Source of the DNA: a virus
Lineage: Duplodnaviria; Caudoviricetes
DNA length: 55,698 bases
Virus record (IMG/VR): IMGVR_UViG_3300030329_001268
Coordinates: 1 to 55,698 of that record
Direction: 5' to 3' (one strand)
Position 1 is the stretch's first letter. Each line of letters starts with the position of its first letter. The notes beneath the pieces are model-generated. The model saw only the letters and a list, made by a program, of their open reading frames with translations, was not told the origin of the DNA and ran no database searches. This document shows positions 1-55,698 of this stretch, one piece after another. Position numbers and translations under genes: made by a program.

Positions 1-271
1 TTGCTATTGTTGTATCTGTATCAAATGCTGTAGTTGTATCAAAGGTAGTAGTAGTATCATATGCAGTAGTAGTTCCAAAAGTACTTGTTGTGCTTCTGCT
101 TGTTGCTGTATCTCTAGTAGTATTATAAATAGCATTAAAGAATGTAGATAAACTACCATCTGTCTCTTTTACGACAGCATAGTTTACAAATTTGATAGTA
201 CCATCAGTTACTTTAATATGTACCTGTTTAGGTGTTTCTATCGAATCTCCATCCCAAATCTTGAGGGCCAC
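1..271 (-). CDS. 5' part of a Thr/Ser-rich fibre-like protein; runs off the contig end and is not in the ORF track
   Basis: GTG at 271 follows AGAGGAG. Frame is open to base 1: MALKIWDGDSIETPKQVHIKVTDGTIKFVNYAVVKETDGSLSTFFNAIYNTTRDTATSRSTTSTFGTTTAYDTTTTFDTTTAFDTDTTIA. Lies directly downstream of the tail fibre gene. Confidence 0.9.
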   Translation of the reverse strand, partial: MALKIWDGDSIETPKQVHIKVTDGTIKFVNYAVVKETDGSLSTFFNAIYNTTRDTATSRSTTSTFGTTTAYDTTTTFDTTTAFDTDTTIA

Positions 272-288
272 TTTCTACTCCTCTTCTA

Positions 289-2943
289 TTATACCACGTA
301 CCATACAAAACCAGTTTTCTTACCTGTTCCGTTAGTAGGTGCAGAAGTTACTATTGCAAAATCTCTAGTATCAAAATCAGTAAGCGCTACTTGTTTCATT
401 GTTCCATCATCATTAACTACTAACCTATCTCCATCTGCAAGAGTTGTAGAACTGGCAGCTGTTCCTCCATCCATTATATTTAACTCTGTCGCAGTTGATG
501 TTACACCATCTAATATATTAAGTTCTGCTGCAGTACTTGTAACTGATGTGCCATTAATAGATAAAGCATCAGTTTCTAAAGTACCATCAATATCAGCATC
601 ACCACTAATATCTAGTGTTGCAGCATCTAATTCACCACTAATAGTTATGTTTCTACCACCAGTAATGTCTTTATTAGCATCTGTAATAATTGCTTTACTG
701 GCTATTACTGTTCCATTTGTAATTCCGTCTATAAGATTAATATCAGCTGCACTTGCTGTAACACCATCTAAAATATTTAATTCGGCAGTAGTTGAAGTAA
801 CTCCATCCATTATATTAAGTTCAGAAGTTGTAGCAGTTACCCCATCCATAATATTTAATTCAGCAGGAGTAGCGCTAATTTGAGTTGTAGTAGCCGCAGC
901 CAAGACTGGAATATATCCGCCTTGGTTAATTAAATATTGTGTATGGTCTGATGTAGGATCTACTATAGAAAGAGTAGTTTCATTTGAATCTGCGGTTGCC
1001 CCTTCAAAAACAATTGCGTTTGAAGCCTCCATTGTAACTGTATCTGCTGTAGTAGTTGTACCTGCTACAGTCAATTTAGGAACTAATAGTTCGCCTGTAC
1101 TTGGATTATATCTTAAAGCACCAGTATCATCTAACAGCCCATTAGACTCGTCATGAAAAACTATAGGGAAATTAGTGTTTGCTGTACTGTCTGCTACTGT
1201 GGCTGTAGCTGCTAATGTTGCATTTGCTACTGTAGTTCCTGCAATTACACTTGCTAAAGTTGAACCATTAACAGTAATTGCATCTGCTTCCAACGTTCCG
1301 TCTATATCAGCATCTCCACTAATATCTAAACTAGTTGCGTCTACTTCACCTGCAACAGTAACAACACCACTTGACAGCGTTATTAAATCTGTATCACTAG
1401 TATGTCCAATTACTGCACCATCAATTGCAATATTATCAACAGTAAGTGCTGTAAGAGTTCCAAGACTTGTAATGTTTGTTTGTGCCGCGCCTGTTACTGT
1501 AGCTGCTGTACCACTTGCATTACCTGTTACATTACCTGTAATATTACCAGTAAATGTTGAAGTAACTCCTGTAGTAGTAAGCATTCCAGAACTAGGATTA
1601 TATGTTAAACCTGTATCAGACTCTGCTCCCTGCGAACCTGTAGCACCATCTACAAATATTGGATATACTGTTTCGTTTGTGCTGTTATTTGCAGAAACTG
1701 TAATGTTATCAGCAGTTCCTGTAGTGTCCTGGTTAAGTGTACCAATTACAAAATCAAGTGTGTTATCTCCATCTTCATAAGTAACTGTAATACCTGTTTC
1801 AGTATTAGAACCAACCATCGCACCGACTGTATCGGCTATGTATTCGTTTAAAGGCGAACTATCTACAGTAATTGCATCGGCTTCCATCGTGCCATCAACA
1901 TCTATACTACCTGAAAGATCTATATCTCCTGTTACTGCTAAAGTACTTCCATTATAGGTTAATCCTGACTCTGCATCTAGTTCTGTTGTTGTAGCACCTA
2001 CTGTAACAAGTTCATTTTCTGTTGCATTGTTTAATGCAGAAATAGTTCCAGTAGCATTAAAATCTAAAGTATTATCATTGTCGTCATAGGTAACTGTTAC
2101 GTTTGTTTCAGTATTTCCGCTTACCATTGCGCCTACAGTATCTGCAATATATTCACTTAATGTAGTTCCATCTACTGTATAAGCATCAGCCTCAAGAGTT
2201 CCGTCAATATCTGCATCTCCTGAAATATCAAGAGTAGCTGCATCAAGTTCTCCTGATATTGTAATATTTCTACCACCGCTTATATCTTTATTTGAATCAG
2301 TGATAATTGCTTTACTAGCAATAACTGTTCCATTAGTTATACCATCTATAAGATTTATATCTGTAGCACTTGCTGTAACTCCGTCAAGTATGTTTAGTTC
2401 TGCTGTAGTAGAAGTAACTCCGTCAAGAATATTTAATTCTGCAGCAGTTGCTGTGACTCCGTCAAGAATATTTAATTCAGATGCTGTAGATGTTACTCCG
2501 TCTAATATATTCAGTTCAGCAGCTGTTGATGTAATTGCAGTTCCATTAAAATTTATTGCGTCTGCATATATTGTTCCATCAAAATAACCATCTTTAAATT
2601 CTAAAGAACTTGTACCTATATCAATATCATTATCTGTAACAGGAACTATTGCTCCGTCTTGAACTCTAATTTGTTCTACAGCAGCACTAGAAACTTCTAC
2701 AAAAAAACCAACTCTATTATTAGTTCCATCAACAACAACTTTATTTAAAAAGTCTAAATCTCCTATTTGAGGTACATTACCGCCTTGACCTGATGTACCA
2801 TCATGCCTATGTCCAGTGTTTGATGCACTACTTGAACTATAAGTAAATGCATTAACTAATTGATCATATTCATTATTAAATAATGCGGCTGTGATAGTGT
2901 CTCCATCACTAAATGAACTTTGCCTTGTATAACTTTGTGCCAT
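289..2943 (-). CDS. Tail fibre protein with 13-aa repeats
   Basis: 884 aa, rich in T/A/D/G. Tandem TSTAAELNILDGV-type repeats and duplicated GELDAATLDISGDADIDGTLEADA blocks. Follows the tail tubular genes. Confidence 0.8.
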   Translation of the reverse strand: MAQSYTRQSSFSDGDTITAALFNNEYDQLVNAFTYSSSSASNTGHRHDGTSGQGGNVPQIGDLDFLNKVVVDGTNNRVGFFVEVSSAAVEQIRVQDGAIVPVTDNDIDIGTSSLEFKDGYFDGTIYADAINFNGTAITSTAAELNILDGVTSTASELNILDGVTATAAELNILDGVTSTTAELNILDGVTASATDINLIDGITNGTVIASKAIITDSNKDISGGRNITISGELDAATLDISGDADIDGTLEADAYTVDGTTLSEYIADTVGAMVSGNTETNVTVTYDDNDNTLDFNATGTISALNNATENELVTVGATTTELDAESGLTYNGSTLAVTGDIDLSGSIDVDGTMEADAITVDSSPLNEYIADTVGAMVGSNTETGITVTYEDGDNTLDFVIGTLNQDTTGTADNITVSANNSTNETVYPIFVDGATGSQGAESDTGLTYNPSSGMLTTTGVTSTFTGNITGNVTGNASGTAATVTGAAQTNITSLGTLTALTVDNIAIDGAVIGHTSDTDLITLSSGVVTVAGEVDATSLDISGDADIDGTLEADAITVNGSTLASVIAGTTVANATLAATATVADSTANTNFPIVFHDESNGLLDDTGALRYNPSTGELLVPKLTVAGTTTTADTVTMEASNAIVFEGATADSNETTLSIVDPTSDHTQYLINQGGYIPVLAAATTTQISATPAELNIMDGVTATTSELNIMDGVTSTTAELNILDGVTASAADINLIDGITNGTVIASKAIITDANKDITGGRNITISGELDAATLDISGDADIDGTLETDALSINGTSVTSTAAELNILDGVTSTATELNIMDGGTAASSTTLADGDRLVVNDDGTMKQVALTDFDTRDFAIVTSAPTNGTGKKTGFVWYVV

Positions 2944-2946
2944 TTG

Positions 2947-4587
2947 TTATTGTCTCCCCGATGGTATGTAATCTACATAAATTCCGTTAATTGTATATGG
3001 TGAATTTTGATTGTTACTAAAAATTCTAAAATAATTACTGTTGCCACTTCCTTCAACAGTTTGTCTAACAAGAGGATCTGTTTGTCCGCCAAACGTATAA
3101 CCTCCTGCTGTTCCAAAAGTTGCAGTTCCAAATAAACTAGGACTATCGACTGCTAATGTATAATCCGAAGGTTGAGGTGCTGTAAGCCTATCAAAATCGT
3201 ATTTTACTTTTAATTTTGTATCTACTGTTCCTTCAGGAGTAATAGACACACTTACGTATTTTAAAGTTTTTAGAGTTCCTAAATCTCCGTAATCTAATTC
3301 AGGAGTTTGGTATTTCGATAAAATATTAAGTTTGTTTCCTGCTTCATCTAATAAATTATCGCCTATATCATGATTATAAACTTTACCTGCATAATCACCA
3401 TGTAAGTATTGTTCTACTCCATTTGAATTAAATCCTGAAGTTGCTGCAGCACTCGCATCTATTCCTACAGTTTCAGACCATTGAAATTGTGTAATTCCTT
3501 GGTCGTTTGTTTTAATAGTACCTATAATTCCTCTTGAAGATCCGCCTGTATTTGCATCTCCATAGTATAAACGATACTGTGCTTTGTCTCGTATTACAAT
3601 ACTTGCAACATTATATGTTCCAATATTGTCTGCTATATTTTTTATGACAGGTGTAATGGCTCTACTAACTGAGCCTAACTCTACGTCACCAATTCTTGCT
3701 GTACCTGCAAGTGTTCGTATTCCATCAGGCGCTAAGAATACAAGATCACCTGCAATCTCTTGGATACTTCTTCCGTCTAAACAACCTATGTTTTGTGTAA
3801 TAGGTAAAATTGCTATATTATCACTATCATTTATATTAACTAATTTATAAATACTGTTTTTACAAAAGATTATTAAGTCATCCCTAAAAGATCTTAATCC
3901 TATTACTCTATCATCTAAAACAATATTTCCTGATCCTGTTGTTGTAAAATCATCTATATCATTTGTTCCACTATAAAAAATAGTATTTGGTGCTGTTGCA
4001 GCTCCTGCTACAACTAAATGTTTATCATGTATTGTACAGTATTTTGGATAGTGTGTTCCGCTTACTGTTATTTCTTTTGCATAATAAGTTCTGTTACTTA
4101 ATGTACCAGTACCTGTCATTTTAAAATAAAAAGGCTTGACTCCAGAACCTTCATCTGTTATTATAACTTCTCCGTACTCTGTGTCTCCTTCGTAAGTTAT
4201 AATCTGTGCTAAACTTTGTGAAGTTCTAGCAGAAGCACTACGACCTGTAAAAGTACTATAGTTGTCTCCACTACCTGAAACACTTGCTCTATTTATTTGT
4301 AACCAACTTGTTCCGTCTAGGCTAAAATATATGTTTGTTCCTGCGCAAACTATTACTCCGTCTGCATAAATATGTAGTCCTAGTATATCATTATCTACAT
4401 TAGGATTAGCGGCAGAGTCTCCTCCAAATAAAGAGTAACCATTTATTCTTCTGTATCCTCCTTGTACATCAACTTCAAAATTTTCTAAAAGTGTTGCGGC
4501 ACCAGGCTTTCGCATCATTTCAATAGGACTTGAAGATTTATCAAGCCCCCCTTCACATGGAAATGCAAATGGTTGTGATTGTGCCAT
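2947..4587 (-). CDS. Tail tubular protein B-like (nozzle/stabilisation protein)
   Basis: 546 aa, beta-rich. GGL near the N-terminus, ENF..D..GGYRRING, IIFCKNSIYKL and NIGC motifs. Sits after the adaptor gene. Confidence 0.7.
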   Translation of the reverse strand: MAQSQPFAFPCEGGLDKSSSPIEMMRKPGAATLLENFEVDVQGGYRRINGYSLFGGDSAANPNVDNDILGLHIYADGVIVCAGTNIYFSLDGTSWLQINRASVSGSGDNYSTFTGRSASARTSQSLAQIITYEGDTEYGEVIITDEGSGVKPFYFKMTGTGTLSNRTYYAKEITVSGTHYPKYCTIHDKHLVVAGAATAPNTIFYSGTNDIDDFTTTGSGNIVLDDRVIGLRSFRDDLIIFCKNSIYKLVNINDSDNIAILPITQNIGCLDGRSIQEIAGDLVFLAPDGIRTLAGTARIGDVELGSVSRAITPVIKNIADNIGTYNVASIVIRDKAQYRLYYGDANTGGSSRGIIGTIKTNDQGITQFQWSETVGIDASAAATSGFNSNGVEQYLHGDYAGKVYNHDIGDNLLDEAGNKLNILSKYQTPELDYGDLGTLKTLKYVSVSITPEGTVDTKLKVKYDFDRLTAPQPSDYTLAVDSPSLFGTATFGTAGGYTFGGQTDPLVRQTVEGSGNSNYFRIFSNNQNSPYTINGIYVDYIPSGRQ

Positions 4588-5357
4588 TAAACTACTCTTA
4601 CTCTATCATCTGTTATATACTTAGGAGCAGGATTTAAAAGATTAGATCTCATTTGTCTTAATCCTCTATTATAATCATCTAATGCAAAGGCTGATGATTG
4701 TGCATCATCTTTAAACTGATGTATATAATATCTTGCTCTTGCAAGTAATACAGGAGCATACATATCAGGAAAAACAACTGTATCGCCATGAGCGCTTAAT
4801 GCTGTCGGTTGATTCCAAGCAAAAAACCAAACTTTGTAAACTTTGTCAGGTATTGGGCTTACTCCAAAATTTCTACCATCTGTGCTTCTAAACACAACAT
4901 TAGGTGTTCCCCAGTTTTGTGAATCAGCATCATCTATATTTTCTGCTTCTCTTCTAAAATCTTTCCAGTCTTCAAGAGTTACAAATCTAAGATTTCTACT
5001 AGTATAAGGAGCAGACTCTCCGCTTACCCCTATAGTAGTTAAATAAAAGTCATCCCAATTAATAGAACCATAATCATTTGCAGCTGAACTAGAAGATGCT
5101 TTTAATTCATACCATCGTGTACCTGCAACAGTTTCAACAGAAACATTTCCATACATAGGATCTGTTGCCCCACTTTCACCTGTTGCTAAAAAGGGCCATT
5201 GAGGTTCTGCTGTTACTATGTCGTGATAAGCACGATTAACACAGTCTTTTACGTGTGCTTGTACTCCTATAGCACTGCTAAAGTTTCCTGAAGTTAAAGC
5301 AACTTCATTTGTTTCTCTAAGCAATTCATTAGTTAATTGTAAATATGTTGTTGCCAC
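4587..5357 (-). CDS. Tail tubular protein A-like (head-tail adaptor)
   Basis: 256 aa. TYLQLTNELLR start, VNRAY..I.....WPF and P.PDKVY motifs. Lies between capsid and nozzle genes. Confidence 0.7.
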   Translation of the reverse strand: MATTYLQLTNELLRETNEVALTSGNFSSAIGVQAHVKDCVNRAYHDIVTAEPQWPFLATGESGATDPMYGNVSVETVAGTRWYELKASSSSAANDYGSINWDDFYLTTIGVSGESAPYTSRNLRFVTLEDWKDFRREAENIDDADSQNWGTPNVVFRSTDGRNFGVSPIPDKVYKVWFFAWNQPTALSAHGDTVVFPDMYAPVLLARARYYIHQFKDDAQSSAFALDDYNRGLRQMRSNLLNPAPKYITDDRVRVV

Positions 5358-5366
5358 TTATGTCTC

Positions 5367-5522
5367 CTAACAAGGTTTGGCTTTTTGCATACCACCACCA
5401 TAAGCCATTACTCTGTTTTTTCCTGCCTTTTTATCAAAATTACTTTTTGGACCTGATTTAGTCAGAGGTCTTCTTTTATTTTTTGGTTTTGGTTTTGGTT
5501 TCCAATCTCCTGGTTTTGGCAT
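5367..5522 (-). CDS. Small basic protein (51 aa)
   Basis: Manual translation MPKPGDWKPKPKPKNKRRPLTKSGPKSNFDKKAGKNRVMAYGGGMQKAKPC. Packs tightly in the operon. Confidence 0.6.
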   Translation of the reverse strand: MPKPGDWKPKPKPKNKRRPLTKSGPKSNFDKKAGKNRVMAYGGGMQKAKPC

Positions 5523-5525
5523 GGT

Positions 5526-5702
5526 TTACCCCTTTTGTCTATTATAATTTTTTTGTTGTTTACCAAAGATTCTATCCCAACCTTTGCTATATAATTCTTT
5601 ATCTTTTTTACTTAAATGTTTTCCGCCTAACCCTAATTTTCTATTGCCTCTCTTCTTATTTTTTAAGATGACAGGTCTTGAATCTGTACCTACTTGTGGC
5701 AT
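5526..5702 (-). CDS. Small basic protein (58 aa)
   Basis: Manual translation MPQVGTDSRPVILKNKKRGNRKLGLGGKHLSKKDKELYSKGWDRIFGKQQKNYNRQKG. AAGG upstream. Confidence 0.6.
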   Translation of the reverse strand: MPQVGTDSRPVILKNKKRGNRKLGLGGKHLSKKDKELYSKGWDRIFGKQQKNYNRQKG

Positions 5703-5725
5703 ATTTTTTACCTTTTAATTTAAGA

Positions 5726-5766
5726 GTATGGGGAGGAATACTCCGATAGAATACCCTCCCACATAC
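5726..5766 (-). terminator. Stem-loop just after the major capsid gene; probable terminator or mRNA stabiliser
   Basis: GTATGTGGGAGGGTATTCT-ATC-GGAGTATTCCTCCCCATAC imperfect hairpin. U-tract is weak. Confidence 0.55.
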
Positions 5767-5783
5767 AATGTTTTGCTAATCGA

Positions 5784-6782
5784 TTAGTCGATAGCGTAGA
5801 AAGCAGACACAAGCGCTTCGCTACGAAGTACATCACATCCATAGACATGAAGACCTCTAACGATGTCACCAAAACTGTCAGGATCACGGATCACTTCAGT
5901 TTGTGTAATTGCTTGTGCAGTAGCTGCAGCTGAGATATGTCCGCAAATTACTTTACCACTTGCTGTAGAAGCAGCAGCAATGTTATTAGACTTGTACATA
6001 TCAAAACCACGCAACTTACCGCTTGAGACTAAGCCATTTCTAAGAGAACCTTGACCTGCGTTGTAGTCAACTGACATTAGTTTAGAACTTGATTGAGACA
6101 GTTGCTCATACCAAGAAGGAGGAGCAAGAAACCATCTTCCTTCTTCAGGAATGTTTTGCTCATCCAGTAATCTAGCCATAAATGCCATTACATCAAGAGG
6201 ATCTGCTCCAGTACCATCAGAACCTGTAAGGTCGATAGAGTTAGAACCGCCTTGATGTTGCCCCATTGTTTGAGTAGCAGCAGCAGCGTCTGCACCTAAT
6301 ACGTGATCAGGTGAAGAACTAGATACTCCACTAAACAATTCGGCAATAACACCTTCGTCAAAAGCATCTTTAAGAGCGTAAGCTGCAGAAGAGGATGCTA
6401 CCTCTTTCCAGTTTACGTGAGACATAGATTTCTCAATGTCATCTACTTTGAATTTGAAAGCGTTTGCTACATCAACAGTAAGGGTTTCTTCCATGTCCGT
6501 CAACTTAGTTTGCGTTACGTCAGCCCCTCTTTCATACTGAAAAACAGTAATCGTAGGTTCTTTGACTATCCGTACTGTGTCACCAAATGCAGAAATATCA
6601 CCTGAGTAATCAGTATTTGTGATTGCTTCTGCAACTGAGGCTTTTCTAAAAAAGTTAAGTACCTTCTTGGAATAAACCTTAGGCATGAAGAATGCATTAG
6701 TTTGTCCAGATATGGAGTTCGCAAAGTTGCCGTTCTCATCAGTCGACTGCTCAAATAAAGCATCAGATTGATTATAAGCCAT
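5784..6782 (-). CDS. Major capsid protein
   Basis: 332 aa. FMPKVYSKKVL, GDISAFGDTVRI, FKFKVDDIE and RDPDSFGDIVRGLHVYG motifs. Follows the scaffold gene. Confidence 0.9.
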   Translation of the reverse strand: MAYNQSDALFEQSTDENGNFANSISGQTNAFFMPKVYSKKVLNFFRKASVAEAITNTDYSGDISAFGDTVRIVKEPTITVFQYERGADVTQTKLTDMEETLTVDVANAFKFKVDDIEKSMSHVNWKEVASSSAAYALKDAFDEGVIAELFSGVSSSSPDHVLGADAAAATQTMGQHQGGSNSIDLTGSDGTGADPLDVMAFMARLLDEQNIPEEGRWFLAPPSWYEQLSQSSSKLMSVDYNAGQGSLRNGLVSSGKLRGFDMYKSNNIAAASTASGKVICGHISAAATAQAITQTEVIRDPDSFGDIVRGLHVYGCDVLRSEALVSAFYAID

Positions 6783-6816
6783 TTTAAGTCACCTTTAAAT
6801 GTTAATTGCGTTAATA

Positions 6817-7722
6817 TTAATCACCACGTATTCTACCTTCTTCTAAAGCCCGATCAATCTCTGATTCAAGACGATCAAACTCATCCATAGGTAGCGCAGC
6901 AATCTCCTCTTGAGTCCATATTTTAGGCTCTGCGACATCTACAGTTGTAGTCTTTGTAGATACCATTTCAGCAGCCTTTGAGTTTGAACTCATTGACTTA
7001 TCACGTTTCTGTTTATTTTCTTTAGCAGAAGTTATTCCTGTGTCTTGTTTAAATAGATCAATTGCTCGACCTGCTAAACCAACATTATTAGGATTATTAT
7101 AAACCCATGCTTGAATATCTTCAGGTTGAGATTTAGCCCAATCGTGAAATTCATCACTTTCTCGAATGTCTGCAAAGTCAGGATGTTTTTCAAACAATTC
7201 TGCTTCTGCTTCTTTTCTTTGAACAGATGCTTCTCTTTCTTGTAAGGCTTGGATTTTAGCATTTAAACCTGCAACCTTTGCCTCACTTTGTAAATGAGAA
7301 ACAGTCTCAACTACGTCATATACATCAGGATAACGTGCTTTAAATTGTTCAAGTTCTTCAAGAGTTTTAGGAGTTTCGTACTTAGGCTGTGAAGCAGTTG
7401 CTTCGTTTATAAGTTCTCGCTCTCTCTGTCTAAACTCGTTAAGTTTGCTATCGTAATGTGATTTCAAGTCATCATACCTTTTTTTGTAGTTAGGCTGTGA
7501 GTAAGGCTTATCTTTTGGTGCTGATGTTTCTTTGGTGTCTGTATCTTTATCAGACTTTTCTATAGTCTGTTTTTGATCAGGCGCAACAAATAAACTAGTA
7601 GCGTCTAAACCTTCTTTAGGCATAACATCATCCGTGTGCCAAGATTTCTTTGCATTATACGGATTAGGTATGGGTTCGTTTTTTACTTCTTCTTCAGAAG
7701 TTACATTTGCGTTGTCAGTCAT
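6817..7722 (-). CDS. Capsid scaffolding protein
   Basis: Charged coiled coil with YKKRYDDLK, HPDF..I..S..F..W and a C-terminal EIDRALEEGRI helix. Directly upstream of the capsid gene. Confidence 0.75.
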   Translation of the reverse strand: MTDNANVTSEEEVKNEPIPNPYNAKKSWHTDDVMPKEGLDATSLFVAPDQKQTIEKSDKDTDTKETSAPKDKPYSQPNYKKRYDDLKSHYDSKLNEFRQRERELINEATASQPKYETPKTLEELEQFKARYPDVYDVVETVSHLQSEAKVAGLNAKIQALQEREASVQRKEAEAELFEKHPDFADIRESDEFHDWAKSQPEDIQAWVYNNPNNVGLAGRAIDLFKQDTGITSAKENKQKRDKSMSSNSKAAEMVSTKTTTVDVAEPKIWTQEEIAALPMDEFDRLESEIDRALEEGRIRGD

Positions 7723-7734
7723 TTTACTCTCCTT

Positions 7735-7871
7735 CCTTTGTGCTTACTATAACAAGGTGGCTTATTCCAAGAACGTCTTCTATATAAGTGCTTGACCTGT
7801 AAGGTGGCATCAAAAGGTATTTCTTTTTTAGATTATGTAGAGGGCTGTCTGACTAGGACAGGTGGCTCTAC
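7735..7871 (-). promoter_or_regulatory. Structured RNA leader of the scaffold gene with three GCCAC-hairpin-C(A/C)C units
   Basis: gtggc on + at 7757, 7804 and 7862. On the - strand each is followed by a hairpin. Closing stem CCUUUUG/CAAAGG abuts the SD. Confidence 0.6.
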
Positions 7872-7877
7872 GATTGA

Positions 7878-8615
7878 TTAACTGGGGGCTATGCCATACC
7901 GAGGATTTTGAAGCATCATTGCTTTTTTAGTTTCTTCGTCTTGTAAAGAAATAGGTTCAAGCGGTTGCTTTCCTGTCATCTTTACTTCAGAAGAAGCAAC
8001 AGCAATGTCAGCGTCTTCTTTATCGCTATCGGCTTTTTCAACATAGCCTCCAGTCTGTGCTAATTTGCGATCTGCATTCCCCTCTGCATCAGACATAAGT
8101 TGCTCTAATACATCAGGACCGATTTCCTCGGTTGCTTTTGCAGTTATCACAAATTCTCCATTCGACAACCTTGCAGGTATCGAATCGGAAACTTCGGATC
8201 CTGGACCTTCTACTGGACCAGAACCTGTAAATTCTCCTGCTGTTATCATAACCTTGTCAAATAGTTCACTTAGCCTATCATCGTCTTCTAAGGCTGATAA
8301 CAAATATTGTTCATCTTCGGGAGTCAAAGATGTTTTAATTACGTAATCTAAGTATTTATCTTCCATTACTGGATCAGAATCTTGCATTGCTTCTATATCT
8401 TCAGGACTAGGTTCTGTAAGCAATTGGTCATCTGACATTATTTTTTCATCTGCTAAAACTTCTTCTTCTCCTGAATCCATCATAGAATCCATTTGAGAAT
8501 CAATATCTCCTTCGACAAAATTACCTACAGCCTTACCCATACGTTCTTTGTCTTTCTTATATTGTGCTATGCCTTCTGTTGTATAGGCATATTTTTTTCC
8601 TTTAAGTTTTGGCAT
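7878..8615 (-). CDS. Acidic virion-associated hypothetical protein
   Basis: Contains GPVEGPGSEVSDSIPARLSNGEFVITAKAT, a motif typical of phage tape-measure and virion proteins. Located in the head operon. Confidence 0.7.
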   Translation of the reverse strand: MPKLKGKKYAYTTEGIAQYKKDKERMGKAVGNFVEGDIDSQMDSMMDSGEEEVLADEKIMSDDQLLTEPSPEDIEAMQDSDPVMEDKYLDYVIKTSLTPEDEQYLLSALEDDDRLSELFDKVMITAGEFTGSGPVEGPGSEVSDSIPARLSNGEFVITAKATEEIGPDVLEQLMSDAEGNADRKLAQTGGYVEKADSDKEDADIAVASSEVKMTGKQPLEPISLQDEETKKAMMLQNPRYGIAPS

Positions 8616-8844
8616 TATCCTCCCCTCTATTTAATGCTTCATTAACCTGTTCCTTCAATCGGAGCAATGTTTCCAGAGAATTGATCCTCCCCTGGGAGCG
8701 GAACATTTCCAGTTCCGATGTTGCCACCGCCAGTGCCTGTAGTTCCAAGTTCTTGCGGTCCACTAGGTATTCCTTCACCGCCTCCCATAGGACTCGGTTG
8801 TTGACCAATGGTAGCATCTTCTGGGCCAGTTTCTTGTTGAGCAT
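8602..8844 (-). CDS. Small head-module protein nested in the portal 3' end
   Basis: 80 aa with ELEMFRSQGRI. Overlaps the low-complexity portal tail in another frame; its stop overlaps the next start. Confidence 0.6.
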   Translation of the reverse strand: MLNKKLAQKMLPLVNNRVLWEAVKEYLVDRKNLELQALAVATSELEMFRSQGRINSLETLLRLKEQVNEALNRGEDNAKT

Positions 8845-10828
8845 TTTGCATTCCTATAATTTGTGCCATCATAGCCGCTTCCTCAGGATCATTAAGTATC
8901 TCATCAGGATCAAGATCCAAACTATAGGCAAGTTCACTAATTAATTTAGACATCTTAACAAACGGAGCAACAGCAGGATTTTGTACAGTTTGTAAGAACA
9001 TAGTCAATCTTTGACTTCTTACTTCCTTCTGCATTAGGCTGTTAGTTCCCATTGCATTGATTTCTAAATCTCCCTCGATTCCTAACTTGCCTTCCATAAA
9101 TTGCATATTCCATTGGAAAAATGCTTCCCCTAAAGGCTTTAATAAGAAATCATCTAAATTCTTTACGACAGTTTTAATGTTTAAACTTGCAGCTCCTAAT
9201 AACATTGACATGCCTGAAGCAGTTCTTGTCATGCTTTGAACACCTGTTTGTCCATGTGAATATGATGGTATTCCTGTTTGTTCGTCTGCAAGTTGTCTAA
9301 ACCTATCAAACATCATCATGTTTTCAGGTGCAGTATTAGGAAATTTTAAACCATGTACTGCTTGTCCGGGCATTCCTGCTTGTCTGCGAAATATCTTTCC
9401 GGGATATATTTCCATTGATTGTCCGCCTACAAGTGCTGATTCATCTACATCAAATACTAAAGATCCTGCAAGTGCTAGGTTATCTATAGCCATTCTTGCA
9501 TGTCCGTTCATAATTTGTTGAGCGTCATCCATATTTTCAGCAACACCAATACCAAAGAAGTTATATGGGTTTCTTTCGTATGGGAATGCATGATATGGAA
9601 TACGATGTGGAGTAAAAGGATTTATTACTGCTCTTAAAAGTTTACCATTACATACCCAAGCATTTACTTGAACTTCATCTAAAGAATCTATATCTTCAGG
9701 AACATCAACTCCAACTTCTCTGAGGTATTCTGCATCCATAATACCCCAATATTCTAAAACTTCATATTTATCTGCATTACTATCTGAATCATCTACATCG
9801 TCTTTTAATTGAGTATCATAATGTTCTTCTACATAATTTGCGCCCATCATTAAACATTCACGTATTGCATCCTTATCAAAGTAAGGCATTTTGCGCAAAG
9901 CACGTAATTGGCTTTTGTTTAATTTGTGCCTATGGAATACATACTCACACTCATCCATATTAGTTGCTGCAGGATCAGGAAAGAAATCCCAAACACTTAC
10001 AAATTCTATTCTAGGTACTCTTACATCAACAGGAGCATATGTTCTTTCTCCATCTTCTCCTTCATCCCAACGACTTAAAGTTTTGTTAAAATTAAAAGGA
10101 CCTTTAACAATTCCTGTTCCTAAGAGTGCTGATTCAAGAAGTGCGTTTCTTATTTCAGATGAACCACTAGACTCTTCTATTTGATCATGGATTAATTTTT
10201 CCATTCTTCTTGCAGCTTTTTGTGCAGGTTTAACTTCAGGTATTTCAGGAATAGGTGAAGGACCAGGGGCTAACTGATCTTTAACTTCTTCGTCTATAAA
10301 CTTACCTGTTTCAAACGTTGCTCCTGCTCCTAAAACTTTACCATCTCCTTCATACCCTACAGAGAAAGGATCGTCTATTGGATCTTCTTCCATGGGTTCA
10401 GCAGTTGTTTCAATAGAAGGAGTAGGATTATTAGAATCTAAATGTGCAAAATCTAAAGCACCCTCAGGCATTTTAGTTTCTACTACACCTATAGGAAACT
10501 TCCCTGTGCCAAATACAACATCTATTAACTGCCCGAAAGCAGCAAGTACTTTAGTTTTTGTAATCTTTACAAAGACTTTAGACTTTTCAGACTCTCTAAA
10601 TTTTAATTTTTTATCGTATAAACCACGATAATTTCTATAAGATGTCAACCATCTTTGTTCATTTAAAATTCTTGCTTTTTTTGCTTTGTCAAAGCGAGAT
10701 ATAATAGTACCTGATAAATTTAATTTTTGGTTTTCTTCTAGTACTAAGGCTTGACCTTGCTCCCCTTCAATCTCTTCAAAGAAAGGAGCATCTGCATTAA
10801 GTGTATTTAATATATCTTTTTCGGGCAT
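8642..10828 (-). CDS. Portal protein
   Basis: 728 aa. W...YRNYRG, SKVFVKITKTKV, VSVWDFFPDP and RTASGMSML motifs. Follows TerL. Confidence 0.9.
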   Translation of the reverse strand: MPEKDILNTLNADAPFFEEIEGEQGQALVLEENQKLNLSGTIISRFDKAKKARILNEQRWLTSYRNYRGLYDKKLKFRESEKSKVFVKITKTKVLAAFGQLIDVVFGTGKFPIGVVETKMPEGALDFAHLDSNNPTPSIETTAEPMEEDPIDDPFSVGYEGDGKVLGAGATFETGKFIDEEVKDQLAPGPSPIPEIPEVKPAQKAARRMEKLIHDQIEESSGSSEIRNALLESALLGTGIVKGPFNFNKTLSRWDEGEDGERTYAPVDVRVPRIEFVSVWDFFPDPAATNMDECEYVFHRHKLNKSQLRALRKMPYFDKDAIRECLMMGANYVEEHYDTQLKDDVDDSDSNADKYEVLEYWGIMDAEYLREVGVDVPEDIDSLDEVQVNAWVCNGKLLRAVINPFTPHRIPYHAFPYERNPYNFFGIGVAENMDDAQQIMNGHARMAIDNLALAGSLVFDVDESALVGGQSMEIYPGKIFRRQAGMPGQAVHGLKFPNTAPENMMMFDRFRQLADEQTGIPSYSHGQTGVQSMTRTASGMSMLLGAASLNIKTVVKNLDDFLLKPLGEAFFQWNMQFMEGKLGIEGDLEINAMGTNSLMQKEVRSQRLTMFLQTVQNPAVAPFVKMSKLISELAYSLDLDPDEILNDPEEAAMMAQIIGMQNAQQETGPEDATIGQQPSPMGGGEGIPSGPQELGTTGTGGGNIGTGNVPLPGEDQFSGNIAPIEGTG

Positions 10829-10831
10829 GTT

Positions 10832-12472
10832 TTAATATCCAAAATCGGGATCGATTGGTTTATAGTTTGAATTTCTTTTTAGTTCTCTTATGCGCTGTAG
10901 AGGATCATTAATACGAGGTCTACTCATAATAAGATAGCGTAATGCATCATACGCATGATCGGATGCATTAGTGTCGACATCTTCAGGATTTGTTTTACTT
11001 AATGGTATACCTTGTAGTTCTCGAATCAAGTTAGGACAAGTGTTAAAAATTTGTAGTTTAGGTCGGCTCCCACTATTCTGAACTCTTAGATATTCGTGTA
11101 CCTGAATTTTGCCTTGTATTCTATTTTTATCGGCTCTTCTGAGTTTATGTCCTAGCTGCTGTAAAGTCTCACCAACAGTAGGACCAGTTGTTCCAGTTCT
11201 AGCCCAAGCTGCTGTATCTAATACACCTTGGACAGAAAAAGGATCTTCTATCTCCATTTCAGTTATTATACGACCTAAATCAAGACCTGTCAAGTTTTTT
11301 CTATAGAGTTCTCTGTAAATTATTAAAGTTCCATCACTTCTATCTACTGCTCCCCACAAACAACAACTCTCTGAAGAGTACCCATAGTCAATCCCTTTTA
11401 CTCGTTCCCAAACTATAGGAAGAGTAAAAGGTTCTATAACATGTATGCTAGGATCAAACTCAACAAAAGCAGCACCTTCTGCTACATCCCAATTACCTTC
11501 TAACAATTGTTTTCTTTGAATTGGAGGCAAGGCATTAAGCATTTCTTCATACCTGCCATCTTTTGCTAAGTAAGGATTATCGTCTAATTTAGCAGGAATA
11601 AATTTTCTTGTTAAGCCATCTTTTCCTTTAAAAGATTTATTATGTTCTGATGGTTCGATGTATCTTTTCTTTACCCAATGCGCACCCACACCTCCTGGGT
11701 TTGCTGTGCATCTAAGATAAGTTTCTATTTCAGGATCAGTCGTTCTAAGTCTTGAAGCAAGATAATTCCAACCAAACTCAGTAGGTAAATGTGTTATCTC
11801 ATCAAATCCAATCCAACTATATGCTTGTCCTTGGTATCTGTATACGTCTGCATCTCTTTCCAAGAAACCAAATTCTATTTTTGCTCCGCTTGGAAAGTTC
11901 CAAAGTTTTTCTACTTCACGAAACTTACAGCCAGGGAAAGCCAAAGGATATAACTCACGAGACTTATCAATTAGTTCTCTAAGTTCAGGCATAGATCTAC
12001 GAAGTATCAATGCTCTGTGTGCTTTTTTGTGAGCGTATCTTAGTGGATCAACTAACATCGCATAAGACTTGCCCCCTCCTGCTGCGCCTCCATAAAGAAC
12101 ATCTCTTTCAGGAGCAGCAAGAAAATCAGTTTGAGGACCTTCGTTAGCGTGAAAGACTACATTCTCAGTGGGCCTATCTTTTATTTCTTTTTGAACAGAA
12201 GGAGTAAGTTCTTTTATATCTGTATCTAAAACAACTTTATCTGCATTTGCGTTATCTAATTTATTTAAAACTTTCTTTTGTTTTTTTAGTTTTGCTTTAT
12301 GTGCAGATATTTGATTTTTTAATTTGTTTATTTTTTGTTCTTTCTTTTTAACAGATTTCCTAGCACTCATTTTTGCTTTAGTTTTAGAGTGATAGTTATA
12401 AGTACTTTTAGAACCTTTAGGTCTTCCTCGCTTTTTAGGCTTCTTGGTTTCGTCTTTCTTCTCTTGTACCAT
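10832..12472 (-). CDS. terL: Terminase large subunit
   Basis: Walker A YGGAAGGGKS, Walker B IGFDE, TANPGG, nuclease motifs GIDYG and DHAYDALRY. Confidence 0.95.
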   Translation of the reverse strand: MVQEKKDETKKPKKRGRPKGSKSTYNYHSKTKAKMSARKSVKKKEQKINKLKNQISAHKAKLKKQKKVLNKLDNANADKVVLDTDIKELTPSVQKEIKDRPTENVVFHANEGPQTDFLAAPERDVLYGGAAGGGKSYAMLVDPLRYAHKKAHRALILRRSMPELRELIDKSRELYPLAFPGCKFREVEKLWNFPSGAKIEFGFLERDADVYRYQGQAYSWIGFDEITHLPTEFGWNYLASRLRTTDPEIETYLRCTANPGGVGAHWVKKRYIEPSEHNKSFKGKDGLTRKFIPAKLDDNPYLAKDGRYEEMLNALPPIQRKQLLEGNWDVAEGAAFVEFDPSIHVIEPFTLPIVWERVKGIDYGYSSESCCLWGAVDRSDGTLIIYRELYRKNLTGLDLGRIITEMEIEDPFSVQGVLDTAAWARTGTTGPTVGETLQQLGHKLRRADKNRIQGKIQVHEYLRVQNSGSRPKLQIFNTCPNLIRELQGIPLSKTNPEDVDTNASDHAYDALRYLIMSRPRINDPLQRIRELKRNSNYKPIDPDFGY

Positions 12473-12716
12473 ATTTATTATCTATAATTTTTTTTAACCC
12501 TGCCGGGCTGATTCTTCTTCCTGTATGGTTTTCTAACCAATAACAGCCATCTCTTAGAGATATTTCTTCATTGACTACCATTTCTTCAACTGCTGTTAAT
12601 GCATCTAATTCTTTTTGAACAGGCTGCATATAACGTGAATCATCTTTAGATAACTTATATCCAAAAGGAACTGTAGAACTTGTTCTTCTTTTTAATTGAC
12701 TAAGTAAACTATCCAT
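12435..12716 (-). CDS. Small putative DNA-binding protein
   Basis: RRTSSTVPFGYK followed by an HTH-like SLRDGCYWL..TGRRIS..GLKK segment. Confidence 0.6.
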   Translation of the reverse strand: MDSLLSQLKRRTSSTVPFGYKLSKDDSRYMQPVQKELDALTAVEEMVVNEEISLRDGCYWLENHTGRRISPAGLKKIIDNKYGTREERRNQEA

Positions 12717-12964
12717 CAGTGTTTTTTCTTCTTATTAATTTTTTGAACTTTATCGTCTGTAAATTCTACAACTCTATCAGGCTCTCCTTGCAGTTGTTCT
12801 AAATCAACAACCTTTCCTGATGAATCAAACTTGTAAGTCATATAATCACTATGTACTTCACCACGAATCCATAGTACAGGACACACTTTTAACCATTCAT
12901 AAAATATGTCAGGCATTTTATTTTCATCTCTAAACTGTTCTTCAAACGTATCACTTATAGCCAT
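12716..12964 (-). CDS. Hypothetical protein
   Basis: 82 aa; TGATG coupling to the next gene; GGAG upstream. Confidence 0.65.
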   Translation of the reverse strand: MAISDTFEEQFRDENKMPDIFYEWLKVCPVLWIRGEVHSDYMTYKFDSSGKVVDLEQLQGEPDRVVEFTDDKVQKINKKKKH

Positions 12965-12973
12965 TGGCTTCTC

Positions 12974-13702
12974 CTAAGATATATATTTAACATTATGCAG
13001 TCTGCGCCTCATTCTCGAAATTCTTTTCTTTGTCAAGTTTCCTAAGTGTTCTACTATTTCTTTTTCTTTTTTAGGTAGTCCTTCCGTATAAGGAAGAAGT
13101 TTGTCAAAACAATATGCATACGTTTCAACTACACTTGCTTTTTTATTATTTAATATGTCTATGTAATTATGTATAGAAGACTGTTCTCCTAGTACTCCAT
13201 ATGTCAAAGCGTCTGAAGCATTTATTGCGTCTTCTTTAAATATAGGATCATCTCTATGATTCATATATCTAGGCATAAAAAGTTTTTTAATATTTGGTAA
13301 TATGCCTTGGTCTTTAGCAGGAATCCGATGCCATTGTAAAGGGTTCATTATAAATAGTGAAAGATCAATCATTCCTTTATGCATATCTTTATCAATAAGT
13401 TTATAGTGTCTTGCTATTGTCGGATGGTCTGCATACACTGCTTGTCTGCTTAGACACATATCATAATTTTTTAATTTTTCTTTTTTAGGAAGATCTCTAT
13501 CTTTTATATTTAATATTAAACCGCTTTTAACAACTAAAGTAATATCGTCTACATTATGCAAAGCAGATGCAATTTTACTTTTTCCACATGGAACAATCTT
13601 GTATTGAAACTCAGGCATATTCATTTCAATAGAGTTAACTGTTAAGGCTGTTAAGTTATTAACCTCTAGGATTAAGATCTTTTGGATTTTTTGGTTTGAC
13701 AT
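12974..13702 (-). CDS. Degenerate GT-A/GT8-like glycosyltransferase-fold protein
   Basis: DLSLFIMN..W, DQGIL and MPRYMN echo GT8 motifs, but there is no clear DxD. Confidence 0.4.
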   Translation of the reverse strand: MSNQKIQKILILEVNNLTALTVNSIEMNMPEFQYKIVPCGKSKIASALHNVDDITLVVKSGLILNIKDRDLPKKEKLKNYDMCLSRQAVYADHPTIARHYKLIDKDMHKGMIDLSLFIMNPLQWHRIPAKDQGILPNIKKLFMPRYMNHRDDPIFKEDAINASDALTYGVLGEQSSIHNYIDILNNKKASVVETYAYCFDKLLPYTEGLPKKEKEIVEHLGNLTKKRISRMRRRLHNVKYIS

Positions 13703-14558
13703 GCTTTATGTCTTTAAAGTAATTAAAAAAGTTATCTATTCGTTCTTGTGGATTATGTACTAAATAAGAAACAAGACCTGAGTATTCTGAAGATAAAAGA
13801 CGTTTTAAATCTAAAGGGTTGGGTTTATTATTAATATCTCCTCTCCACAATGCAGTATATATAGGGGTATATGTTCTAGGACTGCAACCTCTTTTATCAA
13901 ACAATCTTACTTCACTTCCTTGTGATAAACCTATTAATCCCATTTCAGAATTAGTACAACATCCTACGATCTCTGCTTGTTTTAATATTGAGTGGCCCGA
14001 TAGTTTTTTATTTATTATTCTATCTTTAAACTTTTTCTTTAAGTCGGCAAATACATAGGCAGAAGTAAGAGGATGACATTTAAGGTATGCGCCTTTTTCT
14101 ACTTCTTCTTGTACTTTCTTTGTATCTACTATATCATATAATATATTTGTACCAGGAAGAAAGATTACATATTTAGGTTTAAATTTTGTTCTTCGTAGTT
14201 TATATTTGTCTAGGCTTTTAATTGCTAGTTCTTTAAAAAGCATGTCTCCTTCTTCTGTCACTACTTCTTTTGCTGACTTTATCATTACTTCACAAGCATA
14301 ATGAAACGAAGCAGGTTTCATATAAATAAACTTAGACATAGCATCTGTATAAACATAGCCATGTATTCTAGGATCATCGGGAAAATCGTACCAAATATCG
14401 TACTCAAGGTTAGTATTGTAGTTTCCTTTTTTAGGAAGAAGTTTGTGTACTTTGTTTAATTTTTCATTTTCATCGTTTCTAAGAACGCTACCCGATTTAA
14501 AGAAATGAGCAGTCTTATTATTTAAAACATCATTGTAGGCTAAAGTTTCAATCGCCAT
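13659..14558 (-). CDS. Capsule polysaccharide synthesis (KpsC/KpsS-like) GT-B protein
   Basis: YLKCHP and GCCTNSEMGLIGL resemble the KxHP and TxNSxxGxEAL motifs of that family. Confidence 0.55.
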   Translation of the reverse strand: MAIETLAYNDVLNNKTAHFFKSGSVLRNDENEKLNKVHKLLPKKGNYNTNLEYDIWYDFPDDPRIHGYVYTDAMSKFIYMKPASFHYACEVMIKSAKEVVTEEGDMLFKELAIKSLDKYKLRRTKFKPKYVIFLPGTNILYDIVDTKKVQEEVEKGAYLKCHPLTSAYVFADLKKKFKDRIINKKLSGHSILKQAEIVGCCTNSEMGLIGLSQGSEVRLFDKRGCSPRTYTPIYTALWRGDINNKPNPLDLKRLLSSEYSGLVSYLVHNPQERIDNFFNYFKDIKHVKPKNPKDLNPRG

Positions 14559-14703
14559 CTTCTAATTTCTCAAGTCTATCTTCAAATTCTTCTAAGCGCT
14601 CATCTACGTCTTTAAAATGATCTACAATAATATTTAAAGTTTCTTCTGTTCGCCTTCCTATAAGATTTATTTCTTTTTCAATTTGTTCTAACTTTGTAGC
14701 CAT
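14548..14703 (-). CDS. Small coiled-coil protein (51 aa)
   Basis: Manual translation MATKLEQIEKEINLIGRRTEETLNIIVDHFKDVDERLEEFEDRLEKLEDGD. Fills the gap and overlaps both neighbours. Confidence 0.65.
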   Translation of the reverse strand: MATKLEQIEKEINLIGRRTEETLNIIVDHFKDVDERLEEFEDRLEKLEDGD

Positions 14704-14891
14704 GTTATCTTTATGCCTCTTCGTTCAAGTTCTTTTATTACTTTGTGTTTCTTTTTAGGTTTAGCATTACTTGAATTTAAATAATCAAACAATTCTTTTT
14801 TAGGTGTGGCTTTTATGTAATGACGAATAACTTTAGTTACTCCTGTTCTTCTATCATAACTTTTTTCATTTGGTTTAAACTTTGTTGGCAT
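14688..14891 (-). CDS. Small basic hypothetical protein
   Basis: 67-aa ORF in the operon. Confidence 0.65.
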   Translation of the reverse strand: MPTKFKPNEKSYDRRTGVTKVIRHYIKATPKKELFDYLNSSNAKPKKKHKVIKELERRGIKITWLQS

Positions 14892-15051
14892 TTTTATACT
14901 GCTTTTTTAACCATTCTTTATTTTTTTCTACATACTCTTCTTGATTATTATATGGCTTTTGCCCATGATGCCAACGTTCATAACAGTTTTCATCATACAT
15001 ATATCTACAATAACTTTCAAAAGAACTATGCCAATACCCATCAACCTTCAT
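14875..15051 (-). CDS. Small hypothetical protein (58 aa)
   Basis: Manual translation MKVDGYWHSSFESYCRYMYDENCYERWHHGQKPYNNQEEYVEKNKEWLKKQYKNANKV. GAGG upstream; overlaps the terS stop. Confidence 0.6.
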   Translation of the reverse strand: MKVDGYWHSSFESYCRYMYDENCYERWHHGQKPYNNQEEYVEKNKEWLKKQYKNANKV

Positions 15052-15469
15052 CTATTTCGACCTCTATAACATTAACTGGTTTTTCTACTTTAGCAGGAAG
15101 TATAAATACTCCGCCACCTACATTATGATTAACGTCAATACGCTCTTTTTTGGTGACACCTACACGATCTAATATTGTTTGCGCTGCTTGTAGTTTATTT
15201 GCTATTTGAGGAATAGGAGCATCAGTATTCATAATCTCTACTAACTTAAATGCGGCTTCAGGAGCGCTGTGAGCAAGAACATCCGTTGCGAGATCTACGA
15301 TCTCATTCTTCAAAGACTTAACAACTTGGTAATGATTCCCACTATAACCTGCTAGTTCTGCAGCTCTTTTAGGATTACCGCCTGTTTCAACTAAACAATC
15401 CAAGAACTTCTGTTGCTTTTCAGTTAGTTGTCTATCTTTGTTTGTTTGTGGTAAGTATGTATTTCCCAT
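15041..15469 (-). CDS. terS: Terminase small subunit
   Basis: LTEKQQKF, AAELAGYS and AAQTILDRVG motifs. First gene of the packaging arm. Confidence 0.8.
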   Translation of the reverse strand: MGNTYLPQTNKDRQLTEKQQKFLDCLVETGGNPKRAAELAGYSGNHYQVVKSLKNEIVDLATDVLAHSAPEAAFKLVEIMNTDAPIPQIANKLQAAQTILDRVGVTKKERIDVNHNVGGGVFILPAKVEKPVNVIEVEIDEG

Positions 15470-15478
15470 GATGACTCT

Positions 15479-15507
15479 ATTATAGGACTGGTTTACAAAG
15501 TTGTCAA
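15479..15507 (-). promoter_or_regulatory. Consensus sigma70 promoter for the terS/structural arm
   Basis: TTGACA-17 nt-TATAAT on the - strand. Confidence 0.85.
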
Positions 15508-15530
15508 GTAGTTTTATAAATAAATATTCC

Positions 15531-15559
15531 TTGACAAAAGTAAATCTGAAGTGTATAAT
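15531..15559 (+). promoter_or_regulatory. Consensus sigma70 promoter firing into the non-coding region
   Basis: TTGACA-17 nt-TATAAT. Confidence 0.8.
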
Positions 15560-15718
15560 AAAGTAACACTGCCCAGGGTTACATACCTATCCCCACCTAC
15601 TTTATAACTTTAAAGTTAATCCCGCCAATACTGGTAAACATGTCAAACCTTTTCAAAATGTTCAATCACTTACTATATATAGGGGTAGTAGGGGTGGTCA
15701 CCTGCATCCCCCCTCATC

Positions 15719-15934
15719 AGTTTACATTATTTTACAACTTTTGTCAACATTTATTTTTGACCTGGCCCTAGCAAATTTTTAAACCTTTGTCAAGTATTAT
15801 TTTTTCCAGGCCCCTACCAAAATTTTAAAACTTTGTCAAGTCTTTTTAAAATTTTTTTTTCAACTACACTATTTTTTACAATTTGTCAAGTTTTAAAATT
15901 TTCCGGGACTAGCATAAATCTAGTAAACTGTCAA
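15719..15934 (-). repeat. Five tandem promoter-like units of about 46 bp (TTGACA-N17-TA...)
   Basis: tgtcaa on + at 15742, 15788, 15834, 15884 and 15929. Units 2 and 3 are near-identical. Confidence 0.8.
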
Positions 15935-16017
15935 GATGTAAAATATTTTTCATATGTAAAGTAACTTTAAAACTTTGCAAACTTCACAAACTTCAAACAC
16001 TTAACTATTATTTTATT

Positions 16018-16033
16018 TTACTTTTAAGAGTAA
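16018..16033. promoter_or_regulatory. Palindromic operator-like site, copy 1
   Basis: TTACTTTTAAGAGTAA, one mismatch from the palindrome TTACTTTTAAAAGTAA. Confidence 0.6.
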
Positions 16034-16068
16034 GATAATTGTCATATATGATTCCATCCCGGAATCGC

Positions 16069-16097
16069 TTGACAATGCTCTTAGAATGCCTTAGAAT
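16069..16097 (+). promoter_or_regulatory. sigma70 promoter for early genes
   Basis: TTGACA-17 nt-TAGAAT. Confidence 0.75.
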
Positions 16098-16227
16098 CCC
16101 TTTAATGCTTACAATTGCAGGATAGACAAGCAGAGCGTTCTTTAAAAATTAGTAAATGATTCACACATCAGTTATAAGATGTTGTATTTTCCTCTATTTC
16201 ATAACCCTCAATTTAGAGGTGTAAATT

Positions 16228-16938
16228 ATGGCTAAATCACTAGCAAGGAAAAATAAAACTTTTGATAGTTTTAATTCAACTCAAAAATCGGCTCTTCTAA
16301 GCAAAGTTAAAACATGCATAGACGGGATGAGAGATTCAGAGTTTGAAATCAATAAGCACAACAAAAGGATTAAAGGCACGACTGGATTTATAAATCAGTT
16401 ATGGCAAATTCTTAGGACTAATGTAAGGATAACAACCTTGCCTCAAGTTGATATGATTCATGAATACATATGCACAACATATGGATGGACTATCAAACAA
16501 CAAGGCAAAGGTAAGGCAACTGAAGGAACATCGAGTTCCAAAGAAGTCTCACAGTTTTTCTCAAACATTAGACGTGCATATAAAAGAGAATCGGACAATG
16601 GGTTAGTTCCAGATTGTAGATTTAAAATGACTACAATGAAAAACGTTGAAAAAGATAAATTTGTCAATGTTACAGACTACCCGGAATTTGACCTCTTTAA
16701 AGAATGTCTTACTTATCAAGACATGATAAAAGCCCTTAATGAGTCAGTAGTCAATAATAGGTCAGTAGAATTCACAGCAATTCAAAATGATTCTAAATTG
16801 ATTAACACTCATGCAAGGAAATTAGAGAGAGAAGGCAATGAAAAAGCGCTGTTAGCACTTCAAAAAGATTATGAAAATCTTAAAAGAAAGCATAACATCG
16901 TCAACCCGGCGCCAAAAAAATCCAAAACAAAAACTTAA
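16228..16938 (+). CDS. First early gene, hypothetical
   Basis: 236 aa; AGAGGT RBS; no recognised motif. Confidence 0.8.
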   Translation: MAKSLARKNKTFDSFNSTQKSALLSKVKTCIDGMRDSEFEINKHNKRIKGTTGFINQLWQILRTNVRITTLPQVDMIHEYICTTYGWTIKQQGKGKATEGTSSSKEVSQFFSNIRRAYKRESDNGLVPDCRFKMTTMKNVEKDKFVNVTDYPEFDLFKECLTYQDMIKALNESVVNNRSVEFTAIQNDSKLINTHARKLEREGNEKALLALQKDYENLKRKHNIVNPAPKKSKTKT

Positions 16939-16991
16939 TCGGTTATTGAGATAGAGGATTATACGACATTTTATAACTGATGTTTGTTTTT

Positions 16992-17007
16992 TTACTTTTA
17001 AAAGTAA
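16992..17007. promoter_or_regulatory. Palindromic operator-like site, copy 2
   Basis: Perfect palindrome TTACTTTTAAAAGTAA in an intergenic gap. Confidence 0.6.
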
Positions 17008-17060
17008 AATAATAATGTCAGTAAGGTAAACATTTTAACATTTAATCTAAGGAGGGCCAT

Positions 17061-17417
17061 ATGTCCATATCGTTAAAAGATTTACCATATAAAACGCAGT
17101 CTGAGAGGAAGGCAACTGATGCTCTAATACAGACTCTGAGAGATCATTTAGATCCATCAACTAGAGTCAGTAAGGTAAGAGCGAGAGGTCAGAGAAAGAA
17201 GTGGGCTTTAAAGGATGGAAGAAATCCGAGAGCCTACGACCAGGATCTGCCTATAAAGTATGCTGAAAGAGTGACTGTTTATATGGAAACTAAACCTAAA
17301 GTCAGAAAGGTCAATCACCATTACAATATGTTGATGGGATATAAAAGATCAATATGGGCTTTACAATCACTCGTTAATGAGTTAGAGTATTCAATCGAGA
17401 AACTGAGAGGTAAATGA
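17061..17417 (+). CDS. Hypothetical early protein
   Basis: 118 aa; AAGGAGG RBS. Confidence 0.8.
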   Translation: MSISLKDLPYKTQSERKATDALIQTLRDHLDPSTRVSKVRARGQRKKWALKDGRNPRAYDQDLPIKYAERVTVYMETKPKVRKVNHHYNMLMGYKRSIWALQSLVNELEYSIEKLRGK

Positions 17418-17418
17418 T

Positions 17419-17649
17419 ATGATATATTCTGATTACATTGCACACTACATACAAACTGAATTGAAAAAAGATCCTAAAGGGATTGTCAGTGAGGTCGGGT
17501 ATGTAGATTCAAGCGAGTCTAACTGGGTTACTGGCCCGTTCAAAAAGAAAGTGTCAGTGACTGATAAATATAACACTAAGTATATTGTGACTGTCCAAGA
17601 GGTCAGATATACTACACCAACAGGAAGGACAATAACTTATGATACCTAA
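17419..17649 (+). CDS. Hypothetical early protein
   Basis: 76 aa; GAGG RBS. Confidence 0.7.
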   Translation: MIYSDYIAHYIQTELKKDPKGIVSEVGYVDSSESNWVTGPFKKKVSVTDKYNTKYIVTVQEVRYTTPTGRTITYDT

Positions 17650-18292
17650 GATTAGTTATACTAAGAAAATGCCTGGGCCTAGTTGGTCAGTAAGAGCATG
17701 GGAAAGATGTCCTGCTAAAGTTGATCTAAAGACAAAGGAAGTAGATGATGCTTGTAAGACTTGTTATGCTCGGTTCGGTAACTACAGGTTTAAGAATGTA
17801 GTAGCGGCTAGAGTCCATAATGAGAAAGCATGGAAGGAAGATACCTTTGTACCATTCATGGTCAGTATGTTAGATTCTCATAGGTATTTCAGATGGTTCG
17901 ATAGTGGTGATATGTATGATGTCAGACTGGCTGAAAAAATATATGAGATATGTAAGCAGACGGAATGGTGTAAGCATTGGATACCTACTAGGATGTATAA
18001 GATTCCTAAGTTTAAAGATGTAATAGACAGGCTGAACAAATTACCTAATGTGGTAGTCAGGTTTTCAAGTCCTAGTATAGAAGGTGAGATAATTCCTGGT
18101 AAGTATTCGTCTACTATTATACCCTTTACAGATACAAAGACAGATGCTACCATATGTTATGCGTATGAAAGAGATGGTAAGTGCGGTGATTGTAGGGCAT
18201 GTTGGTCGAAAGATGAGAAGGTCATCGCATATGTAGGACATGGACAAGTAATGAAGAGTGTCCTAAGGAAGAAAGGTTTAATTAACAATTAG
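17639..18292 (+). CDS. GP88-like Cys-rich (radical-SAM-related) protein
   Basis: KMPG.SWS, C..CYA, YFRWFDSGD, HWIPTR and C.A......CGDCRACW motifs. Confidence 0.7.
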   Translation: MIPKISYTKKMPGPSWSVRAWERCPAKVDLKTKEVDDACKTCYARFGNYRFKNVVAARVHNEKAWKEDTFVPFMVSMLDSHRYFRWFDSGDMYDVRLAEKIYEICKQTEWCKHWIPTRMYKIPKFKDVIDRLNKLPNVVVRFSSPSIEGEIIPGKYSSTIIPFTDTKTDATICYAYERDGKCGDCRACWSKDEKVIAYVGHGQVMKSVLRKKGLINN

Positions 18293-18304
18293 AGGTAAAA
18301 AAGA

Positions 18305-18652
18305 ATGAGTGATTCCACTATATTTTTTGATCTGACAGAGCAGGATATTGTTGATGTGGTCAATAGTGTTTGGACCTTGAAGGATCGTGAGGACTTGAAG
18401 GATGATTGCATAGATTATGTATGTGAGAATCTTGAAAGCAATGGTGAAGATCGTTATGCTGTGGCAGACAGAACGATAAAAGACATAATAATTAAATTCT
18501 TATCCTGTCATTGTGGACATGCAATGTCTACTAAAGACCTACTTAATATGTGGGAAGAACAGACAAGACTTAGAAGAGTGATGAAGAATACATGTGTGTG
18601 TGGTGTAGTGAACTGTCCTGAAGAATACCAACACACTACAAGCGGATACTAA
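18305..18652 (+). CDS. Hypothetical protein with a C-terminal Cys/His cluster
   Basis: 115 aa; GAGGT RBS; CVCG...C....H. Confidence 0.7.
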   Translation: MSDSTIFFDLTEQDIVDVVNSVWTLKDREDLKDDCIDYVCENLESNGEDRYAVADRTIKDIIIKFLSCHCGHAMSTKDLLNMWEEQTRLRRVMKNTCVCGVVNCPEEYQHTTSGY

Positions 18653-18702
18653 GGGCCAGGAGATAGTTGCCTAAGAAACTATCAGTTAGTGAGGAGCGTA
18701 TC

Positions 18703-18939
18703 ATGAAAGTATATGATGTTCGGAATGAGCCTAACACTCAGAACCATACAAGTAAGGTCTACGCTTTTGGAAACTTTCAAGTTAAAGTTAACAAAAGAGT
18801 AAGAGATTACAACTGGTTCAATGTGATAAGAGGTGGTCGGAACTACATCACTACTAAACCTAAATCGTGGACAAGACAGACAGGTTTTGGTAGAGTGGTA
18901 GAGTTCGGTAAACTTGCTTTGACTTTTAAAAGAGTCTAA
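18703..18939 (+). CDS. Hypothetical protein
   Basis: ATG after GAGGAG preferred over the TTG at 18667. Confidence 0.65.
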   Translation: MKVYDVRNEPNTQNHTSKVYAFGNFQVKVNKRVRDYNWFNVIRGGRNYITTKPKSWTRQTGFGRVVEFGKLALTFKRV

Positions 18940-19054
18940 ATAAAAACACTTGCTAGTGTTACGTAGGGTTAGTTAGCCCTTGATCTAAAAACAAGATCTA
19001 AATGTAGCGGTGGTCGGAAGGAAAAAGAATTTAATAAGCATAGGTAATAAAGGT

Positions 19055-19228
19055 ATGACAATCAACAACTTACAAAAAGATATAGATAAGGCAGTTGAAG
19101 ACTTTGATACTATTTTAGAAGACAATAACTTTGGAAATTGGAACGATCCTGTACCCTTGAATCCTAAAGACGATGTCGAAGTGGAACAAAGTGAAGAAGA
19201 AACAAAGCCTCTTGACTTTAATATTTAA
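19055..19228 (+). CDS. Small acidic hypothetical protein
   Basis: ATG after AGGT..AAGG, within the ORF 19010-19228. Confidence 0.55.
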   Translation: MTINNLQKDIDKAVEDFDTILEDNNFGNWNDPVPLNPKDDVEVEQSEEETKPLDFNI

Positions 19229-19240
19229 AAAGTGTATAAT
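19212..19240 (+). promoter_or_regulatory. sigma70 promoter upstream of the methyltransferase operon
   Basis: TTGACT-17 nt-TATAAT. Confidence 0.7.
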
Positions 19241-19266
19241 CTTATATATATATAAAGGTAATAAGT

Positions 19267-19473
19267 ATGAGTAGTAAAAGTAATATAATAAAACTTAAAA
19301 GTAAAAATATATATACTGTAGAATATATAGACTGGAAAAGTTTTAGTGTAGATATAAAAGCAGAAAGTGAGGAAGAAGCAGAACTCATTGTTCTTGCCAA
19401 CAAGTTTAACTGGAACAACAAAGAACCTAAGAAAAGAATCTTTGGTGTTTCATCAATCAACAAGAAGGAGTGA
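19267..19473 (+). CDS. Hypothetical protein
   Basis: 68 aa with an I.AESEEEA motif common in small phage proteins. Confidence 0.65.
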   Translation: MSSKSNIIKLKSKNIYTVEYIDWKSFSVDIKAESEEEAELIVLANKFNWNNKEPKKRIFGVSSINKKE

Positions 19474-19476
19474 ACT

Positions 19477-19986
19477 ATGCATACTGTTTTAGACTTGTTT
19501 AGCGGTATCGGTGGGTTTAGCCTGGGCTTAGAAAGGACAGGTGGTTTTAAAACTGTTGCTTTCTGTGAGATGGATGAACACTGCCACAAAGTACTAAGAA
19601 AACACTGGAAAGATGTACCAATTTTTAATGATGTGAGGGAACTAAGTTATGAAAAACTCAAACAAGAAGGAATCGCCAAGCCAACTGTCATTACTGGAGG
19701 ATTTCCCTGCCAAGATATATCCGTTGCAGGAAAAAGGAAAGGAATCGTTGGAGAAAGATCAGGTCTTTGGTCGGAGTTTGCGAGGCTCATCGAAGATGTA
19801 CAGCCGAAGTGGGCGATTATTGAAAATGTATCAGCCCTTAGATCTAAAGGACTTACCTTGGTCTTACAAGATCTCAGCGAGATCGGGTACGATGCGGAGT
19901 GGCATTGCATTCCCTGTAGTGCAATTGGTGGGCTACACAGAAGAGATCGCATATGGATCATCGCAAGACCTATGGAGGACACCTGA
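19477..19986 (+). CDS. dcm: C5 cytosine methyltransferase, catalytic N-terminal part (motifs I-VIII)
   Basis: DLFSGIGG, GGFPCQD, IENV and H.RDRIW motifs; AAGGAG RBS. Confidence 0.9.
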   Translation: MHTVLDLFSGIGGFSLGLERTGGFKTVAFCEMDEHCHKVLRKHWKDVPIFNDVRELSYEKLKQEGIAKPTVITGGFPCQDISVAGKRKGIVGERSGLWSEFARLIEDVQPKWAIIENVSALRSKGLTLVLQDLSEIGYDAEWHCIPCSAIGGLHRRDRIWIIARPMEDT

Positions 19987-20521
19987 CGCTCATTGTGATA
20001 GAGGCGCTGTGTCTGAAGAGAGGATGCAGAAGAAACTAGATGAGAACTTACCGATTAGTTTGAATGATCAGGTCGCACACCGAGATATGTGGGCTACACC
20101 TAACACGTTAGACCACTTGCCTCCAAGATCTAAGGAAGCAATGGAGAGGAACTTTGCAGGACCTCGTAAGGGTAGGACTAAGCCAAGCAACTTGAGAGAA
20201 CAGGTTCATCCTGACATGTGGCCCACACCTACAACACAAGATGCAGGTAAGGCTACTAAGAGATGGAGAGAGGACAGGCAGAACAATTTAACTGCCGCTG
20301 TGTTTAATCCTGATCACTGGCCCACACCTAGTTCAAGAGATTATAAAGGTGGTTACTTAGGTGGTCGTATCAGGAATGGTAAGCCAAGTATGGACACTTT
20401 AGATGTTGCAGTACAGTACACTGACAACCAAGAGAAAGATAAAAAGAAAGGTCAACTAAATCCTGAGTGGGTTGAATGGTTGATGGGTTATCCAGTAGAT
20501 TATACATTAGTTGAGGACTAG
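19649..20521 (+). CDS. Alternative-frame methyltransferase subunit (WxTP repeats plus motif IX)
   Basis: Own GAGG RBS inside dcm. Four W(R/A/P)TP repeats and GQLNPEWVEWLMGYP. Confidence 0.75.
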   Translation: MKNSNKKESPSQLSLLEDFPAKIYPLQEKGKESLEKDQVFGRSLRGSSKMYSRSGRLLKMYQPLDLKDLPWSYKISARSGTMRSGIAFPVVQLVGYTEEIAYGSSQDLWRTPDAHCDRGAVSEERMQKKLDENLPISLNDQVAHRDMWATPNTLDHLPPRSKEAMERNFAGPRKGRTKPSNLREQVHPDMWPTPTTQDAGKATKRWREDRQNNLTAAVFNPDHWPTPSSRDYKGGYLGGRIRNGKPSMDTLDVAVQYTDNQEKDKKKGQLNPEWVEWLMGYPVDYTLVED

Positions 20522-20523
20522 AT

Positions 20524-20751
20524 ATGAAAGAGCCAAAGCAGGTAGTAATTAGATCAGACTTAGAAAGATTTGCGCATTATGCAAAGAAGGTATGGGAGCA
20601 TGAGCCTGAAGGTGTTCCAAGAGTTTCGTATGGGATTCCGGGAAGAATTCAAAGGCTCAAGCAGTTAGGTAACAGTGTTGTTCCTCAGATACCTCAGTTT
20701 ATAGGTAACTGTATTTTAGATTATGAAAGTTTTAAGAGAGATAAATCTTGA
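20524..20751 (+). CDS. C5 methyltransferase C-terminal part (motif X)
   Basis: RVSYGIPGRIQRLKQLGNSVVPQ; GAGG RBS; same frame as the 19477 ORF. Confidence 0.8.
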   Translation: MKEPKQVVIRSDLERFAHYAKKVWEHEPEGVPRVSYGIPGRIQRLKQLGNSVVPQIPQFIGNCILDYESFKRDKS

Positions 20752-20776
20752 CAAGATTAAAATCTGTCCTTAAAAT
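20748..20776 (+). promoter_or_regulatory. sigma70 promoter ahead of an ORF-free interval
   Basis: TTGACA-17 nt-TAAAAT. Confidence 0.7.
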
Positions 20777-20782
20777 ATTACA

Positions 20783-20931
20783 TACGAAATAATAAAAGAA
20801 ACTTTACTGAGTGATGTCAAATAAGCACACACGCACCTCACAACCCTAACCCAGGAGGCTTAAAGACATCTTGTTTCTATGGCAAGTAAGCAGTGGTAGG
20901 CTTACGCTCCTAAACTACCACACCTTCTTTT
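20783..20931 (+). ncRNA. Candidate small RNA of about 150 nt
   Basis: Lies between a promoter and a GTGGTAG/CTACCAC stem followed by a T-run. Internal GATGTC/GACATC stem. Only tiny ORFs. Confidence 0.4.
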
Positions 20932-20950
20932 ATATTTCACAAAAAAACAT

Positions 20951-20979
20951 TTGACTTATGGTTCGGATTTTGGTATAAT
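20951..20979 (+). promoter_or_regulatory. sigma70 promoter for replication genes
   Basis: TTGACT-17 nt-TATAAT with an extended TG. Confidence 0.75.
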
Positions 20980-21025
20980 CCGCCTATGAGTTTGAATTAT
21001 AATGTAAGTAAGTAATGGAGGAAGT

Positions 21026-21463
21026 ATGGCTATACTAAAAAATGTAGTCGTTCATTGGGCTTCTCTTAGAGAACCTAATAGAACATTTGAACCTCATACT
21101 TATCAGATCACTGCGATTGTGGATAAGAAACAAGCCGCAGAGTTTGAAAGTAGGGGCCATAAGATTAAAGAAATAGATGAGCAACCTGCTCTTTTCTTTA
21201 AGCAGTATGACAAGCGACCTGACGGATCTTTGAATCCGCCTATTCGTGTAGTCGATGCAAACAAGAATCCTTTTGATCAACCGATTGGAAATGGTTCTGT
21301 TTGTAACATTCAATTTGATGAAAGAACTTTTGAAAATAAGTTCGGTACATTCCATTGGAATCTATTGAAAGCAGTTCAAGTTCTCAATCATGTTGAGTAC
21401 AACCAAGGCGGAGCAGTCGATGAGTTTGAGATCGAAGGCGATGCCGATGACATCGAATTTTAG
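21026..21463 (+). CDS. ssb: Single-stranded DNA-binding protein (T7 gp2.5-like)
   Basis: P.VVDA.KNP....IGNGS and LKAVQVL..VEY motifs; acidic tail ending in F. Confidence 0.8.
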   Translation: MAILKNVVVHWASLREPNRTFEPHTYQITAIVDKKQAAEFESRGHKIKEIDEQPALFFKQYDKRPDGSLNPPIRVVDANKNPFDQPIGNGSVCNIQFDERTFENKFGTFHWNLLKAVQVLNHVEYNQGGAVDEFEIEGDADDIEF

Positions 21464-21477
21464 TAGGGGAAGTTCAT

Positions 21478-21744
21478 ATGGTTGATGATCAACGAATTGA
21501 AGATGAACTTTCTATTGATACTAAAATGGAAGGTGTCCCTAGAATCTTTAGAAGTGACCTGGACAATGATTTTTTGCGAGGAATATTCGACAGCATAATA
21601 AGAGTGCGGTCAGAGAAACAACAACTCGATTTACGAAGACTTGATGCGGTCATTCTCGAAAGAGGAAGGATAGATACTCTTGTTAATGCTCTTAGATCTC
21701 AAGAAGTAATAGACAAAGGAGACAAAGAGAACAAACAAGATTGA
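21478..21744 (+). CDS. Hypothetical protein
   Basis: 88 aa; GGGG RBS. Confidence 0.65.
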   Translation: MVDDQRIEDELSIDTKMEGVPRIFRSDLDNDFLRGIFDSIIRVRSEKQQLDLRRLDAVILERGRIDTLVNALRSQEVIDKGDKENKQD

Positions 21745-21753
21745 TGGTAATAT

Positions 21754-21816
21754 GGTGGTGCTAGTAGGTTAGACTGAACAAGTCTTTCTTCGTATCTTCT
21801 AGCACTACTTTATTTT
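21754..21816 (+). terminator. Long hairpin followed by a T-run (terminator or processing site)
   Basis: GTGGTGCTAG...CTAGCACTAC stem, then TTTATTTT. Confidence 0.5.
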
Positions 21817-21830
21817 ACTTTTAAAAGTAA
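21815..21830. promoter_or_regulatory. Palindromic operator-like site, copy 3
   Basis: TTACTTTTAAAAGTAA. The 26-bp context matches copy 1 at 25 of 26 positions. Confidence 0.6.
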
Positions 21831-21849
21831 GATAATTTTAGGAGCAAAC

Positions 21850-23562
21850 ATGAATACAGAATTTGTAGAATTTCACAAGCCTTGTCCTTCATGTAACAGT
21901 AGTGATGCTTGTTCTATAAACAATGACGGATCAGCAAAGTGCTTTAGTTGTGATGAGTTCTTTCCTGATTATGAAAAAGCAATGGGTGCAGACATGGAAA
22001 ACGTTACAAAATTAAAAGTTAAGGATGACACGATAGCGTTGGAAGTTCCTAAGAATGGAATTTTTACACGCATAGACCATAGAAACATATCTGAAAAGAC
22101 TGCGAGAAAGTATGGTGTTAAGATCATACATAAATACACCTCGGATGGTAAGCCTAAGGTAGGTGAACAGGTCTTTCCTTATTACACAGAGAATAAACTG
22201 ATAGCCACAAAGGTTAAGTATGAGACTCCTCCAGGTACTAAGAAGGACTTTAGAGTTACAGGAGAACTCTCAGAAAGTGGACTGTTTGGAGAGCAGTTAT
22301 TCAGGAGCGGTGGTAAGTACCTCACAATTGTAGAGGGAGAATACGATGCTCTAGCTGCATATGAAATGCTTGGATCTAAGTGGCCCGTAGTAAGTATTAA
22401 GACAGGGGCTACAGGAGCAGTCAGAGATATAAAGAATAGTCTTGAGTTTGTAGAAAGTTATGACACAGTTGTTATCTGTTTCGACAGAGACAAAGCAGGA
22501 CAAGAAGCGGCTAAGAAAGTTGCGAGACTTTTAACACCTAACAAAGCAAAGATAATGCGCATACCTAATGGGTTTAAAGACTCTAATGATATGCTTATGG
22601 AAGGTGCTAAGAATGCTTACAACCAAGCATGGTGGGATGCTAAGACATATACACCTTCAGGTGTTATCAATGTCTCTGATTATAAGTTAAAGTTTTTAAA
22701 TAGGGAAAAGAAGGACAGTGTTCCTTATCCTTATGCAGGACTTAACAATAAGTTATATGGACTACGTGCAGGTGAGTTGGTTACTTTCTGTGGTGGTACA
22801 GGATTAGGTAAGTCAAGTGTTACTAGAGAACTAGAGCATTGGCTTATCAAACAGACAGAAGATAATGTAGGTATCATTGCATTGGAAGAAGATCCTAACA
22901 GGACTATCAGTGGTATCTTATCTATAGAGGCTAATGCTAGATTATATATTGAGCAAGAACTTGAAAGGTTTACCAACGATGAAATAAATAAATACTTTGA
23001 CATTCTCTATAATGGTGACAATGAGAATCGTGTGTGGATTCATGCACACTTCGGTACGAATTCAATAGAAGATATATTTTCTAAGTTAAGGTACATGATC
23101 GTAGGTTGTGGGTGTAAGTGGATTGTAGTGGACCACCTACACATGTTAGTCTCTGCTACTACAGATGGTGATGAGCGAAGGGCCATTGATTCTATCATGA
23201 CAAAACTTAGATCAATCTGTGAAGAGACAGGAGCAGGAATGATACTTGTCTCACACCTAAGAAGGATAGATGGTAACAAAGGACACGAGAATGGAATACA
23301 AGTAAGTCTCAGCCACTTGAGAGGTTCGCAATCTATCGCACAGTTATCCGATTCTGTCATAGCCTTAGAGCGTAACCAACAGTCTGATGATCCTGATGAG
23401 TCTAATACTACTGTATTAAGAGTGCTTAAATCTAGGTACACAGGAGATGTAGGTTTAGCAGGAAGATTGCTATACGATAGAGAGACTGGTAGATTAAACG
23501 AGATTCCTTTGGCGGATTATGAAGACACTAATGATGACATAGAGTTCGATGACTATGCGTAG
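21850..23562 (+). CDS. Primase-helicase (T7 gp4-like)
   Basis: Zn finger CPSC...CFSC, TOPRIM VEGEYDA and FDRD, Walker A GGTGLGKS, VVDHL, LRGSQSIAQLSD. Confidence 0.95.
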   Translation: MNTEFVEFHKPCPSCNSSDACSINNDGSAKCFSCDEFFPDYEKAMGADMENVTKLKVKDDTIALEVPKNGIFTRIDHRNISEKTARKYGVKIIHKYTSDGKPKVGEQVFPYYTENKLIATKVKYETPPGTKKDFRVTGELSESGLFGEQLFRSGGKYLTIVEGEYDALAAYEMLGSKWPVVSIKTGATGAVRDIKNSLEFVESYDTVVICFDRDKAGQEAAKKVARLLTPNKAKIMRIPNGFKDSNDMLMEGAKNAYNQAWWDAKTYTPSGVINVSDYKLKFLNREKKDSVPYPYAGLNNKLYGLRAGELVTFCGGTGLGKSSVTRELEHWLIKQTEDNVGIIALEEDPNRTISGILSIEANARLYIEQELERFTNDEINKYFDILYNGDNENRVWIHAHFGTNSIEDIFSKLRYMIVGCGCKWIVVDHLHMLVSATTDGDERRAIDSIMTKLRSICEETGAGMILVSHLRRIDGNKGHENGIQVSLSHLRGSQSIAQLSDSVIALERNQQSDDPDESNTTVLRVLKSRYTGDVGLAGRLLYDRETGRLNEIPLADYEDTNDDIEFDDYA

Positions 23563-25309
23563 CCTTGTGTTTGACATAGAGACTGACGATTTAAACGCTA
23601 CTAAGTTGTGGTGTATGGTCGCTCAAGATTCTGAATCAGGTGAAATTTTTAAGTTTGCTCCTCAACAACTTGATTCAGGTCTTGAGTTACTTTCTAGGGC
23701 TGATAAACTAATTGGACATAATATTATAGGTTTTGATATTCCTGTTATAAAACAATTAACAGGTGTAGATTTATCAGATAAACATATAATAGATACTTTG
23801 GTATTGTCCAGGTTATTCAGCCCTAACAGAGAAGGCGGACACAGTTTAGAAATGTGGGGCCATAGATTAAGATTCCCTAAGATAGAATTTGAAGAGTTTG
23901 AAACGTACTCACCTCAGATGTTAAAGTATTGTGAGCAAGACGTAAGACTTAACAAACTTTTATTAGAAAGACTTAGACAAGAAGCAAGAGGATTTTCAGC
24001 AGAGTCTATTAGGCTTGAACATGAGATAGCACCTATATTGAAGCAACAAGAATCAGATGGGTTTGCTTTTGATATGAATAAAGCAGAGACTCTCTTATCA
24101 AAACTTTATAAGCGTATGGCAGAGGTTGAGCAAGAAGTACATGAGACTTTTAAACCTAAGATTATGCGAGAAGAAATCATCCCTCAATATACTAAGCAAG
24201 GAAAACTTTCTAAACTTGGTTTAAATATAGACACTAGAAAGAAAGTACATTTATCTGTAGAAGAACAGATGAAGTTTGCTGAAGGAGAAGAGACTATATT
24301 AAGGACACATAAAGAGCCTTTTAATTTAGGATCTCGTAAGCAGATAGGAGAATACTTACAAGACTTTGGTTGGAAACCTAAGAAGCGTACTCCTACAGGT
24401 CAGCCTGTGGTTGATGAAAAGATATTGAGTAGGATAAAAGATATTCCTGAAGCAAAACTAATAGCAGAATACTTACTGTTACAGAAAAGGATAGCACAGA
24501 TTGAATCCTGGGTAGAGGCAGTTGAGGATGATGATAGAGTACATGGTTTTGTCATCCCTAATGGTGCTATTACAGGGCGCATGGCACATAGAGCGCCTAA
24601 CATGGCACAAGTTCCTTCACTTAAAAGCCCTTATGGGAAAGAGTGTAGAGAATGTTGGACTGTATCTAAAGGACACAAACTTGTAGGTATTGATGCCTCA
24701 GGATTAGAACTAAGAATGTTGGCTCATTACATGGATGATGAGGAATTTACAGGAGAAATAATTCATGGCGATATTCACACAAGAAATCAAAAAATTGCAG
24801 GACTTCAATCAAGAAATCAGGCAAAAAATTTCATATATGCAATGCTCTACAATGCAGGAAACAAAAAACTTGGAGAGTTGGTTGGCGGAAGCGAAGAAGA
24901 TGGTAAAAGAATTAGAGAACGTTTCTTTGCTAGTCAGCCAACATTTAAGACTCTTCGAGATAGAGTATGCAAAGCAGCAACGAAAGGGTTCCTCAGAGGA
25001 TTAGATGGTAGAAAGGTACATATAAGGAGCGCACACACCGCTTTGAACACGTTACTACAAGGTGGTGGTGCTATCGTTATGAAGAGAGCCTTAGTTCTTT
25101 TAGACAGAGAAGCAAAGAAAAGAAAATTAGATTACAAATTTGTTGCTAATGTACATGACGAGTGGCAAGTTGAAGTTAAACAAGAACATGCTGAATACTT
25201 TGGTAAGTTAGGGATTCAAGCACTGAAAGAGGCAGGTGAGTATTATAAAATGCGCTGTCCTCTTGATGGTGAATATCAAATTGGAGGTGATTGGAGTGAG
25301 ACACACTAA
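23555..25309 (+). CDS. Family A DNA polymerase (T7 gp5-like)
   Basis: Exonuclease motifs FDIET and GHNIIGFD; polymerase motifs DASGLELR, RNQAKNFIYAMLY and VHDE. Confidence 0.95.
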   Translation: MRSLVFDIETDDLNATKLWCMVAQDSESGEIFKFAPQQLDSGLELLSRADKLIGHNIIGFDIPVIKQLTGVDLSDKHIIDTLVLSRLFSPNREGGHSLEMWGHRLRFPKIEFEEFETYSPQMLKYCEQDVRLNKLLLERLRQEARGFSAESIRLEHEIAPILKQQESDGFAFDMNKAETLLSKLYKRMAEVEQEVHETFKPKIMREEIIPQYTKQGKLSKLGLNIDTRKKVHLSVEEQMKFAEGEETILRTHKEPFNLGSRKQIGEYLQDFGWKPKKRTPTGQPVVDEKILSRIKDIPEAKLIAEYLLLQKRIAQIESWVEAVEDDDRVHGFVIPNGAITGRMAHRAPNMAQVPSLKSPYGKECRECWTVSKGHKLVGIDASGLELRMLAHYMDDEEFTGEIIHGDIHTRNQKIAGLQSRNQAKNFIYAMLYNAGNKKLGELVGGSEEDGKRIRERFFASQPTFKTLRDRVCKAATKGFLRGLDGRKVHIRSAHTALNTLLQGGGAIVMKRALVLLDREAKKRKLDYKFVANVHDEWQVEVKQEHAEYFGKLGIQALKEAGEYYKMRCPLDGEYQIGGDWSETH

Positions 25310-25862
25310 TCAGTTAGCACTTTTTATGCAAGACAAACCTAAAAACAATACAACTTATAGGAAGAATGTTTTCTTTGAGGATGGACAATGGTGGTATCAA
25401 AGCGAACACCAAAAAAGCATAGGCTTTAGACAGACATTAGATTCTCATATCAGAAAGAATGCTAAAAAAATGTATGTCAATGGTAAGTATATACCTGTAT
25501 CACATCCTCTACATAAACCAGGGAATTATAAATCCTTTGAAGATGCCGCTTTTTCTAGTTTAGAAAAGTATGAATCTTCTACAGAAGGAGAAGTTTATAT
25601 TATAACAAACCCTGCTTGGAAAGGATGGATAAAGATAGGCATGGCTGTCGATGCTGAAGATCGTTGTAAACAATACCAAACTTCTAGCCCAATGAGAGAT
25701 TTTAAATTAGAATATAAAAGACCTTTTAATGATAGACGTGGTGCTGAATCACAAGCACATAAACTGTGTGCTAATGAAACAAAAGAAGTACATGGTGAGT
25801 GGTTTAAGTTAAATGTTTCTGTTGGAAAAAAGATCATAGACAATATAGAGAATAAACAATGA
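25296..25862 (+). CDS. GIY-YIG superfamily (T5orf172/MUG113-like) protein
   Basis: GEVYIITN, IKIGMA..AEDR..QYQTSSP, E...H and GEWF motifs. Start codon uncertain. Confidence 0.75.
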   Translation: MRHTNQLALFMQDKPKNNTTYRKNVFFEDGQWWYQSEHQKSIGFRQTLDSHIRKNAKKMYVNGKYIPVSHPLHKPGNYKSFEDAAFSSLEKYESSTEGEVYIITNPAWKGWIKIGMAVDAEDRCKQYQTSSPMRDFKLEYKRPFNDRRGAESQAHKLCANETKEVHGEWFKLNVSVGKKIIDNIENKQ

Positions 25863-26716
25863 AAAAATTAGACACGTTAGTTCAGGACATATACGCTAAA
25901 CTAGATACTCTTACAGAAGGGAAGTCATTAAATGTTTCACAAGAAACAGCAGATGCTTTTGGTGAAGCAATGAAACAAGCATTACTTAACTGGTCAAGTG
26001 AGCATCCTGTAGATAAGCCTACTTTAAGAATGTCTAATGTTGGTAAACCTAACAGACAACTTTGGTATGATATGAAATCAGAAAATAAGACAGCGAACTT
26101 TTCAGCGCCTGTACAAATAAAGTTTTTATATGGACATATCCTTGAAGAAGTTGTCTTGTTTTTGGCTAGACTTGCAGGACATAAAGTAGAAGATGAACAA
26201 AAAGAAGTTACTGTGTCCGGGATAAAAGGACATATGGATTGCAAGATTGATGGTGAAGTTATAGATATTAAGACTGCATCAGGCTTTGCTTTTAAAAAGT
26301 TTAAAGATGGTACACTTCCTGACAATGATCCTTTTGGTTATATGGCACAGATAGCAGGGTATGAAGAAGCAGAAGGAACTAAACATGGTGGCTTTCTTAC
26401 GCTTAATAAAGAGAACGGAGAACTTGCTTTGTTCAGACCTGAAGAACTTGATAAGCCTAACATAAAGGACAGAATAAAGTTATTAAAGAAACAAATAAAA
26501 TCTGACACTCCGCCTGACAGGTGTTACGATCCTATTCCTGATGGCTCTTCAGGTAATATGAAACTTCCTAGACAATGTGTATACTGTAGACATAAGTTTG
26601 TTTGTCACTCAGATGCAAACAAAGGAAAAGGATTACGAGTCTTTAAGTATTCTAAAAAGTATGAGTACTTAACAGATGTTCAGAAACTACCTAGAGTACA
26701 AGAAGTGACAGAATAA
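25859..26716 (+). CDS. PD-(D/E)XK exonuclease
   Basis: LRMSNVGKP.RQLWY, GHMD, DIKTAS, Y.AQ..GY and C.YC motifs. Confidence 0.85.
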   Translation: MKKLDTLVQDIYAKLDTLTEGKSLNVSQETADAFGEAMKQALLNWSSEHPVDKPTLRMSNVGKPNRQLWYDMKSENKTANFSAPVQIKFLYGHILEEVVLFLARLAGHKVEDEQKEVTVSGIKGHMDCKIDGEVIDIKTASGFAFKKFKDGTLPDNDPFGYMAQIAGYEEAEGTKHGGFLTLNKENGELALFRPEELDKPNIKDRIKLLKKQIKSDTPPDRCYDPIPDGSSGNMKLPRQCVYCRHKFVCHSDANKGKGLRVFKYSKKYEYLTDVQKLPRVQEVTE

Positions 26717-27003
26717 TGAATGGTAAAAAAGCAAAGAGACTTCGTAAGAGAGCCAAGGAACTTCTTGTAGAATGGTTGTATTCTATTATACCTGAAGACC
26801 AAGCAACAGAAGAAATAACTACAGCAAATATAGAACAATATTTGTCTAAGCAAACACACGTATATTTACAGCGTAAGTTTTTGTTGAGTGCTTTTAGTGT
26901 TCGTTGGATGTATAAGAGAGTAAAAAGAAATCCAAGTTTAACATTGGAACAATTAAATAAAGATTTAGAAAAAGAAAATACTAAGGTAAATGTATGGAAT
27001 TGA
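26716..27003 (+). CDS. Hypothetical protein
   Basis: MNGKKAKRLR start; TAATG coupling. Confidence 0.7.
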   Translation: MNGKKAKRLRKRAKELLVEWLYSIIPEDQATEEITTANIEQYLSKQTHVYLQRKFLLSAFSVRWMYKRVKRNPSLTLEQLNKDLEKENTKVNVWN

Positions 27004-27164
27004 CACCACTAGAAAAAATAGAGGGTGCTTCTTTAGATGATCTTCTTATAGCAGTAGGTTCTATTCTTTTTGAAGGCACATCAATAAACGAATTTGACAT
27101 AGAATTATTATACCATTTAAAAGTTTTAATAGAACAAGAAATTAAGACAAGGAAAACACACTGA
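26994..27164 (+). CDS. Small hypothetical protein (56 aa)
   Basis: Manual translation MELTPLEKIEGASLDDLLIAVGSILFEGTSINEFDIELLYHLKVLIEQEIKTRKTH. TGATG coupling to the next gene. Confidence 0.6.
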   Translation: MELTPLEKIEGASLDDLLIAVGSILFEGTSINEFDIELLYHLKVLIEQEIKTRKTH

Positions 27165-27592
27165 TGCCAAAAAGAAAACCAAGAAAACGTAGACCAATTG
27201 AAAAAGGATTACCTAAAGGTTACGATTCTAAGTGGGAGTATGACCTACATAAAGAAGAACTACAAAATTGGGAACACCATAAAGGTATCATTGAGTATTC
27301 AATCCCACATAAATATCATCCTGATTTTATTCGTATCTTAGAAGATAAAGTAATATACTTAGAAGCAAAAGGAAGATTTTGGGATTATGCTGAGTATAAT
27401 AAATATAGATGGGTTAAGGAAGTGTTGCCCGATGATTGTGAATTAGTATTCTTATTCTCTAATCCTTCTGCACCTATGCCCGGAGCAAAAAGAAGAAGAG
27501 ATGGAACTAAAAGAAGTCATGCTGAATGGGCTGAATCTTCAGGATTTAAATGGTATAGCAGAGAAAGTCTGCCTGATAAATGGAGAGAGTAA
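27164..27592 (+). CDS. Endonuclease I-like Holliday junction resolvase (T7 gp3-like)
   Basis: YDSKWE, YHPDF, EAKGRF and WAE..GF.W motifs. Confidence 0.85.
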   Translation: MPKRKPRKRRPIEKGLPKGYDSKWEYDLHKEELQNWEHHKGIIEYSIPHKYHPDFIRILEDKVIYLEAKGRFWDYAEYNKYRWVKEVLPDDCELVFLFSNPSAPMPGAKRRRDGTKRSHAEWAESSGFKWYSRESLPDKWRE

Positions 27593-27879
27593 TGGACAAA
27601 GCAATGGAATACGCACATAAAGTAATGGAAAAAGAAATAGAAGAAGACGCAGTTAATCATCCTCCTCATTACAACAATGGCAAGATAGAATGCATTGAAG
27701 CAATTGAAGCAATGCTAACACACGAAGAATTTGTTGGTTATCTAAGAGGCAACTCGTTAAAGTATCGTTGGAGATTTAGATACAAAAATGGGATACAGGA
27801 TTTAGATAAAGCAACATGGTATGAATCAAAACTAAAAAAAGTATTATTAAACAAGGAGCAAAATGAACAAGGAAGTTAG
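27580..27879 (+). CDS. DUF3310 / T7 gp1.7-like nucleotide kinase family protein
   Basis: VNHPPHY....IECIEAI, GNSLKYRWR..YKNG.QDL.KA.WY. Confidence 0.85.
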   Translation: MERVMDKAMEYAHKVMEKEIEEDAVNHPPHYNNGKIECIEAIEAMLTHEEFVGYLRGNSLKYRWRFRYKNGIQDLDKATWYESKLKKVLLNKEQNEQGS

Positions 27880-29785
27880 TCTACCAACTCAGTACCAAGA
27901 GTTTATTCATCTTAGCAGGTACGCAAGATGGAACGAAGAATTAGGAAGAAGAGAAACCTGGCAAGAGACAGTTGCTAGGTACTTCGACTTTATGCAAGAA
28001 CATTTAAAATGGAATCACAAAACAGATATTTCTTCTGTTCGACCATTATTAGAAAGTGCTGTCCTTAACTTAGATATTATGCCAAGCATGAGAGCATTAA
28101 TGTCAGCAGGTAAAGCATTAGCAAGAGACAATGTTGCAGGTTTTAATTGTAGTTATGTTGCTGTTGATCATCCAAGGGCCTTTGATGAAACACTTTACAT
28201 CCTTATGTGCGGTACAGGTGTTGGCTTTAGTGTTGAGCGACAGTACATAAATAAACTTCCTGATCTACCTGAGAATTTATATAAAACAGACACAGTTATA
28301 AAAGTTGCTGACTCAAAGATTGGATGGGCTAAAGCGTATAAAGAATTACTTTCTTTACTTTACTCAGGACAAATACCTGAATGGGACCTTAGTAATGTTC
28401 GACCACAAGGAGCAAGACTTAAAACTTTTGGTGGTCGTGCTAGTGGTCCTGCCCCTTTAGATGATCTTATGCACTTTACAGTTAACATATTTACAGATGC
28501 TATTTCTAAAGGACAAAATAAATTAGTCTCAATTGACTGTCATGATTTGATGTGTAAGATCGCAGAAGTTGTTGTGGTGGGTGGTGTTAGACGTAGCGCT
28601 TTGATCTCACTCAGCAACCTCTCAGATGAGCGTATGCGAAATGCTAAGTCAGGTTCCTGGTGGGAACAAAATCAACACAGAGCATTGTCTAATAATTCCG
28701 TAGCCTACACAGATTCAGCAGAGATGGGAGCATTCATGAAAGAGTGGTTATCTTTATACGAATCTAAAAGCGGTGAGCGTGGTATCTTTAATCGTCAAGC
28801 GGCTGAAGAACAAGCTGCTAAGAATGGTAGACGAGAAGAGTACAAAGACTTCGGATGTAATCCTTGTAGTGAAATCATATTAAGAAATAAACAGTTCTGT
28901 AATCTAACAGAAGTTGTTGTTAGACCTGATGACACTTGGAAGAAACTTGAAAACAAAGTTAAGTTAGCAACAATTCTTGGCACGTTTCAAGCAACGTTAA
29001 CAGACTTTAGATACTTGACAAAATCTTGGAAAGATAACACAGAAGAAGAAGCATTGCTTGGTGTATCTCTTACTGGTATCATGGACAATTTAAAAATGAT
29101 TTCAGGATCTACTCTTCCCGGAAACTTAAACAAACTTAAAGAAACTGCTGTTGATACTAACAAATCCTGGGCTAAGAAACTAAAGATTAAACAATCTACA
29201 GCAATTACTTGTGTCAAACCTAGTGGAACTGTTAGTCAATTAGTAGATAGCGCTAGTGGTATTCATACAAGACATAGTGAATATTATATAAGGACAGTAA
29301 GAGCAGACAAGAAAGATCCATTAGCACAGTTAATGGTAGACCAAGGAGTATATCATGAAGATGATATTACTAAGCCCGACCATACTCTTGTCTTTTATTT
29401 TCCAGTCAAGTCTCCAAAAAATTCTATAACAAGATTAGATCTTAGTGCAATAGAGCATTTAGAAATTTGGAAAACTTATCAAGATAATTGGTGTGAACAC
29501 AAACCATCAGCCACAATTTCTGTAAGAGAAACCGAATGGTTAAAGGTTGGCGCATGGGTATGGGATAACTTTGATCGTATATCAGGTGTTTCGTTCTTGC
29601 CTTATGCAGATCACTCTTATCAACAAGCACCTTATCAAGAGATAACCGCAAAAGAATATAAACAATGGTTAAAGAAAACTACAGACACTGTAGATTGGAC
29701 ATTGCTTTCTGAATATGAAAAAGAAGACATGACTGAAAACACTAAAGAACTTGCATGTACAGCAGGGGCCTGTGAAATCTTATGA
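27863..29785 (+). CDS. nrdJ: Class II (B12-dependent) ribonucleotide reductase
   Basis: MPSMR, FNCS, GGVRRSA, NPCSEI, CVKPSGT, EHKPS and C-terminal CTAGAC. No beta-subunit gene present. Confidence 0.9.
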   Translation: MNKEVSLPTQYQEFIHLSRYARWNEELGRRETWQETVARYFDFMQEHLKWNHKTDISSVRPLLESAVLNLDIMPSMRALMSAGKALARDNVAGFNCSYVAVDHPRAFDETLYILMCGTGVGFSVERQYINKLPDLPENLYKTDTVIKVADSKIGWAKAYKELLSLLYSGQIPEWDLSNVRPQGARLKTFGGRASGPAPLDDLMHFTVNIFTDAISKGQNKLVSIDCHDLMCKIAEVVVVGGVRRSALISLSNLSDERMRNAKSGSWWEQNQHRALSNNSVAYTDSAEMGAFMKEWLSLYESKSGERGIFNRQAAEEQAAKNGRREEYKDFGCNPCSEIILRNKQFCNLTEVVVRPDDTWKKLENKVKLATILGTFQATLTDFRYLTKSWKDNTEEEALLGVSLTGIMDNLKMISGSTLPGNLNKLKETAVDTNKSWAKKLKIKQSTAITCVKPSGTVSQLVDSASGIHTRHSEYYIRTVRADKKDPLAQLMVDQGVYHEDDITKPDHTLVFYFPVKSPKNSITRLDLSAIEHLEIWKTYQDNWCEHKPSATISVRETEWLKVGAWVWDNFDRISGVSFLPYADHSYQQAPYQEITAKEYKQWLKKTTDTVDWTLLSEYEKEDMTENTKELACTAGACEIL

Positions 29786-30015
29786 GAAGTAAAAAGAAAG
29801 AAGCAGTTCTATTATCTTTTAAAGTTGTATTAGATACTAAAGGAGTTCTTTGGACTGAAGTTGGAGGACTTCCAAATAAAGAAGTAAGAAACTGTTTTAA
29901 AAATAAAGAAGATGCTTATATGATAGACAAGTTAATTTCAGAAGGGAAAATAAAACTTAATGGACTTAATAAATATTTATCAGATGAACTTACAGCGATA
30001 ACTTATGCAGATTGA
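29782..30015 (+). CDS. Hypothetical protein
   Basis: 77 aa, overlapping both neighbours. Confidence 0.7.
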   Translation: MRSKKKEAVLLSFKVVLDTKGVLWTEVGGLPNKEVRNCFKNKEDAYMIDKLISEGKIKLNGLNKYLSDELTAITYAD

Positions 30016-30745
30016 CTTTAGTGATTTAATCCATCCCTTGTCTGTTGACGAATTCATGACTGAATATAAAGACAGACAGCCTCTTATTGTTAAAGCAAAT
30101 GATTTGCGAAGAGACATAATGAGCCAAATAATAACATGGGAAAAGTTTTCTGATTACATACATAATGATAGAGCAGTATCAGGATTTCAAATTATAACTC
30201 CTAAAGGTAAACTATGCATGGAAAAGAATAATGCATTTAAAGGAAGGAAACCTAGTTGGTCAAAGATAGATTACTTTGATAAGAAATATGCGCATGATCT
30301 GTGGAACCAGGGATGTAGTATTATTCTTACTAAGGCATCTTTAATAAGTCCTGCCATGTCTGCATTATCAGGCGCTGTTGAAAGACAATTTGAAGGTAGT
30401 GCAGCTGACGCACATCTGTATTGTTCGCCAATTAAGAATGCTTTAACATTTCCTTGCCATCGAGATACTGACAATAACTTTTTAGTACATGCTATAGGAA
30501 AAGTGAGATGGAAAGTTTATGATGTTTTTGCAGGAAAAGAGTCTTATGCTAACTTAACATTGAAGCATGAAGAAAAAATGAAATTAAAATACGATGAAGT
30601 ATTAACAGTTGGAGATTTATTATATATCCCTACTGGACTTTATCATAAAGCAATTCCTCAAGGAGCAAGAGTATCTGTCTCTATTCCTTTAGGAGAAGGA
30701 AATAAAAAAAGATTAGATCGGAGATATTATGATTTCACCCCCTAA
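30005..30745 (+). CDS. JmjC/cupin 2OG-Fe(II) oxygenase (ROX-like)
   Basis: F..EY....PL, HRD, G...WKVY and L..GDLLYIP.G.YH motifs. Confidence 0.8.
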   Translation: MQIDFSDLIHPLSVDEFMTEYKDRQPLIVKANDLRRDIMSQIITWEKFSDYIHNDRAVSGFQIITPKGKLCMEKNNAFKGRKPSWSKIDYFDKKYAHDLWNQGCSIILTKASLISPAMSALSGAVERQFEGSAADAHLYCSPIKNALTFPCHRDTDNNFLVHAIGKVRWKVYDVFAGKESYANLTLKHEEKMKLKYDEVLTVGDLLYIPTGLYHKAIPQGARVSVSIPLGEGNKKRLDRRYYDFTP

Positions 30746-30875
30746 GAAAAGTGACGATGCTAAAATCGTAGACATACTAGGATACTTTTGGTCTTTACCT
30801 ATTGAAGATCAAAAGCAAATCTTAGATATTTTAAATAAAGGAATGCAGGACAGACAAAAGGAAAATAAAAAATGA
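30729..30875 (+). CDS. Small hypothetical protein (48 aa)
   Basis: Manual translation MISPPKKSDDAKIVDILGYFWSLPIEDQKQILDILNKGMQDRQKENKK. GGAG RBS; ATGA coupling. Confidence 0.55.
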   Translation: MISPPKKSDDAKIVDILGYFWSLPIEDQKQILDILNKGMQDRQKENKK

Positions 30876-31564
30876 AAATTTTTATAGGTTATGACTCATA
30901 TTATCCTGAAGTTTACGAAGTTTGTAAACGTTCTATTCAAGACATGTCTGTTGAAGAACATGAGATTATTCCTTTAGTAAAGAAAGATTTAATAGACAGA
31001 GAGTTGTATTACAGAGAGCCACAAGGAGAATCTACTGAGTTTGCCTTTACTCGTTTCCTTGTTCCTCACCTTTGTAACTTTGAAGGTCACGCTTTATTTT
31101 GTGATGTAGATTTTCTTTGGAAATGTGATCCTATAGAAATTGCTGATTATGTAAGCGTGTGTTGTAATGCTGAAGAACATTCAATACATGTAGTAAAACA
31201 CCCACAATTAGTTACTCGCCCTCATGGTAAAATGATGGACAAAACCAACAGACCTTACGATAAAAAATATTGGTCAAGTCTTATGTATTTTAATAATGAA
31301 AAATGTAAAAGATTAAATATAGATTATGTCAGCACAACAGAAGCAGGAAACTTACATGGTTTTAAATGGCTAGATAGCGATGATCAAATAGGGGAACTTC
31401 CTGTTGCATATAATATGTTAGTTGGATATTACAACTTTAAAGACTTACCTTATACTAGACTACCTAAAGCAATTCACTTTACAGATGGTGGGCCATGGTT
31501 ACATCAATACCGAGATGTGGATTACGCAAAAGAATGGATACGGACAAGAAACAAAATAAAATAA
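30872..31564 (+). CDS. GT-A glycosyltransferase (GT8-like)
   Basis: IFIGYD, STEFAFTRFLVP, DxD motif (DVD), WSSLMYFN, YN.LVG and HFTDGGPW. Confidence 0.85.
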   Translation: MKIFIGYDSYYPEVYEVCKRSIQDMSVEEHEIIPLVKKDLIDRELYYREPQGESTEFAFTRFLVPHLCNFEGHALFCDVDFLWKCDPIEIADYVSVCCNAEEHSIHVVKHPQLVTRPHGKMMDKTNRPYDKKYWSSLMYFNNEKCKRLNIDYVSTTEAGNLHGFKWLDSDDQIGELPVAYNMLVGYYNFKDLPYTRLPKAIHFTDGGPWLHQYRDVDYAKEWIRTRNKIK

Positions 31565-32433
31565 GTTTTCTTAAACATAGAAAGTTTCAAGAAGATAAAC
31601 ACTTTAATGCTATATCTGAAAAAGATTTAAGCCCATTAGATTCTATACTTACTGTAGAAATAAATACTACAGAACTGTGCAATCGTACTTGTGTGTTCTG
31701 TCCTCGACACGATCCAAAAGTATTTCCAAATAGAAATCTACACATGACAACTAAAGGCGCAGAACATATTGCGAAAGAATTAGGAAAGAATAATTATAAA
31801 GGAAAAATTTCTTTTAGTGGCTTTGGAGAAAACTTTCTTAATCCTAAATTTGACAGGATTGTTTTTAGGTTTAGATTATATGTGCCTAATGCTACTCTTG
31901 AATGCAATACTAACGGAGATAAACTAACTAAAGAATATGCAAAGAAGTTGTTTGATGCAGGATTAGATTTGTTATATATAAATCTATATGATGGTATAGA
32001 ACAGATGGAATACTTTGATGATATAATGCAGTCTGCTATGATTCCTTCGTCTAAATATAAATATCGTATGCATTACAACGAAGAAGACTATGGTTTATTT
32101 TTAAATAATCGTGGTGGAAATATTGATTGGATAGGAATAGATGAGTCCGATGTCAAGTCTTTATATGGGAAAGTTTGTTACTATCCTTTTTATAAAATGT
32201 TTGTAGACTGGAATGGGGATGTCTTATTTTGTTCTAATGATTGGGGAAGAGAACATATTATAGGAAACCTACAACAACAGACATTAGAAGAAGTATGGTT
32301 TAGTAAGCCCATGAAAAAAATTAGAAATAAATTAGCCAGGGGAAACAGGTCGCATTCACCTTGTAATAAATGCAGTGTAAACGGAACGTTGTTTGGTGAA
32401 AGATCTTTTAAATTATTGACAGGTGATAGATGA
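31534..32433 (+). CDS. Radical SAM protein with a SPASM/twitch domain
   Basis: CNRTCVFC, SGFGE, NTNG, and C-terminal CYYPF...GDV..C..D...C..C. Confidence 0.9.
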   Translation: MDTDKKQNKISFLKHRKFQEDKHFNAISEKDLSPLDSILTVEINTTELCNRTCVFCPRHDPKVFPNRNLHMTTKGAEHIAKELGKNNYKGKISFSGFGENFLNPKFDRIVFRFRLYVPNATLECNTNGDKLTKEYAKKLFDAGLDLLYINLYDGIEQMEYFDDIMQSAMIPSSKYKYRMHYNEEDYGLFLNNRGGNIDWIGIDESDVKSLYGKVCYYPFYKMFVDWNGDVLFCSNDWGREHIIGNLQQQTLEEVWFSKPMKKIRNKLARGNRSHSPCNKCSVNGTLFGERSFKLLTGDR

Positions 32434-33038
32434 AAAAAGAAGTATTACCGATGTATATAACAGGAAGATATGGTCTTGCAGTTTATCTAGGAGAATATTT
32501 TAATGCTATAACAAACCCTAGTGCAAGAGCCTATGGTGGTTTTGGTGATGGTACAAAAACTGCCGAAGAAATGCTTTTAGATAGTGGTCGTAATGTACAT
32601 GGAGAACTTTGGGGATGTGCTTCGACTTGTGATATTTTAATTAATTGTGAACACGATGGGTTTAATCAAATAAAATTGTTCGATGCTTTCTTTAATTATT
32701 GGAAATATAAACCTGAGAAACATATTATAAATATATCTTCAAGAGCCGCACAGCCTAACATTTCTAAAGGTTATCTCTATGCATCACAAAAGGCAGCTCT
32801 TAACCATTACACAAATAATGTAGTTTATAATTCTGATAAGGCTTGTAAGGTTACTACACTTAACTTGGGTTTAATGAAACACAAAACACTTCCTAGTATT
32901 TCTTACGAAGATGTAGCCGAAACGATTAAATGGATACTATATCATAAGCAAGAGATACCTGAGATAACATTACAACACCCTGCTAATTATCAAGAAATTC
33001 AAAATGAAAAAAAACTTAATAAACTTAACAGAGAATAA
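32430..33038 (+). CDS. Short-chain dehydrogenase/reductase-like protein
   Basis: ITG..GL, DILIN, IINISS and YxxxK (YASQK). Confidence 0.7.
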   Translation: MKKEVLPMYITGRYGLAVYLGEYFNAITNPSARAYGGFGDGTKTAEEMLLDSGRNVHGELWGCASTCDILINCEHDGFNQIKLFDAFFNYWKYKPEKHIINISSRAAQPNISKGYLYASQKAALNHYTNNVVYNSDKACKVTTLNLGLMKHKTLPSISYEDVAETIKWILYHKQEIPEITLQHPANYQEIQNEKKLNKLNRE

Positions 33039-33714
33039 AGACGTTATATTAGTAGGCAACTCAGTTGAAATATTACATTATAACAACGGGCCACTTATTG
33101 ATTCTTACGATACTGTTGTTAGATTTGGTAAAGGTTTTCCAACCCCTTCTATAGAACATGCGATAGGAAAACGTACAGATATTTGGCAGACTGGAATACT
33201 ACGAAGGCATATGGTTAATAAGTTTCCTGATGCTCAAGTCAGCCTCTTTAATAGAAGTAGAATTTATTTAGATAAAGAAATATTAAAAGAAAAACTTCCT
33301 AACTATACAACTATTAATATGTATACGGATGTTGAACTATATAAAATATATGAAGAGTTTGGATTCACAGATCCTGGTAAGTATTCACCTAGACCTTCAC
33401 AAGGTTTTATCGCCTTACTTTTTTTCACAAGAAAAATACCTACTTATAAAAGCCTTACCCTAATAGGCTTTGATTTTTTTGCTAAAAGATATGAGGATAA
33501 AGTAGGATCAGGCAGACCTTACAGTTGGCACAAGCCTCTTTTAGAAACCCCTAAAGAAAGAGATAATCCTCATTTAGTTTCTACAGAAAGAAACCATGCT
33601 CTTCAATTAGAAAAAGAAGGCAAGATTAAATGGATTAAACTATCTGACTTTAAAGAAGAAGACTTATCTATTCCTTCTTTTGCCCAGGATATAAACAGGC
33701 ACAGCCACAATTAA
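33004..33714 (+). CDS. GT29 (sialyltransferase-like) glycosyltransferase
   Basis: Sialylmotif-like VILVGNS..IDSYDTVVRF..G.RTD, PSQG, LIGFDF and H....E. Confidence 0.7.
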   Translation: MKKNLINLTENKDVILVGNSVEILHYNNGPLIDSYDTVVRFGKGFPTPSIEHAIGKRTDIWQTGILRRHMVNKFPDAQVSLFNRSRIYLDKEILKEKLPNYTTINMYTDVELYKIYEEFGFTDPGKYSPRPSQGFIALLFFTRKIPTYKSLTLIGFDFFAKRYEDKVGSGRPYSWHKPLLETPKERDNPHLVSTERNHALQLEKEGKIKWIKLSDFKEEDLSIPSFAQDINRHSHN

Positions 33715-34094
33715 TTTGCTAGTGGATTATCACTCTTAATTTTTTCTTCAAGATTATCTAACTCTGATTTTAAAACTGCAATGTCTCCTCGCAGTCCTGA
33801 AACATCTATAGTTTCATGTGTGTGAGTTTTTAATACTGCAACATCTTGTTCAATTGTTCCTATATCAGGAATATCTAAAGCCTTTAATTGCTCATCAATG
33901 GCTACCATTCTTTTGTCTAATTCTGCCATTCTGTCTGCCATTCCATCTACAGCAGTTATGTAATCATTCGTTGCACTTTCTATATTATCGATCCTGTTAA
34001 TTGTTTGAGCGCCTTCATAGCCGAAACCTGCTAATGTTCCTGCTACTGTAACTCCTGCAATTATTTGTCCAAGTCTATTATTTAACCATTCCAT
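33711..34094 (-). CDS. Membrane-anchored coiled-coil protein
   Basis: N-terminal hydrophobic segment followed by heptads; GGAGG RBS; ends NPLAN. Confidence 0.75.
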   Translation of the reverse strand: MEWLNNRLGQIIAGVTVAGTLAGFGYEGAQTINRIDNIESATNDYITAVDGMADRMAELDKRMVAIDEQLKALDIPDIGTIEQDVAVLKTHTHETIDVSGLRGDIAVLKSELDNLEEKIKSDNPLAN

Positions 34095-36339
34095 GATTTC
34101 CTCCGTCTAAGTTTGGTTGTAAGTTTCTCATTTGTGTTAATGTGTTTATTGATGCAGAAGCCAAGCCATAAAAACCTACAGTATTGTCAGGTAAAACTGC
34201 ATTAGCATACATTGTTTTTGGCTCATACCATGTAGGCTGTGGAGGCATTGACGCATTTCTATACGCATCAAAACCTTCCACATAGCCCATGTATGCAATC
34301 AATTGAGAAGAGTCTGCATACTCTCCTGTTTCTGATTGTTGCTCCTCCATTTCCTGTTGCTGTTGTTTTATATTTTGAGCAACAGTTGTAACCTCTTGTT
34401 TAGATTCTACTGTTGTAGTTGTTTCTCCCATATCTGTATTGGTTGCAACAGTTGTTTCTATTGTAGCAGTAGTTGTAGAAGTACCTGCTACTGTTGTTGT
34501 TTCTGTATTTGTTTCTGTGGCTGTATTTTCATTGGTTGTTTCTGTTGTGCTTGTTGTAGTGGCAACGGAAGCACTTGAAAAATTCTGACTACTTGTTCCT
34601 GTATTTATGTTTGAAGACATTGTAAGTACTTGCTGTGTCTGTGCAGCAGAGGCGCTGATCTGTGCTGATATTGAAGGGGAACTTGAAAAACTTACAGATC
34701 CTCCTGTTGATGAAGCAACTGTAGCCTGTGTACTTGCAGTATTAGATGTTCCTCCTGATGCCACTGTATTACCAGTAGAATGAACAGAATTACCTGCGGT
34801 TGTTCCGCTCATACTATTTACAGCTGCCAGTACTGTTCCTTTTACAACTTGTAATTGTTTTTCTAATTTATTTTCTTTTTCAGTTTCTTCTTCTATTTCT
34901 TCTTCAATAATTTCTTCTATATCTTCTTCTCTTTCTTCTTCTAATTCTTCTTCAGGTTCTTCTTCTGACATTTCTTCTTCAAACCATTCATCTAATTCTT
35001 CAATACTTTCAAATTCTAAAACTTCTTCTATCTGTTCTTCGCTTATCTCTTCCATTATAAGCATTCTTTCGGCTTCTTGAATTAAAGGCTCATTTACTTG
35101 TACTAAATAATCTACGTCATATTCTTCAAAGTCTGTCAAGAACTCTACAAATTCTTCTTCTGTTATTGGAAGTTCTTCTATAATTTCAGGAAGTTCTTCT
35201 TCTATAATGTATACTAAGTCATCAAAAGGAAGATGTTCTTCAGGCGGATCTAACCATATAAGTTCTTCAGGAATATCATCTATGACTATAGGAAGAAAAG
35301 GATCATCTACATGTTCTTGTGAATAAAACTCTTCGTAGTATTCTTCTACATAAAATTCTTCAGAAAAATATTCAGAAGGATCTTCATAATAATATTCTTC
35401 TTCTATGTAGCCATAGTCATATTCTTCTTCAGCATATCCATAATCAAATTCTTCTTGTTGTACAAAGTAAGCAACAGATTGTTGAGTTGTATAGCCTGGA
35501 CAAAAAGGTGCGTACTGAGGATCAAGATCACATTGCTGATCATCATATGCTTCCCAATATCCTGTACATAGATTACTGTATAAAGGATTTAATGTGCATT
35601 GCTGAACTAAATAAGCCGCTTCATAACCTGCACATTCAGTACTGCTTAAAGGATTAACAGAACAAGCATCATTGTATGTAAGAGATTTGTTTTCTAATAG
35701 AGTATTAAAACTACTATTGTTCCAGTCTTGGTTAACACACGTACTTAAATTTGTTGTGCCTGTATTACATTCATCAAAGAATAAATACTGTTTATAATTG
35801 TTAGAATCTCCTTGTATTCCTATAACAACATCGTGGGTTTTTATATCTAATGCACCATATCTAAATTCTATTTTAGAATTTTGCTCATATAAAAACATTT
35901 CAAAAGTGTTATCAGAATTGCTTCTATTATATTCTCTTAAATCATACCATCCTACTACAAAATAATCTTCAAAAGACTTGGAAAGTATTTTAGATTGGTT
36001 ATCTCTTATAAGATCAGTCCAAAAAGGATAGATGGTATAATTCGTGTCAGGTAAGGGATCAGGAGTATAGTCATTGCAATACGCTGTGGTGAAAGAAAAA
36101 CAACCATTAGTTGATATATATCCTTTGTCATATGTTTGATCAAAAAATTCAAAATCAAATCCTATGTCGACCAAGCCTGATCGACCATCATCACTTATAT
36201 TATATTGAGTTGTACCTGTTTGATTTCTCAGGTCGAGAATACTGGCTGTTCCTGTAGTCCAATCAGTTGCACTTAAATTAAAAGATAATAAAAGAGTTCC
36301 TAATAGTAGACTAAGTTTGGTTTTTAAATTCTCTAACAC
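34078..36339 (-). CDS. Secreted protein with a NIDO-like domain, Cys repeats, and Glu-rich and Ser/Thr-rich regions
   Basis: Signal peptide LSLLLGTLLLSFNLSA. DD......IGFDFEFF..TY...YISTNG, IYPFWTDL and NTFE..LY...IEFRYG motifs. Three C..(N/D)P....C.GY repeats. Confidence 0.7.
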   Translation of the reverse strand: MLENLKTKLSLLLGTLLLSFNLSATDWTTGTASILDLRNQTGTTQYNISDDGRSGLVDIGFDFEFFDQTYDKGYISTNGCFSFTTAYCNDYTPDPLPDTNYTIYPFWTDLIRDNQSKILSKSFEDYFVVGWYDLREYNRSNSDNTFEMFLYEQNSKIEFRYGALDIKTHDVVIGIQGDSNNYKQYLFFDECNTGTTNLSTCVNQDWNNSSFNTLLENKSLTYNDACSVNPLSSTECAGYEAAYLVQQCTLNPLYSNLCTGYWEAYDDQQCDLDPQYAPFCPGYTTQQSVAYFVQQEEFDYGYAEEEYDYGYIEEEYYYEDPSEYFSEEFYVEEYYEEFYSQEHVDDPFLPIVIDDIPEELIWLDPPEEHLPFDDLVYIIEEELPEIIEELPITEEEFVEFLTDFEEYDVDYLVQVNEPLIQEAERMLIMEEISEEQIEEVLEFESIEELDEWFEEEMSEEEPEEELEEEREEDIEEIIEEEIEEETEKENKLEKQLQVVKGTVLAAVNSMSGTTAGNSVHSTGNTVASGGTSNTASTQATVASSTGGSVSFSSSPSISAQISASAAQTQQVLTMSSNINTGTSSQNFSSASVATTTSTTETTNENTATETNTETTTVAGTSTTTATIETTVATNTDMGETTTTVESKQEVTTVAQNIKQQQQEMEEQQSETGEYADSSQLIAYMGYVEGFDAYRNASMPPQPTWYEPKTMYANAVLPDNTVGFYGLASASINTLTQMRNLQPNLDGGNHGMVK

Positions 36340-37480
36340 ACGTTAGCCTTGATTTTTTTACCTTAGTTTTTTCGGCTCTGCATCTTTTAACATATCTGTC
36401 TTTAGCCTCTTGGTAGTCAGGTCTATCTTCAGGGTTCTGTCTCCATGCAGTTTTTGCTTCTTCCCCTATCTTACCTTCGTAAGGGCATGGAGTACCTGCC
36501 ATATGCATTGCTTTAAAAACTCTAGGATCCTGGCACAATACTCCAACTGCCGCTATTTTCATACCAGTATCATAAAGATATTTAGAAAGTTTTAAACGTT
36601 CACAATTCTCATCTCTTACTGCTTTACCGCCTGAAAGACCAAACACTTGTCCTTGAAACGCACCACTTACACCTGTAGTACAAAGGTCTTGGCTGTAACT
36701 CATAATAGAAGGAGCAATCGCAGAAGCAGGTGGCGCTTTTTGCGTGATATTCTGATTGATAGTCTGTTCAGACTTGCTCTCATTTATGTTCCGATTGGTG
36801 TTGTCAGAAGTACTAGTATTGACGTTATTATTATTGTTTGTATTTTCCGAAGTAACGTTTGACTCGGATGTATTTTTATTTATATTTGTATTTTGATTCG
36901 TGTTGTTGCTAGTACTAGTATTGACGTTATTATTATTGTTTGTATTATTTGATGTTGTATTATTATTGTTTGTGTTAGTCGAATTTACTGTACTAGATAC
37001 AGTTGAATTAGTTGTATTATTATTGGTATTAACACTAGTAGATGAACTAACGTTGTTATTGTTGTTTGTGTTGGTCTGCGTACCAGTTGTCGTAACAGTG
37101 TTGACATTGTTATTATTGTTTGTATTTGTTGCTGTTGAATTGTTAGTGTTTACGTTAGTTGCTGTTGACGTGCTTGTATTTACATTTGTCGTTGAACTAG
37201 TGTTATTATTAGTATTGACATTTGTGTTACTGTTTGTTGCTGTCGTTGTTGTTGTGTTGACATTTGTATTACTATTGGTGTTAACATTTGTATTACTGTT
37301 GGTGTTAACATTTGTATTACTGTTTGTTGTAGTTGTAGTATTTGTTGTATTTAATGAGTTAGCCTCACAATATTCTGTACCTGCTGTACATGTTCCTGTT
37401 TGAGTATCTGCCTTTACAGGAGTACCCAAGAAAAGAGCAGAGAGAAACAATGCTCCTAATAAAATTTTTTGTTTCATCAT
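36311..37480 (-). CDS. Secreted Asn/Thr-repeat protein with a Cys-rich C-terminal domain
   Basis: ATG at 37480 after GGAGG. Signal peptide, about 200 aa of N-x alternation, then an APPASAIAP...C...C...C...CP domain. Confidence 0.8.
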   Translation of the reverse strand: MMKQKILLGALFLSALFLGTPVKADTQTGTCTAGTEYCEANSLNTTNTTTTTNSNTNVNTNSNTNVNTNSNTNVNTTTTTATNSNTNVNTNNNTSSTTNVNTSTSTATNVNTNNSTATNTNNNNNVNTVTTTGTQTNTNNNNNVSSSTSVNTNNNTTNSTVSSTVNSTNTNNNNTTSNNTNNNNNVNTSTSNNTNQNTNINKNTSESNVTSENTNNNNNVNTSTSDNTNRNINESKSEQTINQNITQKAPPASAIAPSIMSYSQDLCTTGVSGAFQGQVFGLSGGKAVRDENCERLKLSKYLYDTGMKIAAVGVLCQDPRVFKAMHMAGTPCPYEGKIGEEAKTAWRQNPEDRPDYQEAKDRYVKRCRAEKTKVKKSRLTCVREFKNQT

Positions 37481-37667
37481 CTGCCCTCCTCTAAGCAAAG
37501 TTGAAATTAACTTAATAAATCAAAATGTATAAGAACATCAAATAGTAAATAAGCAAATAAAAGCCTAAACATAAAACGATACCTAACGACATCGGCTGTT
37601 AAAGTTGCGAGGTCTTCTTTATTTATATGAACCCATTTTCTATAGTTGTCTTGTTCCATTTTATTCA

Positions 37668-38126
37668 CTATTTAATTTTAATTTTGATTGGTTTCTTTTC
37701 TTCAGGAATTTCTTTTTTAAGAAAGATATTTAACATTCCGTCTTTAAAGTTAGCACCTTCAACTACTATATCTTCTGATAAAGTAAATTGTCTTTTAAAA
37801 GAACGTTGTGCTATGCCTTTATGCAGTATCTTATTCTCTTCAATAACATCATTAACAATCTCTTTTGAAGAATCATAAGAAATTGTTAGCGTGTTTTCTT
37901 GGAGTTCTATATTAAGATCTTTCTTTGCTATTCCTGCAAGAGCAATTTCAATTACGAAATTATCTCCGTCTTGTAGCACATTGTATGGCGGATAACTTGG
38001 CAAACTTTTAGAACCTTGAGACATCTGAGAGATGCTGTCAAAAAGATTGTCAAATCCTACAAACAATGATGAAAATATGGGATCTCTAAAATCTACCATA
38101 CCATAAAAGTCATTTTTTCTGACCAT
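37668..38126 (-). CDS. hsp20: Small heat-shock protein (Hsp20, IbpA-like)
   Basis: GFD, YPPYN, IEIALAG, LHKGIAQRSF.RQF.L, GML.I.L and PEEKKP..I.I motifs. Confidence 0.95.
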   Translation of the reverse strand: MVRKNDFYGMVDFRDPIFSSLFVGFDNLFDSISQMSQGSKSLPSYPPYNVLQDGDNFVIEIALAGIAKKDLNIELQENTLTISYDSSKEIVNDVIEENKILHKGIAQRSFKRQFTLSEDIVVEGANFKDGMLNIFLKKEIPEEKKPIKIKIK

Positions 38127-38132
38127 GATTTT

Positions 38133-38150
38133 CTCCTTATTATAAGCAAG
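38133..38150 (-). promoter_or_regulatory. ROSE-like RNA thermometer hairpin over the hsp20 SD
   Basis: CUUGCUUA-UAA-UAAGGAG: the U(U/C)GCU motif pairs with the SD and leaves a bulged G. Confidence 0.6.
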
Positions 38151-38248
38151 ATTAATATTAAAAATATACTCATTAAGAATATATTCAGTTAATGCCTCTC
38201 AGACCTCGTAATGAGCGTTCTAAGAGGACTTTATTAATTAGATAAAGA

Positions 38249-38407
38249 TTATCCCTTTAATCTAAATAATTTTGTTAAATCGTAAAGTTTATCTTTAACT
38301 TTTTCGTAGTACATTTTGCCTTTTGCAACAATGTCACGCATCATGTTTGGCTCACAATGCCACATGATAATCATTAGTATAATAATTAAACTTAATACAA
38401 CAGTCAT
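38249..38407 (-). CDS. Small single-TM protein (52 aa)
   Basis: Manual translation MTVVLSLIIILMIIMWHCEPNMMRDIVAKGKMYYEKVKDKLYDLTKLFRLKG. Confidence 0.55.
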   Translation of the reverse strand: MTVVLSLIIILMIIMWHCEPNMMRDIVAKGKMYYEKVKDKLYDLTKLFRLKG

Positions 38408-38554
38408 TTATTTTTTTCCGCCTTTACCACGTCTAGGAATATAAGGTGATATACCTTCCCAAACTTTAGTAGCGGCTTTCTTTGCTTCACTACGTTTCTT
38501 TAGCATTACATATGCAAAGACAACAATAACAATAGCAATAATAGCATTTTCCAT
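38408..38554 (-). CDS. Small single-TM protein (48 aa)
   Basis: Manual translation MENAIIAIVIVVFAYVMLKKRSEAKKAATKVWEGISPYIPRRGKGGKK. TAATG coupling to the holin. Confidence 0.6.
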   Translation of the reverse strand: MENAIIAIVIVVFAYVMLKKRSEAKKAATKVWEGISPYIPRRGKGGKK

Positions 38555-39033
38555 TATTTATCCTCTTTCTTATTACTTGCACCAAAGTAAAATGACACGA
38601 CAGCACTTGCCAGTCCGCCAAGATAACCTAGTACTAAGTTGATTAATGCCTCACTATTTTGCTCAGGAGGCTGTAGCGTTACTAGGAAGATATATCCTAA
38701 GAATCCACCTAGTACAGCAATACCCATAATGCGTGGTGTCCAGTCTCTACCAAACATCTTACGTGCATCTTGTTTATCTGCTGTTTCTAGCGCAAAAATA
38801 TCAACATCAAGTTCTTTCATTTGCGCTTCAAAACTTAACTCTGCTTTTTTAACTTCTGCTAATTGTTCAGGTGTTGCAGTCTGCATAGCCTTTTCAATTT
38901 CTTTTGGTTTTGTTCCACACCCTAATACACTTGCAATTACATTAGCAGCTTGACCACCTAACGGGCCACCTAGCGCAGAGCCAAGAGTAGGAGCAACTGC
39001 ACCCACTATATTTTTAATCATATTAAATTTCAT
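38554..39033 (-). CDS. Putative holin (3TM, GTA-holin-like)
   Basis: APTLGSALGGPLGG, D..DAR, two C-terminal TM helices and FYFG.S. Confidence 0.7.
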   Translation of the reverse strand: MKFNMIKNIVGAVAPTLGSALGGPLGGQAANVIASVLGCGTKPKEIEKAMQTATPEQLAEVKKAELSFEAQMKELDVDIFALETADKQDARKMFGRDWTPRIMGIAVLGGFLGYIFLVTLQPPEQNSEALINLVLGYLGGLASAVVSFYFGASNKKEDK

Positions 39034-39181
39034 TTAGTGCCTCTTCTAATTGGTTCTCTTCAATTTCCTCATACATTAAACGAAAATGTTCTAAACTCAT
39101 AAAGGATAAATCTTGTCTAATTTGATGCCTTCTATAAATTTCGTATGCATTTCTAAGTTGTTCTTCTGTATATAATATCAT
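39023..39181 (-). CDS. Small hypothetical protein (52 aa)
   Basis: Manual translation MILYTEEQLRNAYEIYRRHQIRQDLSFMSLEHFRLMYEEIEENQLEEALNEI. Confidence 0.55.
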   Translation of the reverse strand: MILYTEEQLRNAYEIYRRHQIRQDLSFMSLEHFRLMYEEIEENQLEEALNEI

Positions 39182-39209
39182 ATTATAGTCCGTATTTCTA
39201 GGCTGTCAA
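39182..39209 (-). promoter_or_regulatory. sigma70-like promoter ahead of the lysis/hsp20 block
   Basis: TTGACA-16 nt-TATAAT. Confidence 0.55.
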
Positions 39210-42200
39210 TCTTTTTTGAATTTTATTTCTAAGTGTGTGTCCGCCTAAATATTTTTGTCTTCTTTGTTGTAGAATATTTACAAAGCCTCCTTGATTCCAT
39301 TTAAACACAGTGCCTGTTCCTTTTTCTTCTACGTTTTTAACTGCTGTATCAGTAAATTCGATAGTAAAATAACCCTCATCAGGCTGATAAAACTCTGGGT
39401 TAAATAATTCATCTTCTGGATCAAAATGTTTTCTTGTTACATTTGCACCCATTCTGTTTGCAATTTTTCTAGCAATCCTTGGAATTTTTACATCATATAA
39501 TAAGCCTTGAAATTTTCCATCCCCATAAACTCTTTTTTCTTTCAAAGGCATTGAGTGATTTACATCAGGCTCTAACGATTTAATATGATTTAAAAAATCT
39601 TTCATTTCTTTAAATCCTAAGTCTTCTTGAATTTGAGAAAACAACTCAGCAGTTTTTCTTGTTAGATACCTTGATGAATTACCTTGTTCTTTAAACGCTT
39701 CTAAGGCATCTACTATTTCTATATAATCAAAAGCCTGTCCTGTAGATATTTTTTCAAGACTATTAGGAACATATGCTTCTCCTGTAACAGAATCTCTTGC
39801 CATTATAGTAAAATCTTTAGCAGAATAATTCTGTTCTACTAATGCTTTTTTTGCTTCAGGAGGTGTTCTTCTAATAATAAACTCGTCTGTCATAAAGTAA
39901 TCTTTACCCCACCTAGCAGCAATATTAGAGCCTCTATTAAATACTACATATTGTTGTCCCTCATTTAAAGCCATTTCTATTGCTGTTTGTATTCCTTTGG
40001 CTATCCATTCATCGTTTGAAAAAGGAAGATAAGCATATTTTGCACCTGCCGAATTATCTCCTTCAAGAATGTCTGTATATTGTAGTTGTTTCTGTACTAT
40101 TTTATTTGTCTTTGAAGATATTTTTTTCTTAAATCCACCTACAGTTTCTATGCCAAGACTTGTCAAGTTTTCTACAATATTATCAAATCTTCCTGACGCT
40201 CTTTTATGTGCATTCATTGGGCTAGATGTTTCATCTTTTATCCATTCTTCAAAAATTTCATCACCATCGTAATCAACAATTTCACCCGAACCCCTTTGTT
40301 CTGCTTCAAACCATCCATCTAAGTCTTCTCCCTTTATAGGCTTTGTCCATCTGTTGAGTTGATTCCATTCTTGTGCAGCAATTTCTTTAAGTGCTTTTTC
40401 TAAAGGCATAGAATCATTAATATTAAACGCATCAAGTAAAAAACCAAGCCTGTGATATTGGTTTATTTCAGGCATAAGTCTTTTAGCAAAAGTTTCGTCA
40501 TCTGATGTTATATATGGGCCAGTGGGATTCACTCCTGGTTTGACTCGCTCATTATAAACTAAACCATAACGTAAATATATATATTTTTCCCATTTTGACC
40601 AACCTGAATCTGACTCATGCATCCAAGGCGCTCTTGAAAAACTAGACCATTCTTCACTAACCTCTCCACCTATAGGCATGATTTCTTTTATGCCTTCCAT
40701 TACTTCTTTTTCTACAGTATCTAACTCTCTTATGTCTCGTTGTGTAAGAACTCCTACTGTCTCTGCCTTCTGCCAAAAATCACTTTGAAGTTCATCTACA
40801 AATTTAGCATGAGCCATTTCGTATTCCATGCCCTTTTGTCTTCCAGTTATTAAATATCTATCATTAGTTAGTATATGATATAAATAAGGACTGTCCTCTT
40901 GTAATATTTCAGTATAATGGTTAGGAGGAATCATTCCTTTTAAACTTTGAGGATTGTCTATAGTTACTATAGTTTCTGCATAATTTGATCCTCCTGGTGT
41001 CATCTCATTTTTATGAATTATTTCAAACCCTCCACTGCCTTGAAAACCATACTCTTCAGGATACCATTCTCGTACATATTGTCTTAGTTGTACTTCTGCC
41101 TCTTGAAGATTAACATCCTCTATATATTCTACAACAGCATTCCTAGATCCAAATTCAGCATACTCTTCAGGTCCTGAATAGCCAGTTTTATTTTCATCTA
41201 CTAGAGAAAAGCCTCTTTCTTGATTACCAAAAAGATAAACGTTGTCTAACGTTTTTTGTGCTTCTATTAAACTTTCTTCATGAGCAGCATCCATTGCATC
41301 TTGAGTATTCTGTAAATTATACCTATAGTTTGGATTTTGAGCATATCTAATTCTTGATATATTATCAATAACTAGTTCTCCATAAGGATCATTTATATCA
41401 TGCATGTAATCTTTATATACTTTTTCATAAAACTCTATTGGAATATCATCTATTTTAAATCCTGCTCCTTTTCCTCCAGGACTTCCTTGTAACAAATTAA
41501 AAATTTCACTTATTCCTTCCATAGATTCATTTAGCATTTCTTGTTGACCGCCCAACTGCATCATGGCTTCTTGATGATCACCGCTTTGGGCCGTTCCTCT
41601 GTTTAGAAGTTTAAGGTTTTCTTGAGAATCTGCTATTAATCTATCTATTGTTGCAGCCTTCGTCCCTATTTCGTCAATGTATTGTTCAGAATTAAATTCC
41701 TTTGGAAGGTTTATCTCTTGTATATATTCTAAAATACCTTTTTTATTTTTAACATAGAAAAGATCTATAAGAAAATTTTTGGAATCTAGGCTCAGATTAA
41801 AGTTTTCAGCGACCTCACCTTGTATTCCTTTTTTTACACCTGACCTTTCTACCCTCTCTCTAAGATTAATTACAGTATCTATTATATCTTCACTATCTAT
41901 TATACTATAATCTGTTCCATCAATAGGATCTACTATCTGTGGTCTTGTTGGACGTTGTGAAGGATCAAACCCTTCTACGTCAGCAAAGACAGGTTCTTCA
42001 AATGCCTTGGTTTCTTTAAGAGAAGTCATTTTTAATTGGGGTTGGTTTTCTTTAATCAAATCTAACATTTCATATTTATCCATGTTAGATACATCCGTTT
42101 CTTTATTATAAAATATATTATCTATCCATTCTTTTTCTGTTTTACTTACAGCCTGTTTTCTTTTAGGACTGTATACATAATCTATTAATGCTTGACCTTT

Positions 42201-45200
42201 TAAATTTTCAGGTGCGCCTTCTAAAGTAGTCGCTGCTTTCATAGTTAATCCTTCTATATGCTTTACTCTGTCGTCTTCAATAAAACCTTTTCTTTTTTCT
42301 GAAAGTATTCTTTTTGTTTCTAAATCACTTAGCGTACCGCCATGTATTTCATCCATATCCGCAGTATCTAAAAAGTCTGTTTCTTTCTGTCTTTTTAATA
42401 GGTTTTTTAATATAGGATTAACAACAACACCTGCTCCTGCAAAACCAAGCCTTTCCATTTCTTGTTCATAAGGCATTCCTGTATATTTATTAATCATTTC
42501 TGAAGGTTCTATTTTTACATTAGAAACAGGAAAAGTATCAGAGATTTTACCCCCTTCAAATTTTTTCAGCCTGTCACTTGCTTTTCCTCTTATGGCTCTC
42601 ATAGCCTTTTCCATATTTAAACTAGGCGCTCTTCCGTCATCTATTACAGGAAGTTTTCTAAATTGATCTTCATAAGCAACTAGTATTCTTAAAAATTGTT
42701 GAGGTGTTGTGTGTTCAAACTTTAATTCTTGTACAATTCTTTCTTTCATTTTATCTGAAATACCTAAAGGAACATACATATTACTATTTAAAGAAGCCCT
42801 TTCTTCTTCTGTTATTCTTCCTGTATCTTCCATATACATTTCTAAAATATCATTTACTTTACCAATAGGCATTCCTGATTTAAATTCATCTCTATATAAA
42901 TTTATAGCGCCTTGATGAGCCAAGGAAAGAGTCTGATAATTAAAGTAATTATTTTTTTCTGCTTTTAAATATGCTTCAAGAAACTTTAATTCAGTCGTAT
43001 CTTTATTAATATTCTTTCCTATTTGTCTTTTAAACTCTTTATTGTTTGATGTATATCTTGAAAGTTTTGACACCAAAGAATTTTCTACATATTGTGGAGT
43101 TACTTTCTTCCATCTCAAGCCTGTAAAGTTTGCTATGAGTTCTGCTGTAGGATCAAGTTCTTGCCCTGAAGCAAGTACAGGATCGTCTGAGAAAGATTTA
43201 AATAATTTATCTAATTGTGGTGCAGCGCCCGGAACAAAAGATTTCATAACATGATAAATAGCCATTTGACTATTGTTAATTGATTTTTCTGCTAAGTCTC
43301 CTCCTTCAGAACTATCCCAACCATCAATCTTATCTCCGTGTTCAGTACTTCCTGCCATTGCTTTTCTTACATCTGTAATGGCTTCTGTTAATAATGCTTC
43401 ACTTGCAAAAGGTTCTAAAAATCTACTTATTCCTTCATAGGCTGCATTACCTATTATCTCTTGCATTTCTTTTTCAGTTTTATTTCCGTCTGCAAGTTCC
43501 ATTGCAGCAACTCTTATTGGCTCTTTTATAGTATCATAAGGATCTACATAACTAAAATTATTAACATACAAAACACCTTCAGAATCTCTATAGTATAAAC
43601 GTTTTGTATATTTAGCATAGTCTGCTTCTAATAGATGTCTAATTGCATCGTCTGTGTTATCGTCTGTTCCTGACATCATTTGTGTAGCACCACCTAACAT
43701 TTCTGATCCCAGTCCTGCTGAAACAGTCATCCCTGCCATTCGTTGATAACCTCTTCGTCTTATTACAGGATTATCAGACATTATTTCTTTTGCCCCAATA
43801 TGTAGAGCATGATAACTAGTTCTTACCATTTCAGCAGGGAAAGAAAAGAAATTACCTAAAGGAAGTTTTCTTAGCCATTTAATTCCTGGAGGAACTAAGT
43901 CATAGTTAGGAATAGTCATTCTTACTTTAAATGCTGCTTCAGCGTCAATGGCTGCTTGACTATAATTAGGGCCATATGCTGATCTTAAAGTTTTAATTTC
44001 TTTTTCAAAAGCAGCAATTTTAAATAAGTCATCTTCTGCAATGTACAGTTTTTGTACTTGTTGAGGTATTTTAGAAAGTTTAGAATCTGTTAATCTGCTT
44101 GTTACTCCTTCAATACCAAACTGTTCAGCATCATTTATAAGCGCTCTATAGTCTCCAACTTTTGCACTTGTATTAACAATACCAAGACTATGGTATCTTT
44201 CATACCTAGCAATTTTTTCTGCATCATTTTCTTTTACTAGAAATTTAAAAGCGTCTACATTTTCTTCAGAAAAAGGATTCATTCCATTTGCTAACATAAA
44301 CATAGCACCGCCCATAGTATTTCTTAAATGAGTAATGTGATTAAACACTGTTTTAGAGGCTTGAGCATATCCTTTGCCTTGTAAATAATATCCGTAGGCT
44401 TTCATCATATTACTTTTCCAACGAGGCTGTTCTCTAAATATTCTATGTACACCTTTAGTAGTCCATTTTCCAGTCAATGCTCCCATTTTAGGATCAGTAA
44501 TTTGTTTCATTCCGGGCTGTCTTGTACTATGAAAATATATTCCTTTTCCTAATTCCCAAGCATTTGTCATAAACCTGTCTGTTTCTATAGCATCTGAAAG
44601 TTTTGTTAAAGATGTAAATACATTTCCTCTAACATCATCTGTTCTTCCAAGTAACTGTTGTACTTCTTTAGGAAAATCTTTTCTTGCTTTCATTGATCCT
44701 GTTAATCTTCCATGTATTTTTTCTACATATTGAAAAACATTTTCAGCTGCTTCTTTATCTCCTACAATGCCTTCAACTGTTGCTTTAGCATTTTTTGATA
44801 TAGCCTCATCTACAGGAGTACGCACTCCGTCTAATTCAATAACATTTTTACCTTGGTATTTTGTTATTTCAAATTTTTGACCATCAAGAGTTAAGAATCT
44901 TTTATTTAAATCTTTATCCACACTAATATTTTTTCTTATTTCTTTTTCAAAATAAGTTTGTGCTTCTAGTATGTGTTCTAAAGGAGGCTTATATCCTGTG
45001 CTGTATTTTAACCACGATCTTCTAAGGTACTTTCCTAAGTTGCTACCAATAACTTCTTTTACTTCATCAGGAACATACTCACTTTGCATATATAGTTTAC
45101 TTAACTCGTCTTGTTGATTACGAATTGCGAGTGCGTCTTTTTGTAAACTTTTAGGAAGATCTTTAAGTTCTACTTTATAAGGTGCAAAATCAGGATCTAA

Positions 45201-47390
45201 ATAATAATTTAATTGTGTAATTAATTCTTCTTTTCTTAGTTCTTTTCTTTTTGCCAAATCTCTCGAAATAAAATCAGGTTCTATTACATCTAAGTAAGGA
45301 GTTCCTATCCAAGGAGCATCATCTCCTTTCATTCTAGCAACTAAACTGTCAATACTTTTTTCAAGATTTACTACATGTCGTTCTGCGTTGCTTTGCCATG
45401 CTCTTTTTACTCTGTTAGTTTCTTGTATTAAGTCAAATAGTTTTGGAGTATAGTTTCCTCTTGACCTAAATATTTGTCCTCCTACCCATTGATAAGCATT
45501 TCTTTTCATTACATTATTCCAAGCACCCCAATCTTCTTTACCAAGACCTGCCATTTGCCAACCATGTCTTAACTCTTCAGGATCTTCAACAAACTTTTTA
45601 GGATCAGGCTTTCCTTTTTCTTTTTCTGCTCCAAACAAATCCATTTGTTTTTGTTCATCAGGAGTCTTTGCCAGTTGTTTTTCACCATACACAGTTTTAG
45701 CACTTACATGTGTGTTATATTCTGCAAGTAATTCAGGGTTTTCTTTTATTGATTCTCTGAAACCACGTAGTCTTTTCATTACTGCATCTTTTGCAGGTTT
45801 TAATCCTTTCTCCCATCCTGGCTGAATCGTTGTTTTATAAACTCCAAGTCCTAATAAATTTAATAAAGAACCTTCTACTAAGACACCTACTCTTGCTTCA
45901 AGTTGTGGCGAATCTTCTTGTGCAGCTAGGTATTGCATAAGATCATTTTTTTGTTCTTCGTCTGCGTATGCTCCTATCATATTAAATAGGCGGTCTTCTC
46001 TATATATATCCCAACCTGTTTGTTCTCCTAAAAGTGCAGCCACATTTCCTTTCATCCATTTATAAGCCCTTTTTCCTTTCTCTGACTTAATCATTTTTTT
46101 ACCTACATCAGGAAGAGCCTTGTACCATCCTGCTATATTTGCTGCAAGAGAAGATACATCAGAAATCATTTCTCCTCCCCAATAAGTAGGCTTTTTTAAT
46201 CTTAAAGAACGAATACCATCTCGCATATAAGTTTCTACATTTTCTTCACCAAACAAAACTTTTCCCATTTCAATATTCATATCACTAAATATTTGTTTAG
46301 GAAGATAATCGTCTACACCTTTTTTCCCTTTGCTTATTTGTTCTCTTATGTATGGTGATAACTCTTCATAATCTGAACTAGAAACCATCTCGCTATACAA
46401 ATCCATACTACTTGTACTTGGACCATCTCTCATAAGTCTATTGTTTGAGTTACCTGCTGTATTAAAAACATGATCACCAACTCTGCGAGGATTGTCAAGT
46501 TGTGAAATATCTTCTTCTGCATCGTATCTTCTAAAACTTGTTGCAGCAAGTAAGTCTTTTATTGATTCTTTATCGTAACCATTTTCTCTTAATGTCAGTT
46601 CTAATTGTCCTGTATTCATAGCAAGAGCAATAGCATCATATCCCATTTGTAATTGTTCTTCAGATATTTCTTCAAACACTCTGCCATCTTTTGTTACAGG
46701 AGAATATTGATCTTTACCAAGTAAAAGACCAATAAAAGTATCTTCTTTTTGATTAAAATTTTGACCTTTTTCGTCAAACAAATCATTTTGTACTATGCCT
46801 AAACGATTTAATACAGAAGAAGCAACCAAGGCTCGACCAATCTTTCCTTCTCCTTCTGCTTCAGCCACGACAAGACGAGCCAACATTTCTTCATCAGAAA
46901 TTTGCCTGTCGTCAAATACAATGGTTTTTTCTTTGGATAGGGCTACCTTAGGAATAAAGGTTCCATCTTTCTGTGATTTTGAAAGAAAAGGCGCTGTTGT
47001 ATAAGCAGAAGCAAGAACCATATAAGGATCTACAGTCTTCCAATTGGGAACAAACAAATCTATCATGCTGTTAGAAAAATTAGCGGCAGCAGGACCAAGT
47101 GTTCTTGCGGTATTATCCCAAAAACCTACTTTTTCTTTTTGAACTACACTTTCTTTAGGAGCAGAAAGTTCTATATCTTGTACCAACTCATTTACAAATT
47201 CTTCATCTTGAGATGAGGCAGTTTCTAAACCTAAAAATTTTTTGTAGCCATTTAAATCTCCATGTTCTTTATCTATATCATTTTTGTATTGAGAATAATA
47301 TTGATCTACAAGATCATGATCATTTATATCTTTAAGTTGAGGATACTTTTTTTTGTATTCTTGTATGTTTGTCAACAAAGAATCAGTCAT
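39198..47390 (-). CDS. Giant internal virion (ejection) protein with a SleB/Hydrolase_2-like cell-wall hydrolase domain
   Basis: 2730 aa. LARLVVAEAEGE...ALVASSVLNR...QYSPV...GDHVF near the N-terminus. TH.RN, TIPNY and GNFFSFPAE in the central helical region. Confidence 0.8.
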   Translation of the reverse strand: MTDSLLTNIQEYKKKYPQLKDINDHDLVDQYYSQYKNDIDKEHGDLNGYKKFLGLETASSQDEEFVNELVQDIELSAPKESVVQKEKVGFWDNTARTLGPAAANFSNSMIDLFVPNWKTVDPYMVLASAYTTAPFLSKSQKDGTFIPKVALSKEKTIVFDDRQISDEEMLARLVVAEAEGEGKIGRALVASSVLNRLGIVQNDLFDEKGQNFNQKEDTFIGLLLGKDQYSPVTKDGRVFEEISEEQLQMGYDAIALAMNTGQLELTLRENGYDKESIKDLLAATSFRRYDAEEDISQLDNPRRVGDHVFNTAGNSNNRLMRDGPSTSSMDLYSEMVSSSDYEELSPYIREQISKGKKGVDDYLPKQIFSDMNIEMGKVLFGEENVETYMRDGIRSLRLKKPTYWGGEMISDVSSLAANIAGWYKALPDVGKKMIKSEKGKRAYKWMKGNVAALLGEQTGWDIYREDRLFNMIGAYADEEQKNDLMQYLAAQEDSPQLEARVGVLVEGSLLNLLGLGVYKTTIQPGWEKGLKPAKDAVMKRLRGFRESIKENPELLAEYNTHVSAKTVYGEKQLAKTPDEQKQMDLFGAEKEKGKPDPKKFVEDPEELRHGWQMAGLGKEDWGAWNNVMKRNAYQWVGGQIFRSRGNYTPKLFDLIQETNRVKRAWQSNAERHVVNLEKSIDSLVARMKGDDAPWIGTPYLDVIEPDFISRDLAKRKELRKEELITQLNYYLDPDFAPYKVELKDLPKSLQKDALAIRNQQDELSKLYMQSEYVPDEVKEVIGSNLGKYLRRSWLKYSTGYKPPLEHILEAQTYFEKEIRKNISVDKDLNKRFLTLDGQKFEITKYQGKNVIELDGVRTPVDEAISKNAKATVEGIVGDKEAAENVFQYVEKIHGRLTGSMKARKDFPKEVQQLLGRTDDVRGNVFTSLTKLSDAIETDRFMTNAWELGKGIYFHSTRQPGMKQITDPKMGALTGKWTTKGVHRIFREQPRWKSNMMKAYGYYLQGKGYAQASKTVFNHITHLRNTMGGAMFMLANGMNPFSEENVDAFKFLVKENDAEKIARYERYHSLGIVNTSAKVGDYRALINDAEQFGIEGVTSRLTDSKLSKIPQQVQKLYIAEDDLFKIAAFEKEIKTLRSAYGPNYSQAAIDAEAAFKVRMTIPNYDLVPPGIKWLRKLPLGNFFSFPAEMVRTSYHALHIGAKEIMSDNPVIRRRGYQRMAGMTVSAGLGSEMLGGATQMMSGTDDNTDDAIRHLLEADYAKYTKRLYYRDSEGVLYVNNFSYVDPYDTIKEPIRVAAMELADGNKTEKEMQEIIGNAAYEGISRFLEPFASEALLTEAITDVRKAMAGSTEHGDKIDGWDSSEGGDLAEKSINNSQMAIYHVMKSFVPGAAPQLDKLFKSFSDDPVLASGQELDPTAELIANFTGLRWKKVTPQYVENSLVSKLSRYTSNNKEFKRQIGKNINKDTTELKFLEAYLKAEKNNYFNYQTLSLAHQGAINLYRDEFKSGMPIGKVNDILEMYMEDTGRITEEERASLNSNMYVPLGISDKMKERIVQELKFEHTTPQQFLRILVAYEDQFRKLPVIDDGRAPSLNMEKAMRAIRGKASDRLKKFEGGKISDTFPVSNVKIEPSEMINKYTGMPYEQEMERLGFAGAGVVVNPILKNLLKRQKETDFLDTADMDEIHGGTLSDLETKRILSEKRKGFIEDDRVKHIEGLTMKAATTLEGAPENLKGQALIDYVYSPKRKQAVSKTEKEWIDNIFYNKETDVSNMDKYEMLDLIKENQPQLKMTSLKETKAFEEPVFADVEGFDPSQRPTRPQIVDPIDGTDYSIIDSEDIIDTVINLRERVERSGVKKGIQGEVAENFNLSLDSKNFLIDLFYVKNKKGILEYIQEINLPKEFNSEQYIDEIGTKAATIDRLIADSQENLKLLNRGTAQSGDHQEAMMQLGGQQEMLNESMEGISEIFNLLQGSPGGKGAGFKIDDIPIEFYEKVYKDYMHDINDPYGELVIDNISRIRYAQNPNYRYNLQNTQDAMDAAHEESLIEAQKTLDNVYLFGNQERGFSLVDENKTGYSGPEEYAEFGSRNAVVEYIEDVNLQEAEVQLRQYVREWYPEEYGFQGSGGFEIIHKNEMTPGGSNYAETIVTIDNPQSLKGMIPPNHYTEILQEDSPYLYHILTNDRYLITGRQKGMEYEMAHAKFVDELQSDFWQKAETVGVLTQRDIRELDTVEKEVMEGIKEIMPIGGEVSEEWSSFSRAPWMHESDSGWSKWEKYIYLRYGLVYNERVKPGVNPTGPYITSDDETFAKRLMPEINQYHRLGFLLDAFNINDSMPLEKALKEIAAQEWNQLNRWTKPIKGEDLDGWFEAEQRGSGEIVDYDGDEIFEEWIKDETSSPMNAHKRASGRFDNIVENLTSLGIETVGGFKKKISSKTNKIVQKQLQYTDILEGDNSAGAKYAYLPFSNDEWIAKGIQTAIEMALNEGQQYVVFNRGSNIAARWGKDYFMTDEFIIRRTPPEAKKALVEQNYSAKDFTIMARDSVTGEAYVPNSLEKISTGQAFDYIEIVDALEAFKEQGNSSRYLTRKTAELFSQIQEDLGFKEMKDFLNHIKSLEPDVNHSMPLKEKRVYGDGKFQGLLYDVKIPRIARKIANRMGANVTRKHFDPEDELFNPEFYQPDEGYFTIEFTDTAVKNVEEKGTGTVFKWNQGGFVNILQQRRQKYLGGHTLRNKIQKRLTA

Positions 47391-47408
47391 ATTTTAAAAC
47401 CTTTTAAT

Positions 47409-48770
47409 TTAGTTTTTTGGTAAATTTCCGGGATACACAACAGATTGAGGAAGGTTCTGTTTTCCTTCAATAATAGACTCTACAAACTGTTCTCTAGTCA
47501 TATCAGATGCAATGCCTAATAGTTCTAGTTCTCCAACACTATTATAAATATTCCATAAACTAGTATAATATTCTTCTGATTCTCTTTTGTCAGTAAAATC
47601 CCATGTTTTCTTTTTCGCTAACTCGGCAGCTCTATCAAAAAGATAGTCTTGTACTTTTGCTTGATAACTATTGTCTTCTTCTTTTCGTTGTAAAAAATCA
47701 GCGTTTGCTGCAGTTTCAGTCCATAACTCTTCTAGTACTTGAGCATTTTTAGTTTCTGACTCATTCCAAGCAGTGTAAAATGCTTCTTGTCCTTCAGGAG
47801 TAAAGACAGTTGATACTGCTTCAAACATGTCAACTGTAAAAGTAATAGGAAGTTTTCCTTTTCCAACTGGAGTAATTTCAGGTGTATCATCAACAGAACC
47901 ATCTGCATATTCTATACGCTTTCTATAACTTTGCATTGTTACTTTTTGTCCAGTTTCTTGATCTATCTTGTCAAAATATTCAATATTACTAAAAGTTGTT
48001 TTTACTATTTTTTTGTCGGTCTTTGCAATTTTTGTAGCAAGTTCTTGATCTCCTGATCCACCATCTTCTAAAGCAACTTGTAAAGCAGCTTTAAAAGATC
48101 TCATGTCATCAAAAACTTTTCCTTCTAAGTTTTCTAACGTAATTTCTTTTCCTTTTTGATCTGCTACATCATTGCCTAAAATACGACTTCCTACTCTTTT
48201 AAGTTTTTGCCATCCATACTGTGCTATGTTTTGAGGAACGTCATAGTCTTTTTCTATCCTTGCTTTTAAATCTTCCATAGTAAGACCTGAAATACCTCTT
48301 GCAGATTCAACAAGATTCATCCATTCTATTTTTTCCATTTCTGCATTTTTTTTAGCCTGTTCCATGATCCACGCAGAAGCAGTTCCCATAGTACTCTTTC
48401 CTTGTCTTTCAAATGCTGTTGCAAGTTTATTATATTCTTGATCATAAAAATGTTCATCATAAGATTTTCCTGAATCTACAATGGCTTGGTTTTGTTGTAT
48501 AACACTTTTAGAATTATCTAATACAGTCTGCATATTTCCATATGTTGTTGTATTTGAATTATGAAAATCATTTACTACACCATCTAAAAGCCAACCACCT
48601 ACTTCTCCTATAATCATCGCTTTTGTTAATTTGTCTTCTCTATCTTCTTTACGTTTCATTAATTCTTCTGAACGTTTTACTTGTCTATCTAAAAGAGCGA
48701 CACCAAAAGATGATGATGTGCCAGGACCAGATCCTTGTACTCCGCTATAACTATTATTTCCGTTTGCCAT
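47409..48770 (-). CDS. Putative internal virion protein
   Basis: 453 aa, helical and charged; lies in the ejection gene block. Confidence 0.6.
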   Translation of the reverse strand: MANGNNSYSGVQGSGPGTSSSFGVALLDRQVKRSEELMKRKEDREDKLTKAMIIGEVGGWLLDGVVNDFHNSNTTTYGNMQTVLDNSKSVIQQNQAIVDSGKSYDEHFYDQEYNKLATAFERQGKSTMGTASAWIMEQAKKNAEMEKIEWMNLVESARGISGLTMEDLKARIEKDYDVPQNIAQYGWQKLKRVGSRILGNDVADQKGKEITLENLEGKVFDDMRSFKAALQVALEDGGSGDQELATKIAKTDKKIVKTTFSNIEYFDKIDQETGQKVTMQSYRKRIEYADGSVDDTPEITPVGKGKLPITFTVDMFEAVSTVFTPEGQEAFYTAWNESETKNAQVLEELWTETAANADFLQRKEEDNSYQAKVQDYLFDRAAELAKKKTWDFTDKRESEEYYTSLWNIYNSVGELELLGIASDMTREQFVESIIEGKQNLPQSVVYPGNLPKN

Positions 48771-48771
48771 T

Positions 48772-49386
48772 TTATCCTCTACCTAATAAACTATTACTTT
48801 CTTCTGATGGTTTTGGTTTTGCCATCAAACTAACTTCTTCAGGTACTTCAAAAGTTTCTATTTTTTGTGCCAATTCAGCAGGAATACTAGCGTCTGTAAT
48901 ATTTCCTGAAGCCTTTTTTTGTACCGCTTCTTCAAGACTATTAAGATCATTAGCAGATTTTGAAAGCATTTCTTCTGCATCTTCTTCTTCAAAGTCTTGA
49001 TCCTCTCCTCTATATATAGTATATTGAACACCTGCTTTTTCGCAAAGAGCCATAATCATATACATTAAAGGTTCAACAAGAATAAGAACCATATCAGGAT
49101 TCCATTTACCTTCTGTAAATCCTACATACAATAATTGCTGTACAATATCTGAAATAGGTACACCATCATTGACAGAACTTACTATACTTATATATGTATC
49201 TTCTTGTAAAAGACCTTGTAGTATATAATCTAATGCTTCTTGCATATCCGTAAATTCAGGCGGGCCTTCAAAAGGTTGTGGATTTTCAGGATCATTCATT
49301 AATGATTCACCAGGAATAGGTCTTTGCATTCTTCCTAATGCTTCTAATCCTGCTTCTTCGTACTGTACGTTTTGTTCAATTGCCAT
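48772..49386 (-). CDS. Hypothetical structural-region protein
   Basis: 204 aa with RPIPGESL, P.EGPPEF and GF.EGKWNPD; GGAG RBS. Confidence 0.7.
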   Translation of the reverse strand: MAIEQNVQYEEAGLEALGRMQRPIPGESLMNDPENPQPFEGPPEFTDMQEALDYILQGLLQEDTYISIVSSVNDGVPISDIVQQLLYVGFTEGKWNPDMVLILVEPLMYMIMALCEKAGVQYTIYRGEDQDFEEEDAEEMLSKSANDLNSLEEAVQKKASGNITDASIPAELAQKIETFEVPEEVSLMAKPKPSEESNSLLGRG

Positions 49387-49395
49387 ATATTACTC

Positions 49396-50523
49396 CTATC
49401 CTAAAAATGTATTGCTAGGCACGTAGTTTCTAGTCATTCTAGGCGCTGCTTGTTCAGAGATAACTCCTGGCTCTACCCAAAAAGGTGTATACCTCTGATT
49501 TAAATACGCATGAAAATCTTCAAATCCGCTAAAGACTTGTGCTGACTGAGCATCCATATGAGAACCTCCATATCCGTATCCTTCTGACCTTACATCATTG
49601 TTAGTTCCTGTTGGACCAATAATACTTTCTAATTGAACTCCGTCTGAAGTATAGTATTGACCTACTGTTCCTCCATAAATAGTAGTAAATTCAGGATCTT
49701 CTCTTACACCTGCTGCTTCTAAAAGTTCATTTTTTACAAATTCACCAGGAACTTCTTTTCCTTTCTCTAAAATTTGTTCTTTTTGGTCTTCATAAATTTC
49801 TAATGCTTTATCTTTAAGAGATTTTTCTTCTGTAACAACTGTTTCGGTGTCTACTTCTTCTCGAGGTATATTGTCCGTTGCGTCAGGAGTTTGTGCTGTT
49901 TCTTCTGTAACATTTTCATTTTCTACTGTGCCTGTAGTTACTTCTGTAGTTTCAGGATAAGCCTTTTTCCATGCATCAGATTCTAATAAACTTTTAGGTT
50001 TAAAATCGGCAGCTTTAAAGGCTTCTTGTACTTCAGGAGTCATTTGATCATACCAAAGTTTTTCTCCGTCTTTCATAACAAAGGATTGTCCTTCCAATGT
50101 TCCTTTCCATCCATCTGAAAGCCATCTACTTGTATCATCTTTTAAAGTGTTGAATCCTGAAAAAGGATCAGCAAAATCTGTTAAGCCAACTTTGTTTCCT
50201 ATCCATTTTAAAGATCCTGTGATTGCTTCAGTAACTCCTTTATAAACAGTACCTGCTGCTTTTCCTGCATGATAAATACCTCTCATTACATGACCAAATG
50301 CTTTACCTGCAACATTACTTCCTGCTGCCAGTCTCGTTGCAAACTTTCCGAGGCTTCCCCAAAAAGATGCAGCGTAAGGCATAAGGAACATCATGCCAAT
50401 ATGACCAAGCATTCCCATTTTACCAAAGAATTTACCTACCTTTTTGAAAAGTTTTTTTATTCCTTTGCCAATTTTTTTGACAACTTTTTTAAAACCTTTC
50501 CAAATTTTACTTAACAATCCCAT
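49396..50523 (-). CDS. Putative ejection/pilot protein with an amphipathic cationic N-terminus
   Basis: MGLLSKIWKGFKKVVKKIGKGIKKLFKKVGKFFGK, followed by a Gly/Ala hydrophobic segment. Confidence 0.65.
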   Translation of the reverse strand: MGLLSKIWKGFKKVVKKIGKGIKKLFKKVGKFFGKMGMLGHIGMMFLMPYAASFWGSLGKFATRLAAGSNVAGKAFGHVMRGIYHAGKAAGTVYKGVTEAITGSLKWIGNKVGLTDFADPFSGFNTLKDDTSRWLSDGWKGTLEGQSFVMKDGEKLWYDQMTPEVQEAFKAADFKPKSLLESDAWKKAYPETTEVTTGTVENENVTEETAQTPDATDNIPREEVDTETVVTEEKSLKDKALEIYEDQKEQILEKGKEVPGEFVKNELLEAAGVREDPEFTTIYGGTVGQYYTSDGVQLESIIGPTGTNNDVRSEGYGYGGSHMDAQSAQVFSGFEDFHAYLNQRYTPFWVEPGVISEQAAPRMTRNYVPSNTFLG

Positions 50524-50537
50524 TCTTATTTTCCTCC

Positions 50538-52598
50538 TTATCCAAAGAATCGTTTTACAAGTGCTTCAATAGTTCCTAGATTAGAACTCCAATTACTTGA
50601 TGCTTCACCTTCATTAGCAATTGCTGTTGCAAGTAATTGAGTTTTTCTAGTTTCTTCATTATCAGCCCATTTATTATCAAACGTTGCTTGATCTCTCATT
50701 TCTTGCCACAAAAATCCTAATGCCTGTGTGCTTAATCCAAAAGCGTTCATAGCATTTCTCATATTTGCTTCGTTGGCTGCAGCTGTATCAATCATATTTG
50801 ACTGCCTTCTCCATTGAACATTTGATTGTGCTACTGCTTGTGCATTGGCTTTGTTCCATTGTTCTCTATTAAAATCAACTTGATTATTATATTTATTAAT
50901 TTCTGTAACCATTGCAGCATTTGCTCTATTAAGGTCTGCTTCAATAGCAACTCTTCTTGCTTCTGCAGCGTTTTCTTGAGCAGCATTAAACTGTGCCATT
51001 GCAGTTTTTTGTTGAGCATTTGACAACTCTACCTGCTGTGCCATTGTAGCCATAAACTGCTGTGCTTGATTTGTTCCAATCATATTTGCATTTCGTGCTG
51101 CATTCTCAGCCGATTGGTTTGTAAGTAGTCGTTGTTGCTCAAGTTGAGCCTTTAGAACATGTCCTTGTTGTGCGTTACTTAAATTTTGCATATCCATACT
51201 TAAAAAAGACTGAGCATTTTGAGCAGCTAGTTTAGTATTAGCATCTAAGTTTGCCATATCTAAATTTGCCATGTTTGCTGCATTTTGTAAAACAGCAGTA
51301 TTTTCAGCACTAGTATCTGTTAATGATACAGTTTGTAAAAACTTACTATTAGATAATCTAGTCTGTTGTTCAGCACTAAAATTAGCCATGTCCATTTGAA
51401 AAACATTGTTAGCATTTGCTAATGCTGTTTGTTGTGCCATCTGAGCGTCTGCTTGTGCAGCTTGTGCTTCTATGCCTCTTTGATTAAAAACACTTTCTTT
51501 TATAGATTGAGCATTGCTTTGTGCTAAAGGAATTGCTGCAGTTATAAAACTATTTATTAAAGCATCTCTACCAACACTAGAGGCTTCTAATCCTCTTTTT
51601 GCTAACATATTATTAACTGCCGCTACAGCAGGTCTAGCAAATATAGGGATCTCTCCTTCTTCTACACCTTCTAATAACGTTGTTAATTGGTGAGAAACAA
51701 GCGCTTCTTCAGGAAGCCCTGCAATCATTCCTCGCTCTGCTTCTGTGTAATCTCCTACTTTATCTTCTAAAGCATCAGGATTGTTTCCAATATCTTGAAT
51801 TTGTTCTTCGGTTAATCCTGCTTTTCTTAGTTGTTTTTTAGCACGTAGCATTCTAGGAAGATTAGTACCTGCAACTTTTGCTGCTGTTGCTTTGGCTTGA
51901 GGACTAACAGTACCAGTAACTATTTGAGATAATGCCTGAGATGCTTGGTCTTGATCAACACTAATTCCTTGAGCCGAAAGACTTAGACTTGCTTCTTGAA
52001 CTTCGGCTACTGCTTCATCGCTTAATGTTCCTTCTTTTCCTTTAATAAAAGGACTGTCAGCAACTTTAGCAGCTGTCATTGTTGCTACAGGTCTGTCTTT
52101 TCCTCTTCTAGCAGCGGATGCTTTACCTGTTGCTACTGTTTCTTCGTCAGGTTGTACTATTTTTTCTGCTGTCGCATCACCTGGATCTACCATCTGCCTT
52201 GCTGAACCCGCAATGGCTTTGTTCGTCTTTGCTGTTTTTATTTTAGCAGAATCAGGAAGTTCTCCTGTTAATGCAGAAGATACTTTTTCTCTAACTGATG
52301 TTGCGCTTTCATCTGTAATATCTGCATATTGTCCGCTTCCTTGTCCTCCGGGTGTCCATTCATATCCTGTCTTAGCAGGATCATAATTAGGAACACCTGG
52401 GGTAGAAGGAGTATTAGGACTGTTAGGATCGTTAGGATCAGGGTTATTTGCATGATATGTATTGTATGCTTCCAGTGCAAACTCAAATTCATCTTGCGAT
52501 GAAAAATCTCTTCTATATGGTCTTACACCATGCCAAAGCCTGACTCTTCCGCCCTTTCTGTAATCTTCTCTAACTACTGTATTTCTTTTACGTGTCAT
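50538..52598 (-). CDS. Putative ejection protein with an A/Q/N-rich coiled coil
   Basis: 686 aa. LAKRGL..SS motif and a long QxNA-type helical region. Confidence 0.65.
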   Translation of the reverse strand: MTRKRNTVVREDYRKGGRVRLWHGVRPYRRDFSSQDEFEFALEAYNTYHANNPDPNDPNSPNTPSTPGVPNYDPAKTGYEWTPGGQGSGQYADITDESATSVREKVSSALTGELPDSAKIKTAKTNKAIAGSARQMVDPGDATAEKIVQPDEETVATGKASAARRGKDRPVATMTAAKVADSPFIKGKEGTLSDEAVAEVQEASLSLSAQGISVDQDQASQALSQIVTGTVSPQAKATAAKVAGTNLPRMLRAKKQLRKAGLTEEQIQDIGNNPDALEDKVGDYTEAERGMIAGLPEEALVSHQLTTLLEGVEEGEIPIFARPAVAAVNNMLAKRGLEASSVGRDALINSFITAAIPLAQSNAQSIKESVFNQRGIEAQAAQADAQMAQQTALANANNVFQMDMANFSAEQQTRLSNSKFLQTVSLTDTSAENTAVLQNAANMANLDMANLDANTKLAAQNAQSFLSMDMQNLSNAQQGHVLKAQLEQQRLLTNQSAENAARNANMIGTNQAQQFMATMAQQVELSNAQQKTAMAQFNAAQENAAEARRVAIEADLNRANAAMVTEINKYNNQVDFNREQWNKANAQAVAQSNVQWRRQSNMIDTAAANEANMRNAMNAFGLSTQALGFLWQEMRDQATFDNKWADNEETRKTQLLATAIANEGEASSNWSSNLGTIEALVKRFFG

Positions 52599-52609
52599 TG
52601 TTTTTCCTA

Positions 52610-52852
52610 TTATTTAACCTCAAATAGTTTATCAAGTTTATCTTCTAATTTATTTAACATACGAACTAATCGATCCATGTTTGTTTCTAATTCTTCTTTT
52701 GTTACATAATCTCTTGCAACTTCTTCTCTAGTTTTATTTAAAAGAACATCTATTCTTTTATTCTCATTAGCATTTTCTCTCATCCCATATATTATAGGCG
52801 CTAATACTAACGTTATAAAAGCGATCCAAATTTCCATTGCTTGTAATTCCAT
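52610..52852 (-). CDS. Small TM plus coiled-coil protein
   Basis: N-terminal TM; LLNKTREEVARDYVTK and KLEDKLDKL. Confidence 0.7.
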   Translation of the reverse strand: MELQAMEIWIAFITLVLAPIIYGMRENANENKRIDVLLNKTREEVARDYVTKEELETNMDRLVRMLNKLEDKLDKLFEVK

Positions 52853-52854
52853 TT

Positions 52855-53412
52855 CTAGTTTCCAAATTCTTTTTTAAATTCTAAATTATAAGCATTCTGA
52901 CGTTTAGTAAAATAATCAGGATCTGCTTCTTTTCCTTCTACAAAGTTTTTTACTTCGTTATTTGTTTTTTTCCAAACTTTATAATAATCAGTTTTTCTAA
53001 GTTTAGATGCATATTTAAATGTTTTTTCGTGGTTCTGCATAAAGAAAATAATATATTCACCATTTGTTATATCTGTATTTCCTACTACTTCACTCCATTC
53101 AGGATGATCTTCTACAAAAACTAATCCTCTTTCTTCTGCAAGTTTTTGTGTTTTTCGTGCTACTTTAAAAGTTTCTTGTATGCTCCATCTATCTTTTTCA
53201 AAAATAAGTAAAGTTATATCGTGTTTACTTAGATCCATTTCTTTAACACAAATTGCAATATCTTCATCGGGCCTATCATTATTAAACTCTATAATGTTTA
53301 ATCTTTTAGAAATTCTTGCTTCTTTAGCATATGGACAAACAGGTAAATTTCCAAAATCAATATTAGGTTTTTCTACAAAATTTTTGATCCATAGATCAAT
53401 TGCATGTTTCAT
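52855..53412 (-). CDS. DUF1415-like protein
   Basis: WI..FVE.PN...NLPVCPYA and DHP motifs. Confidence 0.55.
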   Translation of the reverse strand: MKHAIDLWIKNFVEKPNIDFGNLPVCPYAKEARISKRLNIIEFNNDRPDEDIAICVKEMDLSKHDITLLIFEKDRWSIQETFKVARKTQKLAEERGLVFVEDHPEWSEVVGNTDITNGEYIIFFMQNHEKTFKYASKLRKTDYYKVWKKTNNEVKNFVEGKEADPDYFTKRQNAYNLEFKKEFGN

Positions 53413-53960
53413 TAAACAATTACCGAGATAACTAATTTTTTATACGTCTGTCCGTAATGGTCTTCTATTGTTTCAGGAGTTGTATACGTTATCCATCCCT
53501 CATTAACTGATTTATCCCATGCTGCTTCCATTCCTGATCCTTCAAAAGTCCATGTTGAAAAAGTTGTTTCATCAGGAGCAAGACTTTTAAAAAAAGCATC
53601 TAACTTTTGATGGTACTCTGCTGTGTAACTCCAACCTTGGCTTCCACTTGCATCTTGTCGCATAAGATCCATCATGTGACAATACATTCCATTTTTCTCA
53701 CGTATTGCATAATTATAATTTACAATCCGACCATCTATATCTATTTTAAAAATAATAGATCCTGTACTTGAATCTTCATACCTGGCTCTTAATGCTTCAA
53801 ACTTTTCATCATTAGTACTAGAAACAGTTAATTCAAATTCTTCCCATACAATATTCGGAATAGGACTAGCATCTAAATAAGGTAAAGATTTATCAAAACA
53901 ATCTCTTAAAATAGCCTGATCTATATCACTATAATTAATTTGTGTTACAGTCATTGTCAT
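53412..53960 (-). CDS. Hypothetical protein
   Basis: ATG at 53960 follows GGAGG and lies 1 nt after the upstream stop. Preferred over 53987. Confidence 0.7.
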   Translation of the reverse strand: MTMTVTQINYSDIDQAILRDCFDKSLPYLDASPIPNIVWEEFELTVSSTNDEKFEALRARYEDSSTGSIIFKIDIDGRIVNYNYAIREKNGMYCHMMDLMRQDASGSQGWSYTAEYHQKLDAFFKSLAPDETTFSTWTFEGSGMEAAWDKSVNEGWITYTTPETIEDHYGQTYKKLVISVIV

Positions 53961-53961
53961 T

Positions 53962-55698
53962 TTAATCTTCCTCCCACGAATCGCCATCCCAATATCTAGC
54001 GTTATGCGCAGATCCCGATGCTACTTCTGTTTCAATAATAGAACCAGTGTTTCCTGTTGCAGTACTTCTTTCAAAAACTGTAGTGTTTGTATCAAACGTT
54101 GTAGTTGTACTTTTAGTAGTGTCTGTTGTTTTACTCGTTCCACTTGCTCTACTAGTTGCAGTGCTTTTACTTGTTCCTGTAGCATATGCAGTTTGAAAGG
54201 CAGTAGTAGTATTTTTACTAGTTGCAGTTGCTTTACTAGTTGCAGTTGCAAAAGCAGTTGTAGTAGTTCCTGCTGTGTTTGTTTGGAACGAAGTATCAGT
54301 TGCTTTGCTCGTTCCTGTAGCGCTTGTAGTATCTTTAGTAGTTGCTATTGTTGTATCAGTAGCGGTAGTTTTACTCGTTCCAGTCGCTTTTGAAGTATCA
54401 TAAGCAGTTGTTGTGTTTGTATCAAATACGCTTGTTGTACTTCTACTTGTTGCTGTAGCGCTTGATGTGTCGTATGTAGTAGTTGTATCAAACGTTGTAG
54501 TAGTGTTTGTTCCTCTACTAGTTCCTGTTGCAATTGCAGTATCCGTATCAAAAGTTGTAGTCGTACCATAAGTAGTTGTAGTATTAGTTGCAATTGTTGT
54601 ATCAGTTGCTGTAGCCTTACTAGTTGCTGTTGCTTTTGAAGTATCATACGTAGTTGTAGTATCAGTATCAAAAGTTGTAGTAGTATTTGTTGCTATTACA
54701 GTGTCTTCGTCTGTTGACTTACTGGTAGCAGTAGCATAAGCAGTTGCAGTATCAAAAGTTGTAGTAGTGTCAAATGATGTAGTAGTGTTTGTTGCTATTA
54801 CAGTGTCTTCATCTGTTGATCTACTTGTGCCTGTTGCTTTACTTGTTGCAGTATTGAAACTATAAGTTGTTCCAGTTGTTTTACTTGTATTATAAGTAGT
54901 TGTAGTATTAAAACTATACGTTGTTCCAGTATCTCTACTTGTTCCAGTATTTTTGCTTGTTCCTTTACTAGTATTAAATGTAGTCGTTCTGCTTGTATTA
55001 AATGTAGTAGACCTGCTTGTATTATATGTTGTTGACCTACTCGTATTAAATGTTGTAGTTTTGCTTGTATTAAAAGTATAACTAGTATTCCTAGATCCAG
55101 AGGTACTCTTAGTTCCTGAAGTTGCTGTACTAAAACTATAACTTGTATTAAAACTGTATGTAGTATTTCTACTTCCTGATGTGCTAGTACTTTTAGTTCC
55201 TGATGTCGAAGTTGATCTTGAAGTACTATTACTCAGTTGGTTATTTTTTCCGTAATACGTTGTCCAGGTTGTCGTTGTATTAAAACTATATCCTGTATTA
55301 GTGTTAAAACTGTATGAAGTACTTCTGCTTCCTGATGTACTTGTTGTGCCTGATGTTGTGGTATTAAAACTATATCCTGTATTAAAACTGTAACTTGTAG
55401 ATTTACTTCCTGACGTATTAAACGTAGTTGTTCTACTTGTATTATATGTAGTATTTCTACTTGTATTAAACGTAGTTGTTCTACTTGTATTATATGTTGT
55501 CGACCTACTTGTGTTATATGTAGTATTAAACGAAGTAGTTGTATTAAACGAAGTAGTAGTGTTTGTAGCACCGCTAGTTGCTGTAGACTTACTTGTATTA
55601 TACGTAGTTGTCGTATTCGTATCGCCTGATGTTGCTGTATCAAAAGTCGTTGTAGTATCAAACGAAGTTGTAGTCGCAGTACCATACGCTGTTTCAGT
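53962..55698 (-). CDS. 3' part (578 codons) of the Thr/Ser-rich self-complementary fibre protein; not in the ORF track
   Basis: Stop-free frame from 55698 (TETAYGTATTTSFDTTTTFD...) to ...SAHNARYWDGDSWEED-TAA. Same repeat grammar as 1-271. Confidence 0.9.
   Translation of the reverse strand, partial: TETAYGTATTTSFDTTTTFDTATSGDTNTTTTYNTSKSTATSGATNTTTSFNTTTSFNTTYNTSRSTTYNTSRTTTFNTSRNTTYNTSRTTTFNTSGSKSTSYSFNTGYSFNTTTSGTTSTSGSRSTSYSFNTNTGYSFNTTTTWTTYYGKNNQLSNSTSRSTSTSGTKSTSTSGSRNTTYSFNTSYSFSTATSGTKSTSGSRNTSYTFNTSKTTTFNTSRSTTYNTSRSTTFNTSRTTTFNTSKGTSKNTGTSRDTGTTYSFNTTTTYNTSKTTGTTYSFNTATSKATGTSRSTDEDTVIATNTTTSFDTTTTFDTATAYATATSKSTDEDTVIATNTTTTFDTDTTTTYDTSKATATSKATATDTTIATNTTTTYGTTTTFDTDTAIATGTSRGTNTTTTFDTTTTYDTSSATATSRSTTSVFDTNTTTAYDTSKATGTSKTTATDTTIATTKDTTSATGTSKATDTSFQTNTAGTTTTAFATATSKATATSKNTTTAFQTAYATGTSKSTATSRASGTSKTTDTTKSTTTTFDTNTTVFERSTATGNTGSIIETEVASGSAHNARYWDGDSWEED

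Follow-up and report, generated by a model that had tools for sequence, protein, structure and literature searches.

Antiparallel pairing between two halves of one chain over a long distance is found in the hairpin arms of SMC, Rad50 and MukB and in the D0/D1 domains of flagellin. In the stalk of antigen I/II-type streptococcal adhesins, which are bacterial cell-wall adhesins, an alpha-helix is paired with a polyproline helix. The triple beta-helix of T4 gp5C and gp12 and the adenovirus triple beta-spiral are built from three intertwined chains that run one way from base to tip. The central sheet of OspA is a single-layer beta-sheet, and cross-strand pairs of aromatic residues with Lys or Arg occur in designed hairpins; the known examples span tens of residues.

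Here we describe a Thr-rich phage protein, called the hairpin protein below, for which these nearest known systems can serve as analogies only. As in SMC, Rad50, MukB and flagellin D0/D1, both termini would lie at one end, with a hinge or variable domain at the apex and arms of equal length, but the SMC, Rad50 and MukB arms are alpha-helical heptads, whereas the hairpin protein would have Thr-rich strands with a residue-by-residue aromatic/basic code. Pfam and PDB sequence searches gave no sequence relation to coiled-coil arms or flagellin. With antigen I/II the protein would share a long thin stalk made from N- and C-side repeats of one chain and a variable tip domain, but its predicted pairing is beta/beta and it is phage-encoded. 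The trimeric shafts would resemble it in being thin, variable in length and built of short repeats within a viral host-recognition module, whereas the N- and C-arms of the hairpin protein are in antiparallel register and its termini would both be at the base. The likeness to OspA and designed hairpins would lie in a core-free beta-sheet with cross-strand side-chain pairs and high-propensity Thr, but in this protein family the arms are ~70 to ~690 residues long.

The two contig ends carry one interrupted gene

The window, the whole stretch of DNA analyzed here, is an entire assembly consisting of one contig of 55,698 bp. A minus-strand ORF (271..2) starts with GTG at 271..269, preceded by a GAGGAG-like ribosome site, and encodes 90 residues (MALKIWDGDS...TDTTIA) before it runs off base 1, with that base left over. 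This N-terminal fragment of the hairpin gene (1..271, minus strand) contains a ~55-aa base domain with the KIWDGDS motif, followed by the first 6-residue stalk repeats. At the other end, a minus-strand ORF (55698..53962) enters from the last base and encodes 578 residues plus a stop codon (53962-53964), ending in ...ARYWDGDSWEED. This C-terminal fragment (53962..55698, minus strand) comprises the distal N-arm, the turn, the whole C-arm and the C-terminal base segment. WDGDS is present at each terminus, as the initial annotation had pointed out. Joining the ends directly gives, as also annotated, a frameshift and an immediate stop (one codon, then TGA), because one base, base 1, is left over.

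It had been proposed from the letters of the window that the two ends are one gene split by assembly inside a repeat, with 198 codons missing in a gap of about 593 nt, a protein of about 866 aa and a circular map of about 56.3 kb. All of this was borne out by L041, a near-identical metagenome scaffold that holds both halves plus 593 nt; it may come from the same or a related sample and so may not be independent of the window. Positions 1-1478 of L041 equal window 1478..1 at 100% identity, so that the N-terminal fragment corresponds exactly to L041 1208-1478. Positions 2072-6477 equal window 55698..51293 with 4 mismatches in 4406 (99.9%), and the C-terminal fragment corresponds to L041 2072-3808, also at 99.9%. 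Between the two matches lie L041 1479-2071, exactly 593 nt. The intact ORF (L041 1208..3808) encodes 866 aa, of which the gap supplies residues 91-288; the gap is an open frame and holds no other genes. The implied map is 55,698 + 593 = 56,291 bp.

Contigs from three runs of three studies (X3, X4 and X5) tile L041 1100-2362 with 0-1 differences. Record 14 of X4 covers L041 1244-2053, and record 15 covers L041 2024-2169. Among the four runs compared, the gap is covered by overlapping short contigs, and no single contig spans all of it. A run designated X10 contains two "skip" joints inside the gap (550 and 432 nt), in which the short side is 21 letters only; we set these aside as repeat or other-strain artefacts. 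A search of 50,697 phage records for near-identical DNA of both window ends gave no match.

The break in the assembly has ordinary causes, an exact repeat at one end and a variant site and contig boundary at the other. The 55698 end falls inside a 20-nt exact repeat (L041 2069-2088 equals 1967-1986). No repeat of at least 20 nt within the gene was found at the base-1 end, which adjoins a variant site (L041 1477, A>G in X3, X4 and X5) and coincides with a contig boundary in X10. We conclude that the window is a circular map cut by the assembler inside a repeat-rich gene, which the 593 nt restore to full length, and that the 866-aa product is probably one giant intramolecular beta-hairpin.

A single antiparallel register in the hairpin protein family

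In each complete ORF of the family, we counted aromatic residues (F, Y, W) opposite basic residues (K, R) at every antiparallel register i + j = s. The best register was i + j = L + 15 to L + 17 in 35 of 41 unique complete ORFs (230-1486 aa). The L041 protein has 47 pairs at sum 882 compared with 21 at its next register, and 200 parity-preserving shuffles of its C-arm gave 9.45 +/- 2.46 pairs with a maximum of 18. The corresponding best and next registers hold 40 and 19 pairs in relative L001 and 62 and 32 pairs in relative L003.

The initial annotation paired six residues of the N-terminal fragment with the C-arm at an exact 6-residue spacing. These pairs (R59-F535, F65-K529, Y71-K523, F77-R517, F83-K511 and I89-Y505) are indeed found, spaced as described, at a constant sum of N-fragment and C-fragment positions (i + c = 594). 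The C-arm segment that faces these first stalk repeats, with F535, K529, K523, R517, K511 and Y505, is encoded at 54094..54186 on the minus strand, inside the interval of about 54075-54190 that had been named. Taken by itself, the pairing of the N-terminal fragment is not above chance, with 5 aromatic/basic pairs against up to 7 at unrelated offsets. The above-chance signal arises because the C-terminal fragment pairs with itself and the intact homologues obey the same rule. Within the window alone, the self-pairing of the C-terminal fragment gives 22 pairs at sum 306 and 12 at the next register, and this center combined with the family rule gives L = 1172 - 306 = 866.

Partner preferences in the stalks of the 35 on-register proteins are strong for each of the coded residues. 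Lys is opposite Phe or Tyr in 289 of 300 cases, Arg is opposite Phe, Tyr or Trp in 407 of 437, His faces Tyr in 92 of 101, and Ile faces Tyr or Phe in 146 of 169. Asp and Asn are opposite Ser or Thr in 400 of 514 and 372 of 456 cases, respectively. The aromatic/basic pairs in these stalks all fall on one parity, corresponding to one face of a ribbon, and the coded stalk positions keep an even spacing. A constant i + j with like pairs on one parity is the pattern of a two-stranded antiparallel hairpin.

The arm that survives in the window also describes the arm that was lost. The C-arm segment facing the 198 missing codons (residues 594-791; 54190..54783, minus strand) makes 20 aromatic/basic pairs with residues 91-288 of the L041 protein. 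The missing residues had been expected to mirror this segment, and in the L041 gap 10 of its 11 Lys or Arg residues face Phe or Tyr. Of its 14 aromatic residues, 10 face Lys or Arg and one faces Ile, and all four of its Ile residues face Tyr.

The length differences between relatives follow the same symmetry. Compared with L001, the L041 protein has two extra stretches of 36 aa each, at 161-196 and 686-721, which are exact mirrors, and also extra residues at 401-406 and 475-480. In the other direction, L001 has extra residues at 304-317 plus 325-326, against an extra 502-517. In a subfamily that carries a tip domain, the arms of proteins with 76-95% identity differ in length by +10/+10 or +20/+20 residues. 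Such mirrored indels are what physical, bulge-free pairing of the arms would predict: if the register has to be kept, a change of length in one arm would be tolerated only together with its mirror image in the other, and with the arms locked in this way an intact arm could predict a lost one.

Six of the 41 ORFs are off the rule. In L012 the best register ties with L + 16, L043 is frameshifted, and the short variant L045 (171 aa) makes few pairs. The register is shifted by 10 residues in L071 and L054 and by 24 in L050; real bulges or collapsed repeats may account for these shifts.

Relatives and variants of the hairpin gene

Searching with the N-terminal 90 residues brought up 37 loci among viral contigs and 67 among metagenome contigs. 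The gene is intact in L001 (814 aa), L003 (1354 aa) and L042 (814 aa), where it shares its N-terminus and its C-terminus (...ARYWDGDSWEED) with that of the window and lies between a ~900-aa fiber-like gene upstream and ~193-aa and ~176-aa genes downstream. The C-terminal base segment (...VFERSTATGNTGSIIETEV...ARYWDGDSWEED; 53965..54078, minus strand) contains columns that are invariant in all members of the subfamily. Length is hypervariable among relatives, with a 6-fold range.

Searches with the 866-aa protein returned no Pfam or PHROGs family at E <= 0.01 and no PDB sequence at E <= 1. The C-terminal RYWDG..W motif is similar to that of DUF2510 (PF10708), a short domain with a W-x-DG-x-x-W motif. 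Membership in this family was rejected, since the distant homologue L099 reached 21.1 bits (E 2.7e-4), under the curated cut-off of 24 bits, and L041 had no match. Atlas matches were to unnamed viral clusters only, and 47 relatives, likewise unnamed, came from a word-index search. When 1.84 billion cluster representatives were searched with a profile, only 40 matched at E <= 0.001, many of them fragments; these include further architectures but no named relative. In tblastn against 50,697 phage records, the 866-aa protein, its N-domain, the neighboring 191-aa protein and a 999-aa tip-bearing relative had no match, with the caveat that low-complexity filtering in BLAST may have masked some of the stalk. 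We found no description of the hairpin protein in open-access full text. The article text of PMC9038755, a source on HMO-2011-type phages, has no occurrence of "threonine", "hairpin" or "tail fiber", and its supplementary tables may list the gene as hypothetical.

Other subfamilies have constant registers of their own (L + 17, L + 20-22 and L + 9-11), and some have an inserted aromatic-rich tip domain or place the hairpin on other base domains. In L036, L099 (a 1004-aa frame) and P0001-P0028, an aromatic-rich globular domain of ~80-100 aa sits exactly at the hairpin center; it has conserved GGY.Y..G and YY..RRR motifs and is hypervariable among close relatives. A group of short proteins (~170-265 aa; P0035-P0046, P0054-P0056, P0067 and P0072) consists of the Thr-rich hairpin with minimal termini (MS.F...NFYA) and has a register of L + 9 to L + 11. 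P0060 and P0076 carry the module behind an unrelated N-terminal domain of ~190 aa, with Trp opposite Lys. From these architectures, the Thr-rich hairpin looks like a portable stalk module. Six loci (L008, L009, L051, L057, L061 and L064) hold two hairpin-gene paralogues a few kb apart, and those of L008 and L009 encode 230 aa and 321 aa.

A frameshift within the repeats cuts short the gene copies at L004 6001-7581 and L043 142-1827, and L004 also holds N bases; these truncations are likely assembly errors in a repeat-rich gene. L007 and L018 are the two ends of one 59,857-bp contig that likewise ends inside a copy of this gene family, and the gene is therefore a recurrent assembly breakpoint. 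The i + j = L + 16 rule can serve as a misassembly check for this repeat gene, and it flags the frameshifted or collapsed copies in L004, L043, L050, L054 and L071.

Genome context and possible role

Judged by its genes, the genome belongs to the HMO-2011-type marine podophages. Its portal shares 61.6% identity with that of Pelagibacter phage HTVC115P and 49.1% with that of HMO-2011, and head, portal, terminase, primase/helicase, DNA polymerase and RNR genes are present. The homologous portal, the order of modules and the map of 56,291 bp agree with this type, in which genomes are ~52-56 kb. The gene order is terminase, portal, a scaffold-like gene, major head protein, a 546-aa structural protein, an 884-aa fiber-like gene and the hairpin gene. 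The fiber-like gene (289..2943, minus strand) lies immediately upstream, and the same order is found in L001, L003 and L004; the hairpin gene therefore belongs to the structural or host-recognition module. The 884-aa protein matches five PHROG families of unknown function, and in Pfam it has a weak Bactofilin match only (29.7 bits). It contains 13-aa repeats of the AELNILDGVT type, encoded by 39-nt tandem repeats at 758-873 and 2353-2534.

Downstream, the end of the hairpin gene overlaps by 26 nt with a conserved gene for a 191-aa protein (53412..53987, minus strand), which has a homologue in 37 of 107 loci. This homologue starts ~20-25 nt before the hairpin stop codon in every row checked (L001, L003, L008, L010-L013, L041 and L042), and it is always beside the ...WDGDSWEE[D/A] subfamily. 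It was not matched in loci with the ...WDGSSWTG paralogue or the distant family alone. The 191-aa protein is without a Pfam or PHROG family and may be an assembly partner of the hairpin protein. Further ORFs of the module downstream encode 686, 375, 204, 453 and 2730 aa, the last as a single ORF at 39198-47390 on the minus strand. A 395-aa ORF (36311-37498, minus strand) has a signal-peptide-like start, then a long low-complexity run rich in Asn and Thr (tandem 24-nt repeats at 37250-37342) and a C-terminal part that contains Cys.

In HTVC115P, the closest isolate, unrelated small genes occupy the position of the hairpin gene, and the locus is therefore variable. Among the phage records searched, no cultured phage was found with the gene. 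Going by gene position only, it is about an even call that the hairpin protein is a virion fiber or whisker used for host adsorption.

A predicted two-stranded ribbon and its alternatives

Our preferred reading of the protein is a giant intramolecular stalk, a two-stranded beta-ribbon that has both termini at its base and turns tightly at its tip. In the proposed arrangement, the N-terminal domain of ~55 aa and the C-terminal segment of ~40 aa, both with WDGDS, would come together at the base. From there, two Thr-rich arms of ~380 residues each would extend outward and return, forming an antiparallel ribbon of two strands, with residue i opposite residue L + 16 - i along the full length. The center of symmetry lies at residue 441 of the 866-aa protein. 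The putative tip spans W433 to R449 (WTTYYGKNNQLSNSTSR; 55216..55266, minus strand), in agreement with both the center sum of 306 in the C-terminal fragment and the register of 882 in L041, and the arms would turn at WTTYYGKNNQ. One face would have, at every second to fourth pair, an aromatic residue with Lys or Arg (also Tyr/His or Tyr/Ile), set between Thr/Thr pairs; on the other face, Asp or Asn would lie opposite Ser or Thr, with small residues around them. The ribbon would be extended and, at 0.33 nm per residue, about 125 nm long. Both faces are polar, and for this reason the stability of a lone ribbon is uncertain.

An AlphaFold2 model of a 270-aa homologue (30 aligned relatives) has strands at 94-138 and 148-192, whose ends sum to 286, the register of this protein, and further strands at 41-68 and 216-242. 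The model is of low confidence, with a mean pLDDT of 40.7, and the Atlas model is also of low confidence. In a 302-aa tip-bearing relative, paired strands at 103-120 and 197-214 flank a tip domain of ~80 aa. The block-mean pLDDT is 71-93 over residues 121-200 in the tip domain and 25-48 in the stalk blocks. The predicted topology thus agrees with arms that are hydrogen-bonded as a hairpin, at low confidence given a stalk pLDDT below 50. A fold search with the tip-bearing model, in which the stalk is of low confidence, gave no match at E <= 0.001 in either PDB or BFVD, a result of little weight for that reason.

Three described architectures were considered and rejected. An antiparallel coiled-coil hairpin of the SMC/Rad50 type does not fit the DSSP assignment of the AlphaFold models, which contain strands only and no helices, or the even spacing of the coded positions. 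A unidirectional trimeric shaft is at odds with the one antiparallel register in 35 of 41 ORFs and with the mirrored indels, and no profile match to such a shaft was found in Pfam or PHROGs. A solenoid of local ~20-aa hairpin repeats, as in choline-binding or CROP proteins, is set aside by the single global center, with 47 pairs in L041 against at most 21 elsewhere.

A two-fold antiparallel dimer would account just as well for the register rule, the partner table and the mirrored indels. In such a homodimer, or in a higher beta-assembly, extended chains would be arranged head to tail, residue i would face residue L + 16 - i of another chain and the central motif would be the dyad instead of a turn. 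Phage fibers are usually oligomers, and this general habit favors a dimer or larger assembly. We nevertheless regard it as unlikely, and as less likely than the intramolecular ribbon, because the centers are turn-like, with Gly/Pro/Asn-rich motifs (GKNN, NLPGKGG and ADENTQG), and because in the tip-bearing subfamilies the globular domain sits exactly at the center, where the monomer model pairs its two ends. AlphaFold also folds single chains back on themselves, and the register extends to the conserved N- and C-terminal segments. A complex prediction with three copies of the 270-aa homologue scored 0.00, without controls, and speaks neither for nor against oligomerization.

The hairpins of several subunits could also be joined edge to edge in a long soluble beta-barrel tube, similar to the stems of hairpin pore-formers, that serves as a tail extension or conduit and not as an adsorption fiber. 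The gene does lie between the fiber gene and the large downstream ORFs, which, from T7-like gene order, we take to be possible internal or ejection proteins, and long-hairpin pore stems are among the weak fold matches. These matches all have E > 0.5 and none is significant (zero at E <= 0.001), however, and the 6-fold length variation and the bulky variable tip domains are ill-suited to a conduit of fixed span. A tube of this kind is quite improbable.

There is very little room for a disordered, mucin-like Thr-rich linker whose symmetry is accidental and whose contig ends were joined by chance. The composition is extremely biased and the AlphaFold and Atlas models have low confidence, as a linker would have it, but a single sharp register extends over up to ~690 residues per arm, 93-96% of Lys and Arg residues are opposite aromatics, shuffles fail to reproduce the signal, and the length prediction was exact; the mirrored indels also stand against it. 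Finally, a complementarity test gave no support to the idea that the mirror pattern merely follows from an inverted repeat or a hairpin in DNA or mRNA, which is very improbable: the Phe/Lys (TTT/AAA) and Ile/Tyr (ATA/TAT) codon pairs used here are reverse complements, but the dominant F-R, Y-K, Y-R, Y-H and T-T pairs have codons that are not complementary. In five of five genes the Watson-Crick complementarity found at the protein register, 0.29-0.36, is no higher than at many other registers (z 0.9-1.5).

Returning to the intramolecular ribbon, we tentatively suggest, at somewhat less than an even chance, that it represents a kind of protein rod that has not been described: a single-chain, coreless ribbon of ~20 to ~230 nm with a near-deterministic code, changed in length by mirrored indels and used by abundant ocean podophages as an adjustable adsorption whisker that can carry a swappable tip domain.

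Significance

A rule read from raw sequence foretold an assembly gap to the base, which shows that a hard physical constraint lies behind the rule. Should the ribbon exist, it would be a new way of building a long thin protein, in which length is set by adding mirrored pairs of repeats, and it would be of interest for protein design and for the study of beta-sheet stability. HMO-2011-type phages are described as a dominant and widely distributed marine viral group (PMC9038755). A real ribbon would mean that these phages carry an unrecognized host-interaction organelle.

Follow-up and report, generated by a model that had tools for sequence, protein, structure and literature searches.

Two mirror-complementary Thr-rich arms point to a probable fold-back beta-ribbon stalk in a marine podovirus

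One gene of the viral record IMGVR_UViG_3300030329_001268, which is interrupted by both contig ends, codes for two Thr-rich arms of 384 residues that are exact mirror complements of each other. Because each residue of one half has its match in the other half read in reverse, the chain almost certainly folds back and zips. The explanation that we prefer, with a probability of about 0.8, is that the product is the fold-back beta-ribbon stalk of a podovirus, encoded in a fibre gene cluster. The gene that is split by the contig ends would give rise to a virion fibre of 866 residues, whose chain reverses at the motif GKNNQLS and whose arms zip into one continuous antiparallel beta-ribbon. The in-register antiparallel pairing of the two arms as such is very likely. 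One face of the ribbon would follow a two-state code: Thr is placed opposite Thr, and an aromatic residue opposite Lys or Arg or, less often, Gly, Ile, Asn, Gln or His. The other face would contain small polar residues only, with Asn or Asp opposite Ser. The N-terminal 53 and the C-terminal ~35 residues would meet at the base, where they presumably form a virion-docking domain. If each pair adds 0.33-0.34 nm, the stalk would reach a length of ~127-131 nm.

The window analysed is the whole stretch of 55,698 nucleotides. The two parts of the gene lie at its opposite ends on the minus strand (Table 1). The larger part is a frame of 578 open codons (53962..55698) that extends past the window end. 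In this C-terminal fragment, 224 of the 578 residues are Thr, and there are only 1 His, 7 Ile, 5 Val and 1 Leu. Due to this absence of an aliphatic core, the register is most plausibly set by the pairs across the strands, together with the strong tendency of Thr to adopt beta structure. The sequence consists of short repeats, with ten direct-repeat families, and repeats with periods of 6, 8 and 10 residues alternate freely within a single stalk.

Table 1. Positions of the hairpin gene and its neighbours in the window.
Feature	Position	Strand	Remark
GAGGAG ribosome-binding site	278..283	-	6 nt 5' of GTG start, read from sequence
GTG start codon	269-271	-	within ORF 2..271
N-terminal base domain, residues 1-53	113..271	-	ends at N anchor (A-I-x-x-T-T-R), anchor a=52
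Base-proximal N arm, residues 54-90 and first base of codon 91	1..112	-	contig break here
Apex-proximal N arm, 149 residues	55252..55698	-	residues 289-437 of the 866-aa protein
Apex turn GKNNQLS	55231..55251	-	bare, without tip domain; fragment residues 150-156
Complete C arm, 384 residues	54079..55230	-	residue-by-residue partner of N arm
C-terminal base segment	53962..54078	-	C anchor V-F-E-R, then ETEV...RYWDGDSWEED end
Stop codon of hairpin gene	53962-53964	-	
Upstream neighbour, 884-aa repeat-rich fibre-like protein	289..2943	-	
Downstream neighbour, 191-aa protein	53412..53987	-	no known family; start overlaps hairpin gene end by 26 nt

Folding of the fragment about GKNNQLS yields 149 pairs, 75 of which are located on one face. 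The initial annotation had described a gapless match of the arms over these 149 positions, in which all 22 Lys and Arg residues of the arms face an aromatic residue and nine further pairs are F-G. Both numbers were reproduced in a recount (22/22 and nine), and the register is unique: it places 22 Lys/Arg residues opposite aromatics, versus at most 12 in every other register scanned. The 75 pairs are 38 T-T, 22 cation-aromatic, 9 F-G, 3 T-Y, 1 I-Y, 1 E-T and 1 N-Y. The cation-aromatic pairs can be subdivided into 6 K-Y, 6 R-Y, 6 F-R, 3 F-K and 1 R-W. Thus, the three Y-T, one Y-I and one T-E pairs that had been listed as exceptions on this face are correct, but the Y-N pair adjoining the turn had been overlooked. 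Aromatic-aromatic and cation-cation pairs do not occur in the 149-pair fold. On the alternate face, 29 of 35 Asn/Asp residues are opposite Ser, in line with the frequent N/D-S pairing noted before. In order to judge these values, the proposed comparison with other registers and with shuffled sequences was made, and all scored far lower. Free shuffles gave a mean of 2.9 pairs (sd 1.5, maximum 10, n=20,000), and shuffles preserving the two-face pattern gave 5.6 (sd 1.9, maximum 14, n=20,000). Echo registers at +/- one repeat period reached about half the maximum score. At the DNA level, 0 inverted repeats were found and the reverse complement of the N arm is 35% identical to the C-arm DNA, which agrees with the earlier statement that the DNA is not an inverted repeat.

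Relatives of the protein were gathered by means of a search with the 578-aa fragment and of pattern scans. A word-index search with the 90-aa N-terminal fragment yielded no homologue among longer proteins. A profile search of a representative library gave 86 matches with E <= 0.001, which were mostly fragments, and two further full-length members. Four long matches of this search (P0069, P0082, P0089, P0075) are unrelated repeat proteins and were rejected as members. The set of complete proteins comprised 44 distinct relatives containing both anchors, plus the proteins of L063 and L064. An anchor rule was formulated, according to which the register with the best pairing is given by N-anchor + C-anchor - 3. 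It holds in 46/46 complete proteins, which range from 234 to 1354 aa and have 39 different anchor spans; in one of them, L034, the predicted register ties with another one (8 vs 8) and the turn is off-centre. The arms are of equal length in all 46 proteins. Furthermore, the symmetric indels that the initial annotation had expected in homologues were observed: gaps are mirrored rather than asymmetric in the comparisons L030/L032, P0004/P0007, L010/L017 and L003/L008. For example, the gaps between L030 and L032 are located 24, 44 and 74 residues from the base in the N arm and 26, 48 and 80 residues from the base in the C arm; in both arms they measure 14, 4 and 12 residues, in this order. Note that the pairing counts across relatives are not independent events, because the family members are related. 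Independent evidence comes from the indels that are mirrored and from the number of different spans (39).

The rule was applied to the gap in the window before the missing sequence was at hand. It gave 198 missing residues, and only then was metagenome scaffold L063 fetched, which matches both window ends exactly and contains 593 nt, i.e. 198 codons, between them. The anchor rule is thus already predictive, as it specified exactly how long the stretch is that the assembly lacks between window positions 1 and 55698 (L063:5991-6583). The L063 protein has 866 aa in an uninterrupted frame and 384 pairs, compared to the ~385 pairs that had been extrapolated for the ribbon. Its anchors a=52 and c=831 predict register 880, which is indeed the best one with 47 pairs (next 21), and the predicted centre s/2 = 440 is the middle Asn of the apex turn. 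Between the anchors, 47/50 Lys/Arg residues are opposite aromatics; the three exceptions are two K-G pairs and the turn Lys. The partners of the 73 aromatics are K (29), R (18), G (10), I (7), S (5), T (3) and N (1). All 71 aromatics and 49 Lys/Arg residues counted for the face assignment are on one face, and 84/84 Asn/Asp residues are on the other. In the base-proximal N-arm stretch of the window, whose register was taken from the family rule, 5/5 Lys/Arg residues are opposite aromatics.

A contig break inside the gene, and related copies with an early end or a frame shift (L026, L054, L062), are also what one would see if no real gene existed and the frame were of low complexity or an assembly artefact of the contig ends. 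This explanation can practically be dismissed. The independent scaffold L063 contains the intact 866-codon frame with identical ends, a GAGGAG site precedes the start, intact homologues are found at the matching genomic position on many contigs, and the non-repeat termini are conserved. The N-terminal base domain is kept across 59 related loci. The N and C termini are conserved together and placed at the base, as had been assumed when both termini were proposed to meet there.

The two faces differ in composition. In 20 tipless proteins, the distribution between them is 642:3 for aromatics, 439:1 for Lys/Arg, 15:612 for Asn/Asp and 56:1053 for Ser. Aromatics and Lys/Arg stay on one face, and their phase does not slip even in arms of up to 628 residues; in L025 62/62 Lys/Arg residues are opposite aromatics. 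A total of 2,262 arm pairs were tabulated, after a conservative trimming that left many arms shortened. Observed (expected) numbers were 2 (254) for T-aromatic, 0 (175) for T-K/R, 0 (38) for aromatic-aromatic, 0 (18) for K/R-K/R, 283 (52) for aromatic-K/R, 198 (98) for N-S and 1 (15) for N-N. Residue-level covariation between L063 and close relatives is thin: 298/329 pairs stay partners in the alignment with L023 and 240/280 in that with L064, and 3 and 11 code pairs, respectively, changed class. With L025, 0/362 partners were kept, the global alignment having broken down.

Stalk length varies from ~63 to ~628 pairs among the relatives. A turn rich in Gly, Lys and Asn is found at the predicted centre in 17/18 tipless relatives; some relatives contain at the turn a globular domain of ~85 aa, which is placed at the predicted centre and probably serves binding. 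It is therefore plausible to assume that the stalk is a length-adjustable spacer or feeler for adsorption.

The short-repeat sequence with its ten direct-repeat families, and the echo registers with about half of the maximum score, are compatible with a parallel beta-solenoid of the Thr-rich antifreeze type or a disordered mucin-like linker, in which the mirror match would be a by-product of the repeats. A beta-solenoid or a disordered structure had been named at the outset as an outcome at odds with a ribbon. Parallel stacking performed much worse than the fold-back. Ten parallel offsets (4 to 40) were compared, and the best of them, offset 12, provides 34/50 Lys/Arg residues with an aromatic neighbour even when either side is counted; it has 24 like-with-like contacts and leaves 26 code letters flanked by Thr alone. 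In the same test, the fold-back register reached 47/50 with 0 like-with-like contacts and 3 Thr-flanked letters. Moreover, since the alternation does not slip over up to 628 residues, there is no room for the corners of a solenoid. The mirrored indels and the exact anchor rule are also left unexplained, and a solenoid or linker is highly improbable.

Structure prediction gave results of low confidence. AlphaFold2 without an alignment assigned no secondary structure to a 305-aa apex fragment (mean pLDDT 30). For L035, which was modelled with 26 sequences, it produced strands 109-136 and 150-177 (pLDDT 55-65, mean 36). These strands are symmetric about the predicted register and form a hairpin of ~28 pairs. 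The ESM Atlas model of L035 has a pLDDT of 0.28, and only unnamed viral clusters were matched in this resource. A Foldseek search with the low-confidence AlphaFold2 model gave a best E of 0.08 and 0/55 matches at E <= 0.001. The top rows, i.e. the shapes closest to the confident part of the model, were hairpins from the stems of beta-pore-forming toxins and from phage tails or knobs, none of which was significant.

Complementarity cannot separate a hairpin from a duplex. All pairing statistics fit equally well two chains that lie head to tail, the N arm of each paired with the C arm of the other, at double length, an arrangement that is possible for palindromic nucleic acids. Such a duplex is nevertheless improbable: intramolecular closure is in general kinetically favoured, and AlphaFold2 closes the turn as a hairpin. 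In addition, the compact ~85-aa domain of the tip-bearing relatives is exactly central, and its ends must converge.

The claim of a two-stranded ribbon with a complementary code has to be divided. The fold-back pairing is borne out by the registers of 46/46 proteins and by the mirrored indels, whereas the odds are about even that the two strands of each chain form a ribbon on their own. As one face contains small residues only, it may pack against another ribbon. The needle domain of T4 gp37, the structure of which we take to be PDB 2XGF, has an iron-His core and arms of ~50 residues. As a rule, phage fibres are trimeric. Hairpins with the same fold-back could likewise bundle, three or another number of them packing through the faces with the small residues to give a six-stranded needle or prism. 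Precedent is given by T4 gp37, whose needle (Bartual et al. 2010) is described in PMC9659904 as six-stranded and antiparallel, consisting of three chains with the head at the far end. A face consisting nearly exclusively of S, T, N, D, A and G, with the bulky residues opposite, would fit a tight interior; in a strongly coiled lone ribbon, however, small residues might be preferred on the concave side as well. The protein has neither an aliphatic core nor His-x-His metal sites, it freely mixes periods of 6, 8 and 10, which a fixed geometry would be expected to resist, and its complementarity is pairwise on both faces and not three-way. A bundle is thus a serious but somewhat doubtful alternative. 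For the lone ribbon, we tentatively propose, at just under even odds, that the residue-pair code (Thr:Thr, aromatic:cation, Asn/Asp:Ser) sets the register of a core-less, single-chain, two-stranded structure of ~20 to ~210 nm, whose length is tuned by mirrored indels. This would be a natural protein counterpart of base pairing in nucleic acids.

As far as can be judged from sequence, the family resembles T4 gp37 in that the chain runs out and back, with antiparallel strands oriented along the axis of the fibre, a distal domain at the turn, which in gp37 is the receptor-binding head, and proximal termini directed towards the phage. In contrast to gp37, arm length ranges from 63 to 628 residues, a single His occurs among 578 residues, and no PDB sequence is matched; of 177,635 PDB sequences, 0 reached E <= 1 with a profile built from 26 members of the family. 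Moreover, the register follows from the Thr:Thr and aromatic:cation code, and many members are headless. The statement that no described phage fibre is built this way is consequently valid for code, scale and composition, but not for the fold-back topology, which already exists in T4 gp37. A mirror-coded fold-back fibre is not described in the literature covered, i.e. the main texts of openly accessible papers. T5 pb1 has chaperone hairpins of 50 angstrom (PMC4690869) and DT57C has short hairpins (PMC10713586); the passages covered of these two papers do not describe a mirror-coded design. Nor was the design found in any solved structure.

Exposed beta structure is also known from other proteins. 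The central sheet of Borrelia OspA and the E-G5 units of Staphylococcus SasG are three-stranded single-layer sheets without a hydrophobic core, and SasG forms long rods. Like these, the proposed ribbon would be held by cross-strand pairs and beta-propensity. Whereas OspA and SasG consist of short strands or repeated domains and have no mirror code, the ribbon would consist of two uninterrupted strands of hundreds of residues. Cation-pi, Thr-Thr and aromatic-Gly cross-strand pairs stabilise two-stranded hairpins in peptides of 12-20 residues. The pair types of such designed or model hairpins serve here, in a natural protein, to encode the register along hundreds of residues. The hairpins of beta-pore-forming toxins and phage knobs are likewise long, Ser/Thr-rich and two-stranded, without reaching significance in Foldseek. 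The toxin stems, however, have 20-50 residues per arm and a hydrophobic face and form membrane barrels, whereas the family fragment contains 13 Ile/Val/Leu in 578 residues.

If the preferred fold-back explanation is true, it establishes a new fibre architecture, in which two strands lacking a hydrophobic core extend over hundreds of residues without a break, and the register of a fibre can be read from its sequence via the pair code. It would account for the widespread Thr-rich "low-complexity" ORFs of marine phages, which break assemblies and are annotated as hypothetical, and would define a length-tunable adsorption organelle to be sought on abundant ocean podoviruses. Simple rules for designing nanofibres, either rigid or semi-flexible, to a desired length would follow. 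If the code of a lone ribbon is true as well, this is the most residue-economical long fibre known, with a reach of ~0.17 nm per residue, and the code would amount to a programmable rule for the design of protein nanofibres.

The phage that contains the gene is best read as an uncultivated podovirus of marine origin, of the HMO-2011/pelagiphage HTVC115P type. In cultured relatives such as HTVC115P, the hairpin gene is absent at the corresponding position. A comparison of window positions 44000-55698 with 50,697 GenBank phage records by megablast gave no match. The same records were searched by tblastn with the C fragment, the N fragment and P0003; none was matched, and the low-complexity filter may mask the arms. 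The window fragments had no match in Pfam, and nothing was found for the family in PHROGs. The C-terminal RYWDG..W motif resembles Pfam DUF2510 (PF10708) below the gathering cut-off of 24 bits. Among the 9 proteins scanned, L023 had no match, L035 scored 13.2 bits and P0004 was best with 22.6 bits. The hairpin gene follows the 884-aa fibre-like gene in the head-tail module, and gene order alone suggests a position in the virion and a role in adsorption. In 20 related loci, the hairpin gene has the 884-aa neighbour on its upstream side, and in 11 it has the 191-aa neighbour on its downstream side. The tip-bearing relatives occur on a different phage backbone, where they are located among PHROG tail-fibre genes.

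Each fold position (register) of the Thr-rich protein fragment encoded at the end of the window was scored by the number of Lys or Arg residues placed opposite Phe, Tyr or Trp. This fragment contains 224 Thr and 89 Ser, and Ile, Val and Leu together account for only 13 residues. The best register, centred on the motif GKNNQLS, yielded 22 pairs, and all others gave at most 12. For comparison, 20,000 free shuffles of the fragment averaged 2.9 pairs and never exceeded 10; when the two-face pattern was preserved, the average was 5.6 and the highest value 14. In the best register, which runs for 149 pairs without a gap, one face consists of 38 T-T, 22 cation-aromatic, 9 F-G, 3 T-Y, 1 I-Y, 1 E-T and 1 N-Y pairs; on the other face, Ser stands opposite 29 of 35 Asn/Asp residues. 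All 22 Lys/Arg in these arms are paired with an aromatic residue, and aromatic-aromatic pairs do not occur. The recount agrees with the initial annotation, which had described a hairpin of 149 pairs with every cation opposite an aromatic residue. That annotation had further stated that the DNA is not an inverted repeat; none was found, and the N-arm and C-arm DNA, compared as reverse complements, are 35% identical.

A word-index search identified seven relatives of 321-343 aa, and pattern scans of IMG/VR added 22 loci and then 37 more. All relatives begin with an N-terminal domain of about 53 residues and end in a conserved C-terminal segment of about 35; between these, two Thr-rich arms flank a centre. 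In some proteins this centre is a globular, aromatic-rich domain of about 85 aa (tip-bearing), in the others a bare G/K/N-rich turn (tipless), as in the window's protein. One conserved residue was marked in each terminal motif (N and C anchor), and the register with most cation-aromatic pairs was sought. This register equalled N anchor + C anchor - 3 for all 25 distinct proteins examined first, and then for 44 of 44. The latter count started from 56 translated frames, 46 of them distinct, of which L026 and L054 were dropped as they end early and without the C anchor; seven frames running off contig ends (L009, L024, L027, L028, L029, L039, L041) had been excluded beforehand. Complete relatives range from 234 to 1354 aa, with 39 different anchor-to-anchor distances. 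In the longest (L025, 1354 aa) 62 of 62 Lys/Arg between the anchors are opposite aromatics, and in the tip-bearing L058 (999 aa) 55 of 59. The predicted centre coincides with the turn in 17 of 18 tipless proteins. L034 (258 aa) is the sole member for which the rule only ties (8 vs 8); its turn is displaced from the predicted centre by about 8 residues, and it may be a natural bulged or slipped stalk. In L026, L054 and L062, which were omitted from the counts, the frame stops early or shifts within the repeats; these copies may be real pseudogenes or may reflect errors of sequencing or assembly.

Pairwise comparison of relatives revealed indels that are mirrored between the arms in size and height, and no asymmetric ones. 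For example, the N arms of L030 and L032 differ by three gaps, of 14, 4 and 12 residues, at distances of 24, 44 and 74 from the base; their C arms differ by gaps of the same three sizes at 26, 48 and 80. In P0004 versus P0007, gaps of 4 lie at 10 and 68 in the N arm and at 10 and 70 in the C arm; L010/L017, L003/L008 and L011/L021 behave in the same way. No phase slip between the faces occurs in 20 tipless proteins, in which aromatics are distributed 642 to 3, Lys/Arg 439 to 1, Asn/Asp 15 to 612 and Ser 56 to 1053. Arm pairs were also counted conservatively, 2,262 in all from 46 proteins; these counts, like those of the faces, are not independent because the proteins are related. Aromatic-K/R pairs were observed 283 times (52 expected) and N-S pairs 198 times (98 expected). 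Conversely, T-aromatic (2, 254 expected), T-K/R (0, 175 expected), aromatic-aromatic (0, 38 expected), K/R-K/R (0, 18 expected) and N-N pairs (1, 15 expected) are depleted. Independent events are provided by the variety of lengths and by the mirroring of the indels.

The two fragments of the window's gene allowed a blind prediction. The assembly is a single contig of 55,698 bases, in which no terminal repeat was found. The N-terminal and C-terminal frames do not share a phase, which means that sequence is missing between them. The anchor rule predicted 198 missing residues, and with the N fragment placed as predicted, opposite the far end of the C arm, 5 of 5 Lys/Arg were opposite aromatics, the best of about 340 registers. 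The metagenome scaffold L063 was retrieved after the prediction, when metagenome contigs were scanned for exact 30-nt matches. It matches window 49816-55698 with 99.8% and window 1-1478 with 100% identity, separated by 593 nt. Its hairpin frame is intact over 866 codons, beginning exactly with the window's N fragment and ending exactly with the C fragment, with 198 residues in between. The register predicted for the full protein, 880, gives 47 pairs and the runner-up 21. Between the anchors, 47 of 50 Lys/Arg are opposite aromatics, the exceptions being two K-G pairs and the turn Lys. The partners of the 73 aromatics are K (29), R (18), G (10), I (7), S (5), T (3) and N (1). A parallel, solenoid-like stacking is strongly disfavoured: at its best offset, 34 of the 50 Lys/Arg are satisfied with 24 like-with-like contacts, compared to 47 and none in the fold-back register. 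The successful prediction supports the fold-back interpretation of the initial annotation, with the fold itself inferred from sequence. The window contig is a whole phage genome broken within a repeat-rich fibre gene; a circular or permuted genome including the missing stretch would be 56,291 bp long. Assemblers evidently fail on this gene, since many related contigs end inside it (L024, L027-L029, L039, L041).

Under a simple code, each arm is the exact mirror complement of the other; arm lengths co-vary exactly, and side chains alternate as in an unbroken beta-strand. The chain would reverse at the turn and then zip into an in-register antiparallel ribbon, with Thr conferring beta-propensity and solubility and the register locked by aromatic:cation, aromatic:Gly and Asn/Asp:Ser pairs. 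The rise of a beta-strand is 0.33-0.34 nm per residue; the full-length stalk of 384 pairs would measure about 127-131 nm, and stalks across relatives range from about 63 (L042) to about 628 pairs (L025), i.e. about 21 to 210 nm. Both termini together would make up a base docking on the virion, and the stalk would serve as a length-tunable spacer that presents a binding domain in tip-bearing proteins and, in tipless ones such as the window's, may act as a long thin feeler in adsorption. We assign a probability of roughly one half to each ribbon being a lone two-stranded ribbon. It is somewhat less probable that several ribbons are packed by their small-residue faces into a bundle: one face carries small residues alone, which hints at packing or strong coiling. 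A lone ribbon is favoured by the absence of an aliphatic core, by the free mixing of periods of 6, 8 and 10 residues and by complementarity that is pairwise on both faces.

AlphaFold2 gave no usable model from a single sequence (pLDDT 30), and with a 26-sequence alignment the L035 model (270 aa) was still poor as a whole (mean 36). The L035 model nevertheless contains two 28-residue strands (109-136 and 150-177, pLDDT 55-65) whose ends sum to the predicted register. Foldseek returned nothing significant for this model (best E 0.08); the matches were long hairpins, for instance from the stems of pore toxins and from phage tails. The family profile had no match among PDB sequences, Pfam gave only a sub-threshold DUF2510 hit on the C-terminal RYWDG..W motif (22.6 bits in relatives, cut-off 24), PHROGs had no match for seven family members, and ESM Atlas yielded unnamed viral clusters only. 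The nearest described system is the tip needle of T4 gp37, in which three chains contribute six antiparallel strands and a head domain sits at the far end (PMC9659904). The hairpin protein would share its fold-back topology, but differs in homology, metal sites, size, composition and pair code. No published description of such a fibre was found in a search of openly accessible article full texts.

The window's head protein is most similar to those of Pelagibacter phages HTVC115P (55% identity) and HTVC103P (49%) and Puniceispirillum phage HMO-2011 (45%). All three are podoviruses, with genomes of about 54-55 kb. In the close relatives L023 and L026, the order is head protein, p256, p546, 884-aa fibre-like protein, hairpin protein, p191, p185, p80 and p686, identical to the window with its ends joined. 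In HTVC115P the fibre gene is not followed by a hairpin gene, and the hairpin gene had no match among GenBank phage records. The tip-bearing relatives have a different backbone, with no matches to the neighbouring proteins of the window phage; their gene lies among PHROG tail-fibre genes, near an internal virion protein.

Features of the window and of the scaffold L063
Feature	Position	Strand	Remarks
N-terminal frame of hairpin gene	2-271	-	off window start; GTG start, GAGGAG upstream
C-terminal frame of hairpin gene	53962-55698	-	578 codons open, off window end
Turn motif GKNNQLS	55231-55251	-
Missing stretch, window 55698 to position 1	L063:5991-6583		593 nt
W-D-G-D-S motif at both termini	240-260, 53965-54000	-	KIWDGDS (N end), RYWDGDSW (C end)
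884-aa fibre-like protein	289-2943	-	upstream of hairpin gene; many copies of a motif resembling AELNILDGVT
Major head protein	5784-6782		PHROGs
Portal	8642-10828		PHROGs
Large terminase subunit	10832-12472		PHROGs
2730-aa ORF	39198-47390	-	largest phage gene; virion/internal-protein region
191-aa protein	53412-53987	-	no known family; start 26 nt before fibre gene end; after fibre gene in 11 related loci, 46-59% identity
Long ORFs opposite fibre genes	218-883, 1175-1780, 54004-54393	+	rich in Ser, Val, Cys

The 191-aa protein is a candidate partner or assembly factor. The 884-aa protein matches Pfam Bactofilin (beta-helix; 29.7 bits, cut-off 27.9), and its PHROG matches are all families of unknown function. 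The long plus-strand ORFs are probably not genes and look like by-products of the biased composition of the minus strand. Two similar short beta-hairpin motifs, one at each terminus, may make up the base of the stalk. Similar Thr-rich arms occur on unrelated N- or C-terminal domains in the viral proteins P0046, P0068, P0084, P0063 and P0057; here the aromatic residue is often Trp, opposite Gln, Ser or Lys. P0046 and P0068 further contain a tip domain resembling that of the tip-bearing relatives.
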